NCBI GenBank assembly: GCA_038065495.1
Contig: JBBTQW010000001.1
Coordinates: forward strand, 44,137 to 108,136
Source of the DNA: Patescibacteria group bacterium
Lineage (GTDB): Bacteria > Patescibacteriota > Minisyncoccia > Phycocordibacterales > JACOZG01
Reading direction: 5' to 3'
Length of the DNA stretch: 64,000 nucleotides
How positions within the stretch are numbered: position 1 is the first letter of the stretch; every line of letters starts with the position of its first letter. The position numbers were made by a program, and so were the translations under genes. The notes under the pieces were generated by a model, which did not search any database, had not been told where the DNA came from, and worked only from the letters and a program-made list of their open reading frames with translations. Shown one piece after another: positions 1 through 64,000 of this stretch.

Positions 1-2486
1 TATAATCCACCACTCTTGTTTCCCCATTTTCGCCCAATTCTAATTTATCAATCTTGCCATTCAGTTTAATGTCACCCAAAAAAACGCCCCGCACGCTAAA
101 CTCATTCACTATTCTGTTTGGCCACTGATATTTATACCACTTCAAGTAACCACTCAAGGCTTTCTCGCCTTTCGTCAAACTAGCCGTAAAGTCAGACGGC
201 GAGAACGGTTGTTTCTCCAGATGATACTTAAACCGCGTCAGCAATTTTTCTTCTCGCCACTTCACATCTTCGCGGTATTGATCGAAAAATTCTTTGAGCG
301 TGCTGTGCACGGCTGTACCATAGAGCAAGTGCTTTTCTTGCACTTGCGTCAGTCGCAAAAGATTCTGGTAAAAATATTTGAGTGGACAGGACAGATAATT
401 ATTAAGATCTGTTACCGACATTCCTCTATCTAAGAATATTTTGTTGAGATAAGCTTTCTCGCTCAAACTAGATTTAATTACCGGCTTCATCTTCAGTGTT
501 TCAGCCGCTGAAATTTGCAAATCTTTTGGCTCTATAAATTCCACCAAGCTCTTGTCTATCTCTTCGATAAACTGACTAGCTAGTTGCGGTCGACCGTCCG
601 GCGTATGCTTAGCATAAGTGATACTCACGCTTTTTTTCGCCCTGGTAAGTGCAACATAAAATAATCTCCTTTCGCCATTCTCGTCTTCTGCTTCTTGTTT
701 GCTAAAGCTGCTACGCTTCCGCCGGTTACCGAAGTGGCCGTCGGTGGCGCCAATAATATACACGTGCTCGAATTCTAAACCTTTCGAGCGATGCGCCGTC
801 ATCAAGCGCACACCGCTCTGCGCGGCCAAGACAGTCTGATTCATGCCCAAGCTATGACGTTTTAACGTTTCTAAATAATCAATAAAATCGGCCAATCTAT
901 AATCGTGATGACTCCCCGCTAGTTCTCTGATTTCTTCATAAAAAGCTTGCACTTTGGCGAGCTTTTCTTCGGCTTGATCAGCTTTTAGCAAATAATTCAG
1001 CAAATTACTGTCTTCTAGCACGAGACTGAAAACGTCCAGCAAATTCTGATTATGGCCCGCACGATGCCACTTCTCTAACTTTTTATAAATCTCAACTAAT
1101 TCTTTATTTTTTGTTAACTTCAAATCCTGATAACTTTTTACTTTATAAACTTCCAGACTATCTAAACCCAAGAAATCTAAGCGCAAGAATCGCATCAGAA
1201 AGCTTTCAGAACCAAAGTGATGAATAGTCTCTAAAATCAAAATAATTTTGCTAATCGTGATGTCTTGCAAGAGATTAGTATTAGATTGCACCACAATCGC
1301 CACACTTTCTCGCTCCAGCGCGCGAGCAATGGCATCAGCATCAGCATTATCGCGATAAATCACGGCAATTTCGTCAGGACTTACTCCAGCTTTGATTTTC
1401 TCTTTAATCTCTTGCGCGAGAAAGTAATTTTCCAGATTAGTGTCACGCAGAGCGAGTACTTTAATTTTCTCAGGTAATAATTTATTCGCTGTTAATAATT
1501 TTCCCGAATCAATCAAGCTGTGCGCGGCGTCGAGAATAGTCTGATGCGAGCGATAGCTGTGCGTGAGCGAAATCAATTTCGCTTCTGGATAAAGCTTCTG
1601 GAAATAATTAAAATTGTCTAAGCTGGCACCTTGAAACTGGAAAATCGCCTGTTTCTCATCGCCCACGATAAACAAATTTGGACTCTGGTGAAAGTTAGAT
1701 AATAAAGCGAGCAGTTCATTTTGGCTCTGATTAGCATCTTGATGTTCGTCGGCCAGAATATAGAGAAACTCTTCTTGCAGTTTGCGCAAAAAGCTTTTTT
1801 TCTTTTTTAATACACTCAAGACTTCCATAATCATATCCGCAAAGTCGTACAGATTCTGCGCGCGCAACGCCTGCTCGTATTCGCGATAAATTAATGCCAG
1901 TTCTTGCTCTTTACTATTTTCTTCTACTTTATTCTCAGTAGATTTTAGATAATCAGTAAAATTAATATTATCTTTTTTTAAGCGCTCAATCTCGCTCAAC
2001 AAACTCGGCAAATAATAAAACGGTGCGCCATATGGTCGCAAAATTTTCAGCTTCAGTTTATCTTCCTGATCAGTGATGATTTTTTCTAAAATCTTGACCT
2101 GTGCCACGCGCGAGGCATTACTCGAGCCAATGATTCTGGGGAATTCTTCCGGATAATTCTGAATAATCTCATTACAGAAGCCGTGGAAAGTATTGATATT
2201 GACGCGATAACCCCGCGAGCCGATCAAACTCACCAAGCGCTCCCGCATGGAGTGCACGCCAGAATTGGTGAAAGTGAGCGCCAAGATGCCATCTGGCGGC
2301 GTATCAGTTTCGCGCAAGATATTCGCAATCCGCAAAGTCAAAACCTGCGTCTTGCCTGTGCCCGGGCCAGCCACGACCATCACTGGGCCTTCGATCGTAT
2401 CCACGGCCTCCTTCTGCGCCGGATTAAGCTTGTTATAAGCCAGTGAGAATTTATCAGAAATTTTGTCGAGATGGCGGTCAGGCATG
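1..2486 (-). CDS. UvrD/PcrA-family ATP-dependent DNA helicase with C-terminal PD-(D/E)xK (RecB-like) nuclease domain; partial, C-terminus runs off the left edge
   Basis: Minus-strand translation from ATG at 2486 gives MPDRHLDKISDKFSLAYNKLNPAQKEAVDTIEGPVMVVAGPGTGKTQVLT (Walker A), and later the motif VI stretch TAHRSKGLEFEHVYIIG...EERRLFYVALTRA. The distal part contains LNNYLSCPLKYFYQN, typical of the start of a RecB-type nuclease fold. No minus-strand stop occurs before position 1, so the ORF is absent from the track because it is edge-truncated. Confidence 0.85.
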
Positions 2487-2514
2487 ATGGCTAGATTATA
2501 GCAAATCTGCTAGA

Positions 2515-2976
2515 ATGCCGATTATGTTACACGAAAAAATCAAAAGTGAAGTGAAGCAAGCAATGCTGGAGAAGAATCAGGTCAAGCTGGGCGTGGTGCG
2601 GGGTCTGCTCGCCGCTTTTACGAATGAGTTAGTAAACTTAAAGCGCAAACCGGATGAGTTTCTCGATGACGAGACGGTAATATCAGTCATCAGGCGCGAA
2701 GCGAAAAAGCGCAAAGATTCTATTACGCAATTTGAGGCGGGCGGACGCGCCGATCTAGCTGATGCCGAAAAAGCGGAATTAGTTTTTATCGAAGTTTATT
2801 TGCCGCAACTCATGAGTCGCGATGAGATCAAAAAAATTGCGGAAAGTAAAAAAACAGAATTAGGCGTGAGTAGCAAGGCTGATGCTGGTAAATTTACTGG
2901 CGCGCTGATGAAGGAACTGAAAGGCAAGGCTGACGGCGGTGATGTGAAGGCCGTGGTGGACGAGTTATTGGCTTAA
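2515..2976 (+). CDS. yqeY: GatB/YqeY domain protein
   Basis: 153-aa ORF with typical YqeY sequence (LKEAMKaK..., RREAKKRKDSI..., LSRDEIKKIAE, KGKADGGxV). Confidence 0.8.
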   Translation: MPIMLHEKIKSEVKQAMLEKNQVKLGVVRGLLAAFTNELVNLKRKPDEFLDDETVISVIRREAKKRKDSITQFEAGGRADLADAEKAELVFIEVYLPQLMSRDEIKKIAESKKTELGVSSKADAGKFTGALMKELKGKADGGDVKAVVDELLA

Positions 2977-3031
2977 TTTAAAATAAAAAAAAGAAACCCG
3001 CTCGCGATGCATGACACATCGGGAACGGGTT
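2972..3031 (-). terminator. Rho-independent terminator (nested hairpin AACCCG...CGGGTT plus T-run on minus strand)
   Basis: aagaaacccgctcgcgatgcatgacacatcgggaacgggtt is preceded on the plus strand by an A-run, which is a T-run on the minus strand. It sits directly after the stop of the 3034..3738 gene. Confidence 0.6.
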
Positions 3032-3033
3032 CT

Positions 3034-3738
3034 TCAGCCCACAAGCGCCAGGACGATGTCACCGGCCTCGTGCTTACCATAAGCTGGAAAGAAGAAAAGA
3101 TTGAGAATCTTCTTCGTGCTCCACTTACCCAGAGCCAAGATATACTCTGTCTTGTCTTCTGTGCCGTCAGCAATCCCGAGGAAGCGACCATTGAGCGGAC
3201 ACTCCCTGTGATAGCGACTCATGAACTTAAGCAAGTGAACCGCCCGTGCTGGCCGAGCACCACGGAGCGCAAGCCATCTAACAATCTCGTCATTGGTCAT
3301 GTCGTCTCGGTCTAAGATGAAGAGCCGACAAGACACAATCTGACCGGCCTCTACGGTGTATGAGAACTCTTTCTGAAGAAGCTCACACTGTGTCACTGCC
3401 CGAGGGGCCTCAATTCCTGAAATTGGCCAGTTCCTGGCTGCCGTCTCGCCCGAAGATAGGTCGAGATAGAAAAGCTGCTCCTGAATCACCTCGGTCCAGA
3501 GAACAATCTGATTAGCTGGTGATTCTTGGGCCGATACCGGCGTCACCGCCACTGGTGGTGACAGAAACAGAACTCTCGCCTCAACCTTCTTCATTGGCAG
3601 AGCCGGCTGGACTCGCCGACCGAGACCGGTCAGACGATGAAGCAACCGATGCATCGGTAACCCCAGCCAATGAGGCCAGTGCCGAATCGTTCGGCTAATC
3701 TTGGTCGCCAGAGAAGCAATCAGAACATTGGTCTGCAC
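3034..3738 (-). CDS. hypothetical protein (Arg-rich N-terminus); GTG start
   Basis: 234-aa ORF with GTG start preceded by a strong SD (AAAGGAGGTGA, 5-nt spacer). A nested hairpin plus T-run terminator sits immediately after its stop. GC is visibly higher than the neighbours. No recognisable domain. Confidence 0.6.
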   Translation of the reverse strand: MQTNVLIASLATKISRTIRHWPHWLGLPMHRLLHRLTGLGRRVQPALPMKKVEARVLFLSPPVAVTPVSAQESPANQIVLWTEVIQEQLFYLDLSSGETAARNWPISGIEAPRAVTQCELLQKEFSYTVEAGQIVSCRLFILDRDDMTNDEIVRWLALRGARPARAVHLLKFMSRYHRECPLNGRFLGIADGTEDKTEYILALGKWSTKKILNLFFFPAYGKHEAGDIVLALVG

Positions 3739-3788
3739 AAGTCACCTCCTTTCGGGAGAGTAAAAGACCAGTCCAATTCCAGCCTACT

Positions 3789-4613
3789 CTACTCTATCTC
3801 GTAACGCAAGGTCACAGACACACGCACTTCTTGCGAACCGGGCTGGATGCTTGGCGCTGGAGCGGCCGCCATACCAAGATCGCGACTCGCCTCCATGCTA
3901 TAAATTTTGGTCATTGGATAATCCATACCACCTTCGTCGATACCCAATAATTCTCCAAGCGAGAAACCGGCCGCTTTGGCAATTGACTTAGCCTTAACCT
4001 TGGCCTCCGCAATGGCTTGAGCGCGAGCTTCGTTCTCGGCTGTCACTGGATCATCAATCGTAAAGTCGAGTTGCGAGACCGAGTTAGCGCCTTGTTTGAT
4101 TACACCCGAGAGCGCCTCGCCGATTTTACTAAAATTATCTTGGCGCACTTTCACCGAAACTGTCTGACTAATGGAGTAGCCAACGATCTCTGGCGGCGGA
4201 CAAGTCTGATTGAAACCGTCTGGACGAAAACCGCAATTGGCCGTCTCATAGCGCGGTGAGAGATTGTAACTCTCGGTCTTAATATCTTTCTCATCTAGCC
4301 CCTGATCTTTTAAGAATTTGATGGCTTTATTAACTTTCTCAGTATTGCTTGTCTGCAGTTTGCTAATATCGGTATCGCCCTCGGTGATTACGCTAAACGT
4401 GAACTTAGCGACGTCTGGCACCACCACCACCTTGCCCTCACCACTAGCCGAGAAGCTGCGGAAAGAGGCTGGCTGGATGGAACGCGCATAAGCGCTCACA
4501 TAACGCCAAGCGGAAAAAGCCACTAATAAAATGCTAATAATCAAAACCCAGCCCAAATAATTCTTTAATTTTTCAGTCATGTTCCACATTATAGCTTTTT
4601 TACTTCTAAACAC
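3789..4613 (-). CDS. SIMPL/DUF541-family periplasmic protein (YggE-like), N-terminal TM anchor
   Basis: 274-aa ORF. An N-terminal hydrophobic segment is followed by a SIMPL-like region (...SISQTVSVKVRQ...IAEAKVKAKSIAKAAGFSLGELLGIDEGG...). The start is ambiguous between 4613, 4589 and 4580. Confidence 0.75.
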   Translation of the reverse strand: MFRSKKAIMWNMTEKLKNYLGWVLIISILLVAFSAWRYVSAYARSIQPASFRSFSASGEGKVVVVPDVAKFTFSVITEGDTDISKLQTSNTEKVNKAIKFLKDQGLDEKDIKTESYNLSPRYETANCGFRPDGFNQTCPPPEIVGYSISQTVSVKVRQDNFSKIGEALSGVIKQGANSVSQLDFTIDDPVTAENEARAQAIAEAKVKAKSIAKAAGFSLGELLGIDEGGMDYPMTKIYSMEASRDLGMAAAPAPSIQPGSQEVRVSVTLRYEIE

Positions 4614-5359
4614 AAGAACAAGGGAAATTCATGTCTCGCGCTATTTTCTGCCTTTTGCCTTGGGCCAGATTCACTTTCGCGATGCGAGATCCACTCCTCT
4701 AATCTCGTGACCGCCAAGCCAGCACTAGCGATGAGCTTGAAATAATACTGCAACGGTCTATGAAAAGAAACTGTTTTCTCGCTGGCTGTCTGACTGCCCG
4801 GATGCATGAGGATTTCTGTCTTGCTCTCACTCATGTATTTATCCAGCCGACGAGCTTGCGTTTTCATTACATCATCCCAGAGCCAAGAACTAGCGCCAGC
4901 AATCCGGAACGCCGGATGGTTCAACACCAGAATTATTTTCCCTGACTTTTTCACTACTCTGTTTATTTCACTAAAAACTAATTTAATATTCTCAATATTT
5001 TGCACTGCCAGCACGCAGATTATTTTATCAAAACTGTTACTTTCTAAACTCGCTAAACTTTCTGCATTAGCAATAAGATATTTTATATTTTTGAAATTTT
5101 TACTATTTTCTTGCGCTAGTTTTACCAATTCAGAAGAAATATCAGCACCAACTATTTCTACTCCACCAACTCTCGCCATTTCGCGAGAGAAAAAACCCGA
5201 ACCACAAGCTAAGTCTAAAACTTTCTCGCCACTTTTTAAGTCCAGCAAGCGCAACAAATTTGGCAGAATTACTTGTTTCTGATAAGTGTCTGGATTCTGC
5301 TCGAGATGATCGTCGTACCAATCAGCGACATTGCCCCAAGAAGTGTTATTTTTTACCAT
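4589..5359 (-). CDS. class I SAM-dependent methyltransferase (Methyltransf_11-like)
   Basis: 256 aa with the VLDLACGSGFFSREMA glycine-rich SAM motif and a DKIICVLAVQNIEN motif II region. Confidence 0.85.
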   Translation of the reverse strand: MVKNNTSWGNVADWYDDHLEQNPDTYQKQVILPNLLRLLDLKSGEKVLDLACGSGFFSREMARVGGVEIVGADISSELVKLAQENSKNFKNIKYLIANAESLASLESNSFDKIICVLAVQNIENIKLVFSEINRVVKKSGKIILVLNHPAFRIAGASSWLWDDVMKTQARRLDKYMSESKTEILMHPGSQTASEKTVSFHRPLQYYFKLIASAGLAVTRLEEWISHRESESGPRQKAENSARHEFPLFLCLEVKKL

Positions 5360-5966
5360 GTTTTTTACGCCACCAGAAGAAGACGAGAATTGCGAGTAAA
5401 ATTATCAGTCCCAAATCTTCTAGTTTATTGAAATACTGACTGTATTTGTAGAAAGCGCCGCCGATTTGCCAGCCAAAGAAGCTCACCACGTAAGCGCGAA
5501 CCACGATACCAAAAAAAGTCAGTAAAATATATCTAGTCACTGGCAAGCGTGTGAGGCCAGAAAAGATATTAATCACCACGCTCGGGATTACTGGCACCAA
5601 GCGCAAGCCGAAGAACACCAACTCATCCGCCCGACCACGATGAAACCGGCCCTGCAACTGCTCGATCTCGAGCCAACTCACGCCCACATAGCGCCCCCAA
5701 CGCTCAATCGCCGGCTTGCCGAGGCGATAAGCCAAGCCGTAAGTGACCAGCGAGCCAAGCGTCAGCCCCAGCGCGACCGGGATAGCCACTTGAGTAAGTA
5801 GCGCGAGCAGAGAAGCGCCGGAGATAGCCTGCGCGCCGAGGATAAAAAATCCCGCCGAGAGCATCACTAATGCTGACGGAATCGGCACAATCACCTCTTC
5901 CGTAAAAGCCGCTAAGAAAGCGCCGAGCGCGCCATAATGCGTAATCCAATCAGCCAAGTGTTGCAT
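5346..5966 (-). CDS. DedA/VTT-domain family membrane protein
   Basis: The ORF extends to 6092, but the conserved DedA core begins at MQHLADWITHYGALGAFLAAFTEEVIVPIPS (start 5966). A TATAAT-like element lies just upstream. Downstream motifs YxLGKPAIERWGRYVG and FGLRLVPVIPSVV are typical of DedA. Confidence 0.8.
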   Translation of the reverse strand: MQHLADWITHYGALGAFLAAFTEEVIVPIPSALVMLSAGFFILGAQAISGASLLALLTQVAIPVALGLTLGSLVTYGLAYRLGKPAIERWGRYVGVSWLEIEQLQGRFHRGRADELVFFGLRLVPVIPSVVINIFSGLTRLPVTRYILLTFFGIVVRAYVVSFFGWQIGGAFYKYSQYFNKLEDLGLIILLAILVFFWWRKKHGKK

Positions 5967-6088
5967 GAGAATGAGATTATAACACGATTTTAGACAATCC
6001 TCCTTCGCCAAGGCTTCGGCGAGATAAAGAAAAAAGGCGCATCCAGTTGGACGCGCCCCACCACTTGCGTGGGTTTTCGATCTTTCAT

Positions 6089-6385
6089 TCATTGACTGCG
6101 AATGGTTGCTCCCTTAAACAACCAGCCCGTAAAGACTTCCACCGTCACCCGCTTGCCCACAGGATTGGTCGCCTCTGCGGTGAATCTGGCCGCATCGCTA
6201 TCACTACCTCCGCGGACGCCGATCGCGAACCACGAATGGTCAACAATTTTGATATCGCTGAAACCACTTGTCTCAAGTGCCTTGATTGCGACCTGATCGC
6301 TTACCGTGCACCCGCGACACGACATCAGCGCGACAAGGACAACGATTACGACAACAACGACAACACTGAACCTGTCGATATTCAC
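6089..6385 (-). CDS. small secreted/membrane-anchored hypothetical protein
   Basis: 98 aa with a hydrophobic N-terminus (VVVVVIVVLVALMSCRGC), a good SD (GAAGGAGAAGAATC-GTG/ATG) and consensus promoter module copy P1 upstream. Confidence 0.55.
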   Translation of the reverse strand: MNIDRFSVVVVVVIVVLVALMSCRGCTVSDQVAIKALETSGFSDIKIVDHSWFAIGVRGGSDSDAARFTAEATNPVGKRVTVEVFTGWLFKGATIRSQ

Positions 6386-6458
6386 GATTCTTCTCCTTCA
6401 GAAAAAGTGTTTTACTTGTTTTCAAGGTCCTAGAACAATCTAGTGCCTTCCAACCTCC

Positions 6459-6486
6459 ATTATAGCAAATGGGTAGAAATTGTCAA
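6459..6486 (-). promoter_or_regulatory. sigma70 consensus promoter module P1 (TTGACA-16-TATAAT, then GGAGGTTGG)
   Basis: Reverse complement reads ttgacaatttctacccatttgcTATAATggaggttgg. It drives the 6089..6385 gene. Confidence 0.6.
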
Positions 6487-6550
6487 GGAGCAAAAAAAGC
6501 CTTATTCTTAGGCCTCTTTTAGATCTCAATTTTCGAGTTTCTAACGGGAT

Positions 6551-7282
6551 TTATGATTCCAATGATTGCCCCAAGAACACTTTCTCCAATATCCCCCGCG
6601 CCAGCAAATCTGCTGGCACACCCTCCACCACCACTTTACCTTTATCCAGCACATAAGCCCTCGTAGCGATGCTCGCGAGCGATTGCAAATTATGCTCCAC
6701 CACCACAATCGCCATCTGCCGCGCTTCGTTAATTTCTTTTATTTTTGCAAAAACTTCTTTGACAATCTTTGGCGCCAAGCCCAAGCTCGGCTCATCTAAG
6801 AGCAAAATTTCTGGCTCGCACATCAAGCCGCGCGCAATTGCGAGCATCTGTTGCTGGCCACCAGAGAGGCTACCAGACTTGGCTTTTAATTTAGTCTTCA
6901 AAGCCGGGAAAAGTTCTAAAACACCAGCTAATCTCTCAGCAATTAACTTTTTATCCTTGACCTGCCAGGCGCCGAGCTCTAGATTCTCCGCCACGGTCAA
7001 GTGCCGGAACACGCGCCGGCCTTGCGGCACGAAGGCGATACCCCGCGCCGTCATCTGGTGTGAGACTGGCTGGATCGCCTGCCCGCGCCAGCGCACTGTG
7101 CCCGTATCGATTGGCGCCAGACCAAAGATCGCCTTGAGCACCGTGCTCTTGCCCGCGCCGTTCGGGCCCATCAGCGCCACAATCTCACCCTCATCAGCCG
7201 TCACGCTGGCACCATCCAGTGCCCGCACGCCGCCATAATGGACGTGAACACCAGCGAGTTGTAACAGAGTTTCGGTAGGCAT
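6551..7282 (-). CDS. livF: branched-chain amino acid ABC transporter ATP-binding protein (LivF-type)
   Basis: 243 aa with Walker A GPNGAGKST, ABC signature LSGGQQQ and Walker B ILLLDEP. Confidence 0.9.
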   Translation of the reverse strand: MPTETLLQLAGVHVHYGGVRALDGASVTADEGEIVALMGPNGAGKSTVLKAIFGLAPIDTGTVRWRGQAIQPVSHQMTARGIAFVPQGRRVFRHLTVAENLELGAWQVKDKKLIAERLAGVLELFPALKTKLKAKSGSLSGGQQQMLAIARGLMCEPEILLLDEPSLGLAPKIVKEVFAKIKEINEARQMAIVVVEHNLQSLASIATRAYVLDKGKVVVEGVPADLLARGILEKVFLGQSLES

Positions 7283-7288
7283 TAGAAA

Positions 7289-8416
7289 CTATTCGTACGG
7301 GACATATTTACCATCACGAGCAACTTTTACGCTAGTTTGATCGTTAATGTCGCCGTTGTTGTCAAAATTGATCTGATACGATAAGCCGGGAAAATCAGAC
7401 AGGTCGTCTAATTGCTTCTTAATACATTCTCCAGAATAAGCGCTGTTCTGACAAGCTTCGCCAACAAACGAGAGAATCTTGATCGCATCGTAGTGACGCA
7501 AAGTGAGATAACTAAGAAAATCCTGACCGTAACTCTTCTGATATTCTTCGGCAAATTTAGCTGAGGTTTTATTAGTAGGAGCAGTCACTAGCAAGCCCTC
7601 GGCGGCAGATCCAGCTGTCGAAAATAACTCCGGAACATCACAGGGTTGCCCGCACATCATTGGCACTTTAATCCCCAACTCTTTGGCTTGTTTTAGGATC
7701 GTGCCAGCCTCACGATAGAGAGTAGCCAAGAAAATGCCATCCGGATTAGCCGCCTTGACCTTGGCCAGTTGCGCCCGATAATCCGACTGACCAGGAGCGG
7801 AACTTTCTTCCGCGACAATAGTGGCTCTATTGGCCGCATACTTCTTGAACGCGGCTAGAGCGCCAGTGCCATAGTCACTATTGAGATAAAGCACTGCGAT
7901 TTTCTTCTTACCAAGCTTATCGATAAGCACATCTGCCGTGAGTTCAGCCTCTTTATCCGCCGTACCCACAATGCGAAAAGCGTAATCATCCGGGGTCGAA
8001 TAAGCTGGAGCAGCTGTCAACGCGAGCATTGGAACTTGGTCTTGGTTAACGATCGGGATCAGAGGCATCGCGGCTGGACTGCCAAACACCACAACCACAT
8101 CCACCTTGTTTAACGTCCGCAGTTTATTGTAAGCACTTAGAGCCACTTTTGAATCATAAGCATTGTCCTCAAAAATCACTTCGACCTTCTTCCCTTCAGC
8201 TAGTAAATCTTTCACCGCCAATTCCACGCCCTGCTTGGCAAATTCCCCAGCACTAGCAATCGGTCCAGTCAGCGGCAAAATCGCGCCAATTTTAATTACC
8301 TTTTCAGTGGTAGGAGTGACTGGTGTTACTGAATCTTTCTTCACCAAACAAGAAATCCCCCAGATCACCAGAGCAATCACAACTATCCAGAGCACGATTT
8401 TTGTGGTTTTGTTCAT
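7289..8416 (-). CDS. ABC transporter substrate-binding protein, LivK/Peripla_BP_6 family, N-terminal TM anchor (paralog 1)
   Basis: 375 aa. A TM helix is followed by IKIGAILPLTGPIASAGEFAKQGVELAVKDL..., the Leu/Ile/Val-binding protein family signature. Confidence 0.85.
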   Translation of the reverse strand: MNKTTKIVLWIVVIALVIWGISCLVKKDSVTPVTPTTEKVIKIGAILPLTGPIASAGEFAKQGVELAVKDLLAEGKKVEVIFEDNAYDSKVALSAYNKLRTLNKVDVVVVFGSPAAMPLIPIVNQDQVPMLALTAAPAYSTPDDYAFRIVGTADKEAELTADVLIDKLGKKKIAVLYLNSDYGTGALAAFKKYAANRATIVAEESSAPGQSDYRAQLAKVKAANPDGIFLATLYREAGTILKQAKELGIKVPMMCGQPCDVPELFSTAGSAAEGLLVTAPTNKTSAKFAEEYQKSYGQDFLSYLTLRHYDAIKILSFVGEACQNSAYSGECIKKQLDDLSDFPGLSYQINFDNNGDINDQTSVKVARDGKYVPYE

Positions 8417-8505
8417 GAGTTTAAATTTGGCTTAAATTTTTAACAGCCAAATTCTAGCAAACTAGCGCCTATTAGCCAAGAGTCGAAGCAGAGTCTCGGT
8501 GGGCA

Positions 8506-9675
8506 TTAGTTATTCATCGGCAGAAATGTCTCCTTTCCGTCTATGACCTGCGTCAAAGCTAGAGCATATGTGGGTTTGTGATCTGAACCAAAAATGATTC
8601 GTCCAGCAACACCATCCCAAGTGGTTGCCCGCTTGAAATAATCTCGTAGACATTCAACCTCTTGATTGCCACAAGATTCGATAGCCGCCTTCAGACGGAA
8701 CGGCATATCGTAAACCAGTGCAATCAAATGGTTGTTAAATGCAATAGGACGACCATATTTCGCTTCGTAATTAGCCAGAAAATTTATTGCTACGGATTTT
8801 TCTCGGTCAAAGAGCCCGCCAAAAGCAAAGTGCTTTGGCGGCAAATAACCACCAGTAACTTCCATGATCTTCTTAGCACTAAAGGCGGCGTTAAAGGCTG
8901 TGGGCCTCTCCACACCCAACTCTTTAAGTTGCTTCACAATAAGGCCCATTGTTTCTGGTCCTTGAGTGCCGATCAAGATTCCATCAAAAGTATGTGTTTT
9001 TAACTTTTGAACGATTGTGCGGAAATCATTTACCCCCGGAGAAAAACTCTCATCAAAAACTACTACTCCCCCAGCAGCCTGAAAAGCGGTCTTAAAATTC
9101 TCAGAGAAATCTACCGCGAATTCTTTCTTCTCGGTGATAACAGCGATACTTTTGATATCTTGACCAAAAACATATTTAGCACCCTCTTGGGCATAATAGC
9201 TACTGGGCACAGAGTTACGAAAAACCCATTCCCCTTCATTGGGAATGTTCGATACTGACGTAAGATTGGCAAGGACCAAAACTTTGTCTACAGATGATTG
9301 TGGAGCGATTGTCATCGTCTCGGTCGAGCAATGACCACCCAAAATAACACTGACCTTATCGCTGTTAACCAGTTTTTGCCAGGCATTAATAGCCGACTTA
9401 CCGTCACATTTCCCATCTTCGACAATCATCTCAAATGACCGGCCCAGTACTCCACCACTGCTGTTAATTTCCTCGACCGCCAGAAGAATTGCATTCCTAG
9501 CATCCTCACCATAAATTGCCGCCGTCCCCGATAGTGGCGCAATCACCCCAATCTTAATCGGCTCGGCAGAAATAGCCGGAGCTGGGGCTGGCTCTGTTTT
9601 GCCGCTTTTGCTAACCCAAACCCCCAAGCCAATAACTACTAAAATAACCACAATCCAGCCGATGATTTTGTTCAT
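8506..9675 (-). CDS. ABC transporter substrate-binding protein, LivK/Peripla_BP_6 family (paralog 2)
   Basis: 389 aa with IKIGVIAPLSGTAAIYGEDARNAILLAVEEINSSGGVLGR. Confidence 0.85.
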   Translation of the reverse strand: MNKIIGWIVVILVVIGLGVWVSKSGKTEPAPAPAISAEPIKIGVIAPLSGTAAIYGEDARNAILLAVEEINSSGGVLGRSFEMIVEDGKCDGKSAINAWQKLVNSDKVSVILGGHCSTETMTIAPQSSVDKVLVLANLTSVSNIPNEGEWVFRNSVPSSYYAQEGAKYVFGQDIKSIAVITEKKEFAVDFSENFKTAFQAAGGVVVFDESFSPGVNDFRTIVQKLKTHTFDGILIGTQGPETMGLIVKQLKELGVERPTAFNAAFSAKKIMEVTGGYLPPKHFAFGGLFDREKSVAINFLANYEAKYGRPIAFNNHLIALVYDMPFRLKAAIESCGNQEVECLRDYFKRATTWDGVAGRIIFGSDHKPTYALALTQVIDGKETFLPMNN

Positions 9676-9722
9676 ATTTTATTTGTTAATTTCTAATTTA
9701 TCAAAATCCTAGCACAAGCTGA

Positions 9723-10472
9723 TTATTCTCCCAAATACGCCTCCACTACCTCTCGCTGCGCCAGCACCGCACTTGGCTCGCCCTCGGCGAGCAACTGACC
9801 GGAATCCAGCACAATCACGCGATCCGAAAGTTGCCGAATCAGCTCCATATTATGCTCGATCAAGATCACGACTTTATTTTGCTGTTTTAAATCTTGCAAC
9901 ACATTCGTCACAATTTTGATCATCTCGGGGAAAAGTCCGGCAAATGGTTCGTCGAAAAGAAAGATTTGAATCGGGAAAGTCTGCGCCATCGCGAGCACGC
10001 GCGCGATTTCCAACAATTTTCTCTGTCCGTACGAGAGATTAATCGCCAGTTCGCCATGTTTGCTCCACAAATTTACTTTTTCTAAAACCTCGCGCGCTCG
10101 AGCTAAGTGCAGATTGTTATGCTTTTCAAATAGTGCGCTAAAAACTGGTCTGTCTGTTAGGACTACCAAAATATTATCCAGCACACTCATTTGTTCAAAA
10201 AGTCGCACATCCTGAAAAGTCCGGGTAATCCCGTAACTCGGCACTTGCGCTATCTCTACTTTCTTTAACTTCGTCCGTTCCAGAACTACAATTTCCCCAC
10301 CATCTAGCGGCAAAACGCCGGTAAGCAAATTCACCAGCGTACTCTTGCCCGAGCCGTTGGGTCCAATGATGCTGGTAATCTGCCCGGCGGCAAACTGGAG
10401 CGACAAGTGATCCACCGCGTGCACGGCATCAAACTTCTTTACTAGATTGTGAGTGGAGAGGATGGGAGGCAT
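9723..10472 (-). CDS. livG: branched-chain amino acid ABC transporter ATP-binding protein (LivG-type)
   Basis: 249 aa with GPNGSGKST, LSYGQRKLLEIAR and FLFDEP. It shares a start/stop junction with the upstream SBP gene. Confidence 0.9.
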   Translation of the reverse strand: MPPILSTHNLVKKFDAVHAVDHLSLQFAAGQITSIIGPNGSGKSTLVNLLTGVLPLDGGEIVVLERTKLKKVEIAQVPSYGITRTFQDVRLFEQMSVLDNILVVLTDRPVFSALFEKHNNLHLARAREVLEKVNLWSKHGELAINLSYGQRKLLEIARVLAMAQTFPIQIFLFDEPFAGLFPEMIKIVTNVLQDLKQQNKVVILIEHNMELIRQLSDRVIVLDSGQLLAEGEPSAVLAQREVVEAYLGE

Positions 10473-11599
10473 TATGGTTGGGTATAAAGAACCGCTTTCC
10501 CATTAACGATTTGCTTGACGGTTGGCAGAAGACCAATTGCGTCGCCATTTTCATCGAAACCATAAGTCCCCATTACCCCTTTAAAATCCTTGAGGCTGTG
10601 CAAATAGTCTTTTAGTTTCGAGTTATCCAAACCAACATTATCAATAGCCTGCTTTATCATATAAACAGAATCGTATGTAACAGCGTCAGCAAACTTGATT
10701 GTTGGTGCACGACCATAAAGCGACTCAAATTTATGGAAAAGTTCACTTTTTATTTGATTGTTACCAACATTAGGATCAGCAAAGAAAATCATTCCTTCTG
10801 CTTCGGATATTTCAATGACTTCTTCTAATTCACCAAAATAATTACCGTAAATTGGACCTTTATATCCCAATTGCCGCAATTGTCTTAACGCAGAGATTCC
10901 CCCAAGTGGTGCATTTGGATTCATAACCACTGTTTCTGGTTTTTTGGAAATTACATCAAGGACATAACCCCTAAAATCGGTAGTACCTGGAGGGTAATTT
11001 TCTTCAATGACTTCTCCTTGAAAATATTTTTTAAATGCCTTAAGTAAACCGACTGTAAAATCACTCGTTTCTGTTATGACTGCTACTTTCCCATACTTTT
11101 TATTAATCGTCTCCGCCATAACTCTACCAGTATCATCATCAGAGTAAGAATTACGGAAAATAAATTCTCCAGCACCAGTTAAATCAGGATGCGTAGCCCA
11201 CATCGACATCATCAAAACTTGATTCCTCTCGGCCACCGGTGCTACCGCCAAGGCTTCTTGACCACAAATCACCAACAGAATCTTCACCTTGTTTACCGTA
11301 ATCAATTTTTGCGCCGCAGAGAGTGCATCCTTGGGACCACATTTACCATCCTCGTAAATGATTTCTAAAGCCTGACCATTAACACCTCCGGAAGTGTTTA
11401 TTTCCTCGCGAGCGATTTCCACAACATCCCTCATTTCTTCCCCCCAAGCTGCAGCAAAACCAGACAACGGGCCGATAAAACCAATCTTCACAGTCTCACC
11501 ATTTTTTTCTCCAGAATTCTCACTTTTGCTCGCATAAACAGCGATAAAAATTAGCGCGAGAAGTACGAATAACCAGATTATTTTGTTTTGGGCTTGCAT
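10472..11599 (-). CDS. ABC transporter substrate-binding protein, LivK/Peripla_BP_6 family (paralog 3)
   Basis: 375 aa with VKIGFIGPLSGFAAAWGEEMRDVVEIAREEINTSGGVNGQ. Confidence 0.85.
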   Translation of the reverse strand: MQAQNKIIWLFVLLALIFIAVYASKSENSGEKNGETVKIGFIGPLSGFAAAWGEEMRDVVEIAREEINTSGGVNGQALEIIYEDGKCGPKDALSAAQKLITVNKVKILLVICGQEALAVAPVAERNQVLMMSMWATHPDLTGAGEFIFRNSYSDDDTGRVMAETINKKYGKVAVITETSDFTVGLLKAFKKYFQGEVIEENYPPGTTDFRGYVLDVISKKPETVVMNPNAPLGGISALRQLRQLGYKGPIYGNYFGELEEVIEISEAEGMIFFADPNVGNNQIKSELFHKFESLYGRAPTIKFADAVTYDSVYMIKQAIDNVGLDNSKLKDYLHSLKDFKGVMGTYGFDENGDAIGLLPTVKQIVNGKAVLYTQP

Positions 11600-11611
11600 G
11601 ATTTTATTTTT

Positions 11612-12478
11612 TTATAATTTATATTCCCCTACCAAGCCTTGCGGGCGGTAAAGCATTAGTATAACTAAAATCAGACCATAGACCACCTGCCGCATCTGCG
11701 CCGCGATGTCGCTGGGGAAGCCCACAAAGCGCAATAATTCTGGCAAGAGAATGAGAAACAAAGCGCCGAGTAGCGAGCCACGGAGATTGGCTAAGCCGCC
11801 CAGAATGATAATAGCGAGAATAAAGATAGATTCAAATAGAACGAAACTAGACGGATCAACGAAGGTGATGTAAGAGGCAAAGAGCGAACCAGCCACGGCA
11901 GCCAGCGCGGCTGATAAAACAAAGATTATGAGTTTGTAAAAAGTGGTACGATAGCCAAAAACTTGGAGCGCTTGTTCGTCCTCGCGAATAGCGCGGAGGG
12001 CGCGGCCGAAAGAAGAATTGACGATAAAGCGGCATAAGAAATAAACTAATAACAAAATCGCTAGCACTAATAGCAAAAAGTGAAAGTTGTCAGTCAAGTT
12101 GAGGCCAAAAATCTCCGGACGTCTAATACCGGGGATGCCGAGCGGACCTCTGGTTAGGCTTTGCCAGTTGAGGAAAACCGAATAGATAATAATGTTAAAG
12201 CCAAAAGAGCCGAGCGCGTAATAATCGCCGTGGAAGCGGGACAAAACTAAACCAATTAACAAAGCCAAGACAGAAGTGATGAGCACGCCGAGTAGCAAAG
12301 CCACGAAAAAGTTGAGCCCGGTGCTGGTGAGCAAGATCGCCGTGGCATAGGCGCCCAGACCATAGAACGCCGCATGCGTCACACTTAGCAAGCCGGTGTA
12401 GCCCACCACCAAGTTTAAGCTCAAGCCGAGGATGCCGTAGATGCCAACAAGGATTGCTAAGTGAATTAAGTAAGGCAT
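11612..12478 (-). CDS. livM: branched-chain amino acid ABC transporter permease (LivM-type)
   Basis: 288 aa, polytopic, with the LivM-like GYTGLLSVTHAAFYGLGAY motif. Confidence 0.85.
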   Translation of the reverse strand: MPYLIHLAILVGIYGILGLSLNLVVGYTGLLSVTHAAFYGLGAYATAILLTSTGLNFFVALLLGVLITSVLALLIGLVLSRFHGDYYALGSFGFNIIIYSVFLNWQSLTRGPLGIPGIRRPEIFGLNLTDNFHFLLLVLAILLLVYFLCRFIVNSSFGRALRAIREDEQALQVFGYRTTFYKLIIFVLSAALAAVAGSLFASYITFVDPSSFVLFESIFILAIIILGGLANLRGSLLGALFLILLPELLRFVGFPSDIAAQMRQVVYGLILVILMLYRPQGLVGEYKL

Positions 12479-12490
12479 GATTTTTTACTT

Positions 12491-13351
12491 CTATCTTTTG
12501 AACAAGCCCTGCGGGCGGAAAATTAAGAACACAATTAGTAAAGCAAAAGCGATCGCGTCCTTCCACTCGCCCGAGATCTGCCAAATGCCAAAGTTCTCCA
12601 CCGTGCCAAGCAAGAAGGCGCCCAGCACGCCGCCATAGATATTGCCGATGCCGCCCACAATCGCCGCGATCACGCCCTTGAGCAGCAAGTTGAGCCCCAT
12701 CGTCGGCTCAATGCCAGTGTCGAAGCCCACCAAGACGCCCGCCAAGCCACCAATGGCCGCGGAGAGGAAGAAGACAAAGCTGATGATTTTATCAGTATTA
12801 ATCCCCACCACCCGCGCCACCTCTTCATCATCGCCCACCGCTTTAATTGCCCGGCCAAATCTAGTCCGATTGAGGAAGAACGCTAGCGCGAGCATAATCA
12901 GCAAGCCGCTGGCAAGAATCACCAACTGCACGCCGGTAATCGCGCCGCCAATCACTTCATAAATTTTCCCTTCGCCAGCCGAGAGAGTTTGAAACTGACT
13001 GGAAAACAGGATCGCAATCACGGCTTGGAGAGCTGTGAAAATCCCGAGCGAGGCCACTAGCAAGACCATTGTCGAGGCTTTGCGGCGGCGCAATGGTCGG
13101 TAAACGAAGTAATCTGCTAAGTAACCAACCAAACCGGCAAGTAAAATTGCCAAGACCACGCTCAAGCCCAAGTTCAGACCGATTATTTTATACAACCAAT
13201 ACACGCCATAACCACCGATCGCCATCATCACGCCGTAACTAAGGTCAAAAAACTTGACCGTGCTGTAGATGAGATTAAAGCCAAGCGCGATCATCGTGTA
13301 GATCGCGCCGGCGATAATGCTATTGAGAATGAGTTGCGGCAGGATGCCCAT
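12491..13351 (-). CDS. livH: branched-chain amino acid ABC transporter permease (LivH-type)
   Basis: 286 aa, polytopic BPD_transp_2-like. Confidence 0.85.
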   Translation of the reverse strand: MGILPQLILNSIIAGAIYTMIALGFNLIYSTVKFFDLSYGVMMAIGGYGVYWLYKIIGLNLGLSVVLAILLAGLVGYLADYFVYRPLRRRKASTMVLLVASLGIFTALQAVIAILFSSQFQTLSAGEGKIYEVIGGAITGVQLVILASGLLIMLALAFFLNRTRFGRAIKAVGDDEEVARVVGINTDKIISFVFFLSAAIGGLAGVLVGFDTGIEPTMGLNLLLKGVIAAIVGGIGNIYGGVLGAFLLGTVENFGIWQISGEWKDAIAFALLIVFLIFRPQGLFKR

Positions 13352-13371
13352 TGGGCGAGATTTTTACTTTT

Positions 13372-14544
13372 TTAGCTAGCCAGTTCGGCCTTGCCGTTCT
13401 TGATGACTTTCAACACGTGGCCGCCCACACGATCACCGTCCGCGCCGATCGTTACCAAACCAGAAGCTCCCGGCCAATCTTTGACTGTTCTTACCCAAGT
13501 GGCAATCTTTCCCGCATCAGTCCCGTTTTTGTTAATTCCTTCTGCCAGAATATAGACTAAGTCGTATTGTGCTTGAGCATAGTTACGATAAATCATTTCT
13601 TTGCCGTATTTTTTGAGATAGTCCGCGTCGAGTTTTTGCGATTTCGGCAAGCTCGCTGTCCCTTGTTCGGCAACCAATGCGCCCTCAAGTCTCGTTTTGT
13701 GATTAGTAATCAAGTCAGCATTGCCAGAGACAATGTCGTTTGCCAAGAGTGGCACCGACCACTTGAGATCAGCTAGCTGTTTGAGAATCCGTTCGGCCGT
13801 GCCAGGAGATTGAGGATCGATGAACAAAGCATCAGCATTCGCTGCCCGCAATTTCGTGAGAGTAGAACGAAAGTCAGTGGTAGTGCCTGGATACTCTTCT
13901 TTCGTGATTGTCCCCGCCGTTGCTGGGTAATTAGCTTCGAAAGCACGATAAATACCAAGAGCATAATCCGAGGATTCCTGCAGAACGGCTACCTTTTTCC
14001 AACCATGAGCAATCGCGGCCTCGGCTAGCACCCGACCCTGGCCATTGTCGCTAGCCACAGTCCGGGCGAAAAACAGACTTTTGTTTGTCAAATCAGGACT
14101 AGTGGCTGTGCCAGAAAACACAAAGACTTTCGCTTGCTCGGCAATTGGCAAACCGGCCAGAACGGCGCCAGAACAATCCGAGGCGATCACAATCTTGACG
14201 CCGTCAGCGTTGACTAACTTCTGCATTGCATTAGCACCGCCAGTGCCATTGCATTTCCCGTCTTCGTAAACTAGTTCAAATGTTCGGCCATTAATCACAT
14301 TATTTGTGTTGACTTCTTCCACCGCTAGATCAGTCACATTTTTCACAAACTCTCCCAAAGCTGCGGCGTCGCCAGTTAGTGGCGTAATCACACCAACCTT
14401 AATCGGCCCAGTTTCCACCACCGGAGTGGGAGTTTCTGTAGTAGTGGGTGCGCTAGATTGACTCGCTTTGCCGAGATAGGCCAGACCGATAACCAACAGA
14501 ACCAAGATAATCAAACCAACTATCGCTTTGCCAGTATTGCTCAT
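13372..14544 (-). CDS. ABC transporter substrate-binding protein, LivK/Peripla_BP_6 family (paralog 4), first gene of operon
   Basis: 390 aa with IKVGVITPLTGDAAALGEFVKNVTDLAVEEVNTNNVINGR. Confidence 0.85.
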   Translation of the reverse strand: MSNTGKAIVGLIILVLLVIGLAYLGKASQSSAPTTTETPTPVVETGPIKVGVITPLTGDAAALGEFVKNVTDLAVEEVNTNNVINGRTFELVYEDGKCNGTGGANAMQKLVNADGVKIVIASDCSGAVLAGLPIAEQAKVFVFSGTATSPDLTNKSLFFARTVASDNGQGRVLAEAAIAHGWKKVAVLQESSDYALGIYRAFEANYPATAGTITKEEYPGTTTDFRSTLTKLRAANADALFIDPQSPGTAERILKQLADLKWSVPLLANDIVSGNADLITNHKTRLEGALVAEQGTASLPKSQKLDADYLKKYGKEMIYRNYAQAQYDLVYILAEGINKNGTDAGKIATWVRTVKDWPGASGLVTIGADGDRVGGHVLKVIKNGKAELAS

Positions 14545-14593
14545 GTTATGTATTATTTTAAATTTTTAATTTCTCTATTTTTCACAGTCTTTC

Positions 14594-14627
14594 TGCACAC
14601 TCTATTATTATATCATTTCCTCCAACT
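14594..14627 (-). promoter_or_regulatory. candidate promoter for the liv-type operon (TTGCAA-15-TGaTATAAT, extended -10), overlapping the 3' end of pepF
   Basis: Reverse complement reads ttgcaaagttggaggaaatgaTATAAT. Inferred by eye only. Confidence 0.35.
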
Positions 14628-16392
14628 TTGCAATCTTCGCCTCTATTTCCTTCAAACCGCGCTCAAAAAACGCCGGATTTCTCACGTCTACACCAACTTG
14701 CGCGAAAATATCCTCCGGCGAAGCGCTAGAACCGGCAGATAAAAACTGTCTGATTTTTTCTTCAAACTTATTATTTTCTTGATAGCTGGAATATAAAGCA
14801 TTAGAGACTAATTCGCCGAAAGCGTAAGAATAAACATAGAAAAAATTGCGCAAGTGCGACCATGAGACGAAAAAGTAGCCATCAGCTTCTGTGAGCTTAA
14901 ACACCGGCCCAAGATAAGCGCTCATGTGCTGATTTAACAATTTCGCAATTTTTTCTTTACTCAAGCTCCCCTGTTTTCTGATTTGATTATGCAGATCAAG
15001 CTCAAAGTTGAAGCACGCGATTTGCCGGAAGATGGTCATCACAGAGTCATTAATCCGGTCATGTAAAGCTATTATTTTCTCTTTTTCAGTCAGCAGATTA
15101 AACACTTCGTCAAAGACGAAATTTTCGAATAAAGTGCTGGCCACTTCGGCCGTCGCGATGCTGTGGCCGCGGTAGAGCGGCGGCTGGGCGGCATCGCCCA
15201 GCCTGGCATGCATGGCATGCCCCAGCTCGTGAGCCAAAGTCATCAGTGACTTAAAATCCGACAAGTGATTGAGCAAGACAAAGGTTGGCAAGCCTTCTGT
15301 ACTAGAGCAATAAGCGCCGCCGGTCTTCCCGACTTTCGGAAACACATCAATCTGGCCGTTGGCCAAGAATTCTTCAAAAGCCGTCACATAAATCGGATTA
15401 ACTCGGCCGAAAGCTTTCTTCACAATTTCTACCGCTTGGGCAAAAGTAATTTTCTGCGTGGTCTGGCCTACTGGCGCAGCGCGATCGGCGTAAGTTAGGT
15501 TTTTCAAACCCAACATTTTCGCTTTCGCTTTATAAAATCTGTGGCTGATGTGAAAATTTTTAGTAACCGTTTTGACGAGATTATCCACGGTTTTCTCTTC
15601 ATTCTGATAACCCAGAACCGTGGCCGAGTAAGGTTGCGCATAGCCGCGCAGTTCGTCATTGATTTTTTTGTTTAAAACTATGGCGTTTAGTTCACTCTCG
15701 GCGAAATCAGCGACGCTGGCTAATTTTTGATTTACCAAAGTGTGCAATTCTCGTCGCTCTTTCGTTGCCAAAGATTGGATTTTCCCCATTGCTTCGGCCA
15801 GTGGCAATTTTTTATTTTTCCAGAGAATTTCTTGTTTAGAAACAATTTTGTCGTTCCCGCGCACCCACAGCTCATGGGCTGGCAAACTCTTCAAGTTCAT
15901 GATTTTTTCTTCAGCAACAGAGAGCACATGCTTGGCTTCGCGAAAAGCGCATTGGAGTAAAAAACTATATTTCTGCAACTTAGCGTGCTTAAGAAATTTG
16001 GCCTGCAGTTCTGGTTTAATTTTCGTCAGCGCCACACCAAAGAAGGTGATCTTGTTGCCACTATTGGTGTACCTCTGCCCGAGCAAATTTAGCTTCGCCT
16101 CCACTTTGGCATTTTTACTGTCCAGATCATGTTGATAAGCAAAGTAAGCATAAGGCTTACTAAATGCCTGATCAGATAATTTCTCATAATCTGCGAGCGC
16201 TAGCGCGAGCTTGACCGGATCAGTCAGGTAATCCGTTTTGTTCGCATATTTCTGCGCAAACTTTTCATGTGCTTGTTCCATCTTCTGCAAATCACGTTCT
16301 ATGGCCGAATCAGCGTTATTCCGGTACAGCAAACTAAAATCCCAATCCGTTTTGATTTTACTTGTTTTATTTCCAGTCATAATAATCCGCAA
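14608..16392 (-). CDS. pepF: oligoendopeptidase F (M3 family zinc metallopeptidase)
   Basis: 594 aa with an HELGHAMH zinc-binding HEXXH motif and M3B-like length and architecture. Confidence 0.9.
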   Translation of the reverse strand: MRIIMTGNKTSKIKTDWDFSLLYRNNADSAIERDLQKMEQAHEKFAQKYANKTDYLTDPVKLALALADYEKLSDQAFSKPYAYFAYQHDLDSKNAKVEAKLNLLGQRYTNSGNKITFFGVALTKIKPELQAKFLKHAKLQKYSFLLQCAFREAKHVLSVAEEKIMNLKSLPAHELWVRGNDKIVSKQEILWKNKKLPLAEAMGKIQSLATKERRELHTLVNQKLASVADFAESELNAIVLNKKINDELRGYAQPYSATVLGYQNEEKTVDNLVKTVTKNFHISHRFYKAKAKMLGLKNLTYADRAAPVGQTTQKITFAQAVEIVKKAFGRVNPIYVTAFEEFLANGQIDVFPKVGKTGGAYCSSTEGLPTFVLLNHLSDFKSLMTLAHELGHAMHARLGDAAQPPLYRGHSIATAEVASTLFENFVFDEVFNLLTEKEKIIALHDRINDSVMTIFRQIACFNFELDLHNQIRKQGSLSKEKIAKLLNQHMSAYLGPVFKLTEADGYFFVSWSHLRNFFYVYSYAFGELVSNALYSSYQENNKFEEKIRQFLSAGSSASPEDIFAQVGVDVRNPAFFERGLKEIEAKIAKLEEMI

Positions 16393-16431
16393 TCTAGCAC
16401 AAAAAGGGTAACAAGTCAGCGCTTTCTCGTT

Positions 16432-16674
16432 TTACCGATGAGGACAACCGGCCCAGCAACAAGGTCGGCGTTTACCAGCGATCAGCTCTGCGCGCGTTCT
16501 GGTAATTCGGTGCGTTCTGGTTTCTACTTTTTTCGCCGATTCAATCCAACAAATCCACTCATTGCGCGCAAGTGGTGTGATGCTTTCCCAAGCTGTCAGA
16601 GCTCTTGGCGCGGTAGCAAGCTCTTGGCGCAAATCTGACAACATTTTGTGTGGGAGTGGTTTGGCGGTTTTCAT
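16432..16674 (-). CDS. YdeI/OmpD-associated (bacteriocin-protection-like) family small protein
   Basis: 80 aa. WESITPLARNEWICWIESAKKVETRTHRITRTRAELIAGKRRP matches the conserved core of the YdeI/OmdA family as I remember it. Confidence 0.55.
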   Translation of the reverse strand: MKTAKPLPHKMLSDLRQELATAPRALTAWESITPLARNEWICWIESAKKVETRTHRITRTRAELIAGKRRPCCWAGCPHR

Positions 16675-16750
16675 GTGCTGCTATTTTAGCATTTTTTGAG
16701 CCTCGTAAAGTCCTTTTCTTTACCAGATTTATCATATAGTATGTGAGCAT

Positions 16751-16821
16751 TGCCGGCTCGTCTAATGGTAGGACGACTGCCTCTGGAGCAGTTAATTGGG
16801 GTTCGAGTCCCTGGCCGGCAG
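16751..16821 (+). tRNA. tRNA-Gln (anticodon CTG)
   Basis: Acceptor TGCCGGC/GCCGGCA, 3-bp D-stem (Gln-like), anticodon stem ACTGC/GCAGT with loop CTCTGGA, T-loop TTCGAGT. No encoded CCA. Confidence 0.85.
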
Positions 16822-16825
16822 CAGT

Positions 16826-17470
16826 ATGGGACAAAAAAACTACGATTGGGCCAAAACTCCGAGTCTAGCAATATTCATTGTGTATGTAACTGGGTTTTTA
16901 GTTTGGAATATGTATTTAGCTCATTTTGCCTTTTTCGAATACGACCTACTTCAAACTAGATTTATTTCTGCAGGGATATTAACGCTCTTTCTGCCAGCAA
17001 TTTTAATCCTATGGAAAGAAAAAAATGAGTGGCTTTTTTCTAAAAGAGACCGACTTGTAAAGTTTGTTTTGTACGCGATATGGATAGTATTTTTTGGTGG
17101 TTTAATCTTCCCCCACATACCACAACACCTAGGTGGTAGCAAACCGAAAATATCAAGCGTAGTGGCGTCTACAAGCACTCTGGAAAATCTTAGTATAATG
17201 GGTGTAACCCTGGCTGATGCCGGAGAAGGAAAACAACGAGTTCAGACTATTCCGATGTGTAAAATATACCAGAACAGAGACTCTGTAATTTTTGGCGTTG
17301 TAAGAGACACAGGGAGTGAGATCATCTCCAACAGAGTTTTAATCTTAAATAAAGTTCAAGTCGAGGCAGAATCTGTAACACCCGATGATCCCCAACAATA
17401 CACCCAGATATGCAGGTTAATTAGAGAGGTATATGGAATCAAAGAAGGAGTAGTAACTGAAACCCGGTAG
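16826..17470 (+). CDS. hypothetical polytopic membrane protein
   Basis: The ORF-track entry starts at 16796 inside the tRNA. The first ATG after the tRNA is 16826 (MGQKNYDW...). Several hydrophobic helices, AT-rich, no recognisable domain. Confidence 0.5.
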   Translation: MGQKNYDWAKTPSLAIFIVYVTGFLVWNMYLAHFAFFEYDLLQTRFISAGILTLFLPAILILWKEKNEWLFSKRDRLVKFVLYAIWIVFFGGLIFPHIPQHLGGSKPKISSVVASTSTLENLSIMGVTLADAGEGKQRVQTIPMCKIYQNRDSVIFGVVRDTGSEIISNRVLILNKVQVEAESVTPDDPQQYTQICRLIREVYGIKEGVVTETR

Positions 17471-17585
17471 AAAACTATCGCTTCTTAAAGTCTTCGCCAG
17501 CGGCGGAATAATATGCTAAATTAACAGAGTTAGTGAAGAAATTATTAAAATAAAAATAAAAGTTAGCTAAAATAAAAAAAATAAC

Positions 17586-18203
17586 ATGATGAAACAAGAA
17601 CAAACACAACGCGGTTTTATTTTCCCACTTGTGATCGTAATCGTCGCGGCTCTCGCCATTGGCGGCGGCGTTTATTACTCTAAACAGAAACAGAACGCCA
17701 ACCCAGCAAGTACTGAAACAGCAACAACTGAAACTACAACCACCACCGAGACCAGCACGGCGACGAGCAATACGAGTGATGGTACTAATGTCAGCAACAA
17801 TGGCACTAATGGCACACTCCGCCAACTCTTGGCCCTTAGCGGCGACTGGACCTGCACGGTGGAGAATAAAACTCCAGGCGCGGAATCAACCGGCACGGTT
17901 TATCTCTCCGGCCAGATGATGCGCGGCGACTTTATGCTCCAGAATCAAGCCACGAGCGAAGCGCACATGATCAAGACCGGCAATGATATGTATGTGTGGA
18001 ACGGCGCGCAAGGCGCCAAAATGAGCATGGATATGACCACGCAAGCTGGTAATACACAGACAAAAAGCAACAACAGCGTGGATCTGGATCAGAAAGTGGA
18101 TTACCAGTGCCAGAGCTGGACCAAAGATGAGAGTAAATTTGCCGTACCAAGTGGCGTCAGCTTTATTGATCTCGCGGCAATGTTGAAACTAAAAGCTTAC
18201 TAA
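17586..18203 (+). CDS. secreted/anchored Thr/Ser-rich low-complexity protein, hypothetical
   Basis: 205 aa with an N-terminal hydrophobic anchor (FIFPLVIVIVAALAIGGG), then TETATTETTTTTETSTATSNTS low complexity and a Cys-containing C-terminal domain. Confidence 0.55.
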   Translation: MMKQEQTQRGFIFPLVIVIVAALAIGGGVYYSKQKQNANPASTETATTETTTTTETSTATSNTSDGTNVSNNGTNGTLRQLLALSGDWTCTVENKTPGAESTGTVYLSGQMMRGDFMLQNQATSEAHMIKTGNDMYVWNGAQGAKMSMDMTTQAGNTQTKSNNSVDLDQKVDYQCQSWTKDESKFAVPSGVSFIDLAAMLKLKAY

Positions 18204-18212
18204 AAATAAAAA

Positions 18213-19250
18213 CTAAACTGGTTTTGCTAGTTTAACCAGCGCCAGTTCCAGAGGTAAGAGAGAAACCGCCGCTTTGGCGGTTTCTGTATGTGCCGCGAGC
18301 AGTTCCCGCAGAATTTCTGGCAAGCGGCTAGCGTTCTCGTGTTCACTTAATTTTTTAATACTATTTATTTCATCAGCGCTCAAACCGGCCAACCAAATTG
18401 TTTGCGAATTTTTGTCATCAAGTCTAACTAACAAAGCGAGACGCAACTGGCGCAATAATAATTTAATCAGCGTCTGCGCGGAATAACTACGCGAGTTACT
18501 CGCTTGCACTTGCTCTAGGGCCACACTCAAATTATTTTCCAGAATCGCTTGCGCGAGCCTGCGGACGAGAACAGCCGCGGGTGCGCCAGTCACCAGTTCG
18601 GCCTCGGCCAGCGTGATTTTGTGATCGCTTGAAGCGCTCATCGCTTGTTGGAGCAAGCCGGTCACGTCGCGGAAGGAGCCATCGCCGAGCAAAGCGATTA
18701 ACTCGCCCGCATCTTTGTCTAATTTAAATTTTTCTTGTTTGGCAATATGTTGCAAGAGATCTTGCAAAGCCGGCTGGCTGGGCTTCTGGAAGGCAAAAGT
18801 CTGACAACGAGAAATGATCGTCTCCGGTACGCGTTCGAGTTCTGTCGTCGCCAAGATAAACACCACATGACTTGGCGGCTCTTCCAGAATTTTCAAGAGT
18901 GCGTTGAACGCCTCTTTCGTCAGCATATGCACTTCGTCAATAATGTAGACTTTCCGCGGCGAGCGAAACGGCAGTGTGCCTACTGCCTCGCGCAAAGCTC
19001 TAATCTCATCAATTCCCCGATTAGAAGCGCCGTCAATTTCGTACAAATCTTCTGGCTGGGTTTCCAGTTCTCTGGCCAAAATTCTAGCCACGCTGGTCTT
19101 GCCCGTGCCGCGCGAGCCGGCAAAGAGGTAAGCATGCGCGATATTGCCGAGCTTGAGCGCGCCGGAGAGCACTTGCACCACGCTCTCTTGCCCGATCACT
19201 TCGCTAAATTTACTTGGCCGATATTTGCGATACAGTGCGAGTTCAGACAT
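18213..19250 (-). CDS. dnaX: DNA polymerase III subunit gamma/tau, short form
   Basis: 345 aa with YRKYRPSKFSEVIGQESVV...AHAYLFAGSRGTGKTSVARILA (Walker A), a DEVHML box and SRCQ sensor. Confidence 0.85.
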   Translation of the reverse strand: MSELALYRKYRPSKFSEVIGQESVVQVLSGALKLGNIAHAYLFAGSRGTGKTSVARILARELETQPEDLYEIDGASNRGIDEIRALREAVGTLPFRSPRKVYIIDEVHMLTKEAFNALLKILEEPPSHVVFILATTELERVPETIISRCQTFAFQKPSQPALQDLLQHIAKQEKFKLDKDAGELIALLGDGSFRDVTGLLQQAMSASSDHKITLAEAELVTGAPAAVLVRRLAQAILENNLSVALEQVQASNSRSYSAQTLIKLLLRQLRLALLVRLDDKNSQTIWLAGLSADEINSIKKLSEHENASRLPEILRELLAAHTETAKAAVSLLPLELALVKLAKPV

Positions 19251-19284
19251 GAATATTAGCGCATTATAACGGAATTTTGAGCAA

Positions 19285-19321
19285 GAAAAAAGGGCCCCAA
19301 CATCACAATGATGAGGGGCCC
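19285..19321 (-). terminator. Rho-independent terminator (GGGCCCC...GGGGCCC hairpin plus T-run on minus strand)
   Basis: Plus strand reads aaaaaaGGGCCCCaacatcacaatgatgaGGGGCCC. It terminates the minus-strand gene 19360..19593. Confidence 0.6.
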
Positions 19322-19359
19322 GGAAAGTACTCCATTTTCTAGCTTCGGGCTGCTGGCCG

Positions 19360-19593
19360 TTAGCTGAAGGTCATACCAGATTTGTTGTTGCTACCGAACG
19401 CGAAAGCGAGCGCGCTGGCGACGAGAGAGTTGATCTGCGCGGTGATCCTCTTCTTCAGGTGGTTGGTAGCGCGGCTGGTGGGATCGTTGTTGTGTCGCGT
19501 AATCAATTTGTTCACGATGAATCCTCCAAAAAATGGAGACCACTTGGCGAAGCAGTTCTCTCTGGCAAACGAGCCAGAAACTGGATCAAACAT
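19360..19593 (-). CDS. small hypothetical protein (77 aa), weakly supported
   Basis: ORF flanked by two terminators with a weak upstream promoter-like element (TTGGCA-14-TATATT) but no SD. The C-terminus is hydrophobic. Confidence 0.35.
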   Translation of the reverse strand: MFDPVSGSFARENCFAKWSPFFGGFIVNKLITRHNNDPTSRATNHLKKRITAQINSLVASALAFAFGSNNKSGMTFS

Positions 19594-19669
19594 AAAGAAC
19601 TGCGGCCACGTTTAATATAGCACAAAACTATTCTGCCAAGCCAGAGTTATCCACAGTGGATTTTTAAGC

Positions 19670-19706
19670 AAAAAAAAATGCCCCCGAACAACAGCTGTTC
19701 GGGGGC
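19670..19706 (-). terminator. Rho-independent terminator (GCCCCCGAACA...TGTTCGGGGGC plus T9 on minus strand)
   Basis: Plus strand reads aaaaaaaaatGCCCCCGAACAacagcTGTTCGGGGGC. It ends the transcript started at promoter P2. Confidence 0.65.
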
Positions 19707-19876
19707 AGAAGGGATCATGTTTTGGCATCTGTTATCTTTGGGCCATCCTAGGGACAGCTTGCAGAGCGTGTCAGGCTCAATGATGCTCAACGATTGAATC
19801 CTTTCAATGGTTGGTCTCTACATTGTTTAGTGGCCGGCCACACAGTGTGGCCGGGTCGCTGCGCCGCCGAGGTTGA

Positions 19877-19990
19877 TCAGCTGCTGGCGTCGTCGCCGTC
19901 GTGCATCGTGATGTCGTGAGAACTCTGATAACAATTACGATGGGTGTTGACCGTGGCGAAATTGCCACCATAGTGATTCCGGACGAGCAT
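19877..19990 (-). CDS. candidate 37-aa peptide (MLVRNHYGGNFATVNTHRNCYQSSHDITMHDGDDASS) on a promoter-to-terminator transcript of about 400 nt; could instead be a non-coding sRNA
   Basis: ATG at 19990 is preceded by AAAGGAGCCTCAA (strong SD, 7-nt spacer). Promoter P2 lies upstream and the terminator at 19670-19706 downstream. The longer track ORF 19877..20080 would need a GTG start without an SD. Confidence 0.35.
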   Translation of the reverse strand: MLVRNHYGGNFATVNTHRNCYQSSHDITMHDGDDASS

Positions 19991-20089
19991 TTGAGGCTCC
20001 TTTGGTCCAAAACGTGGACCGGTAGAAAGAACTTGTCCCCTGTGACTGCGTGTGTCTCTCAAGACAACTCCTCCAATCACTCTACCCCC

Positions 20090-20117
20090 AGTATAGCAAG
20101 CCCACAGGATTTGTCAA
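20090..20117 (-). promoter_or_regulatory. sigma70 consensus promoter module P2 (TTGACA-16-TATACT, then GGGGGTAGAGTG)
   Basis: Reverse complement reads ttgacaaatcctgtgggcttgcTATACTgggggtagagtg, nearly identical to P6. Confidence 0.65.
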
Positions 20118-20158
20118 GTGTTTTGGCAAGATCAAGAGTTTAAATAGCCGAAATACGC

Positions 20159-21145
20159 CTAACTAGAGCCGTTTTTTAGATACTCACTCACAATTTGCTC
20201 AACTTCTGAAGCGCTATTGGTGAGCATTAGCTTCTCACGCAGTTCTTTCGCTCCATCCCAGCCATTTACATACGCTTTATAGTGCTTCTTCATGATCGCG
20301 AAGCTTTTTATTTCTCCCAAAAGTTCAGCAAAAAGCTTAGTATGCTCCAGCATCACACGTAAACGTAACTCCCGCCCCTCGATTCCCCCGGGAAATTTAT
20401 TTTTGGAAAATAGAAATGGATTGCCGAAAATCGCTCGGCCGAGCATCGCGCCATCAGCGCCAGTTGTTGATACTTTTTCTCGCGCATCAGCTAAATCTTT
20501 CAGATCGCCATTGCCAATTATTAAACACGTGCTTCCCGAATTATTTCTAATCTCTACTGCTCTCTTCACTTCTTCCCAACGCGCCGGCACTTTCGACATT
20601 TCTTCGCGCGTGCGCGCGTGGATCGTGATAACCGCTGGCTCTTCAGCCAATAACTCTGGCAACCAGTTTTCTAGCTCATTATTTTTGTAACCCAATCTAG
20701 TTTTGACCGAAACCGGAATATTTTTACCAGCTAATGCTATCCCCTGTTTCGCTGATCTGATTAATTCGCGCGCGAGTTTGGGTGTTTTAATTAAAGCTGC
20801 GCCAGCGCCTTGCTTCTCAATACTCCGGTCCGGACAGCCCATATTAATATCCAAACCATCGAAACCCAGTTCCGCAATCAGCTTGCTTGCCTGCTCCATC
20901 TTGGCCGGCTTGCTTGTAAAAATCTGCGCCACGATTGGCCGCTCTTGTTCAGAATATTTGAGATCATGAAGCAAAACTTCCCGCCCCGGACTCATCAGGC
21001 CATCAGCGGAGACAAACTCCGTCCAGAGTACATCCGGTTTGCCATATTTGGTGATGATTCTTCTGAAAGCGCAGTCAGTCACATCCGCCATTGGCGCAAG
21101 GACGAAAAATGGCTTAGCCAAATCTTGCCAAAAATTTCCACTCAT
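20159..21145 (-). CDS. dus: tRNA-dihydrouridine synthase
   Basis: 328 aa with LAPMADVTDCAFRRII..., the FMN-binding TIM-barrel Dus signature and the catalytic Cys region INMGCP. Confidence 0.9.
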   Translation of the reverse strand: MSGNFWQDLAKPFFVLAPMADVTDCAFRRIITKYGKPDVLWTEFVSADGLMSPGREVLLHDLKYSEQERPIVAQIFTSKPAKMEQASKLIAELGFDGLDINMGCPDRSIEKQGAGAALIKTPKLARELIRSAKQGIALAGKNIPVSVKTRLGYKNNELENWLPELLAEEPAVITIHARTREEMSKVPARWEEVKRAVEIRNNSGSTCLIIGNGDLKDLADAREKVSTTGADGAMLGRAIFGNPFLFSKNKFPGGIEGRELRLRVMLEHTKLFAELLGEIKSFAIMKKHYKAYVNGWDGAKELREKLMLTNSASEVEQIVSEYLKNGSS

Positions 21146-21157
21146 ACTTAATCAAGT

Positions 21158-22042
21158 TTAATTAGCAAATTTATAAAAAACTTTCCCCGGGAAGCGTAAA
21201 TCAAGATATTCTAACTCTTGCTTATTCTTTTGCGCTATTTGATATTCTGTAACAAAATCCGGCGCGAGCAGAGCCGCTTGCAGAGTTAAATTTAATTCAC
21301 TACTCACCTGTTCCAGATTAGCCAAAACTGTGAGTGGCCGAGAGAGCGTATCAGCCGCGCGCGTGGCCGTCAAACGATAATCGCTAGCGCTATTCGCCAC
21401 CAGTTCGCTAATCGCCAAGCCAGATAGAATCGTCTGACTGAACGTGTGATTGAGCGTCGTGATTAAATTAGTGATTTGGGTAAAGTTTTGGACCGAAAAT
21501 GGTCGCGTGTTGAGCGCAAGATTTGGGCCTGATGTGGTAAATCTGACAAAAGATTCGCCGGAGAAAACTGGTGCCGGCGCAAAGGCCAGACCAGACTGAT
21601 CGAGCAAGAAACAGATTTGTGGCTGATCACTACCACACCAGAGATATTGCCCGCGCCGCTCGGCCACAACAATCTTGATCGTTGTAAAGTTCTCGCGTGA
21701 GATTTGCGCTGACTCTAGGGTTGGGAATTGCGCGAGCAAGGCTTGCGCGAGCGCCCGCCGCGGATACCACAGGGCATTGCGCCGTGGTAGCACGAACAAA
21801 TAATCACCGGCGAGAAATTCTTGCGTGGCTTGATCTAAAATATCCTGACTCACTGTTTCTTGACCAGCGATCTGGACTTGGCTGATGAGCAAACGCGAGT
21901 GATTGGCAAAAATAATAAAATCAGCAAGCAGCGCGAGAGCGAGCAACAGCCACAGGCTAGAGCGCCAGAGGCGCTCGCGCTGGCGCCGCGCCAGCGCTTG
22001 CTCGCTAAAAATCGCTTTCTTACTTTGCCGGGCGGCACTCAT
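21158..22042 (-). CDS. FtsQ/DivIB-like cell division protein (TM anchor + POTRA-like region), tentative
   Basis: 294 aa. A TM segment (WRSSLWLLLALALLADFIIF) is followed by ...ISQVQIAGQETVSQDILDQA... resembling the POTRA start of FtsQ. Weak family call. Confidence 0.45.
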   Translation of the reverse strand: MSAARQSKKAIFSEQALARRQRERLWRSSLWLLLALALLADFIIFANHSRLLISQVQIAGQETVSQDILDQATQEFLAGDYLFVLPRRNALWYPRRALAQALLAQFPTLESAQISRENFTTIKIVVAERRGQYLWCGSDQPQICFLLDQSGLAFAPAPVFSGESFVRFTTSGPNLALNTRPFSVQNFTQITNLITTLNHTFSQTILSGLAISELVANSASDYRLTATRAADTLSRPLTVLANLEQVSSELNLTLQAALLAPDFVTEYQIAQKNKQELEYLDLRFPGKVFYKFAN

Positions 22043-24510
22043 GCGTTAGTACTAGTTTGCAAACTCAAAGTGCCAGCGAGCCAAGTGGCGCTCGCGCCCG
22101 GCTTGAGCCGACCACTGATAATGGCATCGGCCACCGCTTGCTCTACGTGATCTTGAATATAACGCGCCATTGGCCGAGCGCCAAAGAGCGGATCACTACC
22201 CTTCTGCACCACTTCGGCCACCAATTCTGGCGTGACTTGGAAAGCGATCCCCTGCTCGCGCAAGCGCAGAACTAATTTCTCTAGCTGGAGCTTAGCCACT
22301 TGCGCTAGATTCTGCTCGCTAAGCGGCTGGAAGATCACAACTTCATCAAATCGGTTCAGCAATTCTGGACGGAAAATGCCCGCCTGCACGATTTGATTGA
22401 TTAGTTCAGCCCGCATCGTGCTGGGATCACGCTTAGCTCTGATCATTTGCCAAATAATTTCGGCGCCGGCATTGGACGTAGCCAAGAAAACGATATTTCG
22501 CGCATTAACTCTCCGACCCAACATATCAGAAAAGTAGCCTTCGTCGAGAATTTGCAAAAATAAATTCAGCACGTCTTTGTTAGTCTTTTCAAATTCATCC
22601 AAGAGCAAGACGCCATAAGGATTCTGGCGCAAAAGCTTGGCGAGTAGGCCAGGTTTACCATCGCTAAACGAGCCGATCAAGCGCGAGAGTGACTCGGCGG
22701 ATTGATACTCGCTCATATCCAGGCGCATCATCGCCTCCTCGCGGCCAAAGAGTACCCGCGCCAAGGCTTTGGCCGTTTCCGTCTTACCCACGCCAGTGGA
22801 GCCGAGGAACAAGAACGAGCCAATCGGGCGTTTCTCGTTCCGCACACCCGCGCGAGCTCGTCTTAGAGCCTCACTAATCGCCGCGAGCGCTGTCTCCTGG
22901 CCAATTACTTGCTTTTTCAGCTCTGTTTCTAGACCCAATAACTTAGCCTGTTCCGGCGCGGCAATCGGACCGAGCGGAATGCCGGTCTTCTCTTGCACAA
23001 AAGTGAGCACTTCATCGCGTTCGATTATTCTCGTCTCTCTCCCCGCTTCTCGCTCATGATTTATCACCCACGGCACAATTTCCGTCAGCAGATCCAACGC
23101 CTGATCAGAAATATTCTCAGACGGAAAATAGCGTTCCGCACTGGTGATTAGTGCTGTTAGTGCCTGATAAGTAAAAAAGATTTGTGACTTATTTTTTGAC
23201 TCTAAATCAACCGCCTGCGTTTCTAGAATTTTTATCAATCTAGTTTGATCAATAGTGGCGACTAATAATTGCTCAAAGCGTTGCAAGAGCGTGTCGCGTG
23301 TTTCTAACTCCCGATGGAAGAGTTCACGATCAGCGAGTGCTACTACCATCAGCGCCGGCGAGATGAGAAACTGATCAAGTAAAGCCGTGATGTTACTGCC
23401 TAAGCGTTCGGCCCCAGCCAGCAAAGCGGGCAAGTCGTCGATAATCAGAATAATATTGCCGGCGCTGATAGCCTCACTCAAGAGCTTGAACAATTCCCGC
23501 TCCAGCAGCTCCCGCTCGCGGAAGGCGGCCAAGAAGAGCGCGGTGTGGAAGAGTATTGGCCGGCGATGTTCCAAGCCGGGCGGCACCGCGCCCAGCGCGA
23601 GCTCGCGCACCAGTTCCCACACAATATCTAGCTTGCCGGAGCCAGCCTCGCCCACCACCAGCGCATTGGCCTCCGCCGAGCGCAAGAGAATAGTGGCGAG
23701 CCGCCGCGCCTCGGCGCGGCGGGCACTGGTGCCCGCGGCCAGCGTGGCCGTGGGCTCGCCCGCGAGCAAGTCCTCGCTGTAGCGGAGCAAGGTCGGCACT
23801 TGGCCATAAGACCAAGTCTTGGCCAAGCCCGGGATGCGCTCTAAGTGCTCGCGACTCCACCAACGCTCGGCTCGCGCTCGCGCTTCGATCTCATTCACGA
23901 TCCACTCCACAGCGCCATCAAGTTCCGCGATTTTAATATTTAAGCTAAATAGCCACTTGCTAAAACTCTCATCATGCTGGTAGAGCCAGTCGGCCAAGCG
24001 GCGCAAAGTGAGCGCCTCTGCGCCGCCCAGTTCTAGTTTGACCACTGTTTGTAAATTAGCGTCGCGTTGCTGGAGAAAGCTCGCAATTTGCTGGTAACTC
24101 ACGCCCAAGCGTTGCATCACAGCGAGACCAGTTGAGGAAGTTAAGAAAGCGCTCCAGACATCATCATTTTTTAACTTAAACAAAATCCGGCCAACGGTGA
24201 AAGTAAACAGATCTGCGCGATGATAATTATTATCCAGAATATTGTCGTAATAATAAGAACGGAAAAAGCACTCTATTAAATAGACTAGTAGAGTTAGTGC
24301 CAGCGTGATCATCGCCAAGCCAATCCAGCGTGAGAGAGCGACAGCGCCGCCTTGCCACCAAGCGTGAGCGAGCAACAAAATCAGACCAAGCGCGAGCAAT
24401 TTGCCAACAAACAACAAAATATTCCGCGCACGACGGGAGATTAATTCTTCCAGCAACAAAACTGGATAGAGACGACTCAAACGAATTTTATCAGCAAGGG
24501 TAGAGGGCAT
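22039..24510 (-). CDS. membrane-anchored Clp/Hsp100-like AAA+ ATPase with a degenerate first ATPase module and an intact ClpA/ClpC-type D2 module
   Basis: 823 aa. The N-terminus has 2-3 TM helices. The first module is degenerate (GEAGSGKLDIV...IILIIDDLP) and the second is a canonical ClpA/B D2 (GSTGVGKTETAKALA...LLDEFEKTNKDVLNLFLQILDEG...FLATSN). GC-rich. Confidence 0.7.
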   Translation of the reverse strand: MPSTLADKIRLSRLYPVLLLEELISRRARNILLFVGKLLALGLILLLAHAWWQGGAVALSRWIGLAMITLALTLLVYLIECFFRSYYYDNILDNNYHRADLFTFTVGRILFKLKNDDVWSAFLTSSTGLAVMQRLGVSYQQIASFLQQRDANLQTVVKLELGGAEALTLRRLADWLYQHDESFSKWLFSLNIKIAELDGAVEWIVNEIEARARAERWWSREHLERIPGLAKTWSYGQVPTLLRYSEDLLAGEPTATLAAGTSARRAEARRLATILLRSAEANALVVGEAGSGKLDIVWELVRELALGAVPPGLEHRRPILFHTALFLAAFRERELLERELFKLLSEAISAGNIILIIDDLPALLAGAERLGSNITALLDQFLISPALMVVALADRELFHRELETRDTLLQRFEQLLVATIDQTRLIKILETQAVDLESKNKSQIFFTYQALTALITSAERYFPSENISDQALDLLTEIVPWVINHEREAGRETRIIERDEVLTFVQEKTGIPLGPIAAPEQAKLLGLETELKKQVIGQETALAAISEALRRARAGVRNEKRPIGSFLFLGSTGVGKTETAKALARVLFGREEAMMRLDMSEYQSAESLSRLIGSFSDGKPGLLAKLLRQNPYGVLLLDEFEKTNKDVLNLFLQILDEGYFSDMLGRRVNARNIVFLATSNAGAEIIWQMIRAKRDPSTMRAELINQIVQAGIFRPELLNRFDEVVIFQPLSEQNLAQVAKLQLEKLVLRLREQGIAFQVTPELVAEVVQKGSDPLFGARPMARYIQDHVEQAVADAIISGRLKPGASATWLAGTLSLQTSTNA

Positions 24511-24516
24511 GATTTT

Positions 24517-24906
24517 TTATTTAAACAACAAGGCTAGACCCAAAACTAAAGCCAAAATAATAATCAACGGCAAAACCAGCCATAGAATTAAAGTAACTGA
24601 GCCGAGCAAAATTACTAATAAATAAACCAAACCACCGAACACGAGCATAATTATTCTGATCACAGCGCCAACCAAACGCATGAGAGAATTGATGAAGAAA
24701 GTCGCAAGCGTAGCGCCGAGATTAAAGCGCGCTGGATAAACTTCGCCCAACCTCTTCCACGGCGCTAATAAAGTTCTGGCTAAAACTGAGATTGAGAAAA
24801 AGTGATAAATAAACCAGAGATAATTGCCCCAGATCACGACCAAATCGCGCCAGGCTAGGGTGTAATGCCACCAGAGATACTCAAACGGTAGGGCCAATAA
24901 CGGCAT
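24517..24906 (-). CDS. hypothetical polytopic membrane protein
   Basis: 129 aa, highly hydrophobic, overlapping the serS stop by about 26 nt. Confidence 0.45.
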   Translation of the reverse strand: MPLLALPFEYLWWHYTLAWRDLVVIWGNYLWFIYHFFSISVLARTLLAPWKRLGEVYPARFNLGATLATFFINSLMRLVGAVIRIIMLVFGGLVYLLVILLGSVTLILWLVLPLIIILALVLGLALLFK

Positions 24907-26143
24907 AGCCTAAATATTTTGCTAAAGCCTCTGGCAACTTAATGCTGCCGTCAGCTTGTTGATAATTCTCGATCAGTGAGACCAAAATTCTTGGCGTCGG
25001 TATAGCCGTGCTATTGAGCGAGTGCGCATATTTTAACTTCCCATCTTCTCCATCGCGATAACGGATATTCAATCTTCTCGTCTGGAAATCATGGAAATAA
25101 GAAGCCGAACTAATCTCGCGATATTTGCCCTCCAGTGGCACCCACAGTTCAATGTCATATTTCTTCACCTGACCCAAACCAAGATCGCCACCGCAGTTCA
25201 CCACCGTGCGATACGGAATGCCGAGCAACTCAATAAATTCTTCCGTATTTCTATTCAGCGCCTCATGCTCTTGCACGGATAAATTGTGATCGGCGGCGCA
25301 GAGCGTGACTTGTTCTAGTTTGTAAAATTCATGAACTCTAATCAAGCCTTTCACATCACGGCTGTGGCTGCCCGCTTCTCTGCGAAAGCACGGCGAGAAG
25401 GCTAAATATTTTACCGGCAAATCAGCTAGTTCTAAAATCTCATCTCCATGCAAGCCCATCGTGGCCACTTCGGCAGTTCCCGCAAGATAATCTGCATCTT
25501 GCGTTTTATACAAGTCCTCTTCGCTCTGCGGCAAAAAGCCCGTGCCCAGCAAATTCTCACGCTTCACCAGCGACGGTACAATAATTGGCGTAAAACCTTT
25601 CTGACTAAAGAAGTCCAGCGCCATTCGCCAGATCGCCATAGAGAGCGTGACGCCAGCGTTCTTGAGAACATAACCTCGGAAACCCGCTACTTTCGTGCCA
25701 CGTTCTAGATCAAGCAAGTTTAATTTAGTCATCAGCTCAATGTGATCTTTGGGAGTAAAATCAAACTTTGGCTTCTCGCCCCAAGTTTTGATCTCCTGAT
25801 TGTCAGCATCGCTCTCACCGTCCGGCACAGAAATATCCGGAATATTCGGCACTTGCAACATCAGCTTCTGCCAGCTTGTCATCAATTCTCGCAGCGCTTC
25901 TTCGCCAGTTTTGAACTTCACTTTCAACTCTTTTAATTTTTCCAAAAGTTCTGGGGTTTTATTTCTGGCCAATTCTTCGCCCAGTTTATTCTGTTCAGAT
26001 CTAAGCGCTTGCACTTCTTGCATCAGTTTTAACCGCTCGTCATCTATTTTCAGTAAATCTTCAACGTTAAAATCCACACGCTTCTTCTTAGCCGCGGCAC
26101 GCACCAGATCAGCATTTTCCCGAATAAACTTGATGTCTAGCAT
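24881..26143 (-). CDS. serS: seryl-tRNA synthetase
   Basis: Start at MLDIKFIRENADLV (the ORF extends 11 codons upstream). An N-terminal coiled coil is followed by class II motifs (FRREAGSHSRDVKGLIRVHEF..., GGDLG...). Confidence 0.9.
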   Translation of the reverse strand: MLDIKFIRENADLVRAAAKKKRVDFNVEDLLKIDDERLKLMQEVQALRSEQNKLGEELARNKTPELLEKLKELKVKFKTGEEALRELMTSWQKLMLQVPNIPDISVPDGESDADNQEIKTWGEKPKFDFTPKDHIELMTKLNLLDLERGTKVAGFRGYVLKNAGVTLSMAIWRMALDFFSQKGFTPIIVPSLVKRENLLGTGFLPQSEEDLYKTQDADYLAGTAEVATMGLHGDEILELADLPVKYLAFSPCFRREAGSHSRDVKGLIRVHEFYKLEQVTLCAADHNLSVQEHEALNRNTEEFIELLGIPYRTVVNCGGDLGLGQVKKYDIELWVPLEGKYREISSASYFHDFQTRRLNIRYRDGEDGKLKYAHSLNSTAIPTPRILVSLIENYQQADGSIKLPEALAKYLGYAVIGPTV

Positions 26144-26221
26144 GTTAAATAAAATTATAACAAAAAAACGCCTCATCTCACAATCAAGTGGGACAAGGCG
26201 TGGCGGACGACAAAACAGAAC

Positions 26222-26545
26222 TTAATCGAATTTGGACTTTAGTGCCTTCTTCAATCGTTCGAAATCTCCATTACTCAAGGGATTGCCCTCACTTTGTTCC
26301 GGGCAATTGTACAAGCGAAGCACGAAAGCATCGGCTTGCGATTTGACCAAATCGAGCTCAGCAATCAACTTTCTAGTCAAAACCTTGAGACGACTCGCAG
26401 TACCAACTCCCATGTTTGGCTTATCAGCCCGACCAAAGCGAAAACGGAAACGAGCTTCCACACTCGGATCTTCAGAAATTATTACCCGAATCACATTAGC
26501 TCGAGCAATTTCAATTTCCGTTAGTTCAGCAAACTCTCGAATCAT
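26222..26545 (-). CDS. hypothetical protein (107 aa)
   Basis: ORF with a plausible context upstream of serS. No recognisable domain. Confidence 0.45.
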   Translation of the reverse strand: MIREFAELTEIEIARANVIRVIISEDPSVEARFRFRFGRADKPNMGVGTASRLKVLTRKLIAELDLVKSQADAFVLRLYNCPEQSEGNPLSNGDFERLKKALKSKFD

Positions 26546-26600
26546 ATGATCCTCCCATGTTTAGAGACCAAGTCCATTCTAATGCTACAATATTCCGCAC

Positions 26601-27467
26601 ATGAGCACAATCAAGCGCTTATCCCCAAGCCAGTTTCCGTCACTTCTGCGCGAAATTAATGACCCGCCGAAAGAGCTATATTTAGAAGGCAAATTGCCGG
26701 ACGCCAGTTTTATTTATCTCACGATCGTTGGCTCGCGCAAATATTCTAGTTACGGCCGAGAAGCTTGTGAGAAAGTTATTGCCGAACTAGCTGGCTATCC
26801 CGTCGCGATTATTTCTGGCTTGGCGGTGGGAATAGACACGATTGCGCATCAAGCAGCACTCCAAGCTGGCTTGCCCACCGTGGCGATCCCGGGTTCGGGC
26901 TTGGGCCGGAATGTGCTCCATCCCAGTTCTAATAAAAAACTCGCTGATGAAATCATAGAAGCCGGTGGCGCGCTCTTGAGTGAATTCCCGCCCGATTATC
27001 CAGCTGGCTTACACACTTTCCCACGCCGAAATAGAATCATGGCTGGCCTCGCGAAAGCTGTGCTGATAGTAGAAGCCGGCGACAAAAGTGGCACGCTGAT
27101 CACAGCGAAATTAGCAACAGATTATAATCGCGACGTCCTCGCCATCCCGGGCTCAATCTTCTCAGCCGGCTCGCTGGGCACGAATAATTTGATCAAGCTT
27201 GGCGCGACGCCGGTTTGCTCGGGTCGTGATTTGCTGATTGGTTTGGGTTTTGACTTACCTGACGAATATGGCCAGCAGAAATTAAATTTAGAGAGTTTAA
27301 CTAAATCAGAACAGAAAGTTTATGAAATCCTAAAGATCGAACCCCTCCCGCGCGACGAATTGATCCGGAATCTCAATCTGCCAATTAGTGAAGCAAATGT
27401 GCTACTAGCGATGATGGAAATTAAGGGAATTATCAAAGAGATGATGGGAGAATTACGGGTGGGGTGA
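26601..27467 (+). CDS. dprA: DNA processing protein DprA (Smf)
   Basis: 288 aa with the Rossmann-like DprA core (VGSRKYSSYGREA..., GLAVGIDTIAHQAALQAG..., GSLITAKLA). Confidence 0.85.
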   Translation: MSTIKRLSPSQFPSLLREINDPPKELYLEGKLPDASFIYLTIVGSRKYSSYGREACEKVIAELAGYPVAIISGLAVGIDTIAHQAALQAGLPTVAIPGSGLGRNVLHPSSNKKLADEIIEAGGALLSEFPPDYPAGLHTFPRRNRIMAGLAKAVLIVEAGDKSGTLITAKLATDYNRDVLAIPGSIFSAGSLGTNNLIKLGATPVCSGRDLLIGLGFDLPDEYGQQKLNLESLTKSEQKVYEILKIEPLPRDELIRNLNLPISEANVLLAMMEIKGIIKEMMGELRVG

Positions 27468-27472
27468 GAAAT

Positions 27473-27506
27473 AAAAAAACCCCGCACCATTTCTGGTTTG
27501 GGGTCT
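27473..27506 (-). terminator. Rho-independent terminator for gene 27539..27838 (hairpin plus T-run on minus strand)
   Basis: Plus strand reads aaaaaaACCCCGCACCatttctGGTTTGGGGT. Confidence 0.5.
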
Positions 27507-27538
27507 TACGAACAGTTCTTGAAGACCAGGGTCGTCTC

Positions 27539-27838
27539 CTAAGCTGGCCAATCCCTGCTGTATGGAGTGGTCATGATCCGCATTGTCTCCCGAGGATCTC
27601 TGGAGAGAATGTGATGACAGGACCGATCATCCAAGAAACCAAACTTGTGGTAGTCTCCCAAGACCATTTGGTCAACCTCGGAGTAGAATGCAAGCGCGCT
27701 GGCGGCAACTTTTTTCAGAACATGTTCGATTCTTGTGCCATCGGGCAGATCGAGCACCTGCATTCTGGGGAAATCGTCCTCCTTAGTAACAACGCCATCA
27801 CCGATGTAAAGGGGGCGATAAACCAATTTAACCTTCAT
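27539..27838 (-). CDS. small hypothetical protein A (99 aa) expressed from consensus promoter P3
   Basis: Strong SD (GGAAGGAGAAAATCC-ATG), promoter P3 upstream and a terminator downstream. The antisense track ORF 27464..27904 is rejected. Confidence 0.6.
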   Translation of the reverse strand: MKVKLVYRPLYIGDGVVTKEDDFPRMQVLDLPDGTRIEHVLKKVAASALAFYSEVDQMVLGDYHKFGFLDDRSCHHILSRDPRETMRIMTTPYSRDWPA

Positions 27839-27917
27839 GGATTTTCTCCTTCCGGCCTTTTGGGGCCAAAAATAAGGTTATTTCTTGTCAAAGTGCTACG
27901 ATAGCACCTCAACCCCC

Positions 27918-27946
27918 AGTATAGCAAATTGCGGTTTATTTGTCAA
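27918..27946 (-). promoter_or_regulatory. sigma70 consensus promoter module P3 (TTGACA-17-TATACT, then GGGGGTTGAGG)
   Basis: Reverse complement reads ttgacaaataaaccgcaatttgcTATACTgggggttgagg. Confidence 0.65.
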
Positions 27947-27966
27947 GTATTATAACTCACCCCCAG

Positions 27967-27993
27967 CCCCCTCTCTTAATTTAAGAGAGGGGG
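27967..27993. promoter_or_regulatory. 27-bp perfect palindrome (CCCCCTCTCTTAA-T-TTAAGAGAGGGGG) between divergent promoters; candidate operator
   Basis: Self-complementary 13+1+13 nt, centred between the -35 of P3 (minus) and a plus-strand TTGACA-16-TAAACT element at 28009-28036. No T-run on either side, so unlikely to be a terminator. Confidence 0.5.
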
Positions 27994-28042
27994 CGAGATG
28001 TTAGAAATTTGACAAAAAAGTAGCTCATGCTAAACTTTCCCA

Positions 28043-28256
28043 AGTTCACACCAGCTGGTAGTCCCTTGACCCCGACGCGTCCGCCGATAACCGCAAGCTT
28101 GGTTTCGGCGTCCGAGGCGACCCGTAGCGTTCGGGAGCCGGCCACGAAAAGTGGTTGGCTCGAGCCCGAGAAAATATCGGATACGTCGGGAAGCATTTTG
28201 GGGATTTCCGTGAACACAGTTTGCATTGGTACTCACTGATGCAAACTGTTTTTTTA
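28043..28256 (+). ncRNA. candidate structured small RNA or topA leader (about 210 nt, GC-rich) ending in a canonical terminator
   Basis: A plus-strand promoter-like TTGACA-16-TAAACT lies at 28009-28036. The GC-rich segment has several hairpins (CCGA...TCGG, GGCCAC-GAAAA-GTGGTT) and ends with ACAGTTTGCAT...ATGCAAACTGT plus T7 at 28215-28256. The overlapping track ORFs are low-complexity and lack an RBS. Confidence 0.35.
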
Positions 28257-28314
28257 TTTCTCACAAATTTGCAACTTGTTAACAATCTGTGCTACTAATG
28301 TAACTTAAGATGAT

Positions 28315-28391
28315 CCCGTTAGAAGTAACTCTTTCTACTTTCGTAACGGAAAAACAAAATTAAAAATTAATATTCTTAAACTTCTAACGGG
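28315..28391 (+). promoter_or_regulatory. 12-bp perfect inverted repeat (CCCGTTAGAAGT ... ACTTCTAACGGG) in the topA 5' leader; the right arm abuts the ATG
   Basis: Left arm 28315-28326, right arm 28380-28391, with the topA ATG at 28392. Could sequester the translation initiation region. Confidence 0.4.
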
Positions 28392-30578
28392 ATGAAATTA
28401 CTGATTGTCGAGTCGCCGGCGAAAGCGAAAACGATTGCCAAATATCTGGATGGCGAGTACACCGTGCGCGCGAGCGTCGGGCATATTCGTGATCTGCCGA
28501 AGAGTAATAAAAACGCGATTGATATCGAGGCCGGCTTCGTGCCGAATTATGTGATTAGTCCAGGGAAAGAAAAAGTGGTGAGTGAATTGAAAAGCTTGGC
28601 CAAGAAGGCTGAGAAAACGGTGCTCGCGACAGATCCGGACCGTGAAGGTGAAGCAATCGCTTGGCACATTAAGGAAGCACTGGGCTTGAAGAATCCGGAC
28701 AGAATCGTGTTCCATGAGATTACGAAAGAAGCCGTGCAAGAAGCGGCCGAACATCCAAGAAAAATTGATGAAAATTTAAGATCAGCGCAAGAGGCGCGAC
28801 GCGTGCTCGACAGACTATTTGGTTATGACTTGTCTGGTTTGATCTGGCAGAAGTTGCGCTACGGTTTATCAGCTGGCCGCGTGCAGTCCCCCGCGCTAAG
28901 AATCTTGGTGGAACGCGAACGCGAGATTAAAGCGTTTATTCCGGAAAAATTCTGGGTGCTGGAAGCGCTGTTGGCTACTAAAGAAAAAAAAGAAATCTTG
29001 TTTACTTGCGTAGAAGAGCCGAAGACGCAAGAAAGCGCTGACGAGATTGTGAATCTAGCGAAAAAATCAGACTGGCAAGTGGCGAGCGTCAAACAAACGC
29101 CAACGAAACGCTCGCCGCGCGCACCGTTTACGACATCAACGCTCCAGCAAGCGGCTTCTTCTCGTCTCGGCTACTCACCGTCTATCACAATGCGACTGGC
29201 GCAGAAGCTGTATGAAGCCGGTCACATCACTTACATGCGCACGGACAGCACTAATCTATCCCAACAAGCGCTGGCTGAAATTGCTGGTTTGGTGGAAACA
29301 CAATTTGGTCAGAAATATTTGCAAGTCAGAAAGTATGCGACTAAATCGAAGAACGCGCAGGAAGCGCATGAGGCGATCCGGCCATCTCACGCAAGTAATC
29401 TGAATGCTGGCAATTCGCCGCAAGAGCAGAAACTTTACAAATTAATCTGGTCACGCGCGGTGGCGAGTCAGATGAAAGACGCTGAGATGCTGAAAACAGA
29501 AATTATTGCGCAAGCTCGCCCCGCCAATGGCGGGGCAGGTGAGAAAAAAGTTCCTGATTTTAAAACTTTGGGATCAGTCATCACTTTCGACGGCTGGCTC
29601 AAAGCTGACCCGGCCGCGCGCGGCGAAGACGTGGAATTGCCAAAAATTTCTGACGGCGAAAAGCTTGATCTCAAAAATATCAACGCGCTTGGTAAAGAAA
29701 CGCAACCGCCGAAGAGATATAGTGAAGCTGGCCTCGTGAAAGAATTGGAAAAGCGCGGGATTGGCCGACCGAGCACTTATGCGCCCACCATCAAGACGAT
29801 TATTGATCGCGGTTATGTGGAAAAGGTGGAACGCAGTCTCAAGCCGACAGAAACGGGCGAAGTGGTGAGTAGCTTTTTGGAAGAAAATTTTGCCAGCTAT
29901 ATCAGCGACGACTTCACTCGCGAGATGGAAGATAAGCTGGACTTGATCGCGACTGGCGAACATGAGTATGTGAAGACGCTGAAAGATTTCTACGGCCCCT
30001 TCAAGAAAGAAATCGCGTCGAAGAAAAAATTGCCGAAAATTACTAATCTTGGGGCTGCGCCGGCTGATCTGCTCTGCCCGGTCTGTGGTAGCGCAATGAT
30101 TATCAAACTCAGTCGCTCTGGCAAATTTTATTCTTGTTCACGATTCCCAGACTGCGTGGGAGCGCGCAAGATGGACGGGAATGTGATGGAAGGGCCGAAA
30201 GAAACGGGCGAGCTCTGCCCAGACTGCAAAGACGGCAAATTGATCGAGCGCGAAGGTAAATTTGGTAAGTTTATTGCTTGCAGTAATTATCCGAAGTGCA
30301 AATTTATCAAAAAAGATCCAAGCCAAGAAGCAGCCGGCGATACTGGCGTAACTTGCACAGTTTGTAAGAAAGGCACGATGCGCGAGAAGCGCGGGAGATT
30401 TGGCATATTCTATGGTTGCTCAAATTATCCGGACTGCAAAAATATTATTAAAACCAAACCAACTGGCAAGATCTGCGAGATGTGTGGCGCGCTAATGATG
30501 GCGGGGACGAAAACGATTCCGGACAGATGCTCGAACAAAGCCTGCGCCAATCACAATCCGCACAAGCTGATGAAATAA
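28392..30578 (+). CDS. topA: DNA topoisomerase I with C-terminal zinc-ribbon repeats
   Basis: 728 aa with MKLLIVESPAKAKTIAKYLDGEYTVRASVGHIRDLP (Toprim), active-site Tyr region (HITYMRTDS) and three C4 zinc ribbons near the C-terminus. Confidence 0.95.
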   Translation: MKLLIVESPAKAKTIAKYLDGEYTVRASVGHIRDLPKSNKNAIDIEAGFVPNYVISPGKEKVVSELKSLAKKAEKTVLATDPDREGEAIAWHIKEALGLKNPDRIVFHEITKEAVQEAAEHPRKIDENLRSAQEARRVLDRLFGYDLSGLIWQKLRYGLSAGRVQSPALRILVEREREIKAFIPEKFWVLEALLATKEKKEILFTCVEEPKTQESADEIVNLAKKSDWQVASVKQTPTKRSPRAPFTTSTLQQAASSRLGYSPSITMRLAQKLYEAGHITYMRTDSTNLSQQALAEIAGLVETQFGQKYLQVRKYATKSKNAQEAHEAIRPSHASNLNAGNSPQEQKLYKLIWSRAVASQMKDAEMLKTEIIAQARPANGGAGEKKVPDFKTLGSVITFDGWLKADPAARGEDVELPKISDGEKLDLKNINALGKETQPPKRYSEAGLVKELEKRGIGRPSTYAPTIKTIIDRGYVEKVERSLKPTETGEVVSSFLEENFASYISDDFTREMEDKLDLIATGEHEYVKTLKDFYGPFKKEIASKKKLPKITNLGAAPADLLCPVCGSAMIIKLSRSGKFYSCSRFPDCVGARKMDGNVMEGPKETGELCPDCKDGKLIEREGKFGKFIACSNYPKCKFIKKDPSQEAAGDTGVTCTVCKKGTMREKRGRFGIFYGCSNYPDCKNIIKTKPTGKICEMCGALMMAGTKTIPDRCSNKACANHNPHKLMK

Positions 30579-30592
30579 GTTAGAATAGACTT

Positions 30593-31147
30593 ATGCCGAG
30601 CTGGCACATATTACTTACAATCACTCACCTCTTCGGCCTCGCGCTGGGCGCTGGCGGGGCCTTCGCGAGCGATTGGATCTTCCTCCTTAGCGCTCATGAT
30701 AGTCATATCTCGCGCACCGAGACGCGCTTCTTGAGCCTCGGCAGTAAGCTCGTCTGGACGGGCGTGGCGATTCTCGCTCTATCCGGCTTGGGTTTATTCT
30801 TACTCGATCCCACTCGCCTGCTCGCTTCGCCCAAGTTCCTCGCCAAGATGAGCGTTATTCTGATAATTATCTTGAACGGCATCTCGTTCCACTTTCTGCA
30901 CTTGCCCAGAATTAGACGCCATGCCGGCGAACACTTCCCCTCCTCCGACGAATTTATGCGTTACCGCTTCCCGCTCGTCGCGAGTGGCGCAATCTCCTTC
31001 GTCTCCTGGTCCAGCGCGCTCATCCTCGGTGCTTGGCGATCAGTTCCCTTTTCTTATCCCCAGATCATGCTCGTTTATCTCGCTACGCTGATTATCGCCA
31101 TTCTCGTATCTTATTTAGCCAGAAAAAAGCTTGTGCCGGATGAGTGA
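30593..31147 (+). CDS. hypothetical polytopic membrane protein
   Basis: 184 aa with 4-5 TM helices, just downstream of topA. Confidence 0.55.
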   Translation: MPSWHILLTITHLFGLALGAGGAFASDWIFLLSAHDSHISRTETRFLSLGSKLVWTGVAILALSGLGLFLLDPTRLLASPKFLAKMSVILIIILNGISFHFLHLPRIRRHAGEHFPSSDEFMRYRFPLVASGAISFVSWSSALILGAWRSVPFSYPQIMLVYLATLIIAILVSYLARKKLVPDE

Positions 31148-31252
31148 GTTTTTAAAGCTTAACAAATAAAGTGCAATATGCTAGGCTGGGATGTCAGATC
31201 GTTGAAAAGCAAATAAACCCCGTTTTTTGGCCCTAGGTCAAAAGGAGATTGT

Positions 31253-31474
31253 ATGTCGCTTGAACTAGCATGGAAATCTATCAGAGTCTTTGGGCTTTTT
31301 TGGATGTTCGGCTTTTTCGCCAGTGGGACACTCTTGGCGCAGGTAATGATTGGGACCAGACCACTGATCTTCGTGAACGGAGTGGTCTTTGTCATGGTCT
31401 ACATGACTGGAGCGCTGAGGGGTGTCAGATACAACATCGACCACCTCTTCATGAAACCTCCCGCCGACAATTAA
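31253..31474 (+). CDS. small membrane protein (73 aa), hypothetical
   Basis: Strong SD (AAAAGGAGATTGT-ATG), two TM helices and the terminator hairpin at 31494-31535 (GGCACATTTGG...CCAGATGTGC plus T-run). Confidence 0.5.
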   Translation: MSLELAWKSIRVFGLFWMFGFFASGTLLAQVMIGTRPLIFVNGVVFVMVYMTGALRGVRYNIDHLFMKPPADN

Positions 31475-31493
31475 CGCGTAGATCTACCACATT

Positions 31494-31535
31494 GGCACAT
31501 TTGGCCTAACAAACCAGATGTGCTTTTTTCTTTTT
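31494..31535 (+). terminator. Rho-independent terminator
   Basis: GGCACATTTGGcctaacaaaCCAGATGTGC followed by TTTTTTCTTTTTC. Confidence 0.6.
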
Positions 31536-31558
31536 CTAAAAACTAAACCGTAAAATTT

Positions 31559-31963
31559 CTATTCAAAAACTTTTTCCTTCAAAGCGCTGGCAACAAATTC
31601 GTCGAGATCTTCTTGCTTAGCCATTTCTGCCACTGTCAACCAGAGGAAAGCATCATGCTCCGGACTTAATTTAACTTTGCCATCAGCAGTCGAAAGATAA
31701 CTTAGACGAACCACTTGCTTATCAGCTCTGATAATATCTTGCGCTAGAAAAAGTTGTGGCGACGAAGTGAGCACGAGACCTGTTTCTTCTTCAACTTCTC
31801 TCGCTAAATTGGTAATTAAGTCAGTTCCGGGTTCAATCCGTCCACCAACAACGTCCCAAATGCCATTTACCAAATGCCGATTCTCAGGCGCACGACGCAC
31901 CAGTAAATATTTGCCGTCTTTATTTTTGAGAAAAGCTTTTACTCCCACTTGTAATGGCAACAT
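31559..31963 (-). CDS. NUDIX hydrolase
   Basis: 134 aa with the Nudix box GGRIEPGTDLITNLAREVEEETGL (GX5EX7REUXEEXGU). Confidence 0.8.
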   Translation of the reverse strand: MLPLQVGVKAFLKNKDGKYLLVRRAPENRHLVNGIWDVVGGRIEPGTDLITNLAREVEEETGLVLTSSPQLFLAQDIIRADKQVVRLSYLSTADGKVKLSPEHDAFLWLTVAEMAKQEDLDEFVASALKEKVFE

Positions 31964-31965
31964 AT

Positions 31966-32910
31966 TTAAACTGTGAAATTTTTGAGATTATAAAGCTCGG
32001 CCTCGTCGTCAGGCGAGCTATCGTCTATTGCTTCTGGTAAAACTTCTGAAACATTTTCCGGAATCGGCGAGGCTTGTTGGAACTGCGGCGAGTTTAATAA
32101 ATCAAAAATTTGCGAGAGATCGTCATTGGAGAAAAAGTCGATAGTCACTTTGCCACCTACCTCTTTTTTTTCTACGCGCACGCGGGTGCCCAGTTTCTCG
32201 GTCAACTTCTGCTCTAGTTCCACGATCGTTGGATCAACGAGATAATTCTTGTTACGAACTTTCTCATGTGCCACTCTTCTGGCGAGACTTTCGGCCTCAC
32301 GCACGGTCAGTTTGCGCGTCATAATTTCTTGGAAGAGCGTTTGCTGTTCGGCTGGCCGGTCACCAAGCATCAAGAGCGGTCGGGTGTGACCCTCAGAAAT
32401 TTTCCCATCAGCCAGCGCTTGGATCATCTCGGCTGGTAGAGCGAGTAGGCGAATCGAATTAGAAACATACTCTCGACTCTTGCCCACGCGCTTGGCCACC
32501 TCCACATGCGTGAGTTTGAAGTCTTGGACAAGTTGCTGGAAGGCGCTGGCGCGATCCACCGGATTCAAGTCTTCGCGTTGCAAGTTCTCGATAATCGCCA
32601 TCTCCAGCTTGAGCTTATCGCTCTGCTCGCCGTCGCGGATCACCGCCGGCACTTGCGAGATGCCGGCTAGCTTAGACGCCCGCCAACGCCGCTCGCCAGC
32701 AATCAGTTCGTACTCCACGGCTAATCCCCCATCTGGCCGGGCAAATTCTTGTCTTGTCACCACCAGTGGCTGGAGCACGCCGTATTGCCGGATCGAATCG
32801 GCCAAGGCGCGGAGCTTGTCTTCGTCAAAGTCATGCCGCGGCTGAAAAGGATTCGGCTTGATCTTATCAACCTCAATCCAGAAGATAGCGTTATTGTAAG
32901 TCTCGCTCAT
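31966..32910 (-). CDS. parB: ParB/Spo0J chromosome partitioning protein (no adjacent parA)
   Basis: 314 aa. ParB box region IKPNPFQPRHDFDEDKLRALADSIRQYGVLQPLVV and the HTH region GISQ...VAKRVGKSREYVSNSIRLLAL. Confidence 0.85.
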   Translation of the reverse strand: MSETYNNAIFWIEVDKIKPNPFQPRHDFDEDKLRALADSIRQYGVLQPLVVTRQEFARPDGGLAVEYELIAGERRWRASKLAGISQVPAVIRDGEQSDKLKLEMAIIENLQREDLNPVDRASAFQQLVQDFKLTHVEVAKRVGKSREYVSNSIRLLALPAEMIQALADGKISEGHTRPLLMLGDRPAEQQTLFQEIMTRKLTVREAESLARRVAHEKVRNKNYLVDPTIVELEQKLTEKLGTRVRVEKKEVGGKVTIDFFSNDDLSQIFDLLNSPQFQQASPIPENVSEVLPEAIDDSSPDDEAELYNLKNFTV

Positions 32911-32932
32911 TTCTGCTATTTTAACACAAGTT

Positions 32933-33018
32933 GCCGGAGTGGCGGAATGGCATACGCATACGACTCAAAATCGTACGACCGCAAGGTCTTGTGGGTTCAA
33001 GTCCCACCTCCGGCACCA
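32933..33018 (+). tRNA. tRNA-Leu (anticodon CAA), CCA encoded
   Basis: Acceptor GCCGGAG/CTCCGGC, anticodon stem TACGA/TCGTA with loop CTCAAAA, a 15-nt variable arm, T-loop TTCAAGT and a 3' ACCA. Confidence 0.85.
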
Positions 33019-33021
33019 ATT

Positions 33022-33093
33022 GCTCTCGTCTTTCAATGGATAGGATATCTCCCTCCGAAGGAGATGATGCAGGTTCGATTCCTGCCGAGAGCA
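33022..33093 (+). tRNA. tRNA-Arg (anticodon CCG)
   Basis: Acceptor GCTCTCG/CGAGAGC, anticodon stem TCTCC/GGAGA with loop CTCCGAA, T-arm GCAGG-TTCGATT-CCTGC. The D-arm is imperfect by eye. Confidence 0.75.
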
Positions 33094-33102
33094 CAGTCAA
33101 AT

Positions 33103-33132
33103 AAAAAAAACCGGACGTTGGTGGTCCGGTTT
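33103..33132 (-). terminator. bidirectional hairpin terminator (ACCGGAC...GTCCGGT; T8 on minus strand)
   Basis: Plus strand reads aaaaaaaACCGGACgttggtgGTCCGGTtt. It follows the tRNA pair and terminates the minus-strand gene 33151..33345. Confidence 0.6.
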
Positions 33133-33150
33133 GAGCGTGATCAGTAAAAG

Positions 33151-33345
33151 CTAGTAAAGAATCGGTCCGTGGAAATCTTCCGCGGTAAGCCGCCGTGAAC
33201 GCTCAATTGCTTCCAACTCTTCGCGAGCGGCCTCACGAAACTCACTCACAATCCGCTCATGACGAATTCTGGCTTCCGCACTTGAGGCAAGAAGTTTACC
33301 AATTTCAGTTTCTTCAACCCGAAGAATTCGCGGTTTAAGACGCAT
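33151..33345 (-). CDS. small hypothetical protein (64 aa), charged/helical
   Basis: SD AAGGAGAAAACTAGT-ATG with a terminator immediately downstream. Confidence 0.45.
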   Translation of the reverse strand: MRLKPRILRVEETEIGKLLASSAEARIRHERIVSEFREAAREELEAIERSRRLTAEDFHGPILY

Positions 33346-33511
33346 ACTAGTTTTCTCCTTGTTACAGTTTACAAATGTGCGACTATGTCTATACTACATA
33401 AATTATGACCAAAAACAAAATCCTCGTCCTCCTCGGATCAACGGCCAGTGACAAAATAACAGAATAAAAAAGTGCCGTCCGTCTTGGTAGACGAACGGCA
33501 CTGGGATGGAA

Positions 33512-34378
33512 TCATGGTTTGGCAATCACCACTTGATCCTTCTTCCTGAATCGAGCAGTTGCTCGAACAATCGGCAGGACCACCAGAGCGGCAAATTGTG
33601 AGAAAGGACTTTCTTGAAGCCCGTCAGTATGGCTCTTGACCATATCGGCGAGCTCCTGTTCCTCCTCCAAGATAGTGTCGTAGCCGGGCCAGTCGATGGG
33701 GTCTTCTCCCGTATAATTGGCCCAGATCCGAGCAGCGTCCTTCTTGGACCTCTCATACTCCTCTTTCGCACCACGACGATAAACCTCCCAAGCGTGCATG
33801 ATCATCATGTCATACATACGGAAGATTGTTTTGATCCGCCGATCAGCCACCAAAGCCTTGAGCAACGACCCTACTAAGACCGCACCGAAGGCCAGGACGA
33901 AAGAAGCATAAGTCGGCTGCACTGGTTGCTCGAAGTTGACCCAAGGGATGAAGGCTTTACCAAAGGTAAAGCCGAACCCGCCGAGGATTGCGGTACGACC
34001 AAGTGCTTTGGCCAACCCAATCCGTTTGGTGGATTGAGTGATTTCTTGGATCCGGTGCTCGCGCTCCTTAATGGCTCGTTGTTCAAGCTCTTCCACATCG
34101 TGACGTCGTCGCTCGATACCTCGCGCCAAGGAAACAATCACCGTCTTGAGACCAGAGAGGAACTGCCATTCGGCTGTCCCAATCCGGGCCTCATACCTAC
34201 GGCAGACCTTCTCAAAATCACTAACCGACTCGGAAGCAAGCTTGAGAGTGGGTCGAGTTGAGCCACCATTCATGCTCGCCAGATAGTAACAGTAGGCAAT
34301 GTCGAGAACTCGGTCTGGTGTATAGAACGCCAAGGCCGAGTCCTTCTTTCGCGAACTCTTTCTCTTCATGTTCATCAA
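33512..34378 (-). CDS. hypothetical membrane protein (288 aa), GC-rich block
   Basis: Two central TM helices flanked by charged soluble regions. No recognisable domain. Confidence 0.55.
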   Translation of the reverse strand: MMNMKRKSSRKKDSALAFYTPDRVLDIAYCYYLASMNGGSTRPTLKLASESVSDFEKVCRRYEARIGTAEWQFLSGLKTVIVSLARGIERRRHDVEELEQRAIKEREHRIQEITQSTKRIGLAKALGRTAILGGFGFTFGKAFIPWVNFEQPVQPTYASFVLAFGAVLVGSLLKALVADRRIKTIFRMYDMMIMHAWEVYRRGAKEEYERSKKDAARIWANYTGEDPIDWPGYDTILEEEQELADMVKSHTDGLQESPFSQFAALVVLPIVRATARFRKKDQVVIAKP

Positions 34379-35193
34379 CCCTCGGGAGTAAGCTGGTTGG
34401 CGTCGTCCTCTTGACTACTGTGACTGTCGTGAGAATCGTGACCGGAATCAGTGATTTCGATATCGTCAGCCCCCTTCACAGCTACGCTGTCGTAGAGACT
34501 ATCGATACGACTCTCCTGCAATCTAAGAAACGGCACATTCTCTATCTTACGCAGAAGGCGCAAGCCATCAGGCGTAAAGATCAGGATTGTGCCAGCCAGA
34601 AGGAGCATCTGTTCGGCCGCATCGGGATACTGATAGCTCACAGTTTTAGAACCGCGAGCCAGCGAGTCATCCTTCTTGCCAAACTGATAATGCTCAATCG
34701 AGTTGGGCGAGAGAACCCAACGATCGTTCAGCCTTGTGTCAACAAACATGAGCGCCCCCAACATCGACAAGATAACACTGATAGTCAAGCCAAAGTTCGG
34801 ACTGTATGCCGGCTTCAGCTCCCAGAAGGTGTTCATGATTGTACTCAAGAACAAGACATTCTTGACATCTCTAAGCCACAAGCCACCGACCCAAAGCAGA
34901 GCAACCGCGACAAGAGTAAAAATCGTCTGGTCGCGAGAGAGCTCAAAGCCGAGCGCGATGACCACCAGCGTCAAGGCTGTAATGTAGGTCCAACCCGCCG
35001 CCTCTGGACTAATCCAGGCGTAATGAGTTGGTACCCACAGCAGAAACCCGAGAAGCCAGATGGGCCAGAAGAAGATGAACTTGGGATACGCGTACACAAC
35101 AATCTTGGTGGGATCGCGTTCCCGCTTGAAGACGCAGACGCAAGCACTGCAGACCTTCTTCACCGCGGACAAGGGATTAAACTTAAACGACAT
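34375..35193 (-). CDS. hypothetical polytopic membrane protein (272 aa) with Cys-rich N-terminus and acidic His/Ser/Asp-rich C-terminal tail
   Basis: Its stop overlaps the downstream start by 4 nt (ATGA), indicating a co-translated pair. N-terminal CSACVCV, 4-5 TM helices, C-terminal DSGHDSHDSHSSQEDD. Confidence 0.55.
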   Translation of the reverse strand: MSFKFNPLSAVKKVCSACVCVFKRERDPTKIVVYAYPKFIFFWPIWLLGFLLWVPTHYAWISPEAAGWTYITALTLVVIALGFELSRDQTIFTLVAVALLWVGGLWLRDVKNVLFLSTIMNTFWELKPAYSPNFGLTISVILSMLGALMFVDTRLNDRWVLSPNSIEHYQFGKKDDSLARGSKTVSYQYPDAAEQMLLLAGTILIFTPDGLRLLRKIENVPFLRLQESRIDSLYDSVAVKGADDIEITDSGHDSHDSHSSQEDDANQLTPEG

Positions 35194-35354
35194 ACCGTTC
35201 CTCCAGTGGTGCCGCCAGGCACCAAAAAGTTTTCAAAGAGCGTTCCAAACCATTGGAAGCCAGCAAGAGGTTAGCATACTACACTTTATTTGTCAATAGC
35301 CAAATTCTCCACCCCTGTTTGTGCTCTTGGGACAAAGAGTTTAAGGTGATAATA

Positions 35355-36248
35355 ATGAAAGTCCCCCATTTCCTCGTCATCCTCGGACCAACGGCCTCTG
35401 GCAAGTCAGGACTGGCTGTTAAATTAGCCAAAAAGTTTGATGGTGAAATAATCAGCGCTGACTCCAGACAAGTTTATCGCGGTTTAGATATCGGCGCGGG
35501 GAAAATTACAAAACGCGAAATGCAGAATGTGCCACACTATTTATTAGACGTGGCGAATCCGAAACGCGTGTTTTCTGTCGCGCAATATCAGAAATTGGCA
35601 AAGCAAAAAATTAGAGAGATTCTAGCGAGAAATAAATTGCCAATCATCTGCGGCGGCACGGGCTTCTATATTCAGGCTGTTGTTGATGATTTAGTGTTAC
35701 CAGAAGTGCAAGCTAATCTGAAATTACGTGAGAGCTTAGCGAGAAAAAATCCGGAAGAGTTATTTAAGATTCTGCAGAAATTAGACAAGACTAGAGCGCA
35801 GAATATTGATAAAAATAATCCGAGAAGATTAATTAGAGCAATTGAAATTGCGAAAAGTTTGGGTCAGGTGCCGAATTTTAATAAAAATAAAAAAGCTGAG
35901 AATGAAAATAAGAACATTGTAATCATTGGTCTCAATCCCCCAGCCGAAAAACTAAAAAAACTAATCAAGATTAGACTAGAAAAAAGATTAAAATCTGGAC
36001 TGATTACGGAAGTGAGAAATTTGCATGAGCAAGAGAAGTTGAGCTGGAAGAGATTAGAAAACTTGGGACTAGAATATAAATTTGTCGCGCTATTCCTCCA
36101 GAAAAAAATAAAAGATAAGAAAGAATTCACAGAAAAATTAAATACCGCGATTTGGCATTATGCGAAGAGGCAAATGACTTGGTTCAAGCGCGACGAACGA
36201 ATACGCTGGCTGACAGAAAAACAAGCGTTGAAGTTAAAGCTGAAATAA
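35355..36248 (+). CDS. miaA: tRNA dimethylallyltransferase
   Basis: Start at MKVPHFLVILGPTASGKSGLAV (P-loop), with ISADSRQVYRGLDIGAGKIT. The track ORF extends 34 codons upstream without an RBS. Confidence 0.85.
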   Translation: MKVPHFLVILGPTASGKSGLAVKLAKKFDGEIISADSRQVYRGLDIGAGKITKREMQNVPHYLLDVANPKRVFSVAQYQKLAKQKIREILARNKLPIICGGTGFYIQAVVDDLVLPEVQANLKLRESLARKNPEELFKILQKLDKTRAQNIDKNNPRRLIRAIEIAKSLGQVPNFNKNKKAENENKNIVIIGLNPPAEKLKKLIKIRLEKRLKSGLITEVRNLHEQEKLSWKRLENLGLEYKFVALFLQKKIKDKKEFTEKLNTAIWHYAKRQMTWFKRDERIRWLTEKQALKLKLK

Positions 36249-36603
36249 GACAATACAAGCACCAAGCGTTAATCACGAAAGCTTGGAGATAAACGAAAGC
36301 AAGCGAGGCCGAGAACGCAAGCAAACTGAGCCACCAGACTACTTTGATCAACTTTTTATTCGGCTGTTGAAGGTTAAGTAAGATTAAAATAAAAACCGTG
36401 AGATAGAAAAGCGCGCCAAGCAGAGCGACTGGCACGCCAGCGATCTGGGAATAGACACTATTCGTGACCGTATCGCAACCAGCTAGGATAGTACACGGGA
36501 TAGGCGTGCCAGTGTAGTGCTTGATCGTGAGAAAAGTGGCATCGGCAAAGCCAATGAAGCTAAGCGCTAAGAGCGTCAGTGATAAGTTTTTTGAATTCAT
36601 CAT
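36184..36603 (-). CDS. vitamin K epoxide reductase (VKOR) family membrane protein
   Basis: 139 aa. VKOR family placement is by resemblance only; no canonical CXXC redox motif was located. Confidence 0.7.
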   Translation of the reverse strand: MMNSKNLSLTLLALSFIGFADATFLTIKHYTGTPIPCTILAGCDTVTNSVYSQIAGVPVALLGALFYLTVFILILLNLQQPNKKLIKVVWWLSLLAFSASLAFVYLQAFVINAWCLYCLISALTSTLVFLSASVFVRRA

Positions 36604-37324
36604 AACTTTTAGGATTAGTGATCTTGCCGCCGTTTAAGTAAAAAGTGGGTGTCCCCTCCACGCCCGAGCGCAAGCCACTCTGATAATGTTGCTCGATTTT
36701 ATCTTTTACTATTTTGGTATCAATATCAACTTCGAGTTTAGTGAGATTAACGCCGGTATTTTTTATTAAATTTACTAGTGTCTCGCGCGCGGCAATCTGC
36801 TCGGACCAAGCCTGCTGACCAGCATAGATTGCATCGGCGGCTAACCAGAACTTGCCCTGCAAACCAGCCGCCTCGACTACTTGTGAGGCCAGTTGAGCGT
36901 TCGCGTGATTCTGGCGGAGTGGGAAGTGGCGGAAGGTCACACCAATCTTATCACCAAACTCCTCACGCAACTGCGTTACCCAAGTAGCATAAAAGGCGCA
37001 AGCTGGGCATTGGAAGTCGCCATACTCCACCAATTGCACTGGAGATTCTTGACTACCAGCCGTCCAATCTGCGGCGGTCACCGGATCAGCCAGCTTGCCC
37101 GCCACAGCGCCAGCGCCTGGAGGCGTGACTGTGGCGAGTTTATATAAACCAAAAACCGTGCCAGCGAGAATCAATACTGCGAGTAACCAGGGCCAGAGTT
37201 TGCGTCCAGAATTACCACCACTACTCGCGCTAGCGCTGGAATTGCTATTCTTCTGCTTTTGCCGCGCCTCGCGCTCTTGCTCGTAAAGTTCTTTGGGACT
37301 CAAATTAGATTGATTTTCAGTCAT
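36560..37324 (-). CDS. DsbA-like thioredoxin-fold thiol:disulfide oxidoreductase, TM anchored
   Basis: 254 aa. A TM anchor is followed by YGDFQCPACAFY (CXXC). It overlaps the VKOR gene by 44 nt. Confidence 0.8.
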   Translation of the reverse strand: MTENQSNLSPKELYEQEREARQKQKNSNSSASASSGGNSGRKLWPWLLAVLILAGTVFGLYKLATVTPPGAGAVAGKLADPVTAADWTAGSQESPVQLVEYGDFQCPACAFYATWVTQLREEFGDKIGVTFRHFPLRQNHANAQLASQVVEAAGLQGKFWLAADAIYAGQQAWSEQIAARETLVNLIKNTGVNLTKLEVDIDTKIVKDKIEQHYQSGLRSGVEGTPTFYLNGGKITNPKSYDEFKKLITDALSA

Positions 37325-37347
37325 AATTCCTATATCCTACCAGATAA

Positions 37348-37419
37348 GGGCCTATAGTTTCAATGGTAAAACAGCGGTCTCCAAAACCGTAGTTCCCCGT
37401 TCGAGTCGGGGTGGGCCCG
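37348..37419 (+). tRNA. tRNA-Trp (anticodon CCA)
   Basis: Acceptor GGGCCTA/TGGGCCC, anticodon stem GCGGT/ACCGT with loop CTCCAAA, T-arm CCCCG-TTCGAGT-CGGGG. Confidence 0.8.
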
Positions 37420-37497
37420 CCTTCGCTAGCGCTTCGGCGGGCAAGCCCGCTTTACCACAATCCGTAAACCCGCTTTAGCAAAATTTGCTCTACTAGC

Positions 37498-37656
37498 CTA
37501 CTTTTTGATCTCTTTGTGAGTCGTGTGTTTGCGGCACCAGCGACAGTGCTTCTTGGTCTCAATCTTGCGCTCCACGAGCTTGCGATTTTTCCGGCTCCAG
37601 TAATTAACCCGTTTGCAGGTCGTGCAGGCCAGCCGAATCAGTTGATCTTGTGACAT
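37498..37656 (-). CDS. rpmG: 50S ribosomal protein L33
   Basis: 52-aa ORF MSQDQLIRLACTTCKRVNYWSRKNRKLVERKIETKKHCRWCRKHTTHKEIKK. The CxxC...CxxC pattern and length match L33. Absent from the ORF track because it is under 60 aa. Confidence 0.8.
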   Translation of the reverse strand: MSQDQLIRLACTTCKRVNYWSRKNRKLVERKIETKKHCRWCRKHTTHKEIKK

Positions 37657-37699
37657 AGGTAGATAAGACTAATATAAAACGAGAAAAAGAGCAAATAAC

Positions 37700-37786
37700 T
37701 GGTGCGCCGGGCAGGATTCGAACCTGCGTAGCCCAATGGGCGACAGATTTACAGTCTGTTGTAATTGACCACTCTACCACCGACGC
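37700..37786 (-). tRNA. tRNA-Tyr (anticodon GTA), CCA encoded
   Basis: Reverse complement has acceptor GCGTCGG/CCGGCGC, anticodon stem ACAGA/TCTGT with loop CTGTAAA, a long variable arm, T-arm GCAGG-TTCGAAT-CCTGC and ACCA. Confidence 0.85.
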
Positions 37787-37800
37787 GTGGCCACACTATA

Positions 37801-40515
37801 TTACTTTACGCTATGCGAGGCAACTGGATTGGCGCGCAAGGTGCGACGACCAGACTTGAGCGCTTTCTTGATCTCTAGCGCTGGTTTGCCATTTTTTAGC
37901 TCCACCGAGAGCGCACCGCCGCCCTCGATCTGCTTGGCAATAATAAACTCGGCGACTTGGTTAAGAATCTCGTTCTGGATCAAGCGCTTGAGCGGCCGCA
38001 CGCCATACTCGGCGCTATAGCCCTCACGCGCCAGATAAGCCATCACTTCGGCCGAGACTTGCAAACTGATGTTCTTGTGACTCAAACGCCGGCGCACTAG
38101 CTCCAGTTGGATGTCCACAATTTCTTTAATCACTTCGGCTGGTAGTGGATTGAAAATAATAATGTCGTCTAATCTATTCAAGAATTCCGGGCGGAAATGA
38201 TTTTTTAAACTTTCCATGATTCTCTGCTTGGTTTCGTTATAATCCGGCAAACCAGCATTCTCGCCGCTGGCGAAGCCGATTTTCTGCAATCTCTGGATAA
38301 ACTCACTGCCGATATTGGACGTGAGAATAATGATCGTGTTCTTGAAATTTACTGTTCTCCCTTTGCCGTCAGTTAGCCGGCCATTGTCTAAGACTTGTAG
38401 AAGAATGTTAAAGACTTCTGGATGCGCTTTCTCAATTTCATCAAACAGCAAGACCGAATATGGCCGATGGCGCACCGTCTCGGTGAGTGAGCCGCCTTCC
38501 TCATAACCCACATAGCCGGGCGGCGAGCCGATCAGTTTGGAAACCGAATATTTCTCCATATATTCGCTCATATCGATCCGCACCAGCGCCTTGTCGTCGT
38601 CGAACATAAAATGCGCCAGCGTCCGGGCCAGTTCCGTCTTGCCCACGCCCGTTGGCCCGAGCAGCATAAACGAGCCAATCGGCCGATCCGGGTCCGCCAC
38701 GCCAGCGCGAGAACGTTTAACGGCTTCTGCAATCTTCCGCACCGCTTCATCTTGGCCCCGCACGCGGCGCTTGAGCTCGTCCTCCATCCGCGTTAGCCGA
38801 CCCACCTCGCTCTCCAGCATCTTGGTCACTGGGATATGCGTCCAGCGCGCCACCACCTTGGCAATCTCCTCATCCGTCACTTCTTCTTTTAGAATCCTTC
38901 TAGAACTCTGCAGCTTTTTTAACTTAACATCACGCAGCTTTAGTTCTTTTTCCAATTGCGGAATCCGACCATATCTAATCTCCGCCGCGCGGGAGAGATC
39001 TGCTCGGGCCTCGGTCTGCTCGGCTTCCAGTTTGAGATTATTTAGCTCGCGCTTAAGCGTTTTGATCTCACCAATCACCTCCTTCTCATTCTTCCACTTC
39101 AGCTCCAGCTCGCTCACTTGCTCGCGCAAGTCGCTGATTTCTTTATCAATTTTCTTGACGCGCGCCTTAGTCGCTTTGTCGTCATTGAGAGTTAACTCTT
39201 TCTTGAGCGCTTCGCGTTCTACTTCTAATCTCATAATCTTCGTATCTGCTTCGCCTAATGCTATTGGCTTATTCTCCAATTGCAATCTTAGCGCGCTCGC
39301 CGCTTCGTCTACCAAGTCGATCGCCTTGTCTGGCAAGAACCTGTCAGCAATATACCTACTCGACAAGTTTACGGCCGCCACAATCGCGCTATCCGTGATG
39401 TGCACGCCGTGATGCGACTCATAGCGCGGTTTGAGTCCGCGCAAGATCGTAATCGCGTCTTCCACCGTTGGCTCTTCCACGTAGACTGGTTGGAAGCGGC
39501 GCGTGAGCGCTTGATCTTTCTCAATATACTTCTGATATTCCTTCGTCGTCGTCGCGCCAATCGCGCGCAGTTCGCCGCGCGCCAGCGCCGGCTTAAGCAT
39601 ATTACTCGCATCAATCGCTCCTTCCGCTGCCCCCGCTCCCACGATAGTGTGAATTTCGTCAATAAATAAAATAAATTTGTTACTCGAGCGTTCTAATTCT
39701 TTCAAAACACCCTTCAAACGCTCTTCGAACTCGCCCCGATACTTCGTCCCCGCCACGAGCAAGCCCAAATCAAGTGAGATTAATTCTTTCTCGCGTAGCG
39801 ATTCCGGAATATCACCACGCACAATCTTAATCGCCAAACCTTCGGCAATTGCCGTCTTGCCCGTCCCCGCTTCGCCAATCAAAATTGGATTATTTTTGGT
39901 CCGGCGCGACAAGATTTCCATTAATCTCTGGATTTCTTCTTCCCGGCCAATCACCGGATCCAGTTTATCTTCTCGTGCTAGATCGGTTAAGTTTTTTGTA
40001 AACTTTTCAATATTCTTAAACTTTTTTGGCACTTCCGGCTCTGGATTATTATCTTGATTTGCCCGCAATTCTTGCAACACTTTCAACACCCTGTCTTTAG
40101 TCACCCGAAATCTGTTTAAAACCTCATGCGCTGGGTTGGGAGTTTCTAATAAGCCTAACAACAGATGCTCAACAGAAACAAATTCATCTTGCAAATTTGC
40201 ACTAATCTTAGCTGCAGTGTCGAAAACTTTCACCAATTCTGGCGTGAGATAGATTTGGTAAGCAGCCGATAAAACCGCCGGTTGCTCGTGACCATCCAAA
40301 CTTTCTAGCACATAATCTGCGAGCATCACCGTGTCCACTTCGATTTTGTCGAGAATAGAATTAAACAAACTATCTTCTTGCAAGAGTAATGCCGCCAGCA
40401 AGTGGAGTGGCCCAACCTGATTCTGCCCACGCTCAATGGCCAGCTCGTGCGTTTTGCGAATTACTTCTTTGGCCTTAGACGTAAAATTAGAAAATGGCGG
40501 CGGCAAATTACTCAT
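37801..40515 (-). CDS. clpB: ATP-dependent chaperone ClpB
   Basis: 904 aa with two AAA+ modules (GEAGTGKTAIAEGLA; GPTGVGKTELARTLA) and a long middle coiled-coil domain. Confidence 0.95.
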   Translation of the reverse strand: MSNLPPPFSNFTSKAKEVIRKTHELAIERGQNQVGPLHLLAALLLQEDSLFNSILDKIEVDTVMLADYVLESLDGHEQPAVLSAAYQIYLTPELVKVFDTAAKISANLQDEFVSVEHLLLGLLETPNPAHEVLNRFRVTKDRVLKVLQELRANQDNNPEPEVPKKFKNIEKFTKNLTDLAREDKLDPVIGREEEIQRLMEILSRRTKNNPILIGEAGTGKTAIAEGLAIKIVRGDIPESLREKELISLDLGLLVAGTKYRGEFEERLKGVLKELERSSNKFILFIDEIHTIVGAGAAEGAIDASNMLKPALARGELRAIGATTTKEYQKYIEKDQALTRRFQPVYVEEPTVEDAITILRGLKPRYESHHGVHITDSAIVAAVNLSSRYIADRFLPDKAIDLVDEAASALRLQLENKPIALGEADTKIMRLEVEREALKKELTLNDDKATKARVKKIDKEISDLREQVSELELKWKNEKEVIGEIKTLKRELNNLKLEAEQTEARADLSRAAEIRYGRIPQLEKELKLRDVKLKKLQSSRRILKEEVTDEEIAKVVARWTHIPVTKMLESEVGRLTRMEDELKRRVRGQDEAVRKIAEAVKRSRAGVADPDRPIGSFMLLGPTGVGKTELARTLAHFMFDDDKALVRIDMSEYMEKYSVSKLIGSPPGYVGYEEGGSLTETVRHRPYSVLLFDEIEKAHPEVFNILLQVLDNGRLTDGKGRTVNFKNTIIILTSNIGSEFIQRLQKIGFASGENAGLPDYNETKQRIMESLKNHFRPEFLNRLDDIIIFNPLPAEVIKEIVDIQLELVRRRLSHKNISLQVSAEVMAYLAREGYSAEYGVRPLKRLIQNEILNQVAEFIIAKQIEGGGALSVELKNGKPALEIKKALKSGRRTLRANPVASHSVK

Positions 40516-40545
40516 AATATTTTAATTAACTAAAAATTTAGTAAA

Positions 40546-41370
40546 TTATTTCGGCAAAGCATTAAGCGTTTCTCGCACCATCTTGGCGGTGAGGGCGAGA
40601 CCAACGTCAGTCGAGACGCCCACGGCCTTGCCCTTAGTATTAACAATCGGCCCGCCCAGATTGTTCTGATTGGCCGCGCTGGTGTTGATAAATACGGTGG
40701 ACGAAGCAGTATTACTAAACAGGCCCGAGACAATACCACCAGCCACCGTAATTGGTCCATTGTCTGGCACACCCAGCGCCACGACCGTCTGGCCGGGCAG
40801 AGCTTCCGTCTCAACCAAATCTAATTTGGTAAGTTTGGGATTAGTAATATTTTTCCCGTCAGCGTCCTTGAGACTGGCCAAATCTAACTTGAGTAGCGTG
40901 ATCCCGCGCTTGGCGTCGCTCCGCACCACTTGCGCCATAGCTGTGCGCTTATCGCTCAAGAAAACTTGATAAGCACCCGGGACATTAGCAATCGTCGCTT
41001 GATTATTGGTGGCAAAAATTTTATCAGCTGTGGCGAGCAAACCTTCGTCAGTAATAATAAAACCCGAGCCAAGTGTACTGCCAGCTTTGTCGGCAATGCG
41101 CACTACCGCCGGGCTAGCCGCGTTGATCACATCCACAATCAATTGCTCCTCCGTCACGATCACCGGCACCTCTTTGATCACCGTGGTGGTCTTGGTATCG
41201 CCGGGCACGGTCTTCTCGATCGTCCGCTCCACCACGCGATTAATCGTCTGCGTTACTGTCGGTGGCGCTTGCTCTAATAAAGTGACTGTTACAATCCCCG
41301 TCGCGATACTCGTGACGAAGCTAATCAACAAAGTGAGCAAAACGATTTGATTTTTGTTTAATTCTTCCAT
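40546..41370 (-). CDS. trypsin-like (S1/HtrA-type) serine protease domain protein without PDZ, TM anchored
   Basis: 274 aa. A TM anchor is followed by GSGFIITDEGLLATADKI, HV...D and NNLGGPIVNTKG (equivalent to GNSGGP). There is no evident PDZ domain, so the HtrA assignment is tentative. Confidence 0.65.
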   Translation of the reverse strand: MEELNKNQIVLLTLLISFVTSIATGIVTVTLLEQAPPTVTQTINRVVERTIEKTVPGDTKTTTVIKEVPVIVTEEQLIVDVINAASPAVVRIADKAGSTLGSGFIITDEGLLATADKIFATNNQATIANVPGAYQVFLSDKRTAMAQVVRSDAKRGITLLKLDLASLKDADGKNITNPKLTKLDLVETEALPGQTVVALGVPDNGPITVAGGIVSGLFSNTASSTVFINTSAANQNNLGGPIVNTKGKAVGVSTDVGLALTAKMVRETLNALPK

Positions 41371-41383
41371 TTTTCTTTATTTT

Positions 41384-41974
41384 TTAACTATTTTGCATAA
41401 TATACCATACTTTTTCCCAATTTACAACGTTCCAAAACGCGTCCACGTAATCCGCTCTTTTGTTCTGATACTTGAGATAATAAGCGTGTTCCCACACATC
41501 CAAGCCAAGCAAAATCTTGGCACCACTCGGCAAATCCTGATTCGCGCTTGTTTCAATCTTTAATCTTCCCGCCTCATCAACAATCAACCAGACCCAACCA
41601 GAACCAAACCGACTCAAAGCCGCGTCTTTAAATAATTTTTTAAAATTCTCCAAACTTTCGAAATTCTCATTTATTTTTGCCAGCAATTCCGAATAATTGG
41701 TAATTTGCGTTTGAGTATTTTCTGCCGGTATTAGAATTTCCCAGAAAAAACTGTGATTCCAGTGGCCACCAGCATTATTTTTCACTACCGGATTTTCACT
41801 GGCACACAGTTCCAACAAACTTTTCTGGGCCAACTCCGGATTTTTCTCTAGCTCACCGTTTAGCTTATCAATATAAGCCTGATGATGCTTAGTGTGATGA
41901 ATCCGCATCGTCGCCTCATCAATCCACGGCTCTAATGTGTTGTATTCGTAATTTAGTTTGGGTAGTGTGTACAT
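41384..41974 (-). CDS. sodA: Fe/Mn superoxide dismutase
   Basis: Start at [25 protein letters not shown] and [18 protein letters not shown] are classic SOD motifs. Confidence 0.9.
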
Positions 41975-42067
41975 ATCCAGATTATAATAAAAAAACGACC
42001 TCATGTCAGCAACCAGGCTGATGTGAGGTCGTTATAATATTTCGTACAGTCCTGATGGGTCTGCACG

Positions 42068-42418
42068 CTACTTCTTCTCCTTTGGTCGGACACTTGGCTC
42101 AAAAGACCGGAGGAATGCCAGAGCCGCTTTCTTGATGATAATTTTTCCACCCTGCATCGGTGGAAGAATTGGCATCCAACAATTTCCCATTGCATCATAC
42201 GGACGATAACCGAGTCTAAACCCTATTGATTCCTTGAAAGGAACCCGGACATGGGCCGTGAGGAAACCAGGACACCCTTTCTCGGCGAAACAATGTATAT
42301 CACCCTCATCACGCGGTCTGAATTTCTCTGGATCCATCGCATGTTTGAGCCATCTAATCTTCCGGAGATTGAGCAGATCTTCCCTTTCGCTGACCGCTTC
42401 ACTTGGCTTTTTTGCCAT
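42068..42418 (-). CDS. small basic hypothetical protein B (116 aa) expressed from consensus promoter P4
   Basis: Promoter P4 upstream, Cys/His-containing (HCFAEKGCPGF), no recognisable family. Confidence 0.5.
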   Translation of the reverse strand: MAKKPSEAVSEREDLLNLRKIRWLKHAMDPEKFRPRDEGDIHCFAEKGCPGFLTAHVRVPFKESIGFRLGYRPYDAMGNCWMPILPPMQGGKIIIKKAALAFLRSFEPSVRPKEKK

Positions 42419-42493
42419 CTGAGCTCTCGCTTTCTTTGCAATGTACTTCTAGCATAATCTGGCTAGAATTCAGCTGCTGGTAATACCAGCTCA

Positions 42494-42522
42494 ACTCTCA
42501 CTATAGCAAATACTGGAGACTT
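42494..42522 (-). promoter_or_regulatory. sigma70 consensus promoter module P4 (TTGACA-17-TATAGT, then GAGAGTTGAGC)
   Basis: Reverse complement reads ttgacaagtctccagtatttgcTATAGTgagagttgagc. Confidence 0.6.
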
Positions 42523-42523
42523 G

Positions 42524-43597
42524 TCAAGTCACAGAAGGATCGAGCTGTTTGTTTAATTTCTTCACACTGTTTAATTTTTTCAAAATATCCGGCAAAACTC
42601 GCAAAACGTAATCTAAATCACTCTTTTTCGTTTCCGGACTCAAACTAAATCTGACTGCACTCGAATCTGTCTTAATTAGATCATGTGTCTGCAAACTGCA
42701 AGCCGCGCCAGTAGAACAAGCAATGCCTTTGGCATCCAGTTCCAGGACAATCTGCTCGCCCAGCAAACCAGCGAAGCTCACGCTCACATTATTCGCCAAC
42801 CTAACTTCTTTTTTATTTTCAGTTATTTCTGGTCCGTTTAATTTTACATTTTTTAACTTTAATAATTTAACAATAAAATAATCGCGAAGTTTGCTCACTT
42901 TCTGATTATTCATTTCTCTATTTTTCTGTGCTAATTCTAACGCTCGCGCAAATTTAATTATCCCTGCCACATTTTCTGTCCCCGAACGCAATCCCCGCTC
43001 TTGTCCGCCACCAAGCAAAACTGGTAATATTTTTATCCCACGCCGCACAAACAAACAACCTACGCCAGCCACGCCAATTTTTGCGCCGTTCAAAGTCAGC
43101 AAATCCACGCCAAGCTTCTGCACATTGAGATCTAAATATTTCGCCGCCTGGCAAGCGTCGGTGTGCAGATACGGTGTTCTAGATTTATTTGCTAATCTAA
43201 ATTTTCTAATTACTTTCGCTACTTCTCTAATATTATTTATCACGCCAATCTCGTTGTGTGCATAAATAACAGAAACGAGATCTGTTTGTTTTTTTAAATT
43301 ATTTTTTAATTCAGAAATATTAGAAATAAAACTAGCGTTAAACTTTTTTGCTGGTTCTAAGACAGATGCATGCTCTAAATCTGTTGTGATTAAGTGTCTA
43401 GGTTTAAGACCAAAAATCGCGAGATTGTTAGATTCTGTGCCGCCAGAGGTAAAAATAATTTCATCTGGTTGCGCGTGTAATATTTCTGCTACTTTTCGGC
43501 GCGCTTGATCTAACTTTCTCGCAGCTAGAATTCCCTCTTGATGTAAACTTGAGGGATTGTCTTGCCCGGCGGCGGAGTCAAGATAAATTTGCTTCAT
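42524..43597 (-). CDS. cysteine desulfurase (class V aminotransferase, NifS/IscS/SufS-like)
   Basis: 357 aa with a PLP-lysine region and the catalytic Cys region GIACSTGAACS. Confidence 0.85.
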   Translation of the reverse strand: MKQIYLDSAAGQDNPSSLHQEGILAARKLDQARRKVAEILHAQPDEIIFTSGGTESNNLAIFGLKPRHLITTDLEHASVLEPAKKFNASFISNISELKNNLKKQTDLVSVIYAHNEIGVINNIREVAKVIRKFRLANKSRTPYLHTDACQAAKYLDLNVQKLGVDLLTLNGAKIGVAGVGCLFVRRGIKILPVLLGGGQERGLRSGTENVAGIIKFARALELAQKNREMNNQKVSKLRDYFIVKLLKLKNVKLNGPEITENKKEVRLANNVSVSFAGLLGEQIVLELDAKGIACSTGAACSLQTHDLIKTDSSAVRFSLSPETKKSDLDYVLRVLPDILKKLNSVKKLNKQLDPSVT

Positions 43598-43627
43598 TAC
43601 GCCGATTCTAGTATAATTTCCGCCACG

Positions 43628-44083
43628 ATGCCAGCTTTTCTTAATTTTGCGATTTTTGAGCCTTTTTACTTACTGCTAGCCGCCGTGCTCATTTTGCTAG
43701 CCTGGGTCGCCTACTTGGAGTGGCGGCTCAAGCGCTTTATGACCGGCCAGACCGGCGCGAGCTTGGAAAATAGCTTTGCTGATTTAACCGAAAGCGTCAA
43801 ACAAACTGACAAAGTTAACGAAGAGATTCAGCAACACTTGATCAAAATGGAAGAGCGTCTCCAGAAGAGCGTGCAGCATGTCAAAACAGTTAGATTTAAT
43901 CCGTTTACGGAAACTGGCGGCAATCACAGCTTTGCCACGGCTCTACTCGACGAACATGGCAATGGCGCAGTGATCTCCACACTGTACTCGCGCGATAAGA
44001 CCAGCGTCTTTGCCAAGCCAATCAAATCTCGCGTTTCAGAGTTTGAGCTAACCAAAGAAGAAGAACAAGCTATCGCTAAATAG
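43628..44083 (+). CDS. hypothetical membrane-anchored protein (possibly DUF4446-like)
   Basis: Start at MPAFLNFAIFEPFYLLLAAVLILLAWVAY (TM), then charged helices and TETGGNHSFATALLDEHGNGAVIS. Confidence 0.5.
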   Translation: MPAFLNFAIFEPFYLLLAAVLILLAWVAYLEWRLKRFMTGQTGASLENSFADLTESVKQTDKVNEEIQQHLIKMEERLQKSVQHVKTVRFNPFTETGGNHSFATALLDEHGNGAVISTLYSRDKTSVFAKPIKSRVSEFELTKEEEQAIAK

Positions 44084-44115
44084 CAAAATAGCCAAAATAA
44101 TTTTTTACTAAAATC

Positions 44116-45603
44116 ATGTCTAAACAAAAACGCTCGCCAATTGTGGTGGTGATGGGTCACATCGACCACGGCAAATCCAGTTTGCTTGACTACATCCGGC
44201 AAACCAATGTCACTGCCGGCGAAGCTGGGGGCATTACCCAAGCCGTGAGCGCTTACGAAGCGGATGGCCTCACTTTCTTAGACACGCCCGGCCACGAGGC
44301 TTTCTCTGGTATTCGCGAACGTGGCGCCAGTATTGCTGATTTGGCTATTTTAATTGTCTCGGCGGAGGAAGGCGTGAAAGCGCAAACCCTAGAAACACTA
44401 GCGCAAATCCAAGCGGCTAATATTCCGTTCATTGTGGCGATTAATAAAATAGACAGACCAAATGCCAATGCTAATTTAGTAAAACAGCAGTTAGCTGAAA
44501 AAAATTTATTGCTGGAAGGTTATGGCGGCACGGTACCGGTCGCCGAAATCTCGGCCAAGACGGGCGCTGGTGTGCCAGAACTGCTGGAACTACTACACTT
44601 ACTGGCTGAAATGCAAAATCTCACGGCTGACTCAGCCGCACCGGCACAAGGCTTTGTACTAGAGGCGCACATGGACCACCGTGCCGGCGTGACGACAACT
44701 TTAATTATCAAAGACGGCACGCTCCAGACTGGCAGTTTTATCTTGATCGGTAATGATCTGAGTAAGATAAAGAGGTTAAATAATTTTAAAGGCGAAATGG
44801 TAAGAAGTCTGGGACCAGCTTCCCCAGCGCAGGTCGTGGGCCTCGCGGCATTGCCGACTGTGGGCGCGAGCTTCGTGGCTTATGCTGGTAAAGTAGAAGC
44901 AGAAAAAGCGCTAGCAGAAAGTGTCACGCCAGAAAAAAACCAACACAAAACGGCCGAGAATAATCAAGCTAACACTAATCAAGAAACTAAAAATAATCAG
45001 ACGGAAGTGCCAGTGATCCTGAAAGCCGATGTGCTCGGCAGTCTGGAGGCGCTCAAGAAAGAAGTGCTGAAGTTAGGTTCTGATCTGGTGCGGATAAAAA
45101 TCTTGAGCGAGGGCGTGGGTCGGATTAACGAGAACGAAGTCAAGCAAGCAGGTTCCGCGCGTGGGGCGATCATCCTCGGCTTCAACGTCGCACGAGAAAA
45201 CAGCGTAAACGAACTAGCAGAAAAGCTGGGTGTGGAAATTGCCACTTTTGAGATTATTTATAAATTGTCAGAATGGTTAGCAGAACAGCTTAAGCTCCGC
45301 ACGCCTAAGCAAGAAGTGGTGACGACCCTTGGTCGAGCTAAATTATTAAAAATCTTTAGCGCCACGCGCGAGCGGCAGATTGTGGGCGGCGTGGTGACAG
45401 AAGGCCAGATCGCACTGGGCAAGACGATCAAAATCTTGCGGCGTGATAACGAGATTGCGCGCGGCAAGATTGTGGAACTGCAAGAGCAGAAACTGCCGAC
45501 GAAAGAAGTTGGCGCCGATCGGCAGTTTGGTGCCGCGGTGGAAGTGAAAGTCGCACTGGTAGCTGGCGATGTGATTGAGGCGATTACAGTCGTCCAATCT
45601 TAA
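44116..45603 (+). CDS. infB: translation initiation factor IF-2, N-terminally truncated form (G domain to C-terminus)
   Basis: 495 aa starting directly at the G domain (VVVMGHIDHGKSSLLDYIR, DTPGHEAF, NKID) and continuing into the IF-2 C-terminal beta-barrels. Confidence 0.9.
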   Translation: MSKQKRSPIVVVMGHIDHGKSSLLDYIRQTNVTAGEAGGITQAVSAYEADGLTFLDTPGHEAFSGIRERGASIADLAILIVSAEEGVKAQTLETLAQIQAANIPFIVAINKIDRPNANANLVKQQLAEKNLLLEGYGGTVPVAEISAKTGAGVPELLELLHLLAEMQNLTADSAAPAQGFVLEAHMDHRAGVTTTLIIKDGTLQTGSFILIGNDLSKIKRLNNFKGEMVRSLGPASPAQVVGLAALPTVGASFVAYAGKVEAEKALAESVTPEKNQHKTAENNQANTNQETKNNQTEVPVILKADVLGSLEALKKEVLKLGSDLVRIKILSEGVGRINENEVKQAGSARGAIILGFNVARENSVNELAEKLGVEIATFEIIYKLSEWLAEQLKLRTPKQEVVTTLGRAKLLKIFSATRERQIVGGVVTEGQIALGKTIKILRRDNEIARGKIVELQEQKLPTKEVGADRQFGAAVEVKVALVAGDVIEAITVVQS

Positions 45604-45618
45604 TCAAGCTAAAAAATT

Positions 45619-45969
45619 ATGCCGAGACATGAAGAACGATTAGTAGCCGAACTGCGACGCCTAGCCGCGAGTTTCCTTACACGCGAATCTGACGGCCGCT
45701 CGCTGATTACGGTGACGCACGTGGAGCTATTGCCATCGGGGCGCAAAGCGGTGATTCTGATTTCGGTTTTGCCCGAGCAAGAAGAATTGCGGGCCATCGC
45801 CTTTGCCCGTCGGCGACGCAACGATCTCACTCACTACATTCGCGAACATGTGCGCACCGGCCACCTGCCGGAGCTGGACTTTGCTCTGGACTTAGGCGAG
45901 AAGCATCGACAGAAAATTGACGCCCTAGTGCTAAGCGATGAGCAGAAAAAATTAGATAAGCTGCGCTAA
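45619..45969 (+). CDS. rbfA: ribosome-binding factor A
   Basis: 116 aa with the KH-like RbfA core (LITVTHVELLPSGRKAVILISVL). It lies directly downstream of infB, the conserved gene order. Confidence 0.8.
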   Translation: MPRHEERLVAELRRLAASFLTRESDGRSLITVTHVELLPSGRKAVILISVLPEQEELRAIAFARRRRNDLTHYIREHVRTGHLPELDFALDLGEKHRQKIDALVLSDEQKKLDKLR

Positions 45970-45990
45970 GTTTGCTAGAGTAAATTGGTC

Positions 45991-46062
45991 GGCCTAGTCG
46001 CCAAGTGGTAAGGCAAGAGTCTGCAAAACTCTTATACGGCGGTTCGATTCCGCCCTAGGCCT
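45991..46062 (+). tRNA. tRNA-Cys (anticodon GCA)
   Basis: Acceptor GGCCTAG/CTAGGCC, anticodon stem AGAGT/ACTCT with loop CTGCAAA, T-loop TTCGATT. Confidence 0.85.
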
Positions 46063-46067
46063 CCTCT

Positions 46068-46150
46068 GCCCGGGTGGCGGAATGGTATACGCGACAGACT
46101 TAAAATCTGTTGACCGTAAGGTCTTGTGGGTTCGAGTCCCACCCCGGGCA
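46068..46150 (+). tRNA. tRNA-Leu (anticodon TAA)
   Basis: Acceptor GCCCGGG/CCCGGGC, anticodon stem ACAGA/TCTGT with loop CTTAAAA, long variable arm, T-loop TTCGAGT. Confidence 0.85.
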
Positions 46151-46175
46151 CTGTGTTATGATTTAAAAAAATTAA

Positions 46176-46251
46176 GCCCTGTTAGCTCAGCTGGTAGAGC
46201 AGTCGCCTCTTAAGCGAACGGTCGGGGGTTCGATTCCCTCACAGGGCACCA
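46176..46251 (+). tRNA. tRNA-Lys (anticodon CTT), CCA encoded
   Basis: Acceptor GCCCTGT/ACAGGGC, D-arm GCTCAGCTGGTAGAGC, anticodon loop CTCTTAA, T-loop TTCGATT and ACCA. Confidence 0.85.
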
Positions 46252-46298
46252 AAAAAATCATCTCTCCATAAGCTCGGGATGATTTTTCTTTTCGCGAA
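46252..46298. terminator. bidirectional terminator hairpin (A-run, hairpin, T-run)
   Basis: aaaaaaATCATCtctccataagctcggGATGATttttcttttc lies between the tRNA cluster (+) and the 46306..46554 gene (-). Confidence 0.45.
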
Positions 46299-46305
46299 AA
46301 CCAGA

Positions 46306-46554
46306 CTAGAGACCGTAGACGTAATAACCCACTATCGCGTAATCGGCCAGATTATCCAGTAGCATCACACCGCTGCGATTATCGATCGCGCCGTTATTGA
46401 ATAGCGCGGCGGAAGCGTTATCGGCAATAACCGTCTGCACGTAACCACTCTGGCTTACATAAGCAAATGTGGCAGCTTGAGAGAAAGCCGGGATACCCAC
46501 GAGCAATAACGCCATTACTAGCAAACTGACTGGGAAAGTTAAATTCTTAATCAT
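46306..46554 (-). CDS. small secreted hypothetical protein (82 aa) with signal peptide
   Basis: N-terminal signal (LLVMALLLVGIPAFSQAATFA), C-terminus ...GYYVYGL. Confidence 0.5.
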   Translation of the reverse strand: MIKNLTFPVSLLVMALLLVGIPAFSQAATFAYVSQSGYVQTVIADNASAALFNNGAIDNRSGVMLLDNLADYAIVGYYVYGL

Positions 46555-46653
46555 TAGTTTTATTTTTTATTTTATTTTTCTATTAATAATCTCGATCACT
46601 CTTACCCTGTGCCGTTAAAGCACCAGAAACATTACAGTTATTCCTGCTATTTC

Positions 46654-47208
46654 CTATTTCCTTTTGAGCTCACTCACCTCTTTCTCTAATTTCTTGATCT
46701 GGAGTTCCAGCTTCTGCGTATGTCCCACCAGCTTAGACTCCACTTGTTTAGCATGACTAGCCAGCGTCTCGGCCACCACCATCATGTCGGTAACATCTTC
46801 GATCGCCAATAGGATAATGGGCGGGAAAATCCCCGAAGTCGCATCTTCTTTGGGGTGGATCTGCCGGGCGTTTAAGATCATCACCTTGCGGCCAATCACC
46901 GGGAACTCATGCGCCACCTCAAAGCCTTTAAAGAAAGTGTTCTTGGGCAAAATATCTTCTAATAATTTCCTTAGAGACGGAATATTCCACTGGCCATTGC
47001 CCAGCTCATAGACTACCCGGTTCTCCGTTTCTCTGGCTTCCACCTGGAAGGCTAGATAAAATGATTCATTGGCCGCCATGACCCGTAACTCTTTATCCAG
47101 AATCAGAACCGGCTCACGCACCACGTCCACCACCGTCTTAATGTAAGTCCAACTCTCTTCCCACAATCGTCCGACGAGATCAGCATTTTTATTTGTTTCC
47201 ATAGCCAC
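46654..47208 (-). CDS. PAS-like sensor domain protein with C-terminal coiled coil (putative regulator), tentative
   Basis: 184 aa with a PAS-fold-like stretch of about 110 aa (REPVLILDKELRVMAANESFYLAFQVE...VMILNARQI) and a KLELQIKKLEKEVSELKRK coiled coil. Divergent from the ECF sigma gene. Confidence 0.45.
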   Translation of the reverse strand: MAMETNKNADLVGRLWEESWTYIKTVVDVVREPVLILDKELRVMAANESFYLAFQVEARETENRVVYELGNGQWNIPSLRKLLEDILPKNTFFKGFEVAHEFPVIGRKVMILNARQIHPKEDATSGIFPPIILLAIEDVTDMMVVAETLASHAKQVESKLVGHTQKLELQIKKLEKEVSELKRK

Positions 47209-47402
47209 CTAGACGTTGAAATTTCCAAAACATTACAGTCACCCATTCTATCCAATCCATCCAATCCATTGTCATTAGCTATTACCAGCCGACAAGCGTA
47301 AGATCAGAGTAAGACTGGCGCAAACGTTCTTAGAGCTATTGACTTTTGTGCTGTAATATTCCGGTAATCAAAGCTCCTCCAACGCGTCTTAAACTAGATA
47401 AC

Positions 47403-47930
47403 ATGCTAACCACCAAACAAGCGATTATCCAACGGGCATTGCTCGCTCTCGCCCACAGCGATTACAGCAAGGGGCTTAATTCCCATGCTTTCTTCAAAGT
47501 CAGCGACCGGGCAGTGGGCGAAGACTTAGTCCAAGACACTTTTACCAAAACTTGGCGCTATCTGGTGCGCGGCGGCAAGATCGAGATCATGAAGGCGTTT
47601 CTCTATCACATTCTTAATAATCTAATTATCGACGAGTACCGCAAGCGCAAACATAAGAACGCTTCGCTAGACTTGTTACTAGAAAAAGGCTTTGAGCCCA
47701 GCGCGCGAGAAACTGATAAATTATTCGACATCTTGGATGGCAGAGCGGCGCTGTTGCTAATCCAAAATCTGCCGGCAAATTATCAGAGGGTGATGCGCTT
47801 GCGTTATGTGCAAGATTTATCGCTCAAAGAAATTTCGCTCATCACCGGGCAGTCTACCAATACCGTGGCGGTCCAGACTCATCGCGGACTGGAAAAGCTC
47901 AAAGTCTTGTACCATTCGTCTCGGCCGTAA
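47403..47930 (+). CDS. RNA polymerase sigma factor, sigma-70 family (ECF-type)
   Basis: Start at MLTTKQAIIQ. Region 2 is DLVQDTFTKTWRYL and region 4 is YQRVMRLRYVQDLSLKEISLITGQSTNTVAVQTHRGLEKLK. Confidence 0.85.
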   Translation: MLTTKQAIIQRALLALAHSDYSKGLNSHAFFKVSDRAVGEDLVQDTFTKTWRYLVRGGKIEIMKAFLYHILNNLIIDEYRKRKHKNASLDLLLEKGFEPSARETDKLFDILDGRAALLLIQNLPANYQRVMRLRYVQDLSLKEISLITGQSTNTVAVQTHRGLEKLKVLYHSSRP

Positions 47931-47953
47931 ACTCCTGCTACAATAAATCCGCC

Positions 47954-48040
47954 AGCCGAGGTGGCGAAATGGCAGACGCATCAGCTTTAGGAGCTGACGG
48001 GGGCAACCCCATGGAGGTTCAAGTCCTCTCCTCGGCACCA
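47954..48040 (+). tRNA. tRNA-Leu (anticodon TAG), CCA encoded
   Basis: Acceptor GCCGAGG/CCTCGGC, anticodon stem TCAGC/GCTGA with loop TTTAGGA, long variable arm, T-loop TTCAAGT and ACCA. Confidence 0.85.
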
Positions 48041-48047
48041 GTATAAC

Positions 48048-48611
48048 GTGAAGAAAAAACTTAATTTTATCAAAACCGCCGCACTGGATCCCAATATCGG
48101 CGCCGTGGCGCGCAGTTCGCGATATGTCGTTAAGACTGTTTTAAGCAAATTAAAAGGCGAGGTCTTGAATCAAGTTTGGGAATATGGCCCAGGCGATGGC
48201 GTGGTGACCCGAGAAATTCTCAAGTTGTTACCAAAAAACGGCAAACTGACAGTAATCGAAACTAATGCGCATTTTGTCCGATCGCTAAAGCAAATCCCTG
48301 ATGCGCGATTAGAGATTATCCACGGCACGATCCAAGAAACACTACCAAGATTGCTCAAGCAAATTAGTCTAGAGAAAATTAAAGTAGATGCAACTATCTC
48401 CAGCGTGCCTTTTTCTTTCTTCACTCCACGCGAGCGTGATCAGATTATAAGACAAACCAGCTCGGCACTACGAGACGATGGCAAGTTTGTGGTCTTCAAC
48501 CAATACACGCCACTGATGTTCTTCCCAATCAAAAAACACCTCAAAAAGCTCAGGCTAAGTTATGAATTCCGCAATCTGCCACCGTGTTTCATCTTTTCTG
48601 CCAAAAAATAG
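48048..48611 (+). CDS. small class I SAM-dependent methyltransferase (rRNA-adenine-dimethylase-like fold), GTG start
   Basis: 187 aa with the SAM motif VWEYGPGDGVVTREIL. The start is uncertain, since the GTG lies 8 nt after the tRNA. Confidence 0.65.
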   Translation: MKKKLNFIKTAALDPNIGAVARSSRYVVKTVLSKLKGEVLNQVWEYGPGDGVVTREILKLLPKNGKLTVIETNAHFVRSLKQIPDARLEIIHGTIQETLPRLLKQISLEKIKVDATISSVPFSFFTPRERDQIIRQTSSALRDDGKFVVFNQYTPLMFFPIKKHLKKLRLSYEFRNLPPCFIFSAKK

Positions 48612-48650
48612 AGAGTATTTCCAGGCCTAAAAATAAGGCTTTTTTACCCC

Positions 48651-48680
48651 TTGACAAGAATGGGCCTATGGGTGTATAAT
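48651..48680 (+). promoter_or_regulatory. sigma70 consensus promoter module P5 (TTGACA-18-TATAAT, then GGGGGTTGG)
   Basis: ttgacaagaatgggcctatgggtgTATAATgggggttgg lies about 95 nt upstream of the SPFH gene. Confidence 0.65.
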
Positions 48681-48773
48681 GGGGGTTGGTTGAGTAAGGG
48701 GCTCGTGTGAGCTTCTGAAAATAGGAAACGGACAGTTGTTTGTAAACTGAATATAGAAGAAGGAGAATGTGTT

Positions 48774-49955
48774 ATGGCAGAGGTAAACTATCGCTCAACA
48801 GAAAACTTGGGGTGGTATCGCTCCGTTGTGGTACTTTTGTACATCACCTTTGTGGCAGTCGGTATTGCACTTTGGTGCTTCCCGATCGAAATCGTAAAGG
48901 GAAAGCCATTTGGACTTGATGTAACGTTCGGGTTCTTAGTCGTTTGTTACACCCTGGCTAGCTTACGGCAAGTTGGTGAAGATGAGCACGCGGCCAAAAC
49001 ATTTTTTGGTCGACCAATGCAGAACGTAGACTCTGGTCTAACGTTCGTACCGCTCTTTATCTGCAGACTGGTACGCTTCTCTACCAATCTCCAGACACTC
49101 GTTATCGGTTCTCCACGAGAACATCCAACGGAAAGGGACTCAGATGGTAAGATAAAAACATTTGACTTTGTCCCATCTCGAGGAACTCTGGTCAGTGAGG
49201 AGCCACTACGCATTACCACAGCAAGCTATACTGCTGCTGAGTGGAAAGTAGACGGGAATCCACTGTCAGAGGACGATGTTAAGAAAAGATTCCCAAGAGA
49301 AGACGCTTTAGCTGGCCGAAGTACCATTGACCCACAGATCATTGTCACATTTATCGTGCTTGACGCATGTAAATTTGTGAAGGCAGTTGGCTCAAAAATC
49401 GAATTGGCCGTTGCGCCAATTGCCCAAGCGGCACGTGGGACACTCCAGGCCTTTTGTGGTAAAAGAGATTTGTCGTTTATCATCCACCAACTTGAGGACG
49501 AAGCACAGAAACAACTGCTCCGCGACCTTGAGATACTGGTTGGTGACCCGGATTCTCTTGACCCAAATTCCAAGAAAGAACCTTTACACTGGGGTGTAGA
49601 CATCCGTGGTGTACGCATTAGTGACATCGGATTATCCTACAAGGTGAACAATGCCTTGTCGGAAGCCAGAGCGGCTGGAGCCAGAAAAGAGACGACGATC
49701 ACCGATGCCGAAGCTAACAAGAAAAAGTTCGAGCTTGAGGGCGAAGGTGCTGCGAAAGCTGCTTTCTTACTCCTACAAGCTCAGGCGCGAGGTTCTGCCA
49801 AGATGGCCAAGATAATGAAAACGGACGAAGGCAAACTTGCCGCCCAGCTACAAGCGATGAAAGAAGCGCTGAGCAAGGGCGACAACAAGCTCTTCATGGT
49901 CGGAGGAAAATTCCACGATCTGATGGAAATCCTGGCCAGCGCGCTTGGAAAGTGA
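48774..49955 (+). CDS. SPFH/Band-7 (stomatin/flotillin/HflKC-like) domain membrane protein
   Basis: 393 aa. An N-terminal TM hairpin is followed by a Band-7-like core, then an Ala/Lys/Glu-rich coiled coil (EANKKKFELEGEGAAKAAFLLLQAQARG) typical of flotillin-like proteins. SD GAAGGAGAA. Confidence 0.7.
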   Translation: MAEVNYRSTENLGWYRSVVVLLYITFVAVGIALWCFPIEIVKGKPFGLDVTFGFLVVCYTLASLRQVGEDEHAAKTFFGRPMQNVDSGLTFVPLFICRLVRFSTNLQTLVIGSPREHPTERDSDGKIKTFDFVPSRGTLVSEEPLRITTASYTAAEWKVDGNPLSEDDVKKRFPREDALAGRSTIDPQIIVTFIVLDACKFVKAVGSKIELAVAPIAQAARGTLQAFCGKRDLSFIIHQLEDEAQKQLLRDLEILVGDPDSLDPNSKKEPLHWGVDIRGVRISDIGLSYKVNNALSEARAAGARKETTITDAEANKKKFELEGEGAAKAAFLLLQAQARGSAKMAKIMKTDEGKLAAQLQAMKEALSKGDNKLFMVGGKFHDLMEILASALGK

Positions 49956-50017
49956 GAATGATGATTTAGGCTAAGACAAGGCCGTTTGCAGTATTCTGCA
50001 GGCGGCCTTTTTTATAC

Positions 50018-50045
50018 TTGACAAATCCTATGTACTTGCTATAAT
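50018..50045 (+). promoter_or_regulatory. sigma70 consensus promoter module P6 (TTGACA-16-TATAAT, then GGGGGTAGTGG)
   Basis: ttgacaaatcctatgtacttgcTATAATgggggtagtgg is near-identical to P2 over about 40 nt. Confidence 0.65.
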
Positions 50046-50108
50046 GGGGGTAGTGGTGCTGTATTGCGGCACTTTGACAACAAAATAACCAGAAAACAGG
50101 AGAATAAA

Positions 50109-50303
50109 ATGGACATTTTCCAGTGTCTATGCGTGGCCGCTATGATCGTCGGCGTGATTGGCTTTATTGCCAGTTTATGGGGAATCGGTCTCGGTTTCTT
50201 GGCTAGGTTATCACTGCGGACCGCTTGCTTTGCCTGCCAACAAATCCGGAGAGCCCGCCGTGAACACAAAAATAAAACAAAGAAAGAACAGGTGAAATCA
50301 TGA
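50109..50303 (+). CDS. small TM protein (64 aa) with Cys-containing basic tail
   Basis: Start at MDIFQCLCVAAMIVGV with SD AACAGGAGAATAAA-ATG. Its TGA stop overlaps the next ATG (ATGA), indicating translational coupling. Confidence 0.5.
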   Translation: MDIFQCLCVAAMIVGVIGFIASLWGIGLGFLARLSLRTACFACQQIRRARREHKNKTKKEQVKS

Positions 50304-51061
50304 AGTGGAAAAGTGCGCTCATTTCCATTGCTCTCGTAACTCTGACAATTTGGGCATTATCCTGGTGGAACAAAAACTCCACCAAATTACCACCGCCACC
50401 AACAGCACAGACGACAACAGGTACGACAAAGGAAGACAAAGAAACGGAAAGCAAGACAGACCGCACAACACCAACGCTGATCATGGTGGCAATAGTCGCC
50501 ACGATTGTCGTCGGAATTGCAATCAAACGACAGAGAGAAAAAGCTGAACTCGAGCGTCAAAAAAAGATTGCGAAAGAAACCCCCAAAGAGAAAGAGGCCA
50601 GACTGGATCAGGAGAAAAAAGACAAAGAAGCTTGGCAGAAAAGAAAGAAGAGTTTGAGTAAGTGGTTACTTGCCACTTTTCTAATCCTCCTCATCCTCTT
50701 CGCTGGCTGGAAAATCGGAGTAGTGGGTTATGTGCGGCAAGCTATGGCCAGCAACTCACGACCGGTGGGTACTGTTACAACAGTAACCAGAGCTCCGGCA
50801 CCGCAAATGCCGAGGTCTGGACATGCTGAGCTGTGGGTAGATGATCAGCACTGGGAAGAATTCGAGATCCATCACGAGGATGTCGAAATTCACCACTTCA
50901 ATGACGGACCAGTGGTTATCATCCCACCCCACGGCGCACCGGTGAGAAGTTATCCTAAGGAAGTCACCGTGTGGCCAAAGGATACTCAACGCAAGGGTGT
51001 CTGGCGCGTCCAGGCACTAAACCCTGGGCCGAAGTTTCGAGACACGTGGACTTGGGACTAA
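50300..51061 (+). CDS. hypothetical membrane protein (253 aa, 3 TM) with Thr-rich and Lys/Glu-rich linkers and His-rich C-terminal domain
   Basis: Start coupled to the upstream small gene. C-terminal HWEEFEIHHEDVEIHHFNDG. Confidence 0.6.
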   Translation: MKWKSALISIALVTLTIWALSWWNKNSTKLPPPPTAQTTTGTTKEDKETESKTDRTTPTLIMVAIVATIVVGIAIKRQREKAELERQKKIAKETPKEKEARLDQEKKDKEAWQKRKKSLSKWLLATFLILLILFAGWKIGVVGYVRQAMASNSRPVGTVTTVTRAPAPQMPRSGHAELWVDDQHWEEFEIHHEDVEIHHFNDGPVVIIPPHGAPVRSYPKEVTVWPKDTQRKGVWRVQALNPGPKFRDTWTWD

Positions 51062-51134
51062 ACTCCCGAGTACCAAAAAGCCCCGCGCGCAACTACTTGT
51101 TGCGTGGCGGGGCTTTATTTTTTGATTTAGCAGA

Positions 51135-51416
51135 TTAGCGACAGTTAATCGTCGCGCAAACCAAGTTGAGAATACCGATCGCCGAGATCATAATGAAGAG
51201 GCCAATCACACCCCAGAGCACATGCTGGGCGCCCTTCTTGCGCGCCTCCTCATTGGTCTGCTCCGAGAGCATCTCGTACACACCGTAGAGAAAGGTGACA
51301 AAGGCGACGGCCCCCAAGAGTGTAATAATCGGCTTCGCAATTTTATCTACCACCTTATCAAGCACCGGCAAGCCTTTAACAGCTTGGGCATAAGCGACTG
51401 GCCAGAAGTTGGACAT
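51135..51416 (-). CDS. VirB2/TrbC-like (T4SS-pilin-like) small two-TM protein, paralog 1
   Basis: 93 aa. Architecture is leader, TM1, charged loop (EQTNEEARKKGAQH), TM2 (LWGVIGLFIMISAIGIL) and a short tail. Confidence 0.55.
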   Translation of the reverse strand: MSNFWPVAYAQAVKGLPVLDKVVDKIAKPIITLLGAVAFVTFLYGVYEMLSEQTNEEARKKGAQHVLWGVIGLFIMISAIGILNLVCATINCR

Positions 51417-51429
51417 GCTTAATAGCTAA

Positions 51430-51792
51430 CTACTGACGCGGAATCTGAGGCAACGGCTGGCCAGGACCCTGACTATTGCCAAGACGGAAGGTGCCGCCGA
51501 GCAAATTGACTAGACCCCAAACCGAGACCATCACAAAGATCGCGATAATACCATTGATCATCATACTGCGACCGGCGGACTGTGCATCTTCGTCACCAGC
51601 CGACATCACATACTTGAGCACGCCGTAGAGGAAGTAGACCACGGCTAAACCGATGATGAGCGGAATAACGTAAACGTTGATAATCCGGATAATGATCTCA
51701 AAGATTCCCTCCACACTATTCTGCGCTAGCGCGAGCACTGGCAGGGCCAGAGCGGCCAGAGGCACAGCATACTTTTTTACAATCTGTAACAT
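51430..51792 (-). CDS. VirB2/TrbC-like (T4SS-pilin-like) small protein, paralog 2, with signal peptide
   Basis: 120 aa. Signal peptide (AVPLAALALPVLALAQNS), TM1, loop (SAGDEDAQSAGRSMM), TM2 (INGIIAIFVMVSVWGLVNLLGGTF). Confidence 0.6.
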   Translation of the reverse strand: MLQIVKKYAVPLAALALPVLALAQNSVEGIFEIIIRIINVYVIPLIIGLAVVYFLYGVLKYVMSAGDEDAQSAGRSMMINGIIAIFVMVSVWGLVNLLGGTFRLGNSQGPGQPLPQIPRQ

Positions 51793-51868
51793 ATTTTTTA
51801 CTTATTTTACTTCTTATAAACTAATAATAACTAAACTAAGTTGACCCCTAAATTATACTAAACTTGGG

Positions 51869-52153
51869 CTAAGAACCAAAGTAGGGCAATGGCGGCGTGC
51901 TGTTATCTAGCACAAAGGTGCCACCCAGCACATTTACCAAGCCCCACACCGAGATCATCACAAAGAGGCCAATAATCCCGTACAACATCATCTTCCTCCC
52001 CTCTTCTTGCTCTTTGGCATCGCCTGCTTTGCTCATATATTTTAGCACCCCAAGGAGAAAGTAGACAACCGCCGCGCCAATAAATAGCGCAATGAGCGGC
52101 TGCAGAATCGCGTCGGTAAAGAGTTTGACTAAGCCAGCAAAATCTCTAGTCAT
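51869..52153 (-). CDS. VirB2/TrbC-like (T4SS-pilin-like) small protein, paralog 3
   Basis: 94 aa. Clearly paralogous to 51430..51792, sharing ...VVYFLLGVLKYMSKAGDAKEQEEGRKMMLYGIIGLFVMISVWGLVNVLGGTF. Confidence 0.6.
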   Translation of the reverse strand: MTRDFAGLVKLFTDAILQPLIALFIGAAVVYFLLGVLKYMSKAGDAKEQEEGRKMMLYGIIGLFVMISVWGLVNVLGGTFVLDNSTPPLPYFGS

Positions 52154-52180
52154 AATATTTTATATAATTATTTAACAAAA

Positions 52181-52516
52181 TTATTTCAAGCTATTAATCG
52201 TCTGGCCGATGGCAGAAGAAATGATGTACGCACCCAATATAATCGCCGCGCCAATGACCACGCCCAGCAGAGCACGTTTCGCGTCACTCAACTTATCCGG
52301 TGCGCCACGAGCTTGGACGAAGAGGAAACCCACATACACTATCGCCACCACCAGCACCGGCAGGCCCACCTGCACTACAATCTCGAGCAATTTATTTACA
52401 AAATCTTGAATGCTACAAATATTGATCGGATTGCTGATTGGCCCGGAACCGCCGCAGTTGCCTGAGCTTGGACGCGGGATTACATCAGCCGCGTAAACGA
52501 TAAATTGATCTAACAT
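52181..52516 (-). CDS. VirB2/TrbC-like (T4SS-pilin-like) small protein, paralog 4 (Cys pair N-terminal to TM1)
   Basis: 111 aa with NCGGSGPISNPINICSIQDFVNKLLEIVV, TM1, loop (QARGAPDKLSDAKRA) and TM2. Confidence 0.55.
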   Translation of the reverse strand: MLDQFIVYAADVIPRPSSGNCGGSGPISNPINICSIQDFVNKLLEIVVQVGLPVLVVAIVYVGFLFVQARGAPDKLSDAKRALLGVVIGAAIILGAYIISSAIGQTINSLK

Positions 52517-52546
52517 GACGAGTTCATTCTAGCACTTTATTGCTCA

Positions 52547-53011
52547 CTACTGGGGCAAGAAGCTGTGGACAGAGCTCTTGAGCGTATCTTTGGCGAGATA
52601 ATTAAAGATCGTATTGACGATTAGCCACGCGGCCAGCACCAGCGCCAGGCCAATGATCGCCGCCTGCAGGATCTCAATTGCTTGCTTGCGCTTCTCCGGT
52701 TTGGCTGGCTGGCTGGCCATGCCAATGCCGGCATAAGCAATCGCCACGGTGGCCACCGGCACAGCGAGGACAAAAGTAAAATAGTTCACAATATTCTGCA
52801 CAAGCTTAAAGAAGTCATTGGTCTGGCACTCGGCCTGGCCGGGATTGCCGCAAGGCACAATATTACTAGCCACTTGCGCGTGAGTCACCGAAGCCGAAAA
52901 AATTAGCGTGAGGCTAAAAAGTAAAACTAAAGCGAGAACAATAATTCTGCTAAATAAATTATTCATTATTATTTGCCGGCAAGAGATCTTGTAATTGCGC
53001 GCTGGCATCAC
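52547..53011 (-). CDS. VirB2/TrbC-like (T4SS-pilin-like) small protein, paralog 5 (Cys pair; start possibly internal at 52966)
   Basis: 154-aa ORF. A signal/TM is followed by PCGNPGQAECQTNDFFKLVQNIVNYF, TM1, loop (ASQPAKPEKRKQA) and TM2. The upstream 45 nt overlap the SBP-like gene, so the start may be MNNLFSR. Confidence 0.55.
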   Translation of the reverse strand: MMPARNYKISCRQIIMNNLFSRIIVLALVLLFSLTLIFSASVTHAQVASNIVPCGNPGQAECQTNDFFKLVQNIVNYFTFVLAVPVATVAIAYAGIGMASQPAKPEKRKQAIEILQAAIIGLALVLAAWLIVNTIFNYLAKDTLKSSVHSFLPQ

Positions 53012-54284
53012 TCACCGCGCGGCTGGGATCAACGCGGCCAAGCGCAAGCGACTCGGCCATCTGGCGCCAGAGCAGGAGCGTTTTATCCGGTGCCGGATCT
53101 AGCCAGTCGCGGGCAATTACGGCGGCTTGGTAGAGCACACTCTGGTCTGGATCAGCCGGGAGCGTGGCCAGCAAGTCATTACGCGCCGGTGGCAGAGTGG
53201 CCGCCGTGGCAACGAGCGCGGCAAAGTCCGGACCGGAGAGCAAGTTAGCCACGGCTATAGCCGTATTGGGATTGGCCGCGCCGCGAGCGAGGGCGAGGAA
53301 GTGGAAGCGGCCGAGAGTGAGCTGGCGCGATCCGCCCTCACGCTGGGGTGGCGTGGCAATGTAGAAGTTAAGTTGGGGATTCTGCGCAGCTAGGCGGTCG
53401 ATCTCACTGCCCCAGCCCAAGTACATCGCAAGCTTGCCGCGGAGGAAGGCCTCACGCGCCTCGGGTTGAGAACTATTCCACGCATAGAGCGTATTGGCCG
53501 GATCGGTGAAGCGGAGGAAGAAGGCGAGAGCCTCGCTGGCTGGCTGCTGACTAAAACCCAGCGCCTCTTTAAGCGTCACTTTTGGCAACCCGGCCGAGCG
53601 CGCGACAATGGGATTGCCGGCTTGCATAATCAAGAGTGAGAGCAGCTCTTTGGCATTAGAAATATTAGAGAAAGTGCCAAGGGCAATGCCACTCTGGCTG
53701 ATATTGCCGCGGCCATCGGTCTGCGTTAATAATTTGTTCACGGTCGCTAAGTCTTTCCAAGTTCTGGGTACAGACGGCACTTTGGCATTGGCGAGCAAAT
53801 CTTGATTGTAGAAGAGCACAAGTGGATCAACATATACTGGCCAACCATAGACACCGTCCGGACCAAATAATAATTCCCAATCTCGAATATGCGTGCCAAG
53901 CACAAAAGTATCTTTGAAAGTTTGTTTAGAAAATGTTTCGTACGGAATCTGCTGAAGTTTCGCCGCTTGTCTAGTGAGAATATCAGAAGATAAAGTAACT
54001 AAATCCGGTCCGCGGCCCAGCGCTAGCGCTTCGACTAGATCATTCTCTAGCGTCTCGGGATTTTTCTCCACATATACCAGCGAGAACTGGTCTTGGTGTT
54101 CTTGTCGCGCTTTTTCTAGCACGCTATTCAGCCTTTCCGCCGGGATCGTCCCCCACCAGACCACTGTGCCGCCGAGGCCACCCGTGGGCGCGCGGAAGCC
54201 GGGCAAGACACCGGCAAAAACGAGCACGCCCACGAGCAGCGCGACGATAAAAATAGCAATGATAGTGATCTGGAAGCCGTTCAT
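52959..54284 (-). CDS. TM-anchored extracellular solute-binding-protein-like protein (possible ABC SBP family 1), GC-rich
   Basis: 441 aa. A TM anchor is followed by an alpha/beta periplasmic-binding-like sequence (GTVVWWGT..., ...AMYLGWGSE...). Family call is tentative. Confidence 0.5.
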   Translation of the reverse strand: MNGFQITIIAIFIVALLVGVLVFAGVLPGFRAPTGGLGGTVVWWGTIPAERLNSVLEKARQEHQDQFSLVYVEKNPETLENDLVEALALGRGPDLVTLSSDILTRQAAKLQQIPYETFSKQTFKDTFVLGTHIRDWELLFGPDGVYGWPVYVDPLVLFYNQDLLANAKVPSVPRTWKDLATVNKLLTQTDGRGNISQSGIALGTFSNISNAKELLSLLIMQAGNPIVARSAGLPKVTLKEALGFSQQPASEALAFFLRFTDPANTLYAWNSSQPEAREAFLRGKLAMYLGWGSEIDRLAAQNPQLNFYIATPPQREGGSRQLTLGRFHFLALARGAANPNTAIAVANLLSGPDFAALVATAATLPPARNDLLATLPADPDQSVLYQAAVIARDWLDPAPDKTLLLWRQMAESLALGRVDPSRAVSDASAQLQDLLPANNNE

Positions 54285-54823
54285 GATTTTAATTCTTTTA
54301 TTTTAGCAAAAATCAGACCATAATGATGCTCCCCGGCTGGGAAATTTTCTTGGAACTCAAAGCCAGCCTGCGTGGCAATCTCTTTGACCTGATCTGGTTT
54401 AATTATTTTTTCCGTATTTGGTCCGAGATTAGAAAAAGAATCACTCCAGTCTATTACTATTAGTTTTCCATCCGCTTTTAAAATTCTTTTCGCCTCCAAG
54501 AACATGCTATATTTCTGCTCGGACTGGAATAAAATATTCGCTACCAAAACAGCATCTACACTAGCATCTTGCAATTTAGAGCCACCGAGTTTATCCACAT
54601 CGCCCCAGAGATATTTAATATTCGTGACGCGACGAGATTTAGCCTCGTTCGCTAATCTATCTAGCAATTCCTTCTGTACTTCTACTGCATACACCATCCC
54701 GCTATTACCCACGCGCGCCGCCATAGCCAGCGTGTAAGCGCCCGAACCGGCACCAAAGTCGGCGACGCGCGCGCCTTCTCGCAAACCAAAATACGGTACA
54801 TTTTTTTCCGGATCAGAGAACAT
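54281..54823 (-). CDS. class I SAM-dependent methyltransferase
   Basis: 180 aa with the SAM motif VADFGAGSGAYTLAMA and DAVLVANIL motif II. Confidence 0.8.
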   Translation of the reverse strand: MFSDPEKNVPYFGLREGARVADFGAGSGAYTLAMAARVGNSGMVYAVEVQKELLDRLANEAKSRRVTNIKYLWGDVDKLGGSKLQDASVDAVLVANILFQSEQKYSMFLEAKRILKADGKLIVIDWSDSFSNLGPNTEKIIKPDQVKEIATQAGFEFQENFPAGEHHYGLIFAKIKELKS

Positions 54824-54875
54824 GTTGTGGTGAGAATAATTATAACACTAAATCTGATTTAACAGGACAAGTTAC

Positions 54876-55072
54876 CTGTGATAGAATAATTTTCGACAAC
54901 TTAATAGTAAAAGTAGCCTAAACCAGTGAGTAATCACTGGCATGGCGAAAGTCAGTCACGTAATGCACAGAAAACCCATCATGGGGTCGCATTACGTGCC
55001 GTATCGGGAAACCGATACGAGTGGCGCAAGCCACTACCTGTGGTGGGCTTTCTGTTCCTCGCTACAGGTAAT
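54876..55072 (+). ncRNA. candidate structured non-coding RNA or cis-regulatory leader, unknown class
   Basis: Three plus-strand GNRA-capped hairpins: CCAGTGA-GTAA-TCACTGG, CGTATCGG-GAAA-CCGATACG and GTGGC-GCAA-GCCAC. A 10-bp stem CACGTAATGC...GCATTACGTG encloses ACAGAAAACCCATCATGGGGTC. A long-range 8-bp helix pairs TTACCTGT (54877-84) with ACAGGTAA (55065-72). The GCCAC strand can alternatively pair downstream (CCAC-TACCTGT-GGTGG), giving mutually exclusive hairpins. On the minus strand the loops are non-GNRA, so plus orientation is inferred. No ORF with an RBS is present. Confidence 0.4.
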
Positions 55073-55102
55073 TACAAATAAAAACGCAAAAAAAAATAAA
55101 AT

Positions 55103-55765
55103 ATGAAAATAGTGCGAGACCTTACCGTTGAATATAAAAAGAACCCAGTCCAAGCAATAATTGTGTCATTACTCATCCTCCTCGGGTTAATATTTGCGCG
55201 GTACATAACTATTTCCCTAGTTATAATCGTGTACTTAGCGAGAAAGTTTAAGAAAGACGAACGAGAGAAAAAAGACATGAAGAAGAAATGCTCGCATTGT
55301 CAGACAGAAATAACTTGGCTCGCGACAAGGTGTCCGCATTGTCACGGCAAAATGCAAGTATGGACAGCAGATTCAAAAATAGTAGCCACCATCCTAGCCG
55401 TGTCACTTTTTGTAGGAATAGTAAAGATCAGTTCAATGTCATCGAACACTTCTAGCCTAACCAACACATCACCAAGCGCCCCTTCTCAAGAACAAATAAA
55501 CAAAAAGCGAGAAATAGAATCTATTGTTTACGCAAAAGAAGTCATTAAGGAAACACTGAAAGCTCCCTCAACAGCTAAATTCGTTGATGTAAGGAGCTAC
55601 GAACTTTCAAACCAGAAAGATGTTTGGGCGGTAAACGGTTATGTAGATAGCCAAAATAGTTTTGGCGCGATGATAAGAAACATGTGGGAAGTTCAGCTTG
55701 ATTATAGAAACGGAAAAGGAGGGACGGTAAAAAGTATTCTCTTCGACGGAAAGCAGTTACAATAA
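55103..55765 (+). CDS. hypothetical membrane protein with zinc-ribbon (CxxC...CxxC)
   Basis: 220 aa. N-terminal TM, CSHCQTEITWLATRCPHCHG, second TM, and a C-terminal globular domain. Confidence 0.55.
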   Translation: MKIVRDLTVEYKKNPVQAIIVSLLILLGLIFARYITISLVIIVYLARKFKKDEREKKDMKKKCSHCQTEITWLATRCPHCHGKMQVWTADSKIVATILAVSLFVGIVKISSMSSNTSSLTNTSPSAPSQEQINKKREIESIVYAKEVIKETLKAPSTAKFVDVRSYELSNQKDVWAVNGYVDSQNSFGAMIRNMWEVQLDYRNGKGGTVKSILFDGKQLQ

Positions 55766-55791
55766 AAACTTCAGCTAAAAAGTCTCTGTTT

Positions 55792-58263
55792 TTACAAAAA
55801 CGTCAAACTCGCCAATCTGTCATTCTCACGCAGTTTCATAATTCTCACGCCTTGCGTTTGCCGACCGAGGCTGGGGATCTGGCCGAGAGCGGTGCGGATC
55901 ACCTGGCTCTGCTTGCTCATCGCTACAATCTCACTTTCTTCCGGATAAATCACGCGGCCGCTGACGAGCTTGCCGGTTTTGCTCGTAATTTTGGCCGTTT
56001 TGATCCCCGAGCCACCGCGCTTCTGTGTTTTGTATTCTTTTAATTTTGTTTTTTTGCCATAACCATTTTCCGTCATGATTAGAAATTCGGCGTCACTATT
56101 CCCCGCTTTGACGATACTGGCACCGATCACTTCGTCGCCTTTCTTGAGCTTCATCCCGCGCACGCCGCCAGCTGCGCGACCCATCTCGCGGATGTCTTTT
56201 TCTTTAAATCTGATCGCCTGACCACCAGCCGAAGCGGTGATCACTTCGTCCCCGGCTTCGACAAGAATAACAGAGAGTAGCGAGTCGCCAGCTTCTAATC
56301 TGATAGCAAGAATCCCGCTCCGTCGCACGTCTTGGAAGCTCGCGGCCGAGACTTTCTTAGTCACGCCATGCTTGGTAATCATCAAGAGCGAGGCGGTCTT
56401 CCCCTTACTACTTTTTGGTACCGGCAAGACCGAGGTAATTTTCTCATCATCAGCGAGCGGGAGAAAATTCATCACACTCTTGCCGCGTGTGGCGCGTTTG
56501 CCTTCGGGGATATCATACATCTTGAGCTGATAAGCCTTGCCTCGGTTTGTAAAGAAAAGTAAATCACTGTGTGTGTTCGCCGAGAGTAGAATCGTGACAA
56601 AGTCTTCTTCTTTTACATCTAAATCTCCGACTCCAACGCCGCCACGGCGCTGGGCGCGATACTCCACCGGATCTGTACGCTTCACATAACCACCAGCCGT
56701 CAGCACCAGCACATTCTCTTTTTCCGGGATCAAGTCTTCCGTATTAATCTCCGTCGCGCCGTGCTTCACGACTTTCGTCTTTCTCGGTTTAGCATACTTG
56801 GCCGTGATTTCTTCAAATTCCTGACGCACCACAGCGAGAATTTTCTTGCTACTCGCCAATAAATCTCTTAACGCTTTGATCAGTTCTTGCTTCTCTTTCA
56901 GCTCTTCAATAATTTTCTTAATTTCCAGCCCAGCCAATTTCTGCAGTTTCATTTCCAGAATCGCCACGGCTTGCCGCTCCGTAAATTTAAACTTCTTGAT
57001 TAGATTTTCTTTCGCTGCTTCTGTATCTTGTGATTTTTTAATAGTCGCGATAATTTCGTCAATAATATCTATAGCCTTTTTCAAGCCCAGCAAGATATGC
57101 TCCCGTTCTTCCGCTCTAGCTAAATCAAATTTGCTTCTTCTGGTCACAATCTCCTGCCGATGTTTAACAAATTCTTCCGCCACATCACGGATCGAGAGCA
57201 ATCTGGGCACGCCTTCAACGAGAGCGAGCATGTTGTAATGGAAAACTGTTTCTAATTCCGTATTTTTATATAAAGCGTTAACAACTTTCTGCGGAAAAGC
57301 GCCATTCTTGAGCTCAATCACAATGCGCATGTTGTCGAGCGTCGTTGATTCATCACGCAGACCCCTAATTCCCTCAATCTTTTTCTCACGCACCAAGTCC
57401 GCAATTTTGGTAATCAAATCTTGTTTATTAACTTGATACGGAATAGAAGTGATAATAATCTGGAACAAACCACTTTTTTCTTCAATAATTTCCGTCTCGC
57501 CGCGCACCAGCACGCCGCCGCGGCCGGTCGCGCTGGCATGAGCGATGTCTTTTTCATTAAAAATCAAACCGCCGGTGGGGAAATCCGGACCTTTGATAAA
57601 CTTTAAGAGATCATCAGTCGTAGCACTTGGCTCGTCGATGAGGTGAATCAGAGCGCCCATCACTTCGCCAAGATTGTGCGGCAGGATTTTCGTGGCCATG
57701 CCAACGGCAATGCCCACCGTGCCGTTGATCAATAAATTTGGTATGGCCGATGGCAAGACGCTTGGTTCTTGGCGCGTGCCGTCATAATTGGGAAGAAAGT
57801 TGACCGTGTCTTTTTCCAAATCTCGTAATAGCTCCCCAGCAAGTGGCGCCATTTTTACTTCCGTATAACGCATCGCGGCCGGTGGATCGCCGTCAATCGA
57901 GCCAAAATTTCCCTGGCCGATCACCAATGGATGGAGTAGCGAGAAATCTTGGGCAATTCTGGTAAGCGCGCCGTAGCAAGCCGGATCACCGTGTGGATGA
58001 TATTTACCCAACACATCACCCACTACCAGCGCCGACTTCCGAAATTTGGCCGTCGCGCCCAAACCAAGCTCATGCATGGAGTATAAAATTCTTCTTTGTA
58101 CTGGCTTCAGCCCATCACGGACGTCTGGTAGCGCGCGATCCACGATCACGCTCATGGCGTAGTCGATGTAAGAGGTCTTCATCTCGCCGGTAATATCCGT
58201 GAGGATCACCCGCGGTTCGCCCGCCTCAAAGTTATTAACTAATTTTGTTTCAGACTTTGCCAT
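55792..58263 (-). CDS. gyrA: DNA gyrase subunit A
   Basis: 823 aa with the GyrA N-terminal signature [29 protein letters not shown], active-site Tyr region and C-terminal beta-pinwheel repeats. Confidence 0.95.
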
Positions 58264-58496
58264 CCGGTAATAATACTTAATTTAATATTGCCTAACCAGC
58301 TACTGTTCTCGCTCACAATTGCCACCGTGCTGGTGCTGGTTTCTACAGCCGGAGCTGGCGCCAGAGACCAACGCCAAGACAAGAGCCAGATTAGCACGAT
58401 CAAGAGCGTGATCAAAGTGGTGCTCCACCAGAGGATCGCCCGCCTCTTCTCCTCCGGCTCTTGTCGCAATTTCTCAATGTAATCCCAGAAAGCCAT
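58239..58496 (-). CDS. small TM protein (85 aa), hypothetical
   Basis: ORF overlapping the gyrA start by 25 nt, with a single TM. Weak support. Confidence 0.35.
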
Positions 58497-58539
58497 GAAA
58501 GTTATTTAGTAATTTAGTGAGGAGTTAGTTAGTTGAAAA

Positions 58540-59160
58540 TTAGAACGACTTGATGACCACCACATCGCCAGCTTTCTCGCTTAATTCTTTCTTCTTCACT
58601 GTCCAGCTTTCCACTGCTTCCAGTTTTTCCTCACCCATTTCTTTCAAGAACAGCGCCAAGCTAGAACTAGAAAAATTAACTGGCACAATGACTCTTGGCT
58701 CTAGTTTAGTCGCCAATTTCGCCGCTCCTTTCGGCCCCAAGCCACCCTCGGCCGGCTCAGCGAGTGGCGCAAAGAGAATGTCGATTGTCCCCAAGGCTTC
58801 CACTGTTTCGTTACTCAATTCTGCCTCGGCTAGCGCGCCCAAGTGCACCAGCCGTGCGCCCTCCAGCTGGAGCAAATAAACGGTATTAATTTTCTGCCCC
58901 GGACCAATAGTCGCAAAACCGCGAATCAAATTGCCTTCCACCTCATATTCGCCCGGGCCGTCGATCACAAACGGCACGCGATCGGCGCGCGAGACTTGCT
59001 CCACGCCGGCATAGCCAGCGTCAGAGAGCGAGACCAGCGCCAAGTCGGCGCCAAACTTGACCACTTCCTGATCAGCGCCTTTCCCAATCGGATTAAAAGC
59101 GACGACCCAGTCGCCTTGCTGGATCTTGACCATGCCTAAGCCGTAATGACTGATTATCAT
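58540..59160 (-). CDS. MBL-fold metallo-hydrolase-like protein, tentative
   Basis: 206 aa. The beta-lactamase-like fold is inferred from the patterns (...DLALVSLSD...VHLGAL...DILFAPL...) but no canonical HxHxDH motif was found. Family call is tentative. Confidence 0.55.
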   Translation of the reverse strand: MIISHYGLGMVKIQQGDWVVAFNPIGKGADQEVVKFGADLALVSLSDAGYAGVEQVSRADRVPFVIDGPGEYEVEGNLIRGFATIGPGQKINTVYLLQLEGARLVHLGALAEAELSNETVEALGTIDILFAPLAEPAEGGLGPKGAAKLATKLEPRVIVPVNFSSSSLALFLKEMGEEKLEAVESWTVKKKELSEKAGDVVVIKSF

Positions 59161-59186
59161 GATTTAATTTAGTGGCTTAATTATAG

Positions 59187-59220
59187 CAAAAATCTCGCTA
59201 AGAGTGAAGCGAGATTTTTA
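59187..59220 (-). repeat. repeated hairpin element copy 1 (tagcaaaaaTCTCGCTAAGAGTGAAGCGAGattttt)
   Basis: The 20-mer CTCGCTAAGAGTGAAGCGAG is identical to the one at 63001-63020. It is flanked by A-run and T-run, acts as a bidirectional terminator-like hairpin, and overlaps a TTGCTATAAT -10-like element for the MBL gene. Confidence 0.6.
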
Positions 59221-59284
59221 AGAAAATAAAAAACGGCGCACGTGGTTCTTTGGGAACCAAATGCACCGTTTAAGGACGAACATG

Positions 59285-59614
59285 CTAGGGCTTGCAAAGT
59301 AGGCCATTAAAGACTTCGTCTTCAATGTAACCGACAACCTCTGCATCATCTGTCATTGCCTTGAGAACGTCGTCCAGACGCTCGGATAAGAGCTCGCCGG
59401 CACTCGCACCGTGTTTTGACAAAAAGTGCGTGAAGCCAAAACCGATCAGCACACCGAGCGCATGTGCGCTTTTAACCGTGTCCACCCTATCGAGAATGTG
59501 TGAGAAAAAATCATCCACCACACACCTCGCTCGACTGATTTTTGTCAAACGCGTCCTTAATGCCTCTTTCTCAGGCAAACTAACTTCTCTCAGCGCAATA
59601 GAAACTTCAGCCAT
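59285..59614 (-). CDS. hypothetical protein (109 aa)
   Basis: ORF followed by repeat hairpin copy 1 as terminator. No recognisable domain. Confidence 0.45.
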   Translation of the reverse strand: MAEVSIALREVSLPEKEALRTRLTKISRARCVVDDFFSHILDRVDTVKSAHALGVLIGFGFTHFLSKHGASAGELLSERLDDVLKAMTDDAEVVGYIEDEVFNGLLCKP

Positions 59615-59761
59615 AATAAACTCTCCTGCTTGCTGACACTATTTAACTTTCAAGGTCCGGTGGACAACACGTCCACCATCCAACATTGAGTATAGCATAA
59701 TAACCCCACGACCGTCAAGTGGCAAGACGCGATATAAAATAAGCCTAAAATAAGGCGATTT

Positions 59762-60820
59762 TTAGAAGCTCAGAACCTTGAGATACTGGCTGGAATTTAC
59801 CTCACCCGCAGAGTCGAATTGATAAGACGAAACCTGTCCGGTAATACCAGCTAAGATTTTGGCTTTTAGTTGTTCAATCGATAAGTCTTGAGCGTAGAAA
59901 GTATCGAGAATTCCAAACAAATCAAAAGTAATCGAATCATAGAACGGATATTGCGAGTCTTTGCCATATTTTGCTTTGTAGTCACTCACATATTTCTCGT
60001 AACCGGCTGTATCCAGAGACGCCTTCCAACACACGCCATGCAAACCGTAATCAGCTGGCTTGAAGGGGTAATCGCAAGTGTTCACTTCGCTAATAATTTC
60101 TGGCTTAAAGCTCTGAACTTGCATTTCCTTCAGCACCAGTTGCGCCGCTTTATCACTCGTAGGCACAAAGAGTAATGTATCAATGCCGGAGAATTTTAGT
60201 TTAGTAACTTGCGTGCGATAAGTGTTGTCATTGGCATTATATTTTTCTGTCGTCAAGATTTTGCTACCAAGATTTTCTTGCAAAAGATTGGCCAGCGACT
60301 GGGCATAATCTTGTTCTTCGTGCAAGAGACCGATCTTTTTGTTTTCTGGGATAGTCTTGATATGCTCCACCATTGCCTCGCCCACCGAGAGCGCGTCGGG
60401 AATAAATCTGATCACTTCTGTGCCAGTTTTTCTAATTTCGGCCGAGCCAGCGTAAGCGGTTAGGATTAGATCGCCATTTTGTTGAGCGAGCGGTGCGAGG
60501 GCCATCACACTGCCGCTACATGCAACGTAGAAAATCCTGACGTTTTCTAATTTTAATTTCTGGTAAGCTGAGATCGCTTTTTTAGCATCACATGGATCGT
60601 CTTCAAACATTGGGAGAATATTCTGATAAGTTTGGAGATTAATTGCATTCTTAATCGGCTCACCCATCGAGGCCACTGCTCCGCTCAGCGGGATAATCAC
60701 ACCAATCTTCACCGGTCGTTCTAGTTTTACGGCATTATCTGCCTCTGGATTTTTAGAAGCCAAAACAGCAATACCAATAACAACCACAATAACCACCAAC
60801 CAAATTATTACTTTTTTCAT
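59762..60820 (-). CDS. ABC transporter substrate-binding protein, LivK/Peripla_BP_6 family (paralog 5)
   Basis: 352 aa. A TM anchor is followed by VKIGVIIPLSGAVASMGEPIKNAINL. Confidence 0.8.
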   Translation of the reverse strand: MKKVIIWLVVIVVVIGIAVLASKNPEADNAVKLERPVKIGVIIPLSGAVASMGEPIKNAINLQTYQNILPMFEDDPCDAKKAISAYQKLKLENVRIFYVACSGSVMALAPLAQQNGDLILTAYAGSAEIRKTGTEVIRFIPDALSVGEAMVEHIKTIPENKKIGLLHEEQDYAQSLANLLQENLGSKILTTEKYNANDNTYRTQVTKLKFSGIDTLLFVPTSDKAAQLVLKEMQVQSFKPEIISEVNTCDYPFKPADYGLHGVCWKASLDTAGYEKYVSDYKAKYGKDSQYPFYDSITFDLFGILDTFYAQDLSIEQLKAKILAGITGQVSSYQFDSAGEVNSSQYLKVLSF

Positions 60821-60826
60821 GTTTAA

Positions 60827-61951
60827 TTAATTTTCTAGTTTCACAAATTGACCGTCCTTAACAATCTTGAACAAAGTTGGCTTAGAAGCAACGCCATTTT
60901 CGTCAATACTAATGTTGCCACTCACGCCGTGATAATATTTGATCTTGTGCAATTCTGTTTTGATACACTCAACGTCTTCGCCACATACTAGATAAGCCGC
61001 AACTTCCAGATGTAGAGCGTCATAAGCATTGGAAGCAAAGACATCAGGAAAAACTCCGTATAGCTGCTTAAAGTGATCACGGAAGCCGTTGCTGTCGTCG
61101 CCCAAGATAGCTGGGTCAGCAGATGAGATAATAAAACCTTCAGCAGTTTTGCCAGCCACACTAAGAACAACCGGATCCTCGTTCTGATAATTACCAACCA
61201 GTGGTGTTTGAATGTCTAATTCTTTGGTTTGCTTGATGATCGTTCCTAATGCGCCAGTTAGTTGGGTCACAAAAATCACATCCGGTTTTGCCGCTTTAAT
61301 TTTTGTCAGATTGGTTCTGAAGTCGTTAGTGTCGAGAGAAGTCATCTCGTCAGCCACCACTTGACCACCGAGTTCCGTAAATCTAGCCCCAATATATTTC
61401 CGGTAATCTTTGCCAAACTGCGTATTGTAATAAATAAAAGCCGCTTTTTTGGCTTTCAAATTATTAACCGTAAAATCAGCAATCGTTTTAGCATTATCTC
61501 TGACTAAGAAATTAGTGGAGAAGTAATAATTTTTCCCTAACAAATCATCAACGTTCGCCGCAACACCCATGCTGATAATTTTGTTTGGCTCGGTAATTGC
61601 AATAGACGGAACCAAACCAATCGCGCAAAATTGATTAATAGTTTTTACTTTATCAATATTAATCAGTTTCTGGACCGCCGAAGTAATATCTTTTGGTAGG
61701 CAAGCATCTTCGTAAACAAGATTTATCGCTAAATCTTTCTTTCCACTCTCGAGATCTTTTTTAGCGAGATCAAAACCACGTTTGATATTCTCACCAATTG
61801 AGGCGTAGTTGCCTGTCAGTGGAATAGCAATGCCAATCTTGATCACCTCACCACTTTTCACATCACTATTTTCTGTTTTATTTTTACTCGCAAAAACGAC
61901 GATGAAAATTATTGCGAGAATTATTACTAGCCAAATTATTACTTTTTTCAT
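60827..61951 (-). CDS. ABC transporter substrate-binding protein, LivK/Peripla_BP_6 family (paralog 6)
   Basis: 374 aa. A TM anchor is followed by IKIGIAIPLTGNYASIGENIKRGFDLAKKDL. Confidence 0.8.
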   Translation of the reverse strand: MKKVIIWLVIILAIIFIVVFASKNKTENSDVKSGEVIKIGIAIPLTGNYASIGENIKRGFDLAKKDLESGKKDLAINLVYEDACLPKDITSAVQKLINIDKVKTINQFCAIGLVPSIAITEPNKIISMGVAANVDDLLGKNYYFSTNFLVRDNAKTIADFTVNNLKAKKAAFIYYNTQFGKDYRKYIGARFTELGGQVVADEMTSLDTNDFRTNLTKIKAAKPDVIFVTQLTGALGTIIKQTKELDIQTPLVGNYQNEDPVVLSVAGKTAEGFIISSADPAILGDDSNGFRDHFKQLYGVFPDVFASNAYDALHLEVAAYLVCGEDVECIKTELHKIKYYHGVSGNISIDENGVASKPTLFKIVKDGQFVKLEN

Positions 61952-61975
61952 GATTAATTAATTTAGAATAACTTA

Positions 61976-62977
61976 TTACAATTTAACCGGCACACCATCT
62001 TTAATTTGCTTCAAGATCAGATCGCGCTGGTACACGCCACTGTCATTAAATTTACTGGACGAAATTAATTTATCTTTCACACACTCATAATCACCAGCGC
62101 AGGCAACCACGTTATCTGTTAGCAAAGCCGTGGCTTCTCGGGTTAAGCCAAAAACGGCGGCTTCAGCGTCAGCCATGCCGGCTGGGTAAGAATAGAAAAC
62201 GTCAGAGACGAGCGCGCGCACGGCTGGCAGTTCCACCACATAAGTAGAGAAAACGGGAACAGCCACTTTCTGCTGGCGCAATTTACTGAGACCACTGGCA
62301 AAGAAGAAGGAGATATCTGGCGAATAAATTGCATCCACTTTGGCGAGATTAATCTTGGCTATTTCGGTCGAGACATCGCTGGAATCGTCCAGCAATTTGC
62401 TCTCAATCACGATTTTGCCTTTGAAGGCCGCGCGGAAAGCATCCGCATGCGCTTGAGAAAAGGCGTTGCCGTAACTAATTAACGCCACATTCTTGTAACC
62501 CAATTCATACATTTTGTTGGCAATAAACGTTGATTCATCTTGAAGCGAATACTGGATGTTGAAGAAATTGTTACCACTTTTCTGATACAAATCAGCCGAA
62601 GCGGCAGCCGGCACCAGAGCCAAGATTTTCTGATTATTAAGCAATGGCACGATCGCCTCTTGTGGCGAGCCACAAGCCGGGCCAATCAAAAAAGAGATTT
62701 TCTGAAAGCCGGTTAACTTCTGGAAAGCCGAAACCGCTTCCTTGGGATCACATTTGTCGTCTTCGTAAACTAACTCAACATTTTTCCCAGCCGCTCCGGC
62801 CATCGCGCCTTTCCTAATTTCTTCACCGTAATCGGCCACCACTCCAGTCAGTGGTGCAATTACGCCGATCTTGATTGGCTCACTGGCCACTGGCGCAACT
62901 GGCTTCTTGCTCATCCACACCCCGCCGATTATCAAAACTAAGATAATTATTATTGCCCAAATTGTTGATTTATTCAT
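61976..62977 (-). CDS. ABC transporter substrate-binding protein, LivK/Peripla_BP_6 family (paralog 7)
   Basis: 333 aa. A TM anchor is followed by IKIGVIAPLTGVVADYGEEIRKGAMAG. Confidence 0.8.
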   Translation of the reverse strand: MNKSTIWAIIIILVLIIGGVWMSKKPVAPVASEPIKIGVIAPLTGVVADYGEEIRKGAMAGAAGKNVELVYEDDKCDPKEAVSAFQKLTGFQKISFLIGPACGSPQEAIVPLLNNQKILALVPAAASADLYQKSGNNFFNIQYSLQDESTFIANKMYELGYKNVALISYGNAFSQAHADAFRAAFKGKIVIESKLLDDSSDVSTEIAKINLAKVDAIYSPDISFFFASGLSKLRQQKVAVPVFSTYVVELPAVRALVSDVFYSYPAGMADAEAAVFGLTREATALLTDNVVACAGDYECVKDKLISSSKFNDSGVYQRDLILKQIKDGVPVKL

Positions 62978-62993
62978 GATTTACCCACAGTAG

Positions 62994-63027
62994 CAAAAAA
63001 CTCGCTAAGAGTGAAGCGAGTTTTTTG
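62994..63027 (-). repeat. repeated hairpin element copy 2 (tagcaaaaaaCTCGCTAAGAGTGAAGCGAGtttttt)
   Basis: Identical 20-mer to copy 1 with the same flanks. It acts as terminator for 63054..63881 and sits upstream of the SBP paralog 7 start. Confidence 0.6.
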
Positions 63028-63053
63028 TGAGAAACAGAATCAGTTAGCCAGAT

Positions 63054-63881
63054 CTACGGATAACCAGTACCCGTCTTCATACAAGTGTAAGTGTCTGGAA
63101 TATTGTAAGCGTTGGTGCCCACCACAGTGTAAGCATAACCGGTTGGGCAACCTGGGAATGGCACACCCTTACAAGGGAAGCTATTGAGCGTAATAAACCC
63201 AGCGGTGTGCTGGATTCCACACCAGGCACCAGACTGATTACCGTCATTGGTGCAACGGAACTCGTCTGTGCCGCCGCCCACACAGAGACCCTTGCTCGCC
63301 ACGATTGTGTCGTCAGCCCGGATATTACCGGCCACGTGTAGCTTGTCTTGGCTGTATGGACTCTCGATGCCAATACCCACATTGCCGTTCATAATCGTCA
63401 CCGGACCATCGGCATAGATCGCGCGGTTGGCACTGCCCGCACCGCCGCCGCTCTTAACCCACAGCGCGCTCCAGAAGCCGTTCCAGTTCTTGATACCCGA
63501 GAGCTCGGTACCGGTGAGTGTGCCGCCACCCGGATACCAGACGCGGAAGTTGTAGTCATTCGCGCCGCCGTGATTGCCATTGATAATCGCGCCTGTGAGA
63601 GTGGTAAAGTCGCCGGCATTGCCACTGACAGCATTATAGCCAGCCGGTAACTGACTCGCCGGTGTGGCCGGTGGCGGTGTGTAGCCGCCGGTACTACCAG
63701 ACGTATTGCCACCATATTGCGCCGCTAAGCCAAGCAACCAAGCATTAATCCCATCAATTGTGGACTGGCTGGCGCCAGAAACGCTGGACGGATAAGTTTG
63801 CGCTTGCGCTAACTGTGTAGCCAGCACCGCGCCAGAGACCACAAATAACAAAACAAAAAGACTAATAACTAATTTTTTCAT
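63054..63881 (-). CDS. secreted Gly/Thr/Asn-rich, Cys-containing hypothetical protein (possible adhesin or surface protein)
   Basis: 275 aa with a signal peptide (LFVLLFVVSGAVLATQLAQAQT), Gly-rich low complexity and a Cys-rich C-terminal domain (CVGGGTDEFRCTNDGNQSGAWCG...CKGVPFPGCPTGYAY...YTC). Confidence 0.6.
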   Translation of the reverse strand: MKKLVISLFVLLFVVSGAVLATQLAQAQTYPSSVSGASQSTIDGINAWLLGLAAQYGGNTSGSTGGYTPPPATPASQLPAGYNAVSGNAGDFTTLTGAIINGNHGGANDYNFRVWYPGGGTLTGTELSGIKNWNGFWSALWVKSGGGAGSANRAIYADGPVTIMNGNVGIGIESPYSQDKLHVAGNIRADDTIVASKGLCVGGGTDEFRCTNDGNQSGAWCGIQHTAGFITLNSFPCKGVPFPGCPTGYAYTVVGTNAYNIPDTYTCMKTGTGYP

Positions 63882-63978
63882 GAATAATTTTAAACTAATA
63901 ATTTCGACACTATTTCACACTAATTTAGTATACTCGATTATTATACTTGATTAAAGTAAAGGAATCTATATAATGTCT

Positions 63979-64000
63979 GTCTATGACAAATTTGACCAAA
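63979..64000 (+). CDS. possible start of a plus-strand gene running off the right edge (MSVYDKFDQ...)
   Basis: ATG at 63979 with AAAGGAA 9 nt upstream and TATAAT immediately 5'. Only 7 codons are visible. Confidence 0.2.

Follow-up and report, generated by a model that had tools for sequence, protein, structure and literature searches.

Two identical intergenic hairpins at one Patescibacteria locus are probably terminators built into the promoters of the following genes

A 20-nt sequence, CTCGCTAAGAGTGAAGCGAG, occurs in identical form at two intergenic sites of a Patescibacteria MAG, which raises the question of why a short hairpin, including its loop, should be the same at both. It had been proposed that the identity of the loop marks a sequence-specific element, such as a protein- or RNA-binding site or a REP-like or miniature mobile element. 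In the window, the 64,000-nt stretch of DNA analysed here, the 20-mer was found exactly twice as had been claimed, at 59194-59213 and 63001-63020. We suggest, however, that each copy is probably a Rho-independent terminator that forms part of the promoter of the minus-strand gene after it, and that this module was duplicated locally or homogenised recently. The main value of such an outcome is negative: a striking exact repeat would be ordinary gene punctuation copied locally. All genes at the locus lie on the minus strand, and its features are given below in the direction of transcription.

63054..63881, minus strand: gene of a 275-aa signal-peptide protein with no Pfam match; predicted transcript end at copy 2
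62995..63026, minus strand: hairpin copy 2, gene strand AAAAAACTCGCT-TCACTCTT-AGCGAGTTTTTT, from the fold
63010-63015, minus strand: copy 2 equivalent of the TTCACT hexamer, in the last stem base and loop
62987..62995, minus strand: weak extended −10-like TGCTACTGT followed by GGG, 9 nt ahead of the SBP1 ATG (62977)
59285..62977, minus strand: variable block between the copies, with the solute-binding-protein genes SBP1, SBP2 and SBP3 and a 109-aa ORF
61976-62977, minus strand: SBP1 (Peripla_BP_6)
60827-61951, minus strand: SBP2 (Peripla_BP_6)
59762-60820, minus strand: SBP3 (Peripla_BP_6)
59285-59614, minus strand: 109-aa ORF of the variable block
59225..59271, minus strand: separate, stronger terminator hairpin of the 109-aa ORF, an 11+6 bp stem followed by TTTTTT
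59188..59219, minus strand: hairpin copy 1, gene strand AAAAATCTCGCT-TCACTCTT-AGCGAGATTTTT, from the fold and the covariation of orthologs
59203..59208, minus strand: −35-like hexamer TTCACT of copy 1, in the last stem base and loop, 17 nt upstream of TATAAT
59180..59188, minus strand: putative extended −10 TGCTATAAT of the MBL-fold hydrolase gene, 19 nt ahead of the ATG at 59160
58540..59160, minus strand: MBL-fold (Lactamase_B_3) hydrolase gene, downstream of copy 1

The stretch common to both copies covers 43 nt with 88% identity (59184-59226 and 62991-63033; family D7). The flanked string of the original prediction is present, but it starts at 59184 and 62991, not at 59187 and 62994. The CTCGCT/AGCGAG hairpin between an A-run and a T-run had also been recognized correctly, but the loop of both copies has 8 nt (AAGAGTGA) and not 9, and the full stem extends to 12-13 bp, AAAAA[T/A]CTCGCT / AGCGAG[A/T]TTTTT. 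The sole difference in the flanks is a compensatory pair, T-A in copy 1 and A-T in copy 2. The folding energy on the minus strand is −16.1 kcal/mol (z = −5.8) for copy 1 and −17.7 kcal/mol (z = −6.1) for copy 2, and T5-6 directly follows each hairpin on this strand. No further match to the 20-mer with up to 3 mismatches was found in the window (0.01 expected from shuffles), and a relaxed scan of the window (stem with ≤1 mismatch per arm and loops of 3-13 nt; loop with ≤1 mismatch) returned only the same two copies.

A stable stem followed by a T-run supports the earlier suggestion that the hairpins look like intrinsic terminators. Copy 2 begins 27 nt past the same-strand stop codon (63054-63056) of the 275-aa secreted-protein gene and is predicted to be the terminator of that gene. 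Copy 1 lies 65 nt past the 109-aa ORF and ahead of the MBL-fold hydrolase promoter; the terminator that belongs to this ORF, a stronger hairpin, is immediately upstream of copy 1 on the gene strand, so copy 1 would be redundant as a terminator. In related genomes, the hairpin starts 21-38 nt past the orthologous stop codon. The hairpins resemble known intrinsic terminators in this position, in the G+C-containing stem-loop followed by a U-tract, in the upstream A-tract complementary to the U-tract, and in a stem kept by compensation with a free loop. They differ from them in the redundancy of one window copy behind another terminator and in the GC core of the stem, which has 6 bp with 4 G-C pairs and is modest for a terminator. 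They also do not lie between convergent genes, so that only one direction would matter. The proposal that they work bidirectionally accordingly finds no role at this locus, where each copy has minus-strand genes on both sides; the two G·U pairs of the relatives, too, form only on the gene strand. Neither copy was listed in a consensus terminator scan, probably because maximal stem extension absorbed the T-run. Rfam 15 gave no match at the gathering threshold and only two chance-level matches below it, of 27.8 bits (cutoff 60) and 24.3 bits (cutoff 43).

The hairpin keeps its syntenic position even in relatives whose adjacent MBL protein is only about 58% identical, which argues that it was inherited and not inserted, and orthologs of the 275-aa gene lie upstream of it in all of them. 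In six related loci it is joined to G[C/T]TATAAT at the equivalent position, and the T-tract runs directly into G[C/T/G]TA, free of indels at this junction, in all 10 aligned sequences. The stem covaries among the relatives (CTCGCT/AGCGAG versus CTGGCT/AGCCAG). In an alignment of 10 hairpins, orthologs or paralogs, 99.2% of the cells are paired, compared with 43-61% when the 3′ partner was slid by 1-3 columns as a control, and 4 of 12 pairs show two-sided changes (C-G to G-C, A-U to U-A or G-C, and others). Both single-sided changes produce U·G, which pairs only on the gene strand. The loop behaves differently from the stem. Its length in the orthologs is 4, 8 and 17 nt and its sequences differ, the loops in the alignment being TCACTCTT, TCACTTGG, TTATTCCC, AGGAATAA, TTCA, TGGG, TCTAGA and one of 17 nt. 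Conservation of the loop in orthologous intergenic regions, which the original prediction had proposed to check, is thus contradicted. Loops of paralogs, however, match better within each of two genomes (8/8; 7/8 after flipping) than loops of orthologs do (4-5/8), which points to recent copying or else to selection on the loop.

The predicted overlap of each copy with the promoter of the following minus-strand gene held up, since a −10-like hexamer adjoins both hairpins and TGCTATAAT is conserved at the hairpin junction in the relatives L118, L119, L120 and L121. The T of TGCTATAAT is at the same time the final T of the copy 1 T-tract, and the candidate promoter of copy 1, TTCACT-17-TATAAT, has 10/12 matches with TG present. 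Copy 2 has a poor −10 (TACTGT, with 3/6 matches); the orthologous element of L118, TGTTATTCT-GGA, is likewise 9 nt ahead of the ATG, and this spacing suggests that the SBP1 mRNA is leaderless or nearly so. In both copies, TGn and a TATAAT-like hexamer stand at a suitable distance from an ATG, weakly so in copy 2. Many of the sites place the −10 6-9 nt ahead of the ATG; for the MBL gene this distance is 19 nt. TTGCTATANT is over-represented in the window (7 matches observed versus 0.44 expected), and because five of its six other copies also combine a G-rich discriminator with an upstream TTGACA at 16-17 nt, we take it to be the genome's consensus promoter, which would give a lineage consensus of TTGACA, 16-17 nt including TG, TATAAT and then GGG. 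TGCTATAAT resembles the extended −10 sigma-70 promoters (TGnTATAAT) in its perfect match, over-representation, short or absent leader and conservation in relatives. It differs from them in that a terminator hairpin fills the spacer and the −35 position; the loop offers only a weak TTCACT in place of the TTGACA found at the other TTGCTATAAT promoters of the window. We considered the loop as a conserved −35 element and rejected this: L121 shares TTCACT with the two window copies, but L118, L119, L120 and L122 lack it, so that any contribution of the hexamer would be lineage-specific at most.

Relatives differ in the block between the copies. It contains one SBP gene in L118, L122, L123 and L126 and none in L119, L120 and L121. 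In L118, the closest relative, two hairpin copies surround a single SBP1 ortholog that is 82.6% identical to SBP1 of the window, and their loops are flipped with respect to each other, so that the copies are 30/32 identical when one is reverse-complemented. The SBP of L122 is only 25% identical to SBP1, and L123 and L126 carry the SBP gene without a second hairpin. In L121, which lacks the block, a single hairpin joins both flanks: the contig aligns to window positions 63418-62991 and then 59229-55792, with the single hairpin common to both alignments. Upstream of the hairpin, L121 is closer to the window (88% nt and 96% aa identity) than L118 is (80% and 87%); downstream the order is reversed, with 70% and 69% for L121 and 78% and 87% for L118. 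The change of nearest relative falls exactly at the hairpin, although L121 is a 6.2-kb metagenomic contig and a chimeric assembly at the conserved hairpin is possible.

A REP-like or miniature mobile element inserted in two intergenic regions would account for two identical copies of a short palindromic repeat, and REP/BIME sequences and MITEs are indeed short, imperfectly palindromic and intergenic. However, in the 74 kb of the source contig (the window and L127, the 10 kb beyond its end) there is no copy besides the pair, and in 70 kb of the relatives L118-L124 only orthologous positions match; non-orthologous copies are absent from these ~145 kb of the lineage. When the GTDB species genomes were scanned with the loop left free (AAAWCTCGCT-N8-AGCGAGWTTT), 114 same-stem matches were obtained in unrelated taxa, and the stem by itself is thus a sequence common among terminators; 0/114 had the window loop and none came from the source genome. 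The exact 20-mer was absent from viral contigs, and its one match in metagenome contigs lies within a biotin carboxylase coding sequence (NLAKSEAR) and was dismissed as a chance match. Two copies at one syntenic locus, vertically inherited and lacking terminal-repeat anatomy, target-site duplication and a transposase, are unlike REP or MITE families. This reading is largely refuted, and we regard it as extremely improbable; the finding of only two copies, tied to a local segmental rearrangement, is essentially the outcome that the original prediction itself had named as speaking against it. An operator, either the palindromic DNA site or its non-palindromic center bound by a regulator that co-controls the MBL hydrolase and SBP genes, would explain the identical centers within one genome, the overlap of both copies with the −35 to −10 region and the closer likeness of paralogs than of orthologs, and a flipped center as in L118 could be tolerated by a DNA-binding but not an RNA-binding protein. 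Nevertheless, the half-sites are 4-17 nt apart among the orthologs, a misfit for a dimeric regulator, and compensatory stem changes, together with G·U pairs confined to the gene strand, are the signature of an RNA helix; on the variable arm spacing and these pairs the dimeric-regulator operator was rejected. Furthermore, there are two sites only, and the Pfam lists contain no HTH family within ±10 kb of the locus. An operator in any form is very unlikely.

It is also conceivable, though unlikely, that the hairpins are recombination substrates, attC-like or cruciform-mediated boundaries that drive the gain, loss and exchange of SBP cassettes. The varying block (0, 1 or 3 SBP genes plus the ORF, with a distant SBP in L122), the clean junction and switch of nearest relative in L121, and the flipped loop of L118 would all fit. 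However, no integrase or other site-specific recombinase family is encoded within ±10 kb, and the arms pair perfectly, while attC sites carry unpaired bases. Homologous recombination or replication slippage between direct repeats of 35-40 bp explains the same patterns, the L121 contig could be chimeric, and L123 and L126 keep an SBP gene with one hairpin. We likewise give a low chance to the pair being a self-homogenising palindromic module at a hotspot of SBP gain, loss or exchange among related Patescibacteria, or to a loop kept by a lineage-specific factor or by sigma region 4 at −35. If the module were self-homogenising, the folded palindromes would act as substrates for recombination or template switching and so give rise to the concerted evolution of the copies, the flipped loop and the mosaic breakpoint exactly at the hairpin. 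Small "flip-flop" inversions of hairpin loops are known from plastid intergenic spacers (PMC6824564, citing Kelchner & Wendel 1996). The two L118 copies resemble them in that a loop bounded by perfect inverted repeats is present in opposite orientations while stems and folding energy are unchanged, and differ in being paralogs in one bacterial genome and not orthologs of plant species; from this likeness we infer that the flip in L118 may have arisen by a similar mechanism.

We therefore return to the terminator built into a promoter as the likely explanation. At the RNA level, the hairpin with its CUCGCU/AGCGAG core, additional A/U pairs and U5-6 would bring transcription of the upstream gene to an end. 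In the DNA, the T-tract would run straight into the TGnTATAAT extended −10, with the loop at the place of the −35 element (TTCACT, 17-nt spacer) and the 3′ arm and T-tract serving as the spacer; the next transcript would therefore begin only a few bases downstream and have a short leader or none. The module would have been copied or homogenised recently, through a duplication that accompanied insertion or expansion of the block or else through exchange between the two short palindromes (gene conversion or template switching). A clean deletion of the block would result if the two direct repeats recombined. Judged from the sequence comparisons, the identity of the loops would reflect recent copying, possibly reinforced by the location of the loop at the −35 position. 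The locus probably also offers a modest instance of concerted evolution with loop flipping, in two short palindromes on either side of a variable gene block; repeats of this kind could mislead both motif hunters and assemblers. The arrangement would be an example of the tight packing of signals in a reduced Patescibacteria genome, with terminator, −35 position, spacer, extended −10 and (near-)leaderless start within about 50-75 nt. A like architecture with an unrelated hairpin is present on the minus strand at about 26160-26210 of the window, where a hairpin is followed by T7, GTTATAAT and, after 10 nt, an ATG.

The hairpin copies and the genes around them, all of which lie on the minus strand, follow one another in this order:

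Upstream of copy 2 (-): gene for a 275-aa signal-peptide protein without a Pfam match
62995-63026 (-): hairpin copy 2, gene strand ...ctcacAAAAAACTCGCT TCACTCTT AGCGAGTTTTTTGCTACTGTgggtaaatcATG
61976-62977, 60827-61951 and 59762-60820 (-): SBP1, SBP2 and SBP3, three Peripla_BP_6 solute-binding proteins
After SBP3 (-): 109-aa ORF with its own strong terminator
59188-59219 (-): hairpin copy 1, gene strand ...ttcttAAAAATCTCGCT TCACTCTT AGCGAGATTTTTGCTATAATtaagccactaaattaaatcATG
Downstream of copy 1 (-): MBL-fold (Lactamase_B_3) hydrolase, 85-aa ORF and GyrA

When the window was scanned with up to three mismatches, the 20-mer CTCGCTAAGAGTGAAGCGAG was found at exactly two sites, 59194-59213 and 63001-63020, against 0.01 expected in shuffles, and relaxed scans of the window gave no further match to the stem or the loop. 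The repeat is thus real and non-random, as originally predicted, although the predicted coordinates were off by 3 nt and the loop is 8 nt rather than 9 nt long. The repeat finder extended the pair to 43 nt with 88% identity (family D7, 59184-59226 and 62991-63033) at a spacing of 3807 bp. Each flank carries a single difference, t/a on the left and a/t on the right, and because these pair with each other the helix, AAAAA[T/A]CTCGCT / AGCGAG[A/T]TTTTT, reaches 12-13 bp. The folding energies on the minus strand are −16.1 and −17.7 kcal/mol (z of about −6).

Syntenic relatives were reached through homologs of the MBL protein. Their hairpins are given below on the gene strand, with the identity of the MBL protein to that of the window in brackets:

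L118 (85%), before the MBL gene: AAAAAACTCGCT AGGAATAA AGCGAGTTTTTTGCTATAAT
L118, before the SBP gene: AAAAAACTCGCT TTATTCCC GGCGAGTTTTTTGTTATTCT
L125 (69%): unrelated hairpin (CGCCCC...GGGGCG), with TGGTATAAT about 20 nt further on
L121 (68%): AAAAATCTCGCT TCACTTGG AGCGAGATTTTTGCTATAAT
L120 (67%): AAAAAACTGGC, a longer central segment, GCCAGTTTTTTGTTATAAT
L119 (65%): AAAAAACTGGCT TTCA AGCCAGTTTTTTGCTATAAT
L122 (64%), before the SBP gene: AAAAAACTGGCT TGGG AGCCAGTTTTTTGTTAGCAT
L126 (63%) and L123 (58%, as for L124): AAAAAGCTGGC TCTAGA GCCAGCTTTTTG(T/C)TA...

Every syntenic locus but L125 has a hairpin of the same family 21-38 nt after the ortholog of the 275-aa gene (L126, which begins inside the hairpin, was excluded from this distance), and in each it borders directly on G[C/T]TATAAT or a variant thereof. 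In an alignment of 10 orthologous and paralogous hairpins, 99.2% of the cells of the 12-bp helix are paired, and pairing falls to 43-61% when the 3′ partner is slid by 1-3 columns as a control. Four pairs of the helix have changed on both sides; one-sided change is limited to two U·G pairs, both on the gene strand. The junction of the T-tract and the −10 has no indels across the aligned sequences. In the loops, both sequence and length (4, 8 or 17 nt) vary freely, which does not bear out the loop conservation that the original prediction had proposed to look for in relatives. Taken together, the covariation, the indel-free junction and the free loops indicate that the conserved part is an RNA-type helix with a putative promoter junction, and not the loop.

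At copy 1, the T-tract leads straight into TGCTATAAT, a perfect extended −10, and a consensus scan scored the predicted promoter, TTCACT-17-TATAAT with TG, at 10/12 matches. The window has seven matches to TTGCTATANT where 0.44 are expected; at five of the six away from copy 1, cTTGACAa precedes the motif by 16-17 nt and a G-rich discriminator is present. This enrichment and the upstream cTTGACAa indicate that the genome uses a canonical sigma-70 consensus, of which the motif beside copy 1 is the predicted −10. The hairpin loop takes the position of TTGACA in the other promoters and reads cTTCACTc; TCACT, common to the loops of the window and L121, may serve as a weak −35, a use that would not be general. 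The hexamer of copy 2 is weaker: it reads TGCTACTGT, lies 9 nt upstream of the ATG and precedes a GGG.

The block between the two hairpins, 3.8 kb long in the window, is variable, and six assemblies carry identical proteins on its flanks. In the window it holds three SBP genes and an ORF; in L118 it holds one SBP gene, 82.6% identical to SBP1, in L123 and L126 one SBP gene each, and in L122 a non-orthologous SBP gene (25% identity), and L119, L120 and L121 have no SBP gene there. L121 matches the window at 63418-62991 and continues at 59229-55792, with a single hairpin common to both alignments, which combines the 5′ flank of copy 2 (tttctcac) with the T-A stem pair and 3′ flank of copy 1. A pre-insertion state, or a deletion through recombination between two direct repeats, would look like this. 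L118 has two hairpins that are 30/32 identical once one is reverse-complemented, and the loop has therefore flipped between them; by our own calculation, loops agree in 7/8 positions or more by chance with a probability of about 4e-4. A known mutational process flips loops within perfect inverted repeats of plastid spacers (PMC6824564), which is an analogy only. Paralogous loops (8/8 in the window; 7/8 in L118 after flipping) are closer than orthologous loops (4-5/8). Since the SBP1 arrangement is older than the split of the window and L118, this closeness suggests that sequence was copied recently from one hairpin site to the other, which might have happened through gene conversion, through template switching or, in the lineage of the window, through re-duplication upon the addition of SBP2, SBP3 and the 109-aa ORF.

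The nearest relative of the window also switches at the hairpin. Upstream, in the final 363 nt of the 275-aa gene, it is L121 (88.2% nt, 95.8% aa), compared with 79.6% nt and 87.3% aa for L118. Downstream, L118 is nearer in the MBL gene (78.4% nt, 87.4% aa; L121, 70.3% nt, 69.0% aa), and in GyrA the two are similar in identity to the window. The mosaic L121 contig (ENA ERZ1292623, Hainich; 1-433 versus 387-3807) would have arisen either by inter-lineage recombination with the conserved hairpin as breakpoint or through chimeric assembly of metagenomic sequence at that point.

On these comparisons, the element is probably a Rho-independent terminator set within an extended −10 promoter and copied locally so that it borders a variable gene block at both ends. 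The original reading as terminator and promoter is supported. That the hairpins are dedicated recombination sites is unlikely, as a recombinase is absent nearby and ordinary recombination would be enough. There is still less to be said for the operator of a regulator, for which the arm spacing is variable and G·U pairs occur on the gene strand.

A REP or MITE is highly improbable, the element being inherited at one locus and not dispersed over the window, a further 10 kb past its end and about 70 kb of relatives, where the whole-family pattern matched orthologous positions only. The window and the 10 kb contain two copies, probably a local duplication, which is in essence the outcome that the original prediction had named as its refutation. 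Among GTDB species genomes, 114 matches to the stem with an 8-nt loop of any sequence came from unrelated phyla, and none of them has this loop. The exact 20-mer had one chance match in metagenome contigs, inside a coding sequence, and none in viral contigs, and no Rfam family matches the hairpin. The proposal of a sequence-specific or mobile element is thus unsupported, given the differing loops of orthologs and the lack of dispersed copies in the sequences scanned, and the repeated hairpin is a further example of signals of known kinds.

Two identical hairpins, AAAAAACTCGCT-TAAATTTA-AGCGAGTTTTTT, were also seen on two contigs (L017, 624-651; L024, 3687-3714) of the Candidatus Peribacteria MAG SRP093185_co1_26. 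Identical terminator hairpins may recur commonly in the small genomes of candidate phyla.

Several further promoter features were observed:

50036-50045 (+); 42500-42509, 27918-27927, 20090-20099 and 6459-6468 (all -): five strong promoters with cTTGACAa, 16-17 nt, TGCTATA[A/C/G]T and a G-rich discriminator (GGGGGT, GGAGGT or GAGAGT)
2495-2504: promoter site without TTGACA
50046-50085 (+), 27878-27917 (-) and, weaker, 20060-20089 (-): shared leader, repeat family D9
About 26160-26210 (-): unrelated hairpin GCCTTGTCCCAC...GAGATGAGGC, −19 kcal/mol

The five strong promoters and the sites at 59180 and 2495-2504 jointly define the predicted promoter consensus of the genome. The shared leader, gggggtWgWggtgct-loop-agcacTTTGACAa, predicted at the transcript start of two strong promoters, forms a small hairpin with a further TTGACA after it and could be a repeated leader or a tandem-promoter element. 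The unrelated hairpin is followed by T7, GTTATAAT and 10 nt to the ATG, the layout of copies 1 and 2; because this second hairpin is arranged alike, the fused terminator and extended −10 is a habit of the compact genome. At many hairpin-linked sites, only 6-9 nt separate the −10 hexamer from the start codon, without a Shine-Dalgarno sequence (window 62977-62995; L118 8878-8898; L119 9984-10003; L120 2131-2148; L122 2787-2806; L123 2975-2992), which suggests leaderless mRNAs in this Patescibacteria lineage.

At least seven Peripla_BP_6 paralogs, with a mutual identity of only 25-33%, occur in the 64 kb, four around a putative ABC-transporter gene cluster (7289-14544) and three in the hairpin-flanked block (59762-62977). 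A full-length LOOT RNA (Rfam RF03000; 54915-55035, +; 89.3 bits; gathering score, 46.4) is located between a methyltransferase gene and a 220-aa ORF. Downstream of GyrA, after an SBP_bac_1 gene, four or five small T4SS_pilin/TrbC-like genes form a conserved series in relatives (L118 15735-17582; L119 15157-16879), and ORFs stand at the matching place in the window (52181-53011, -).
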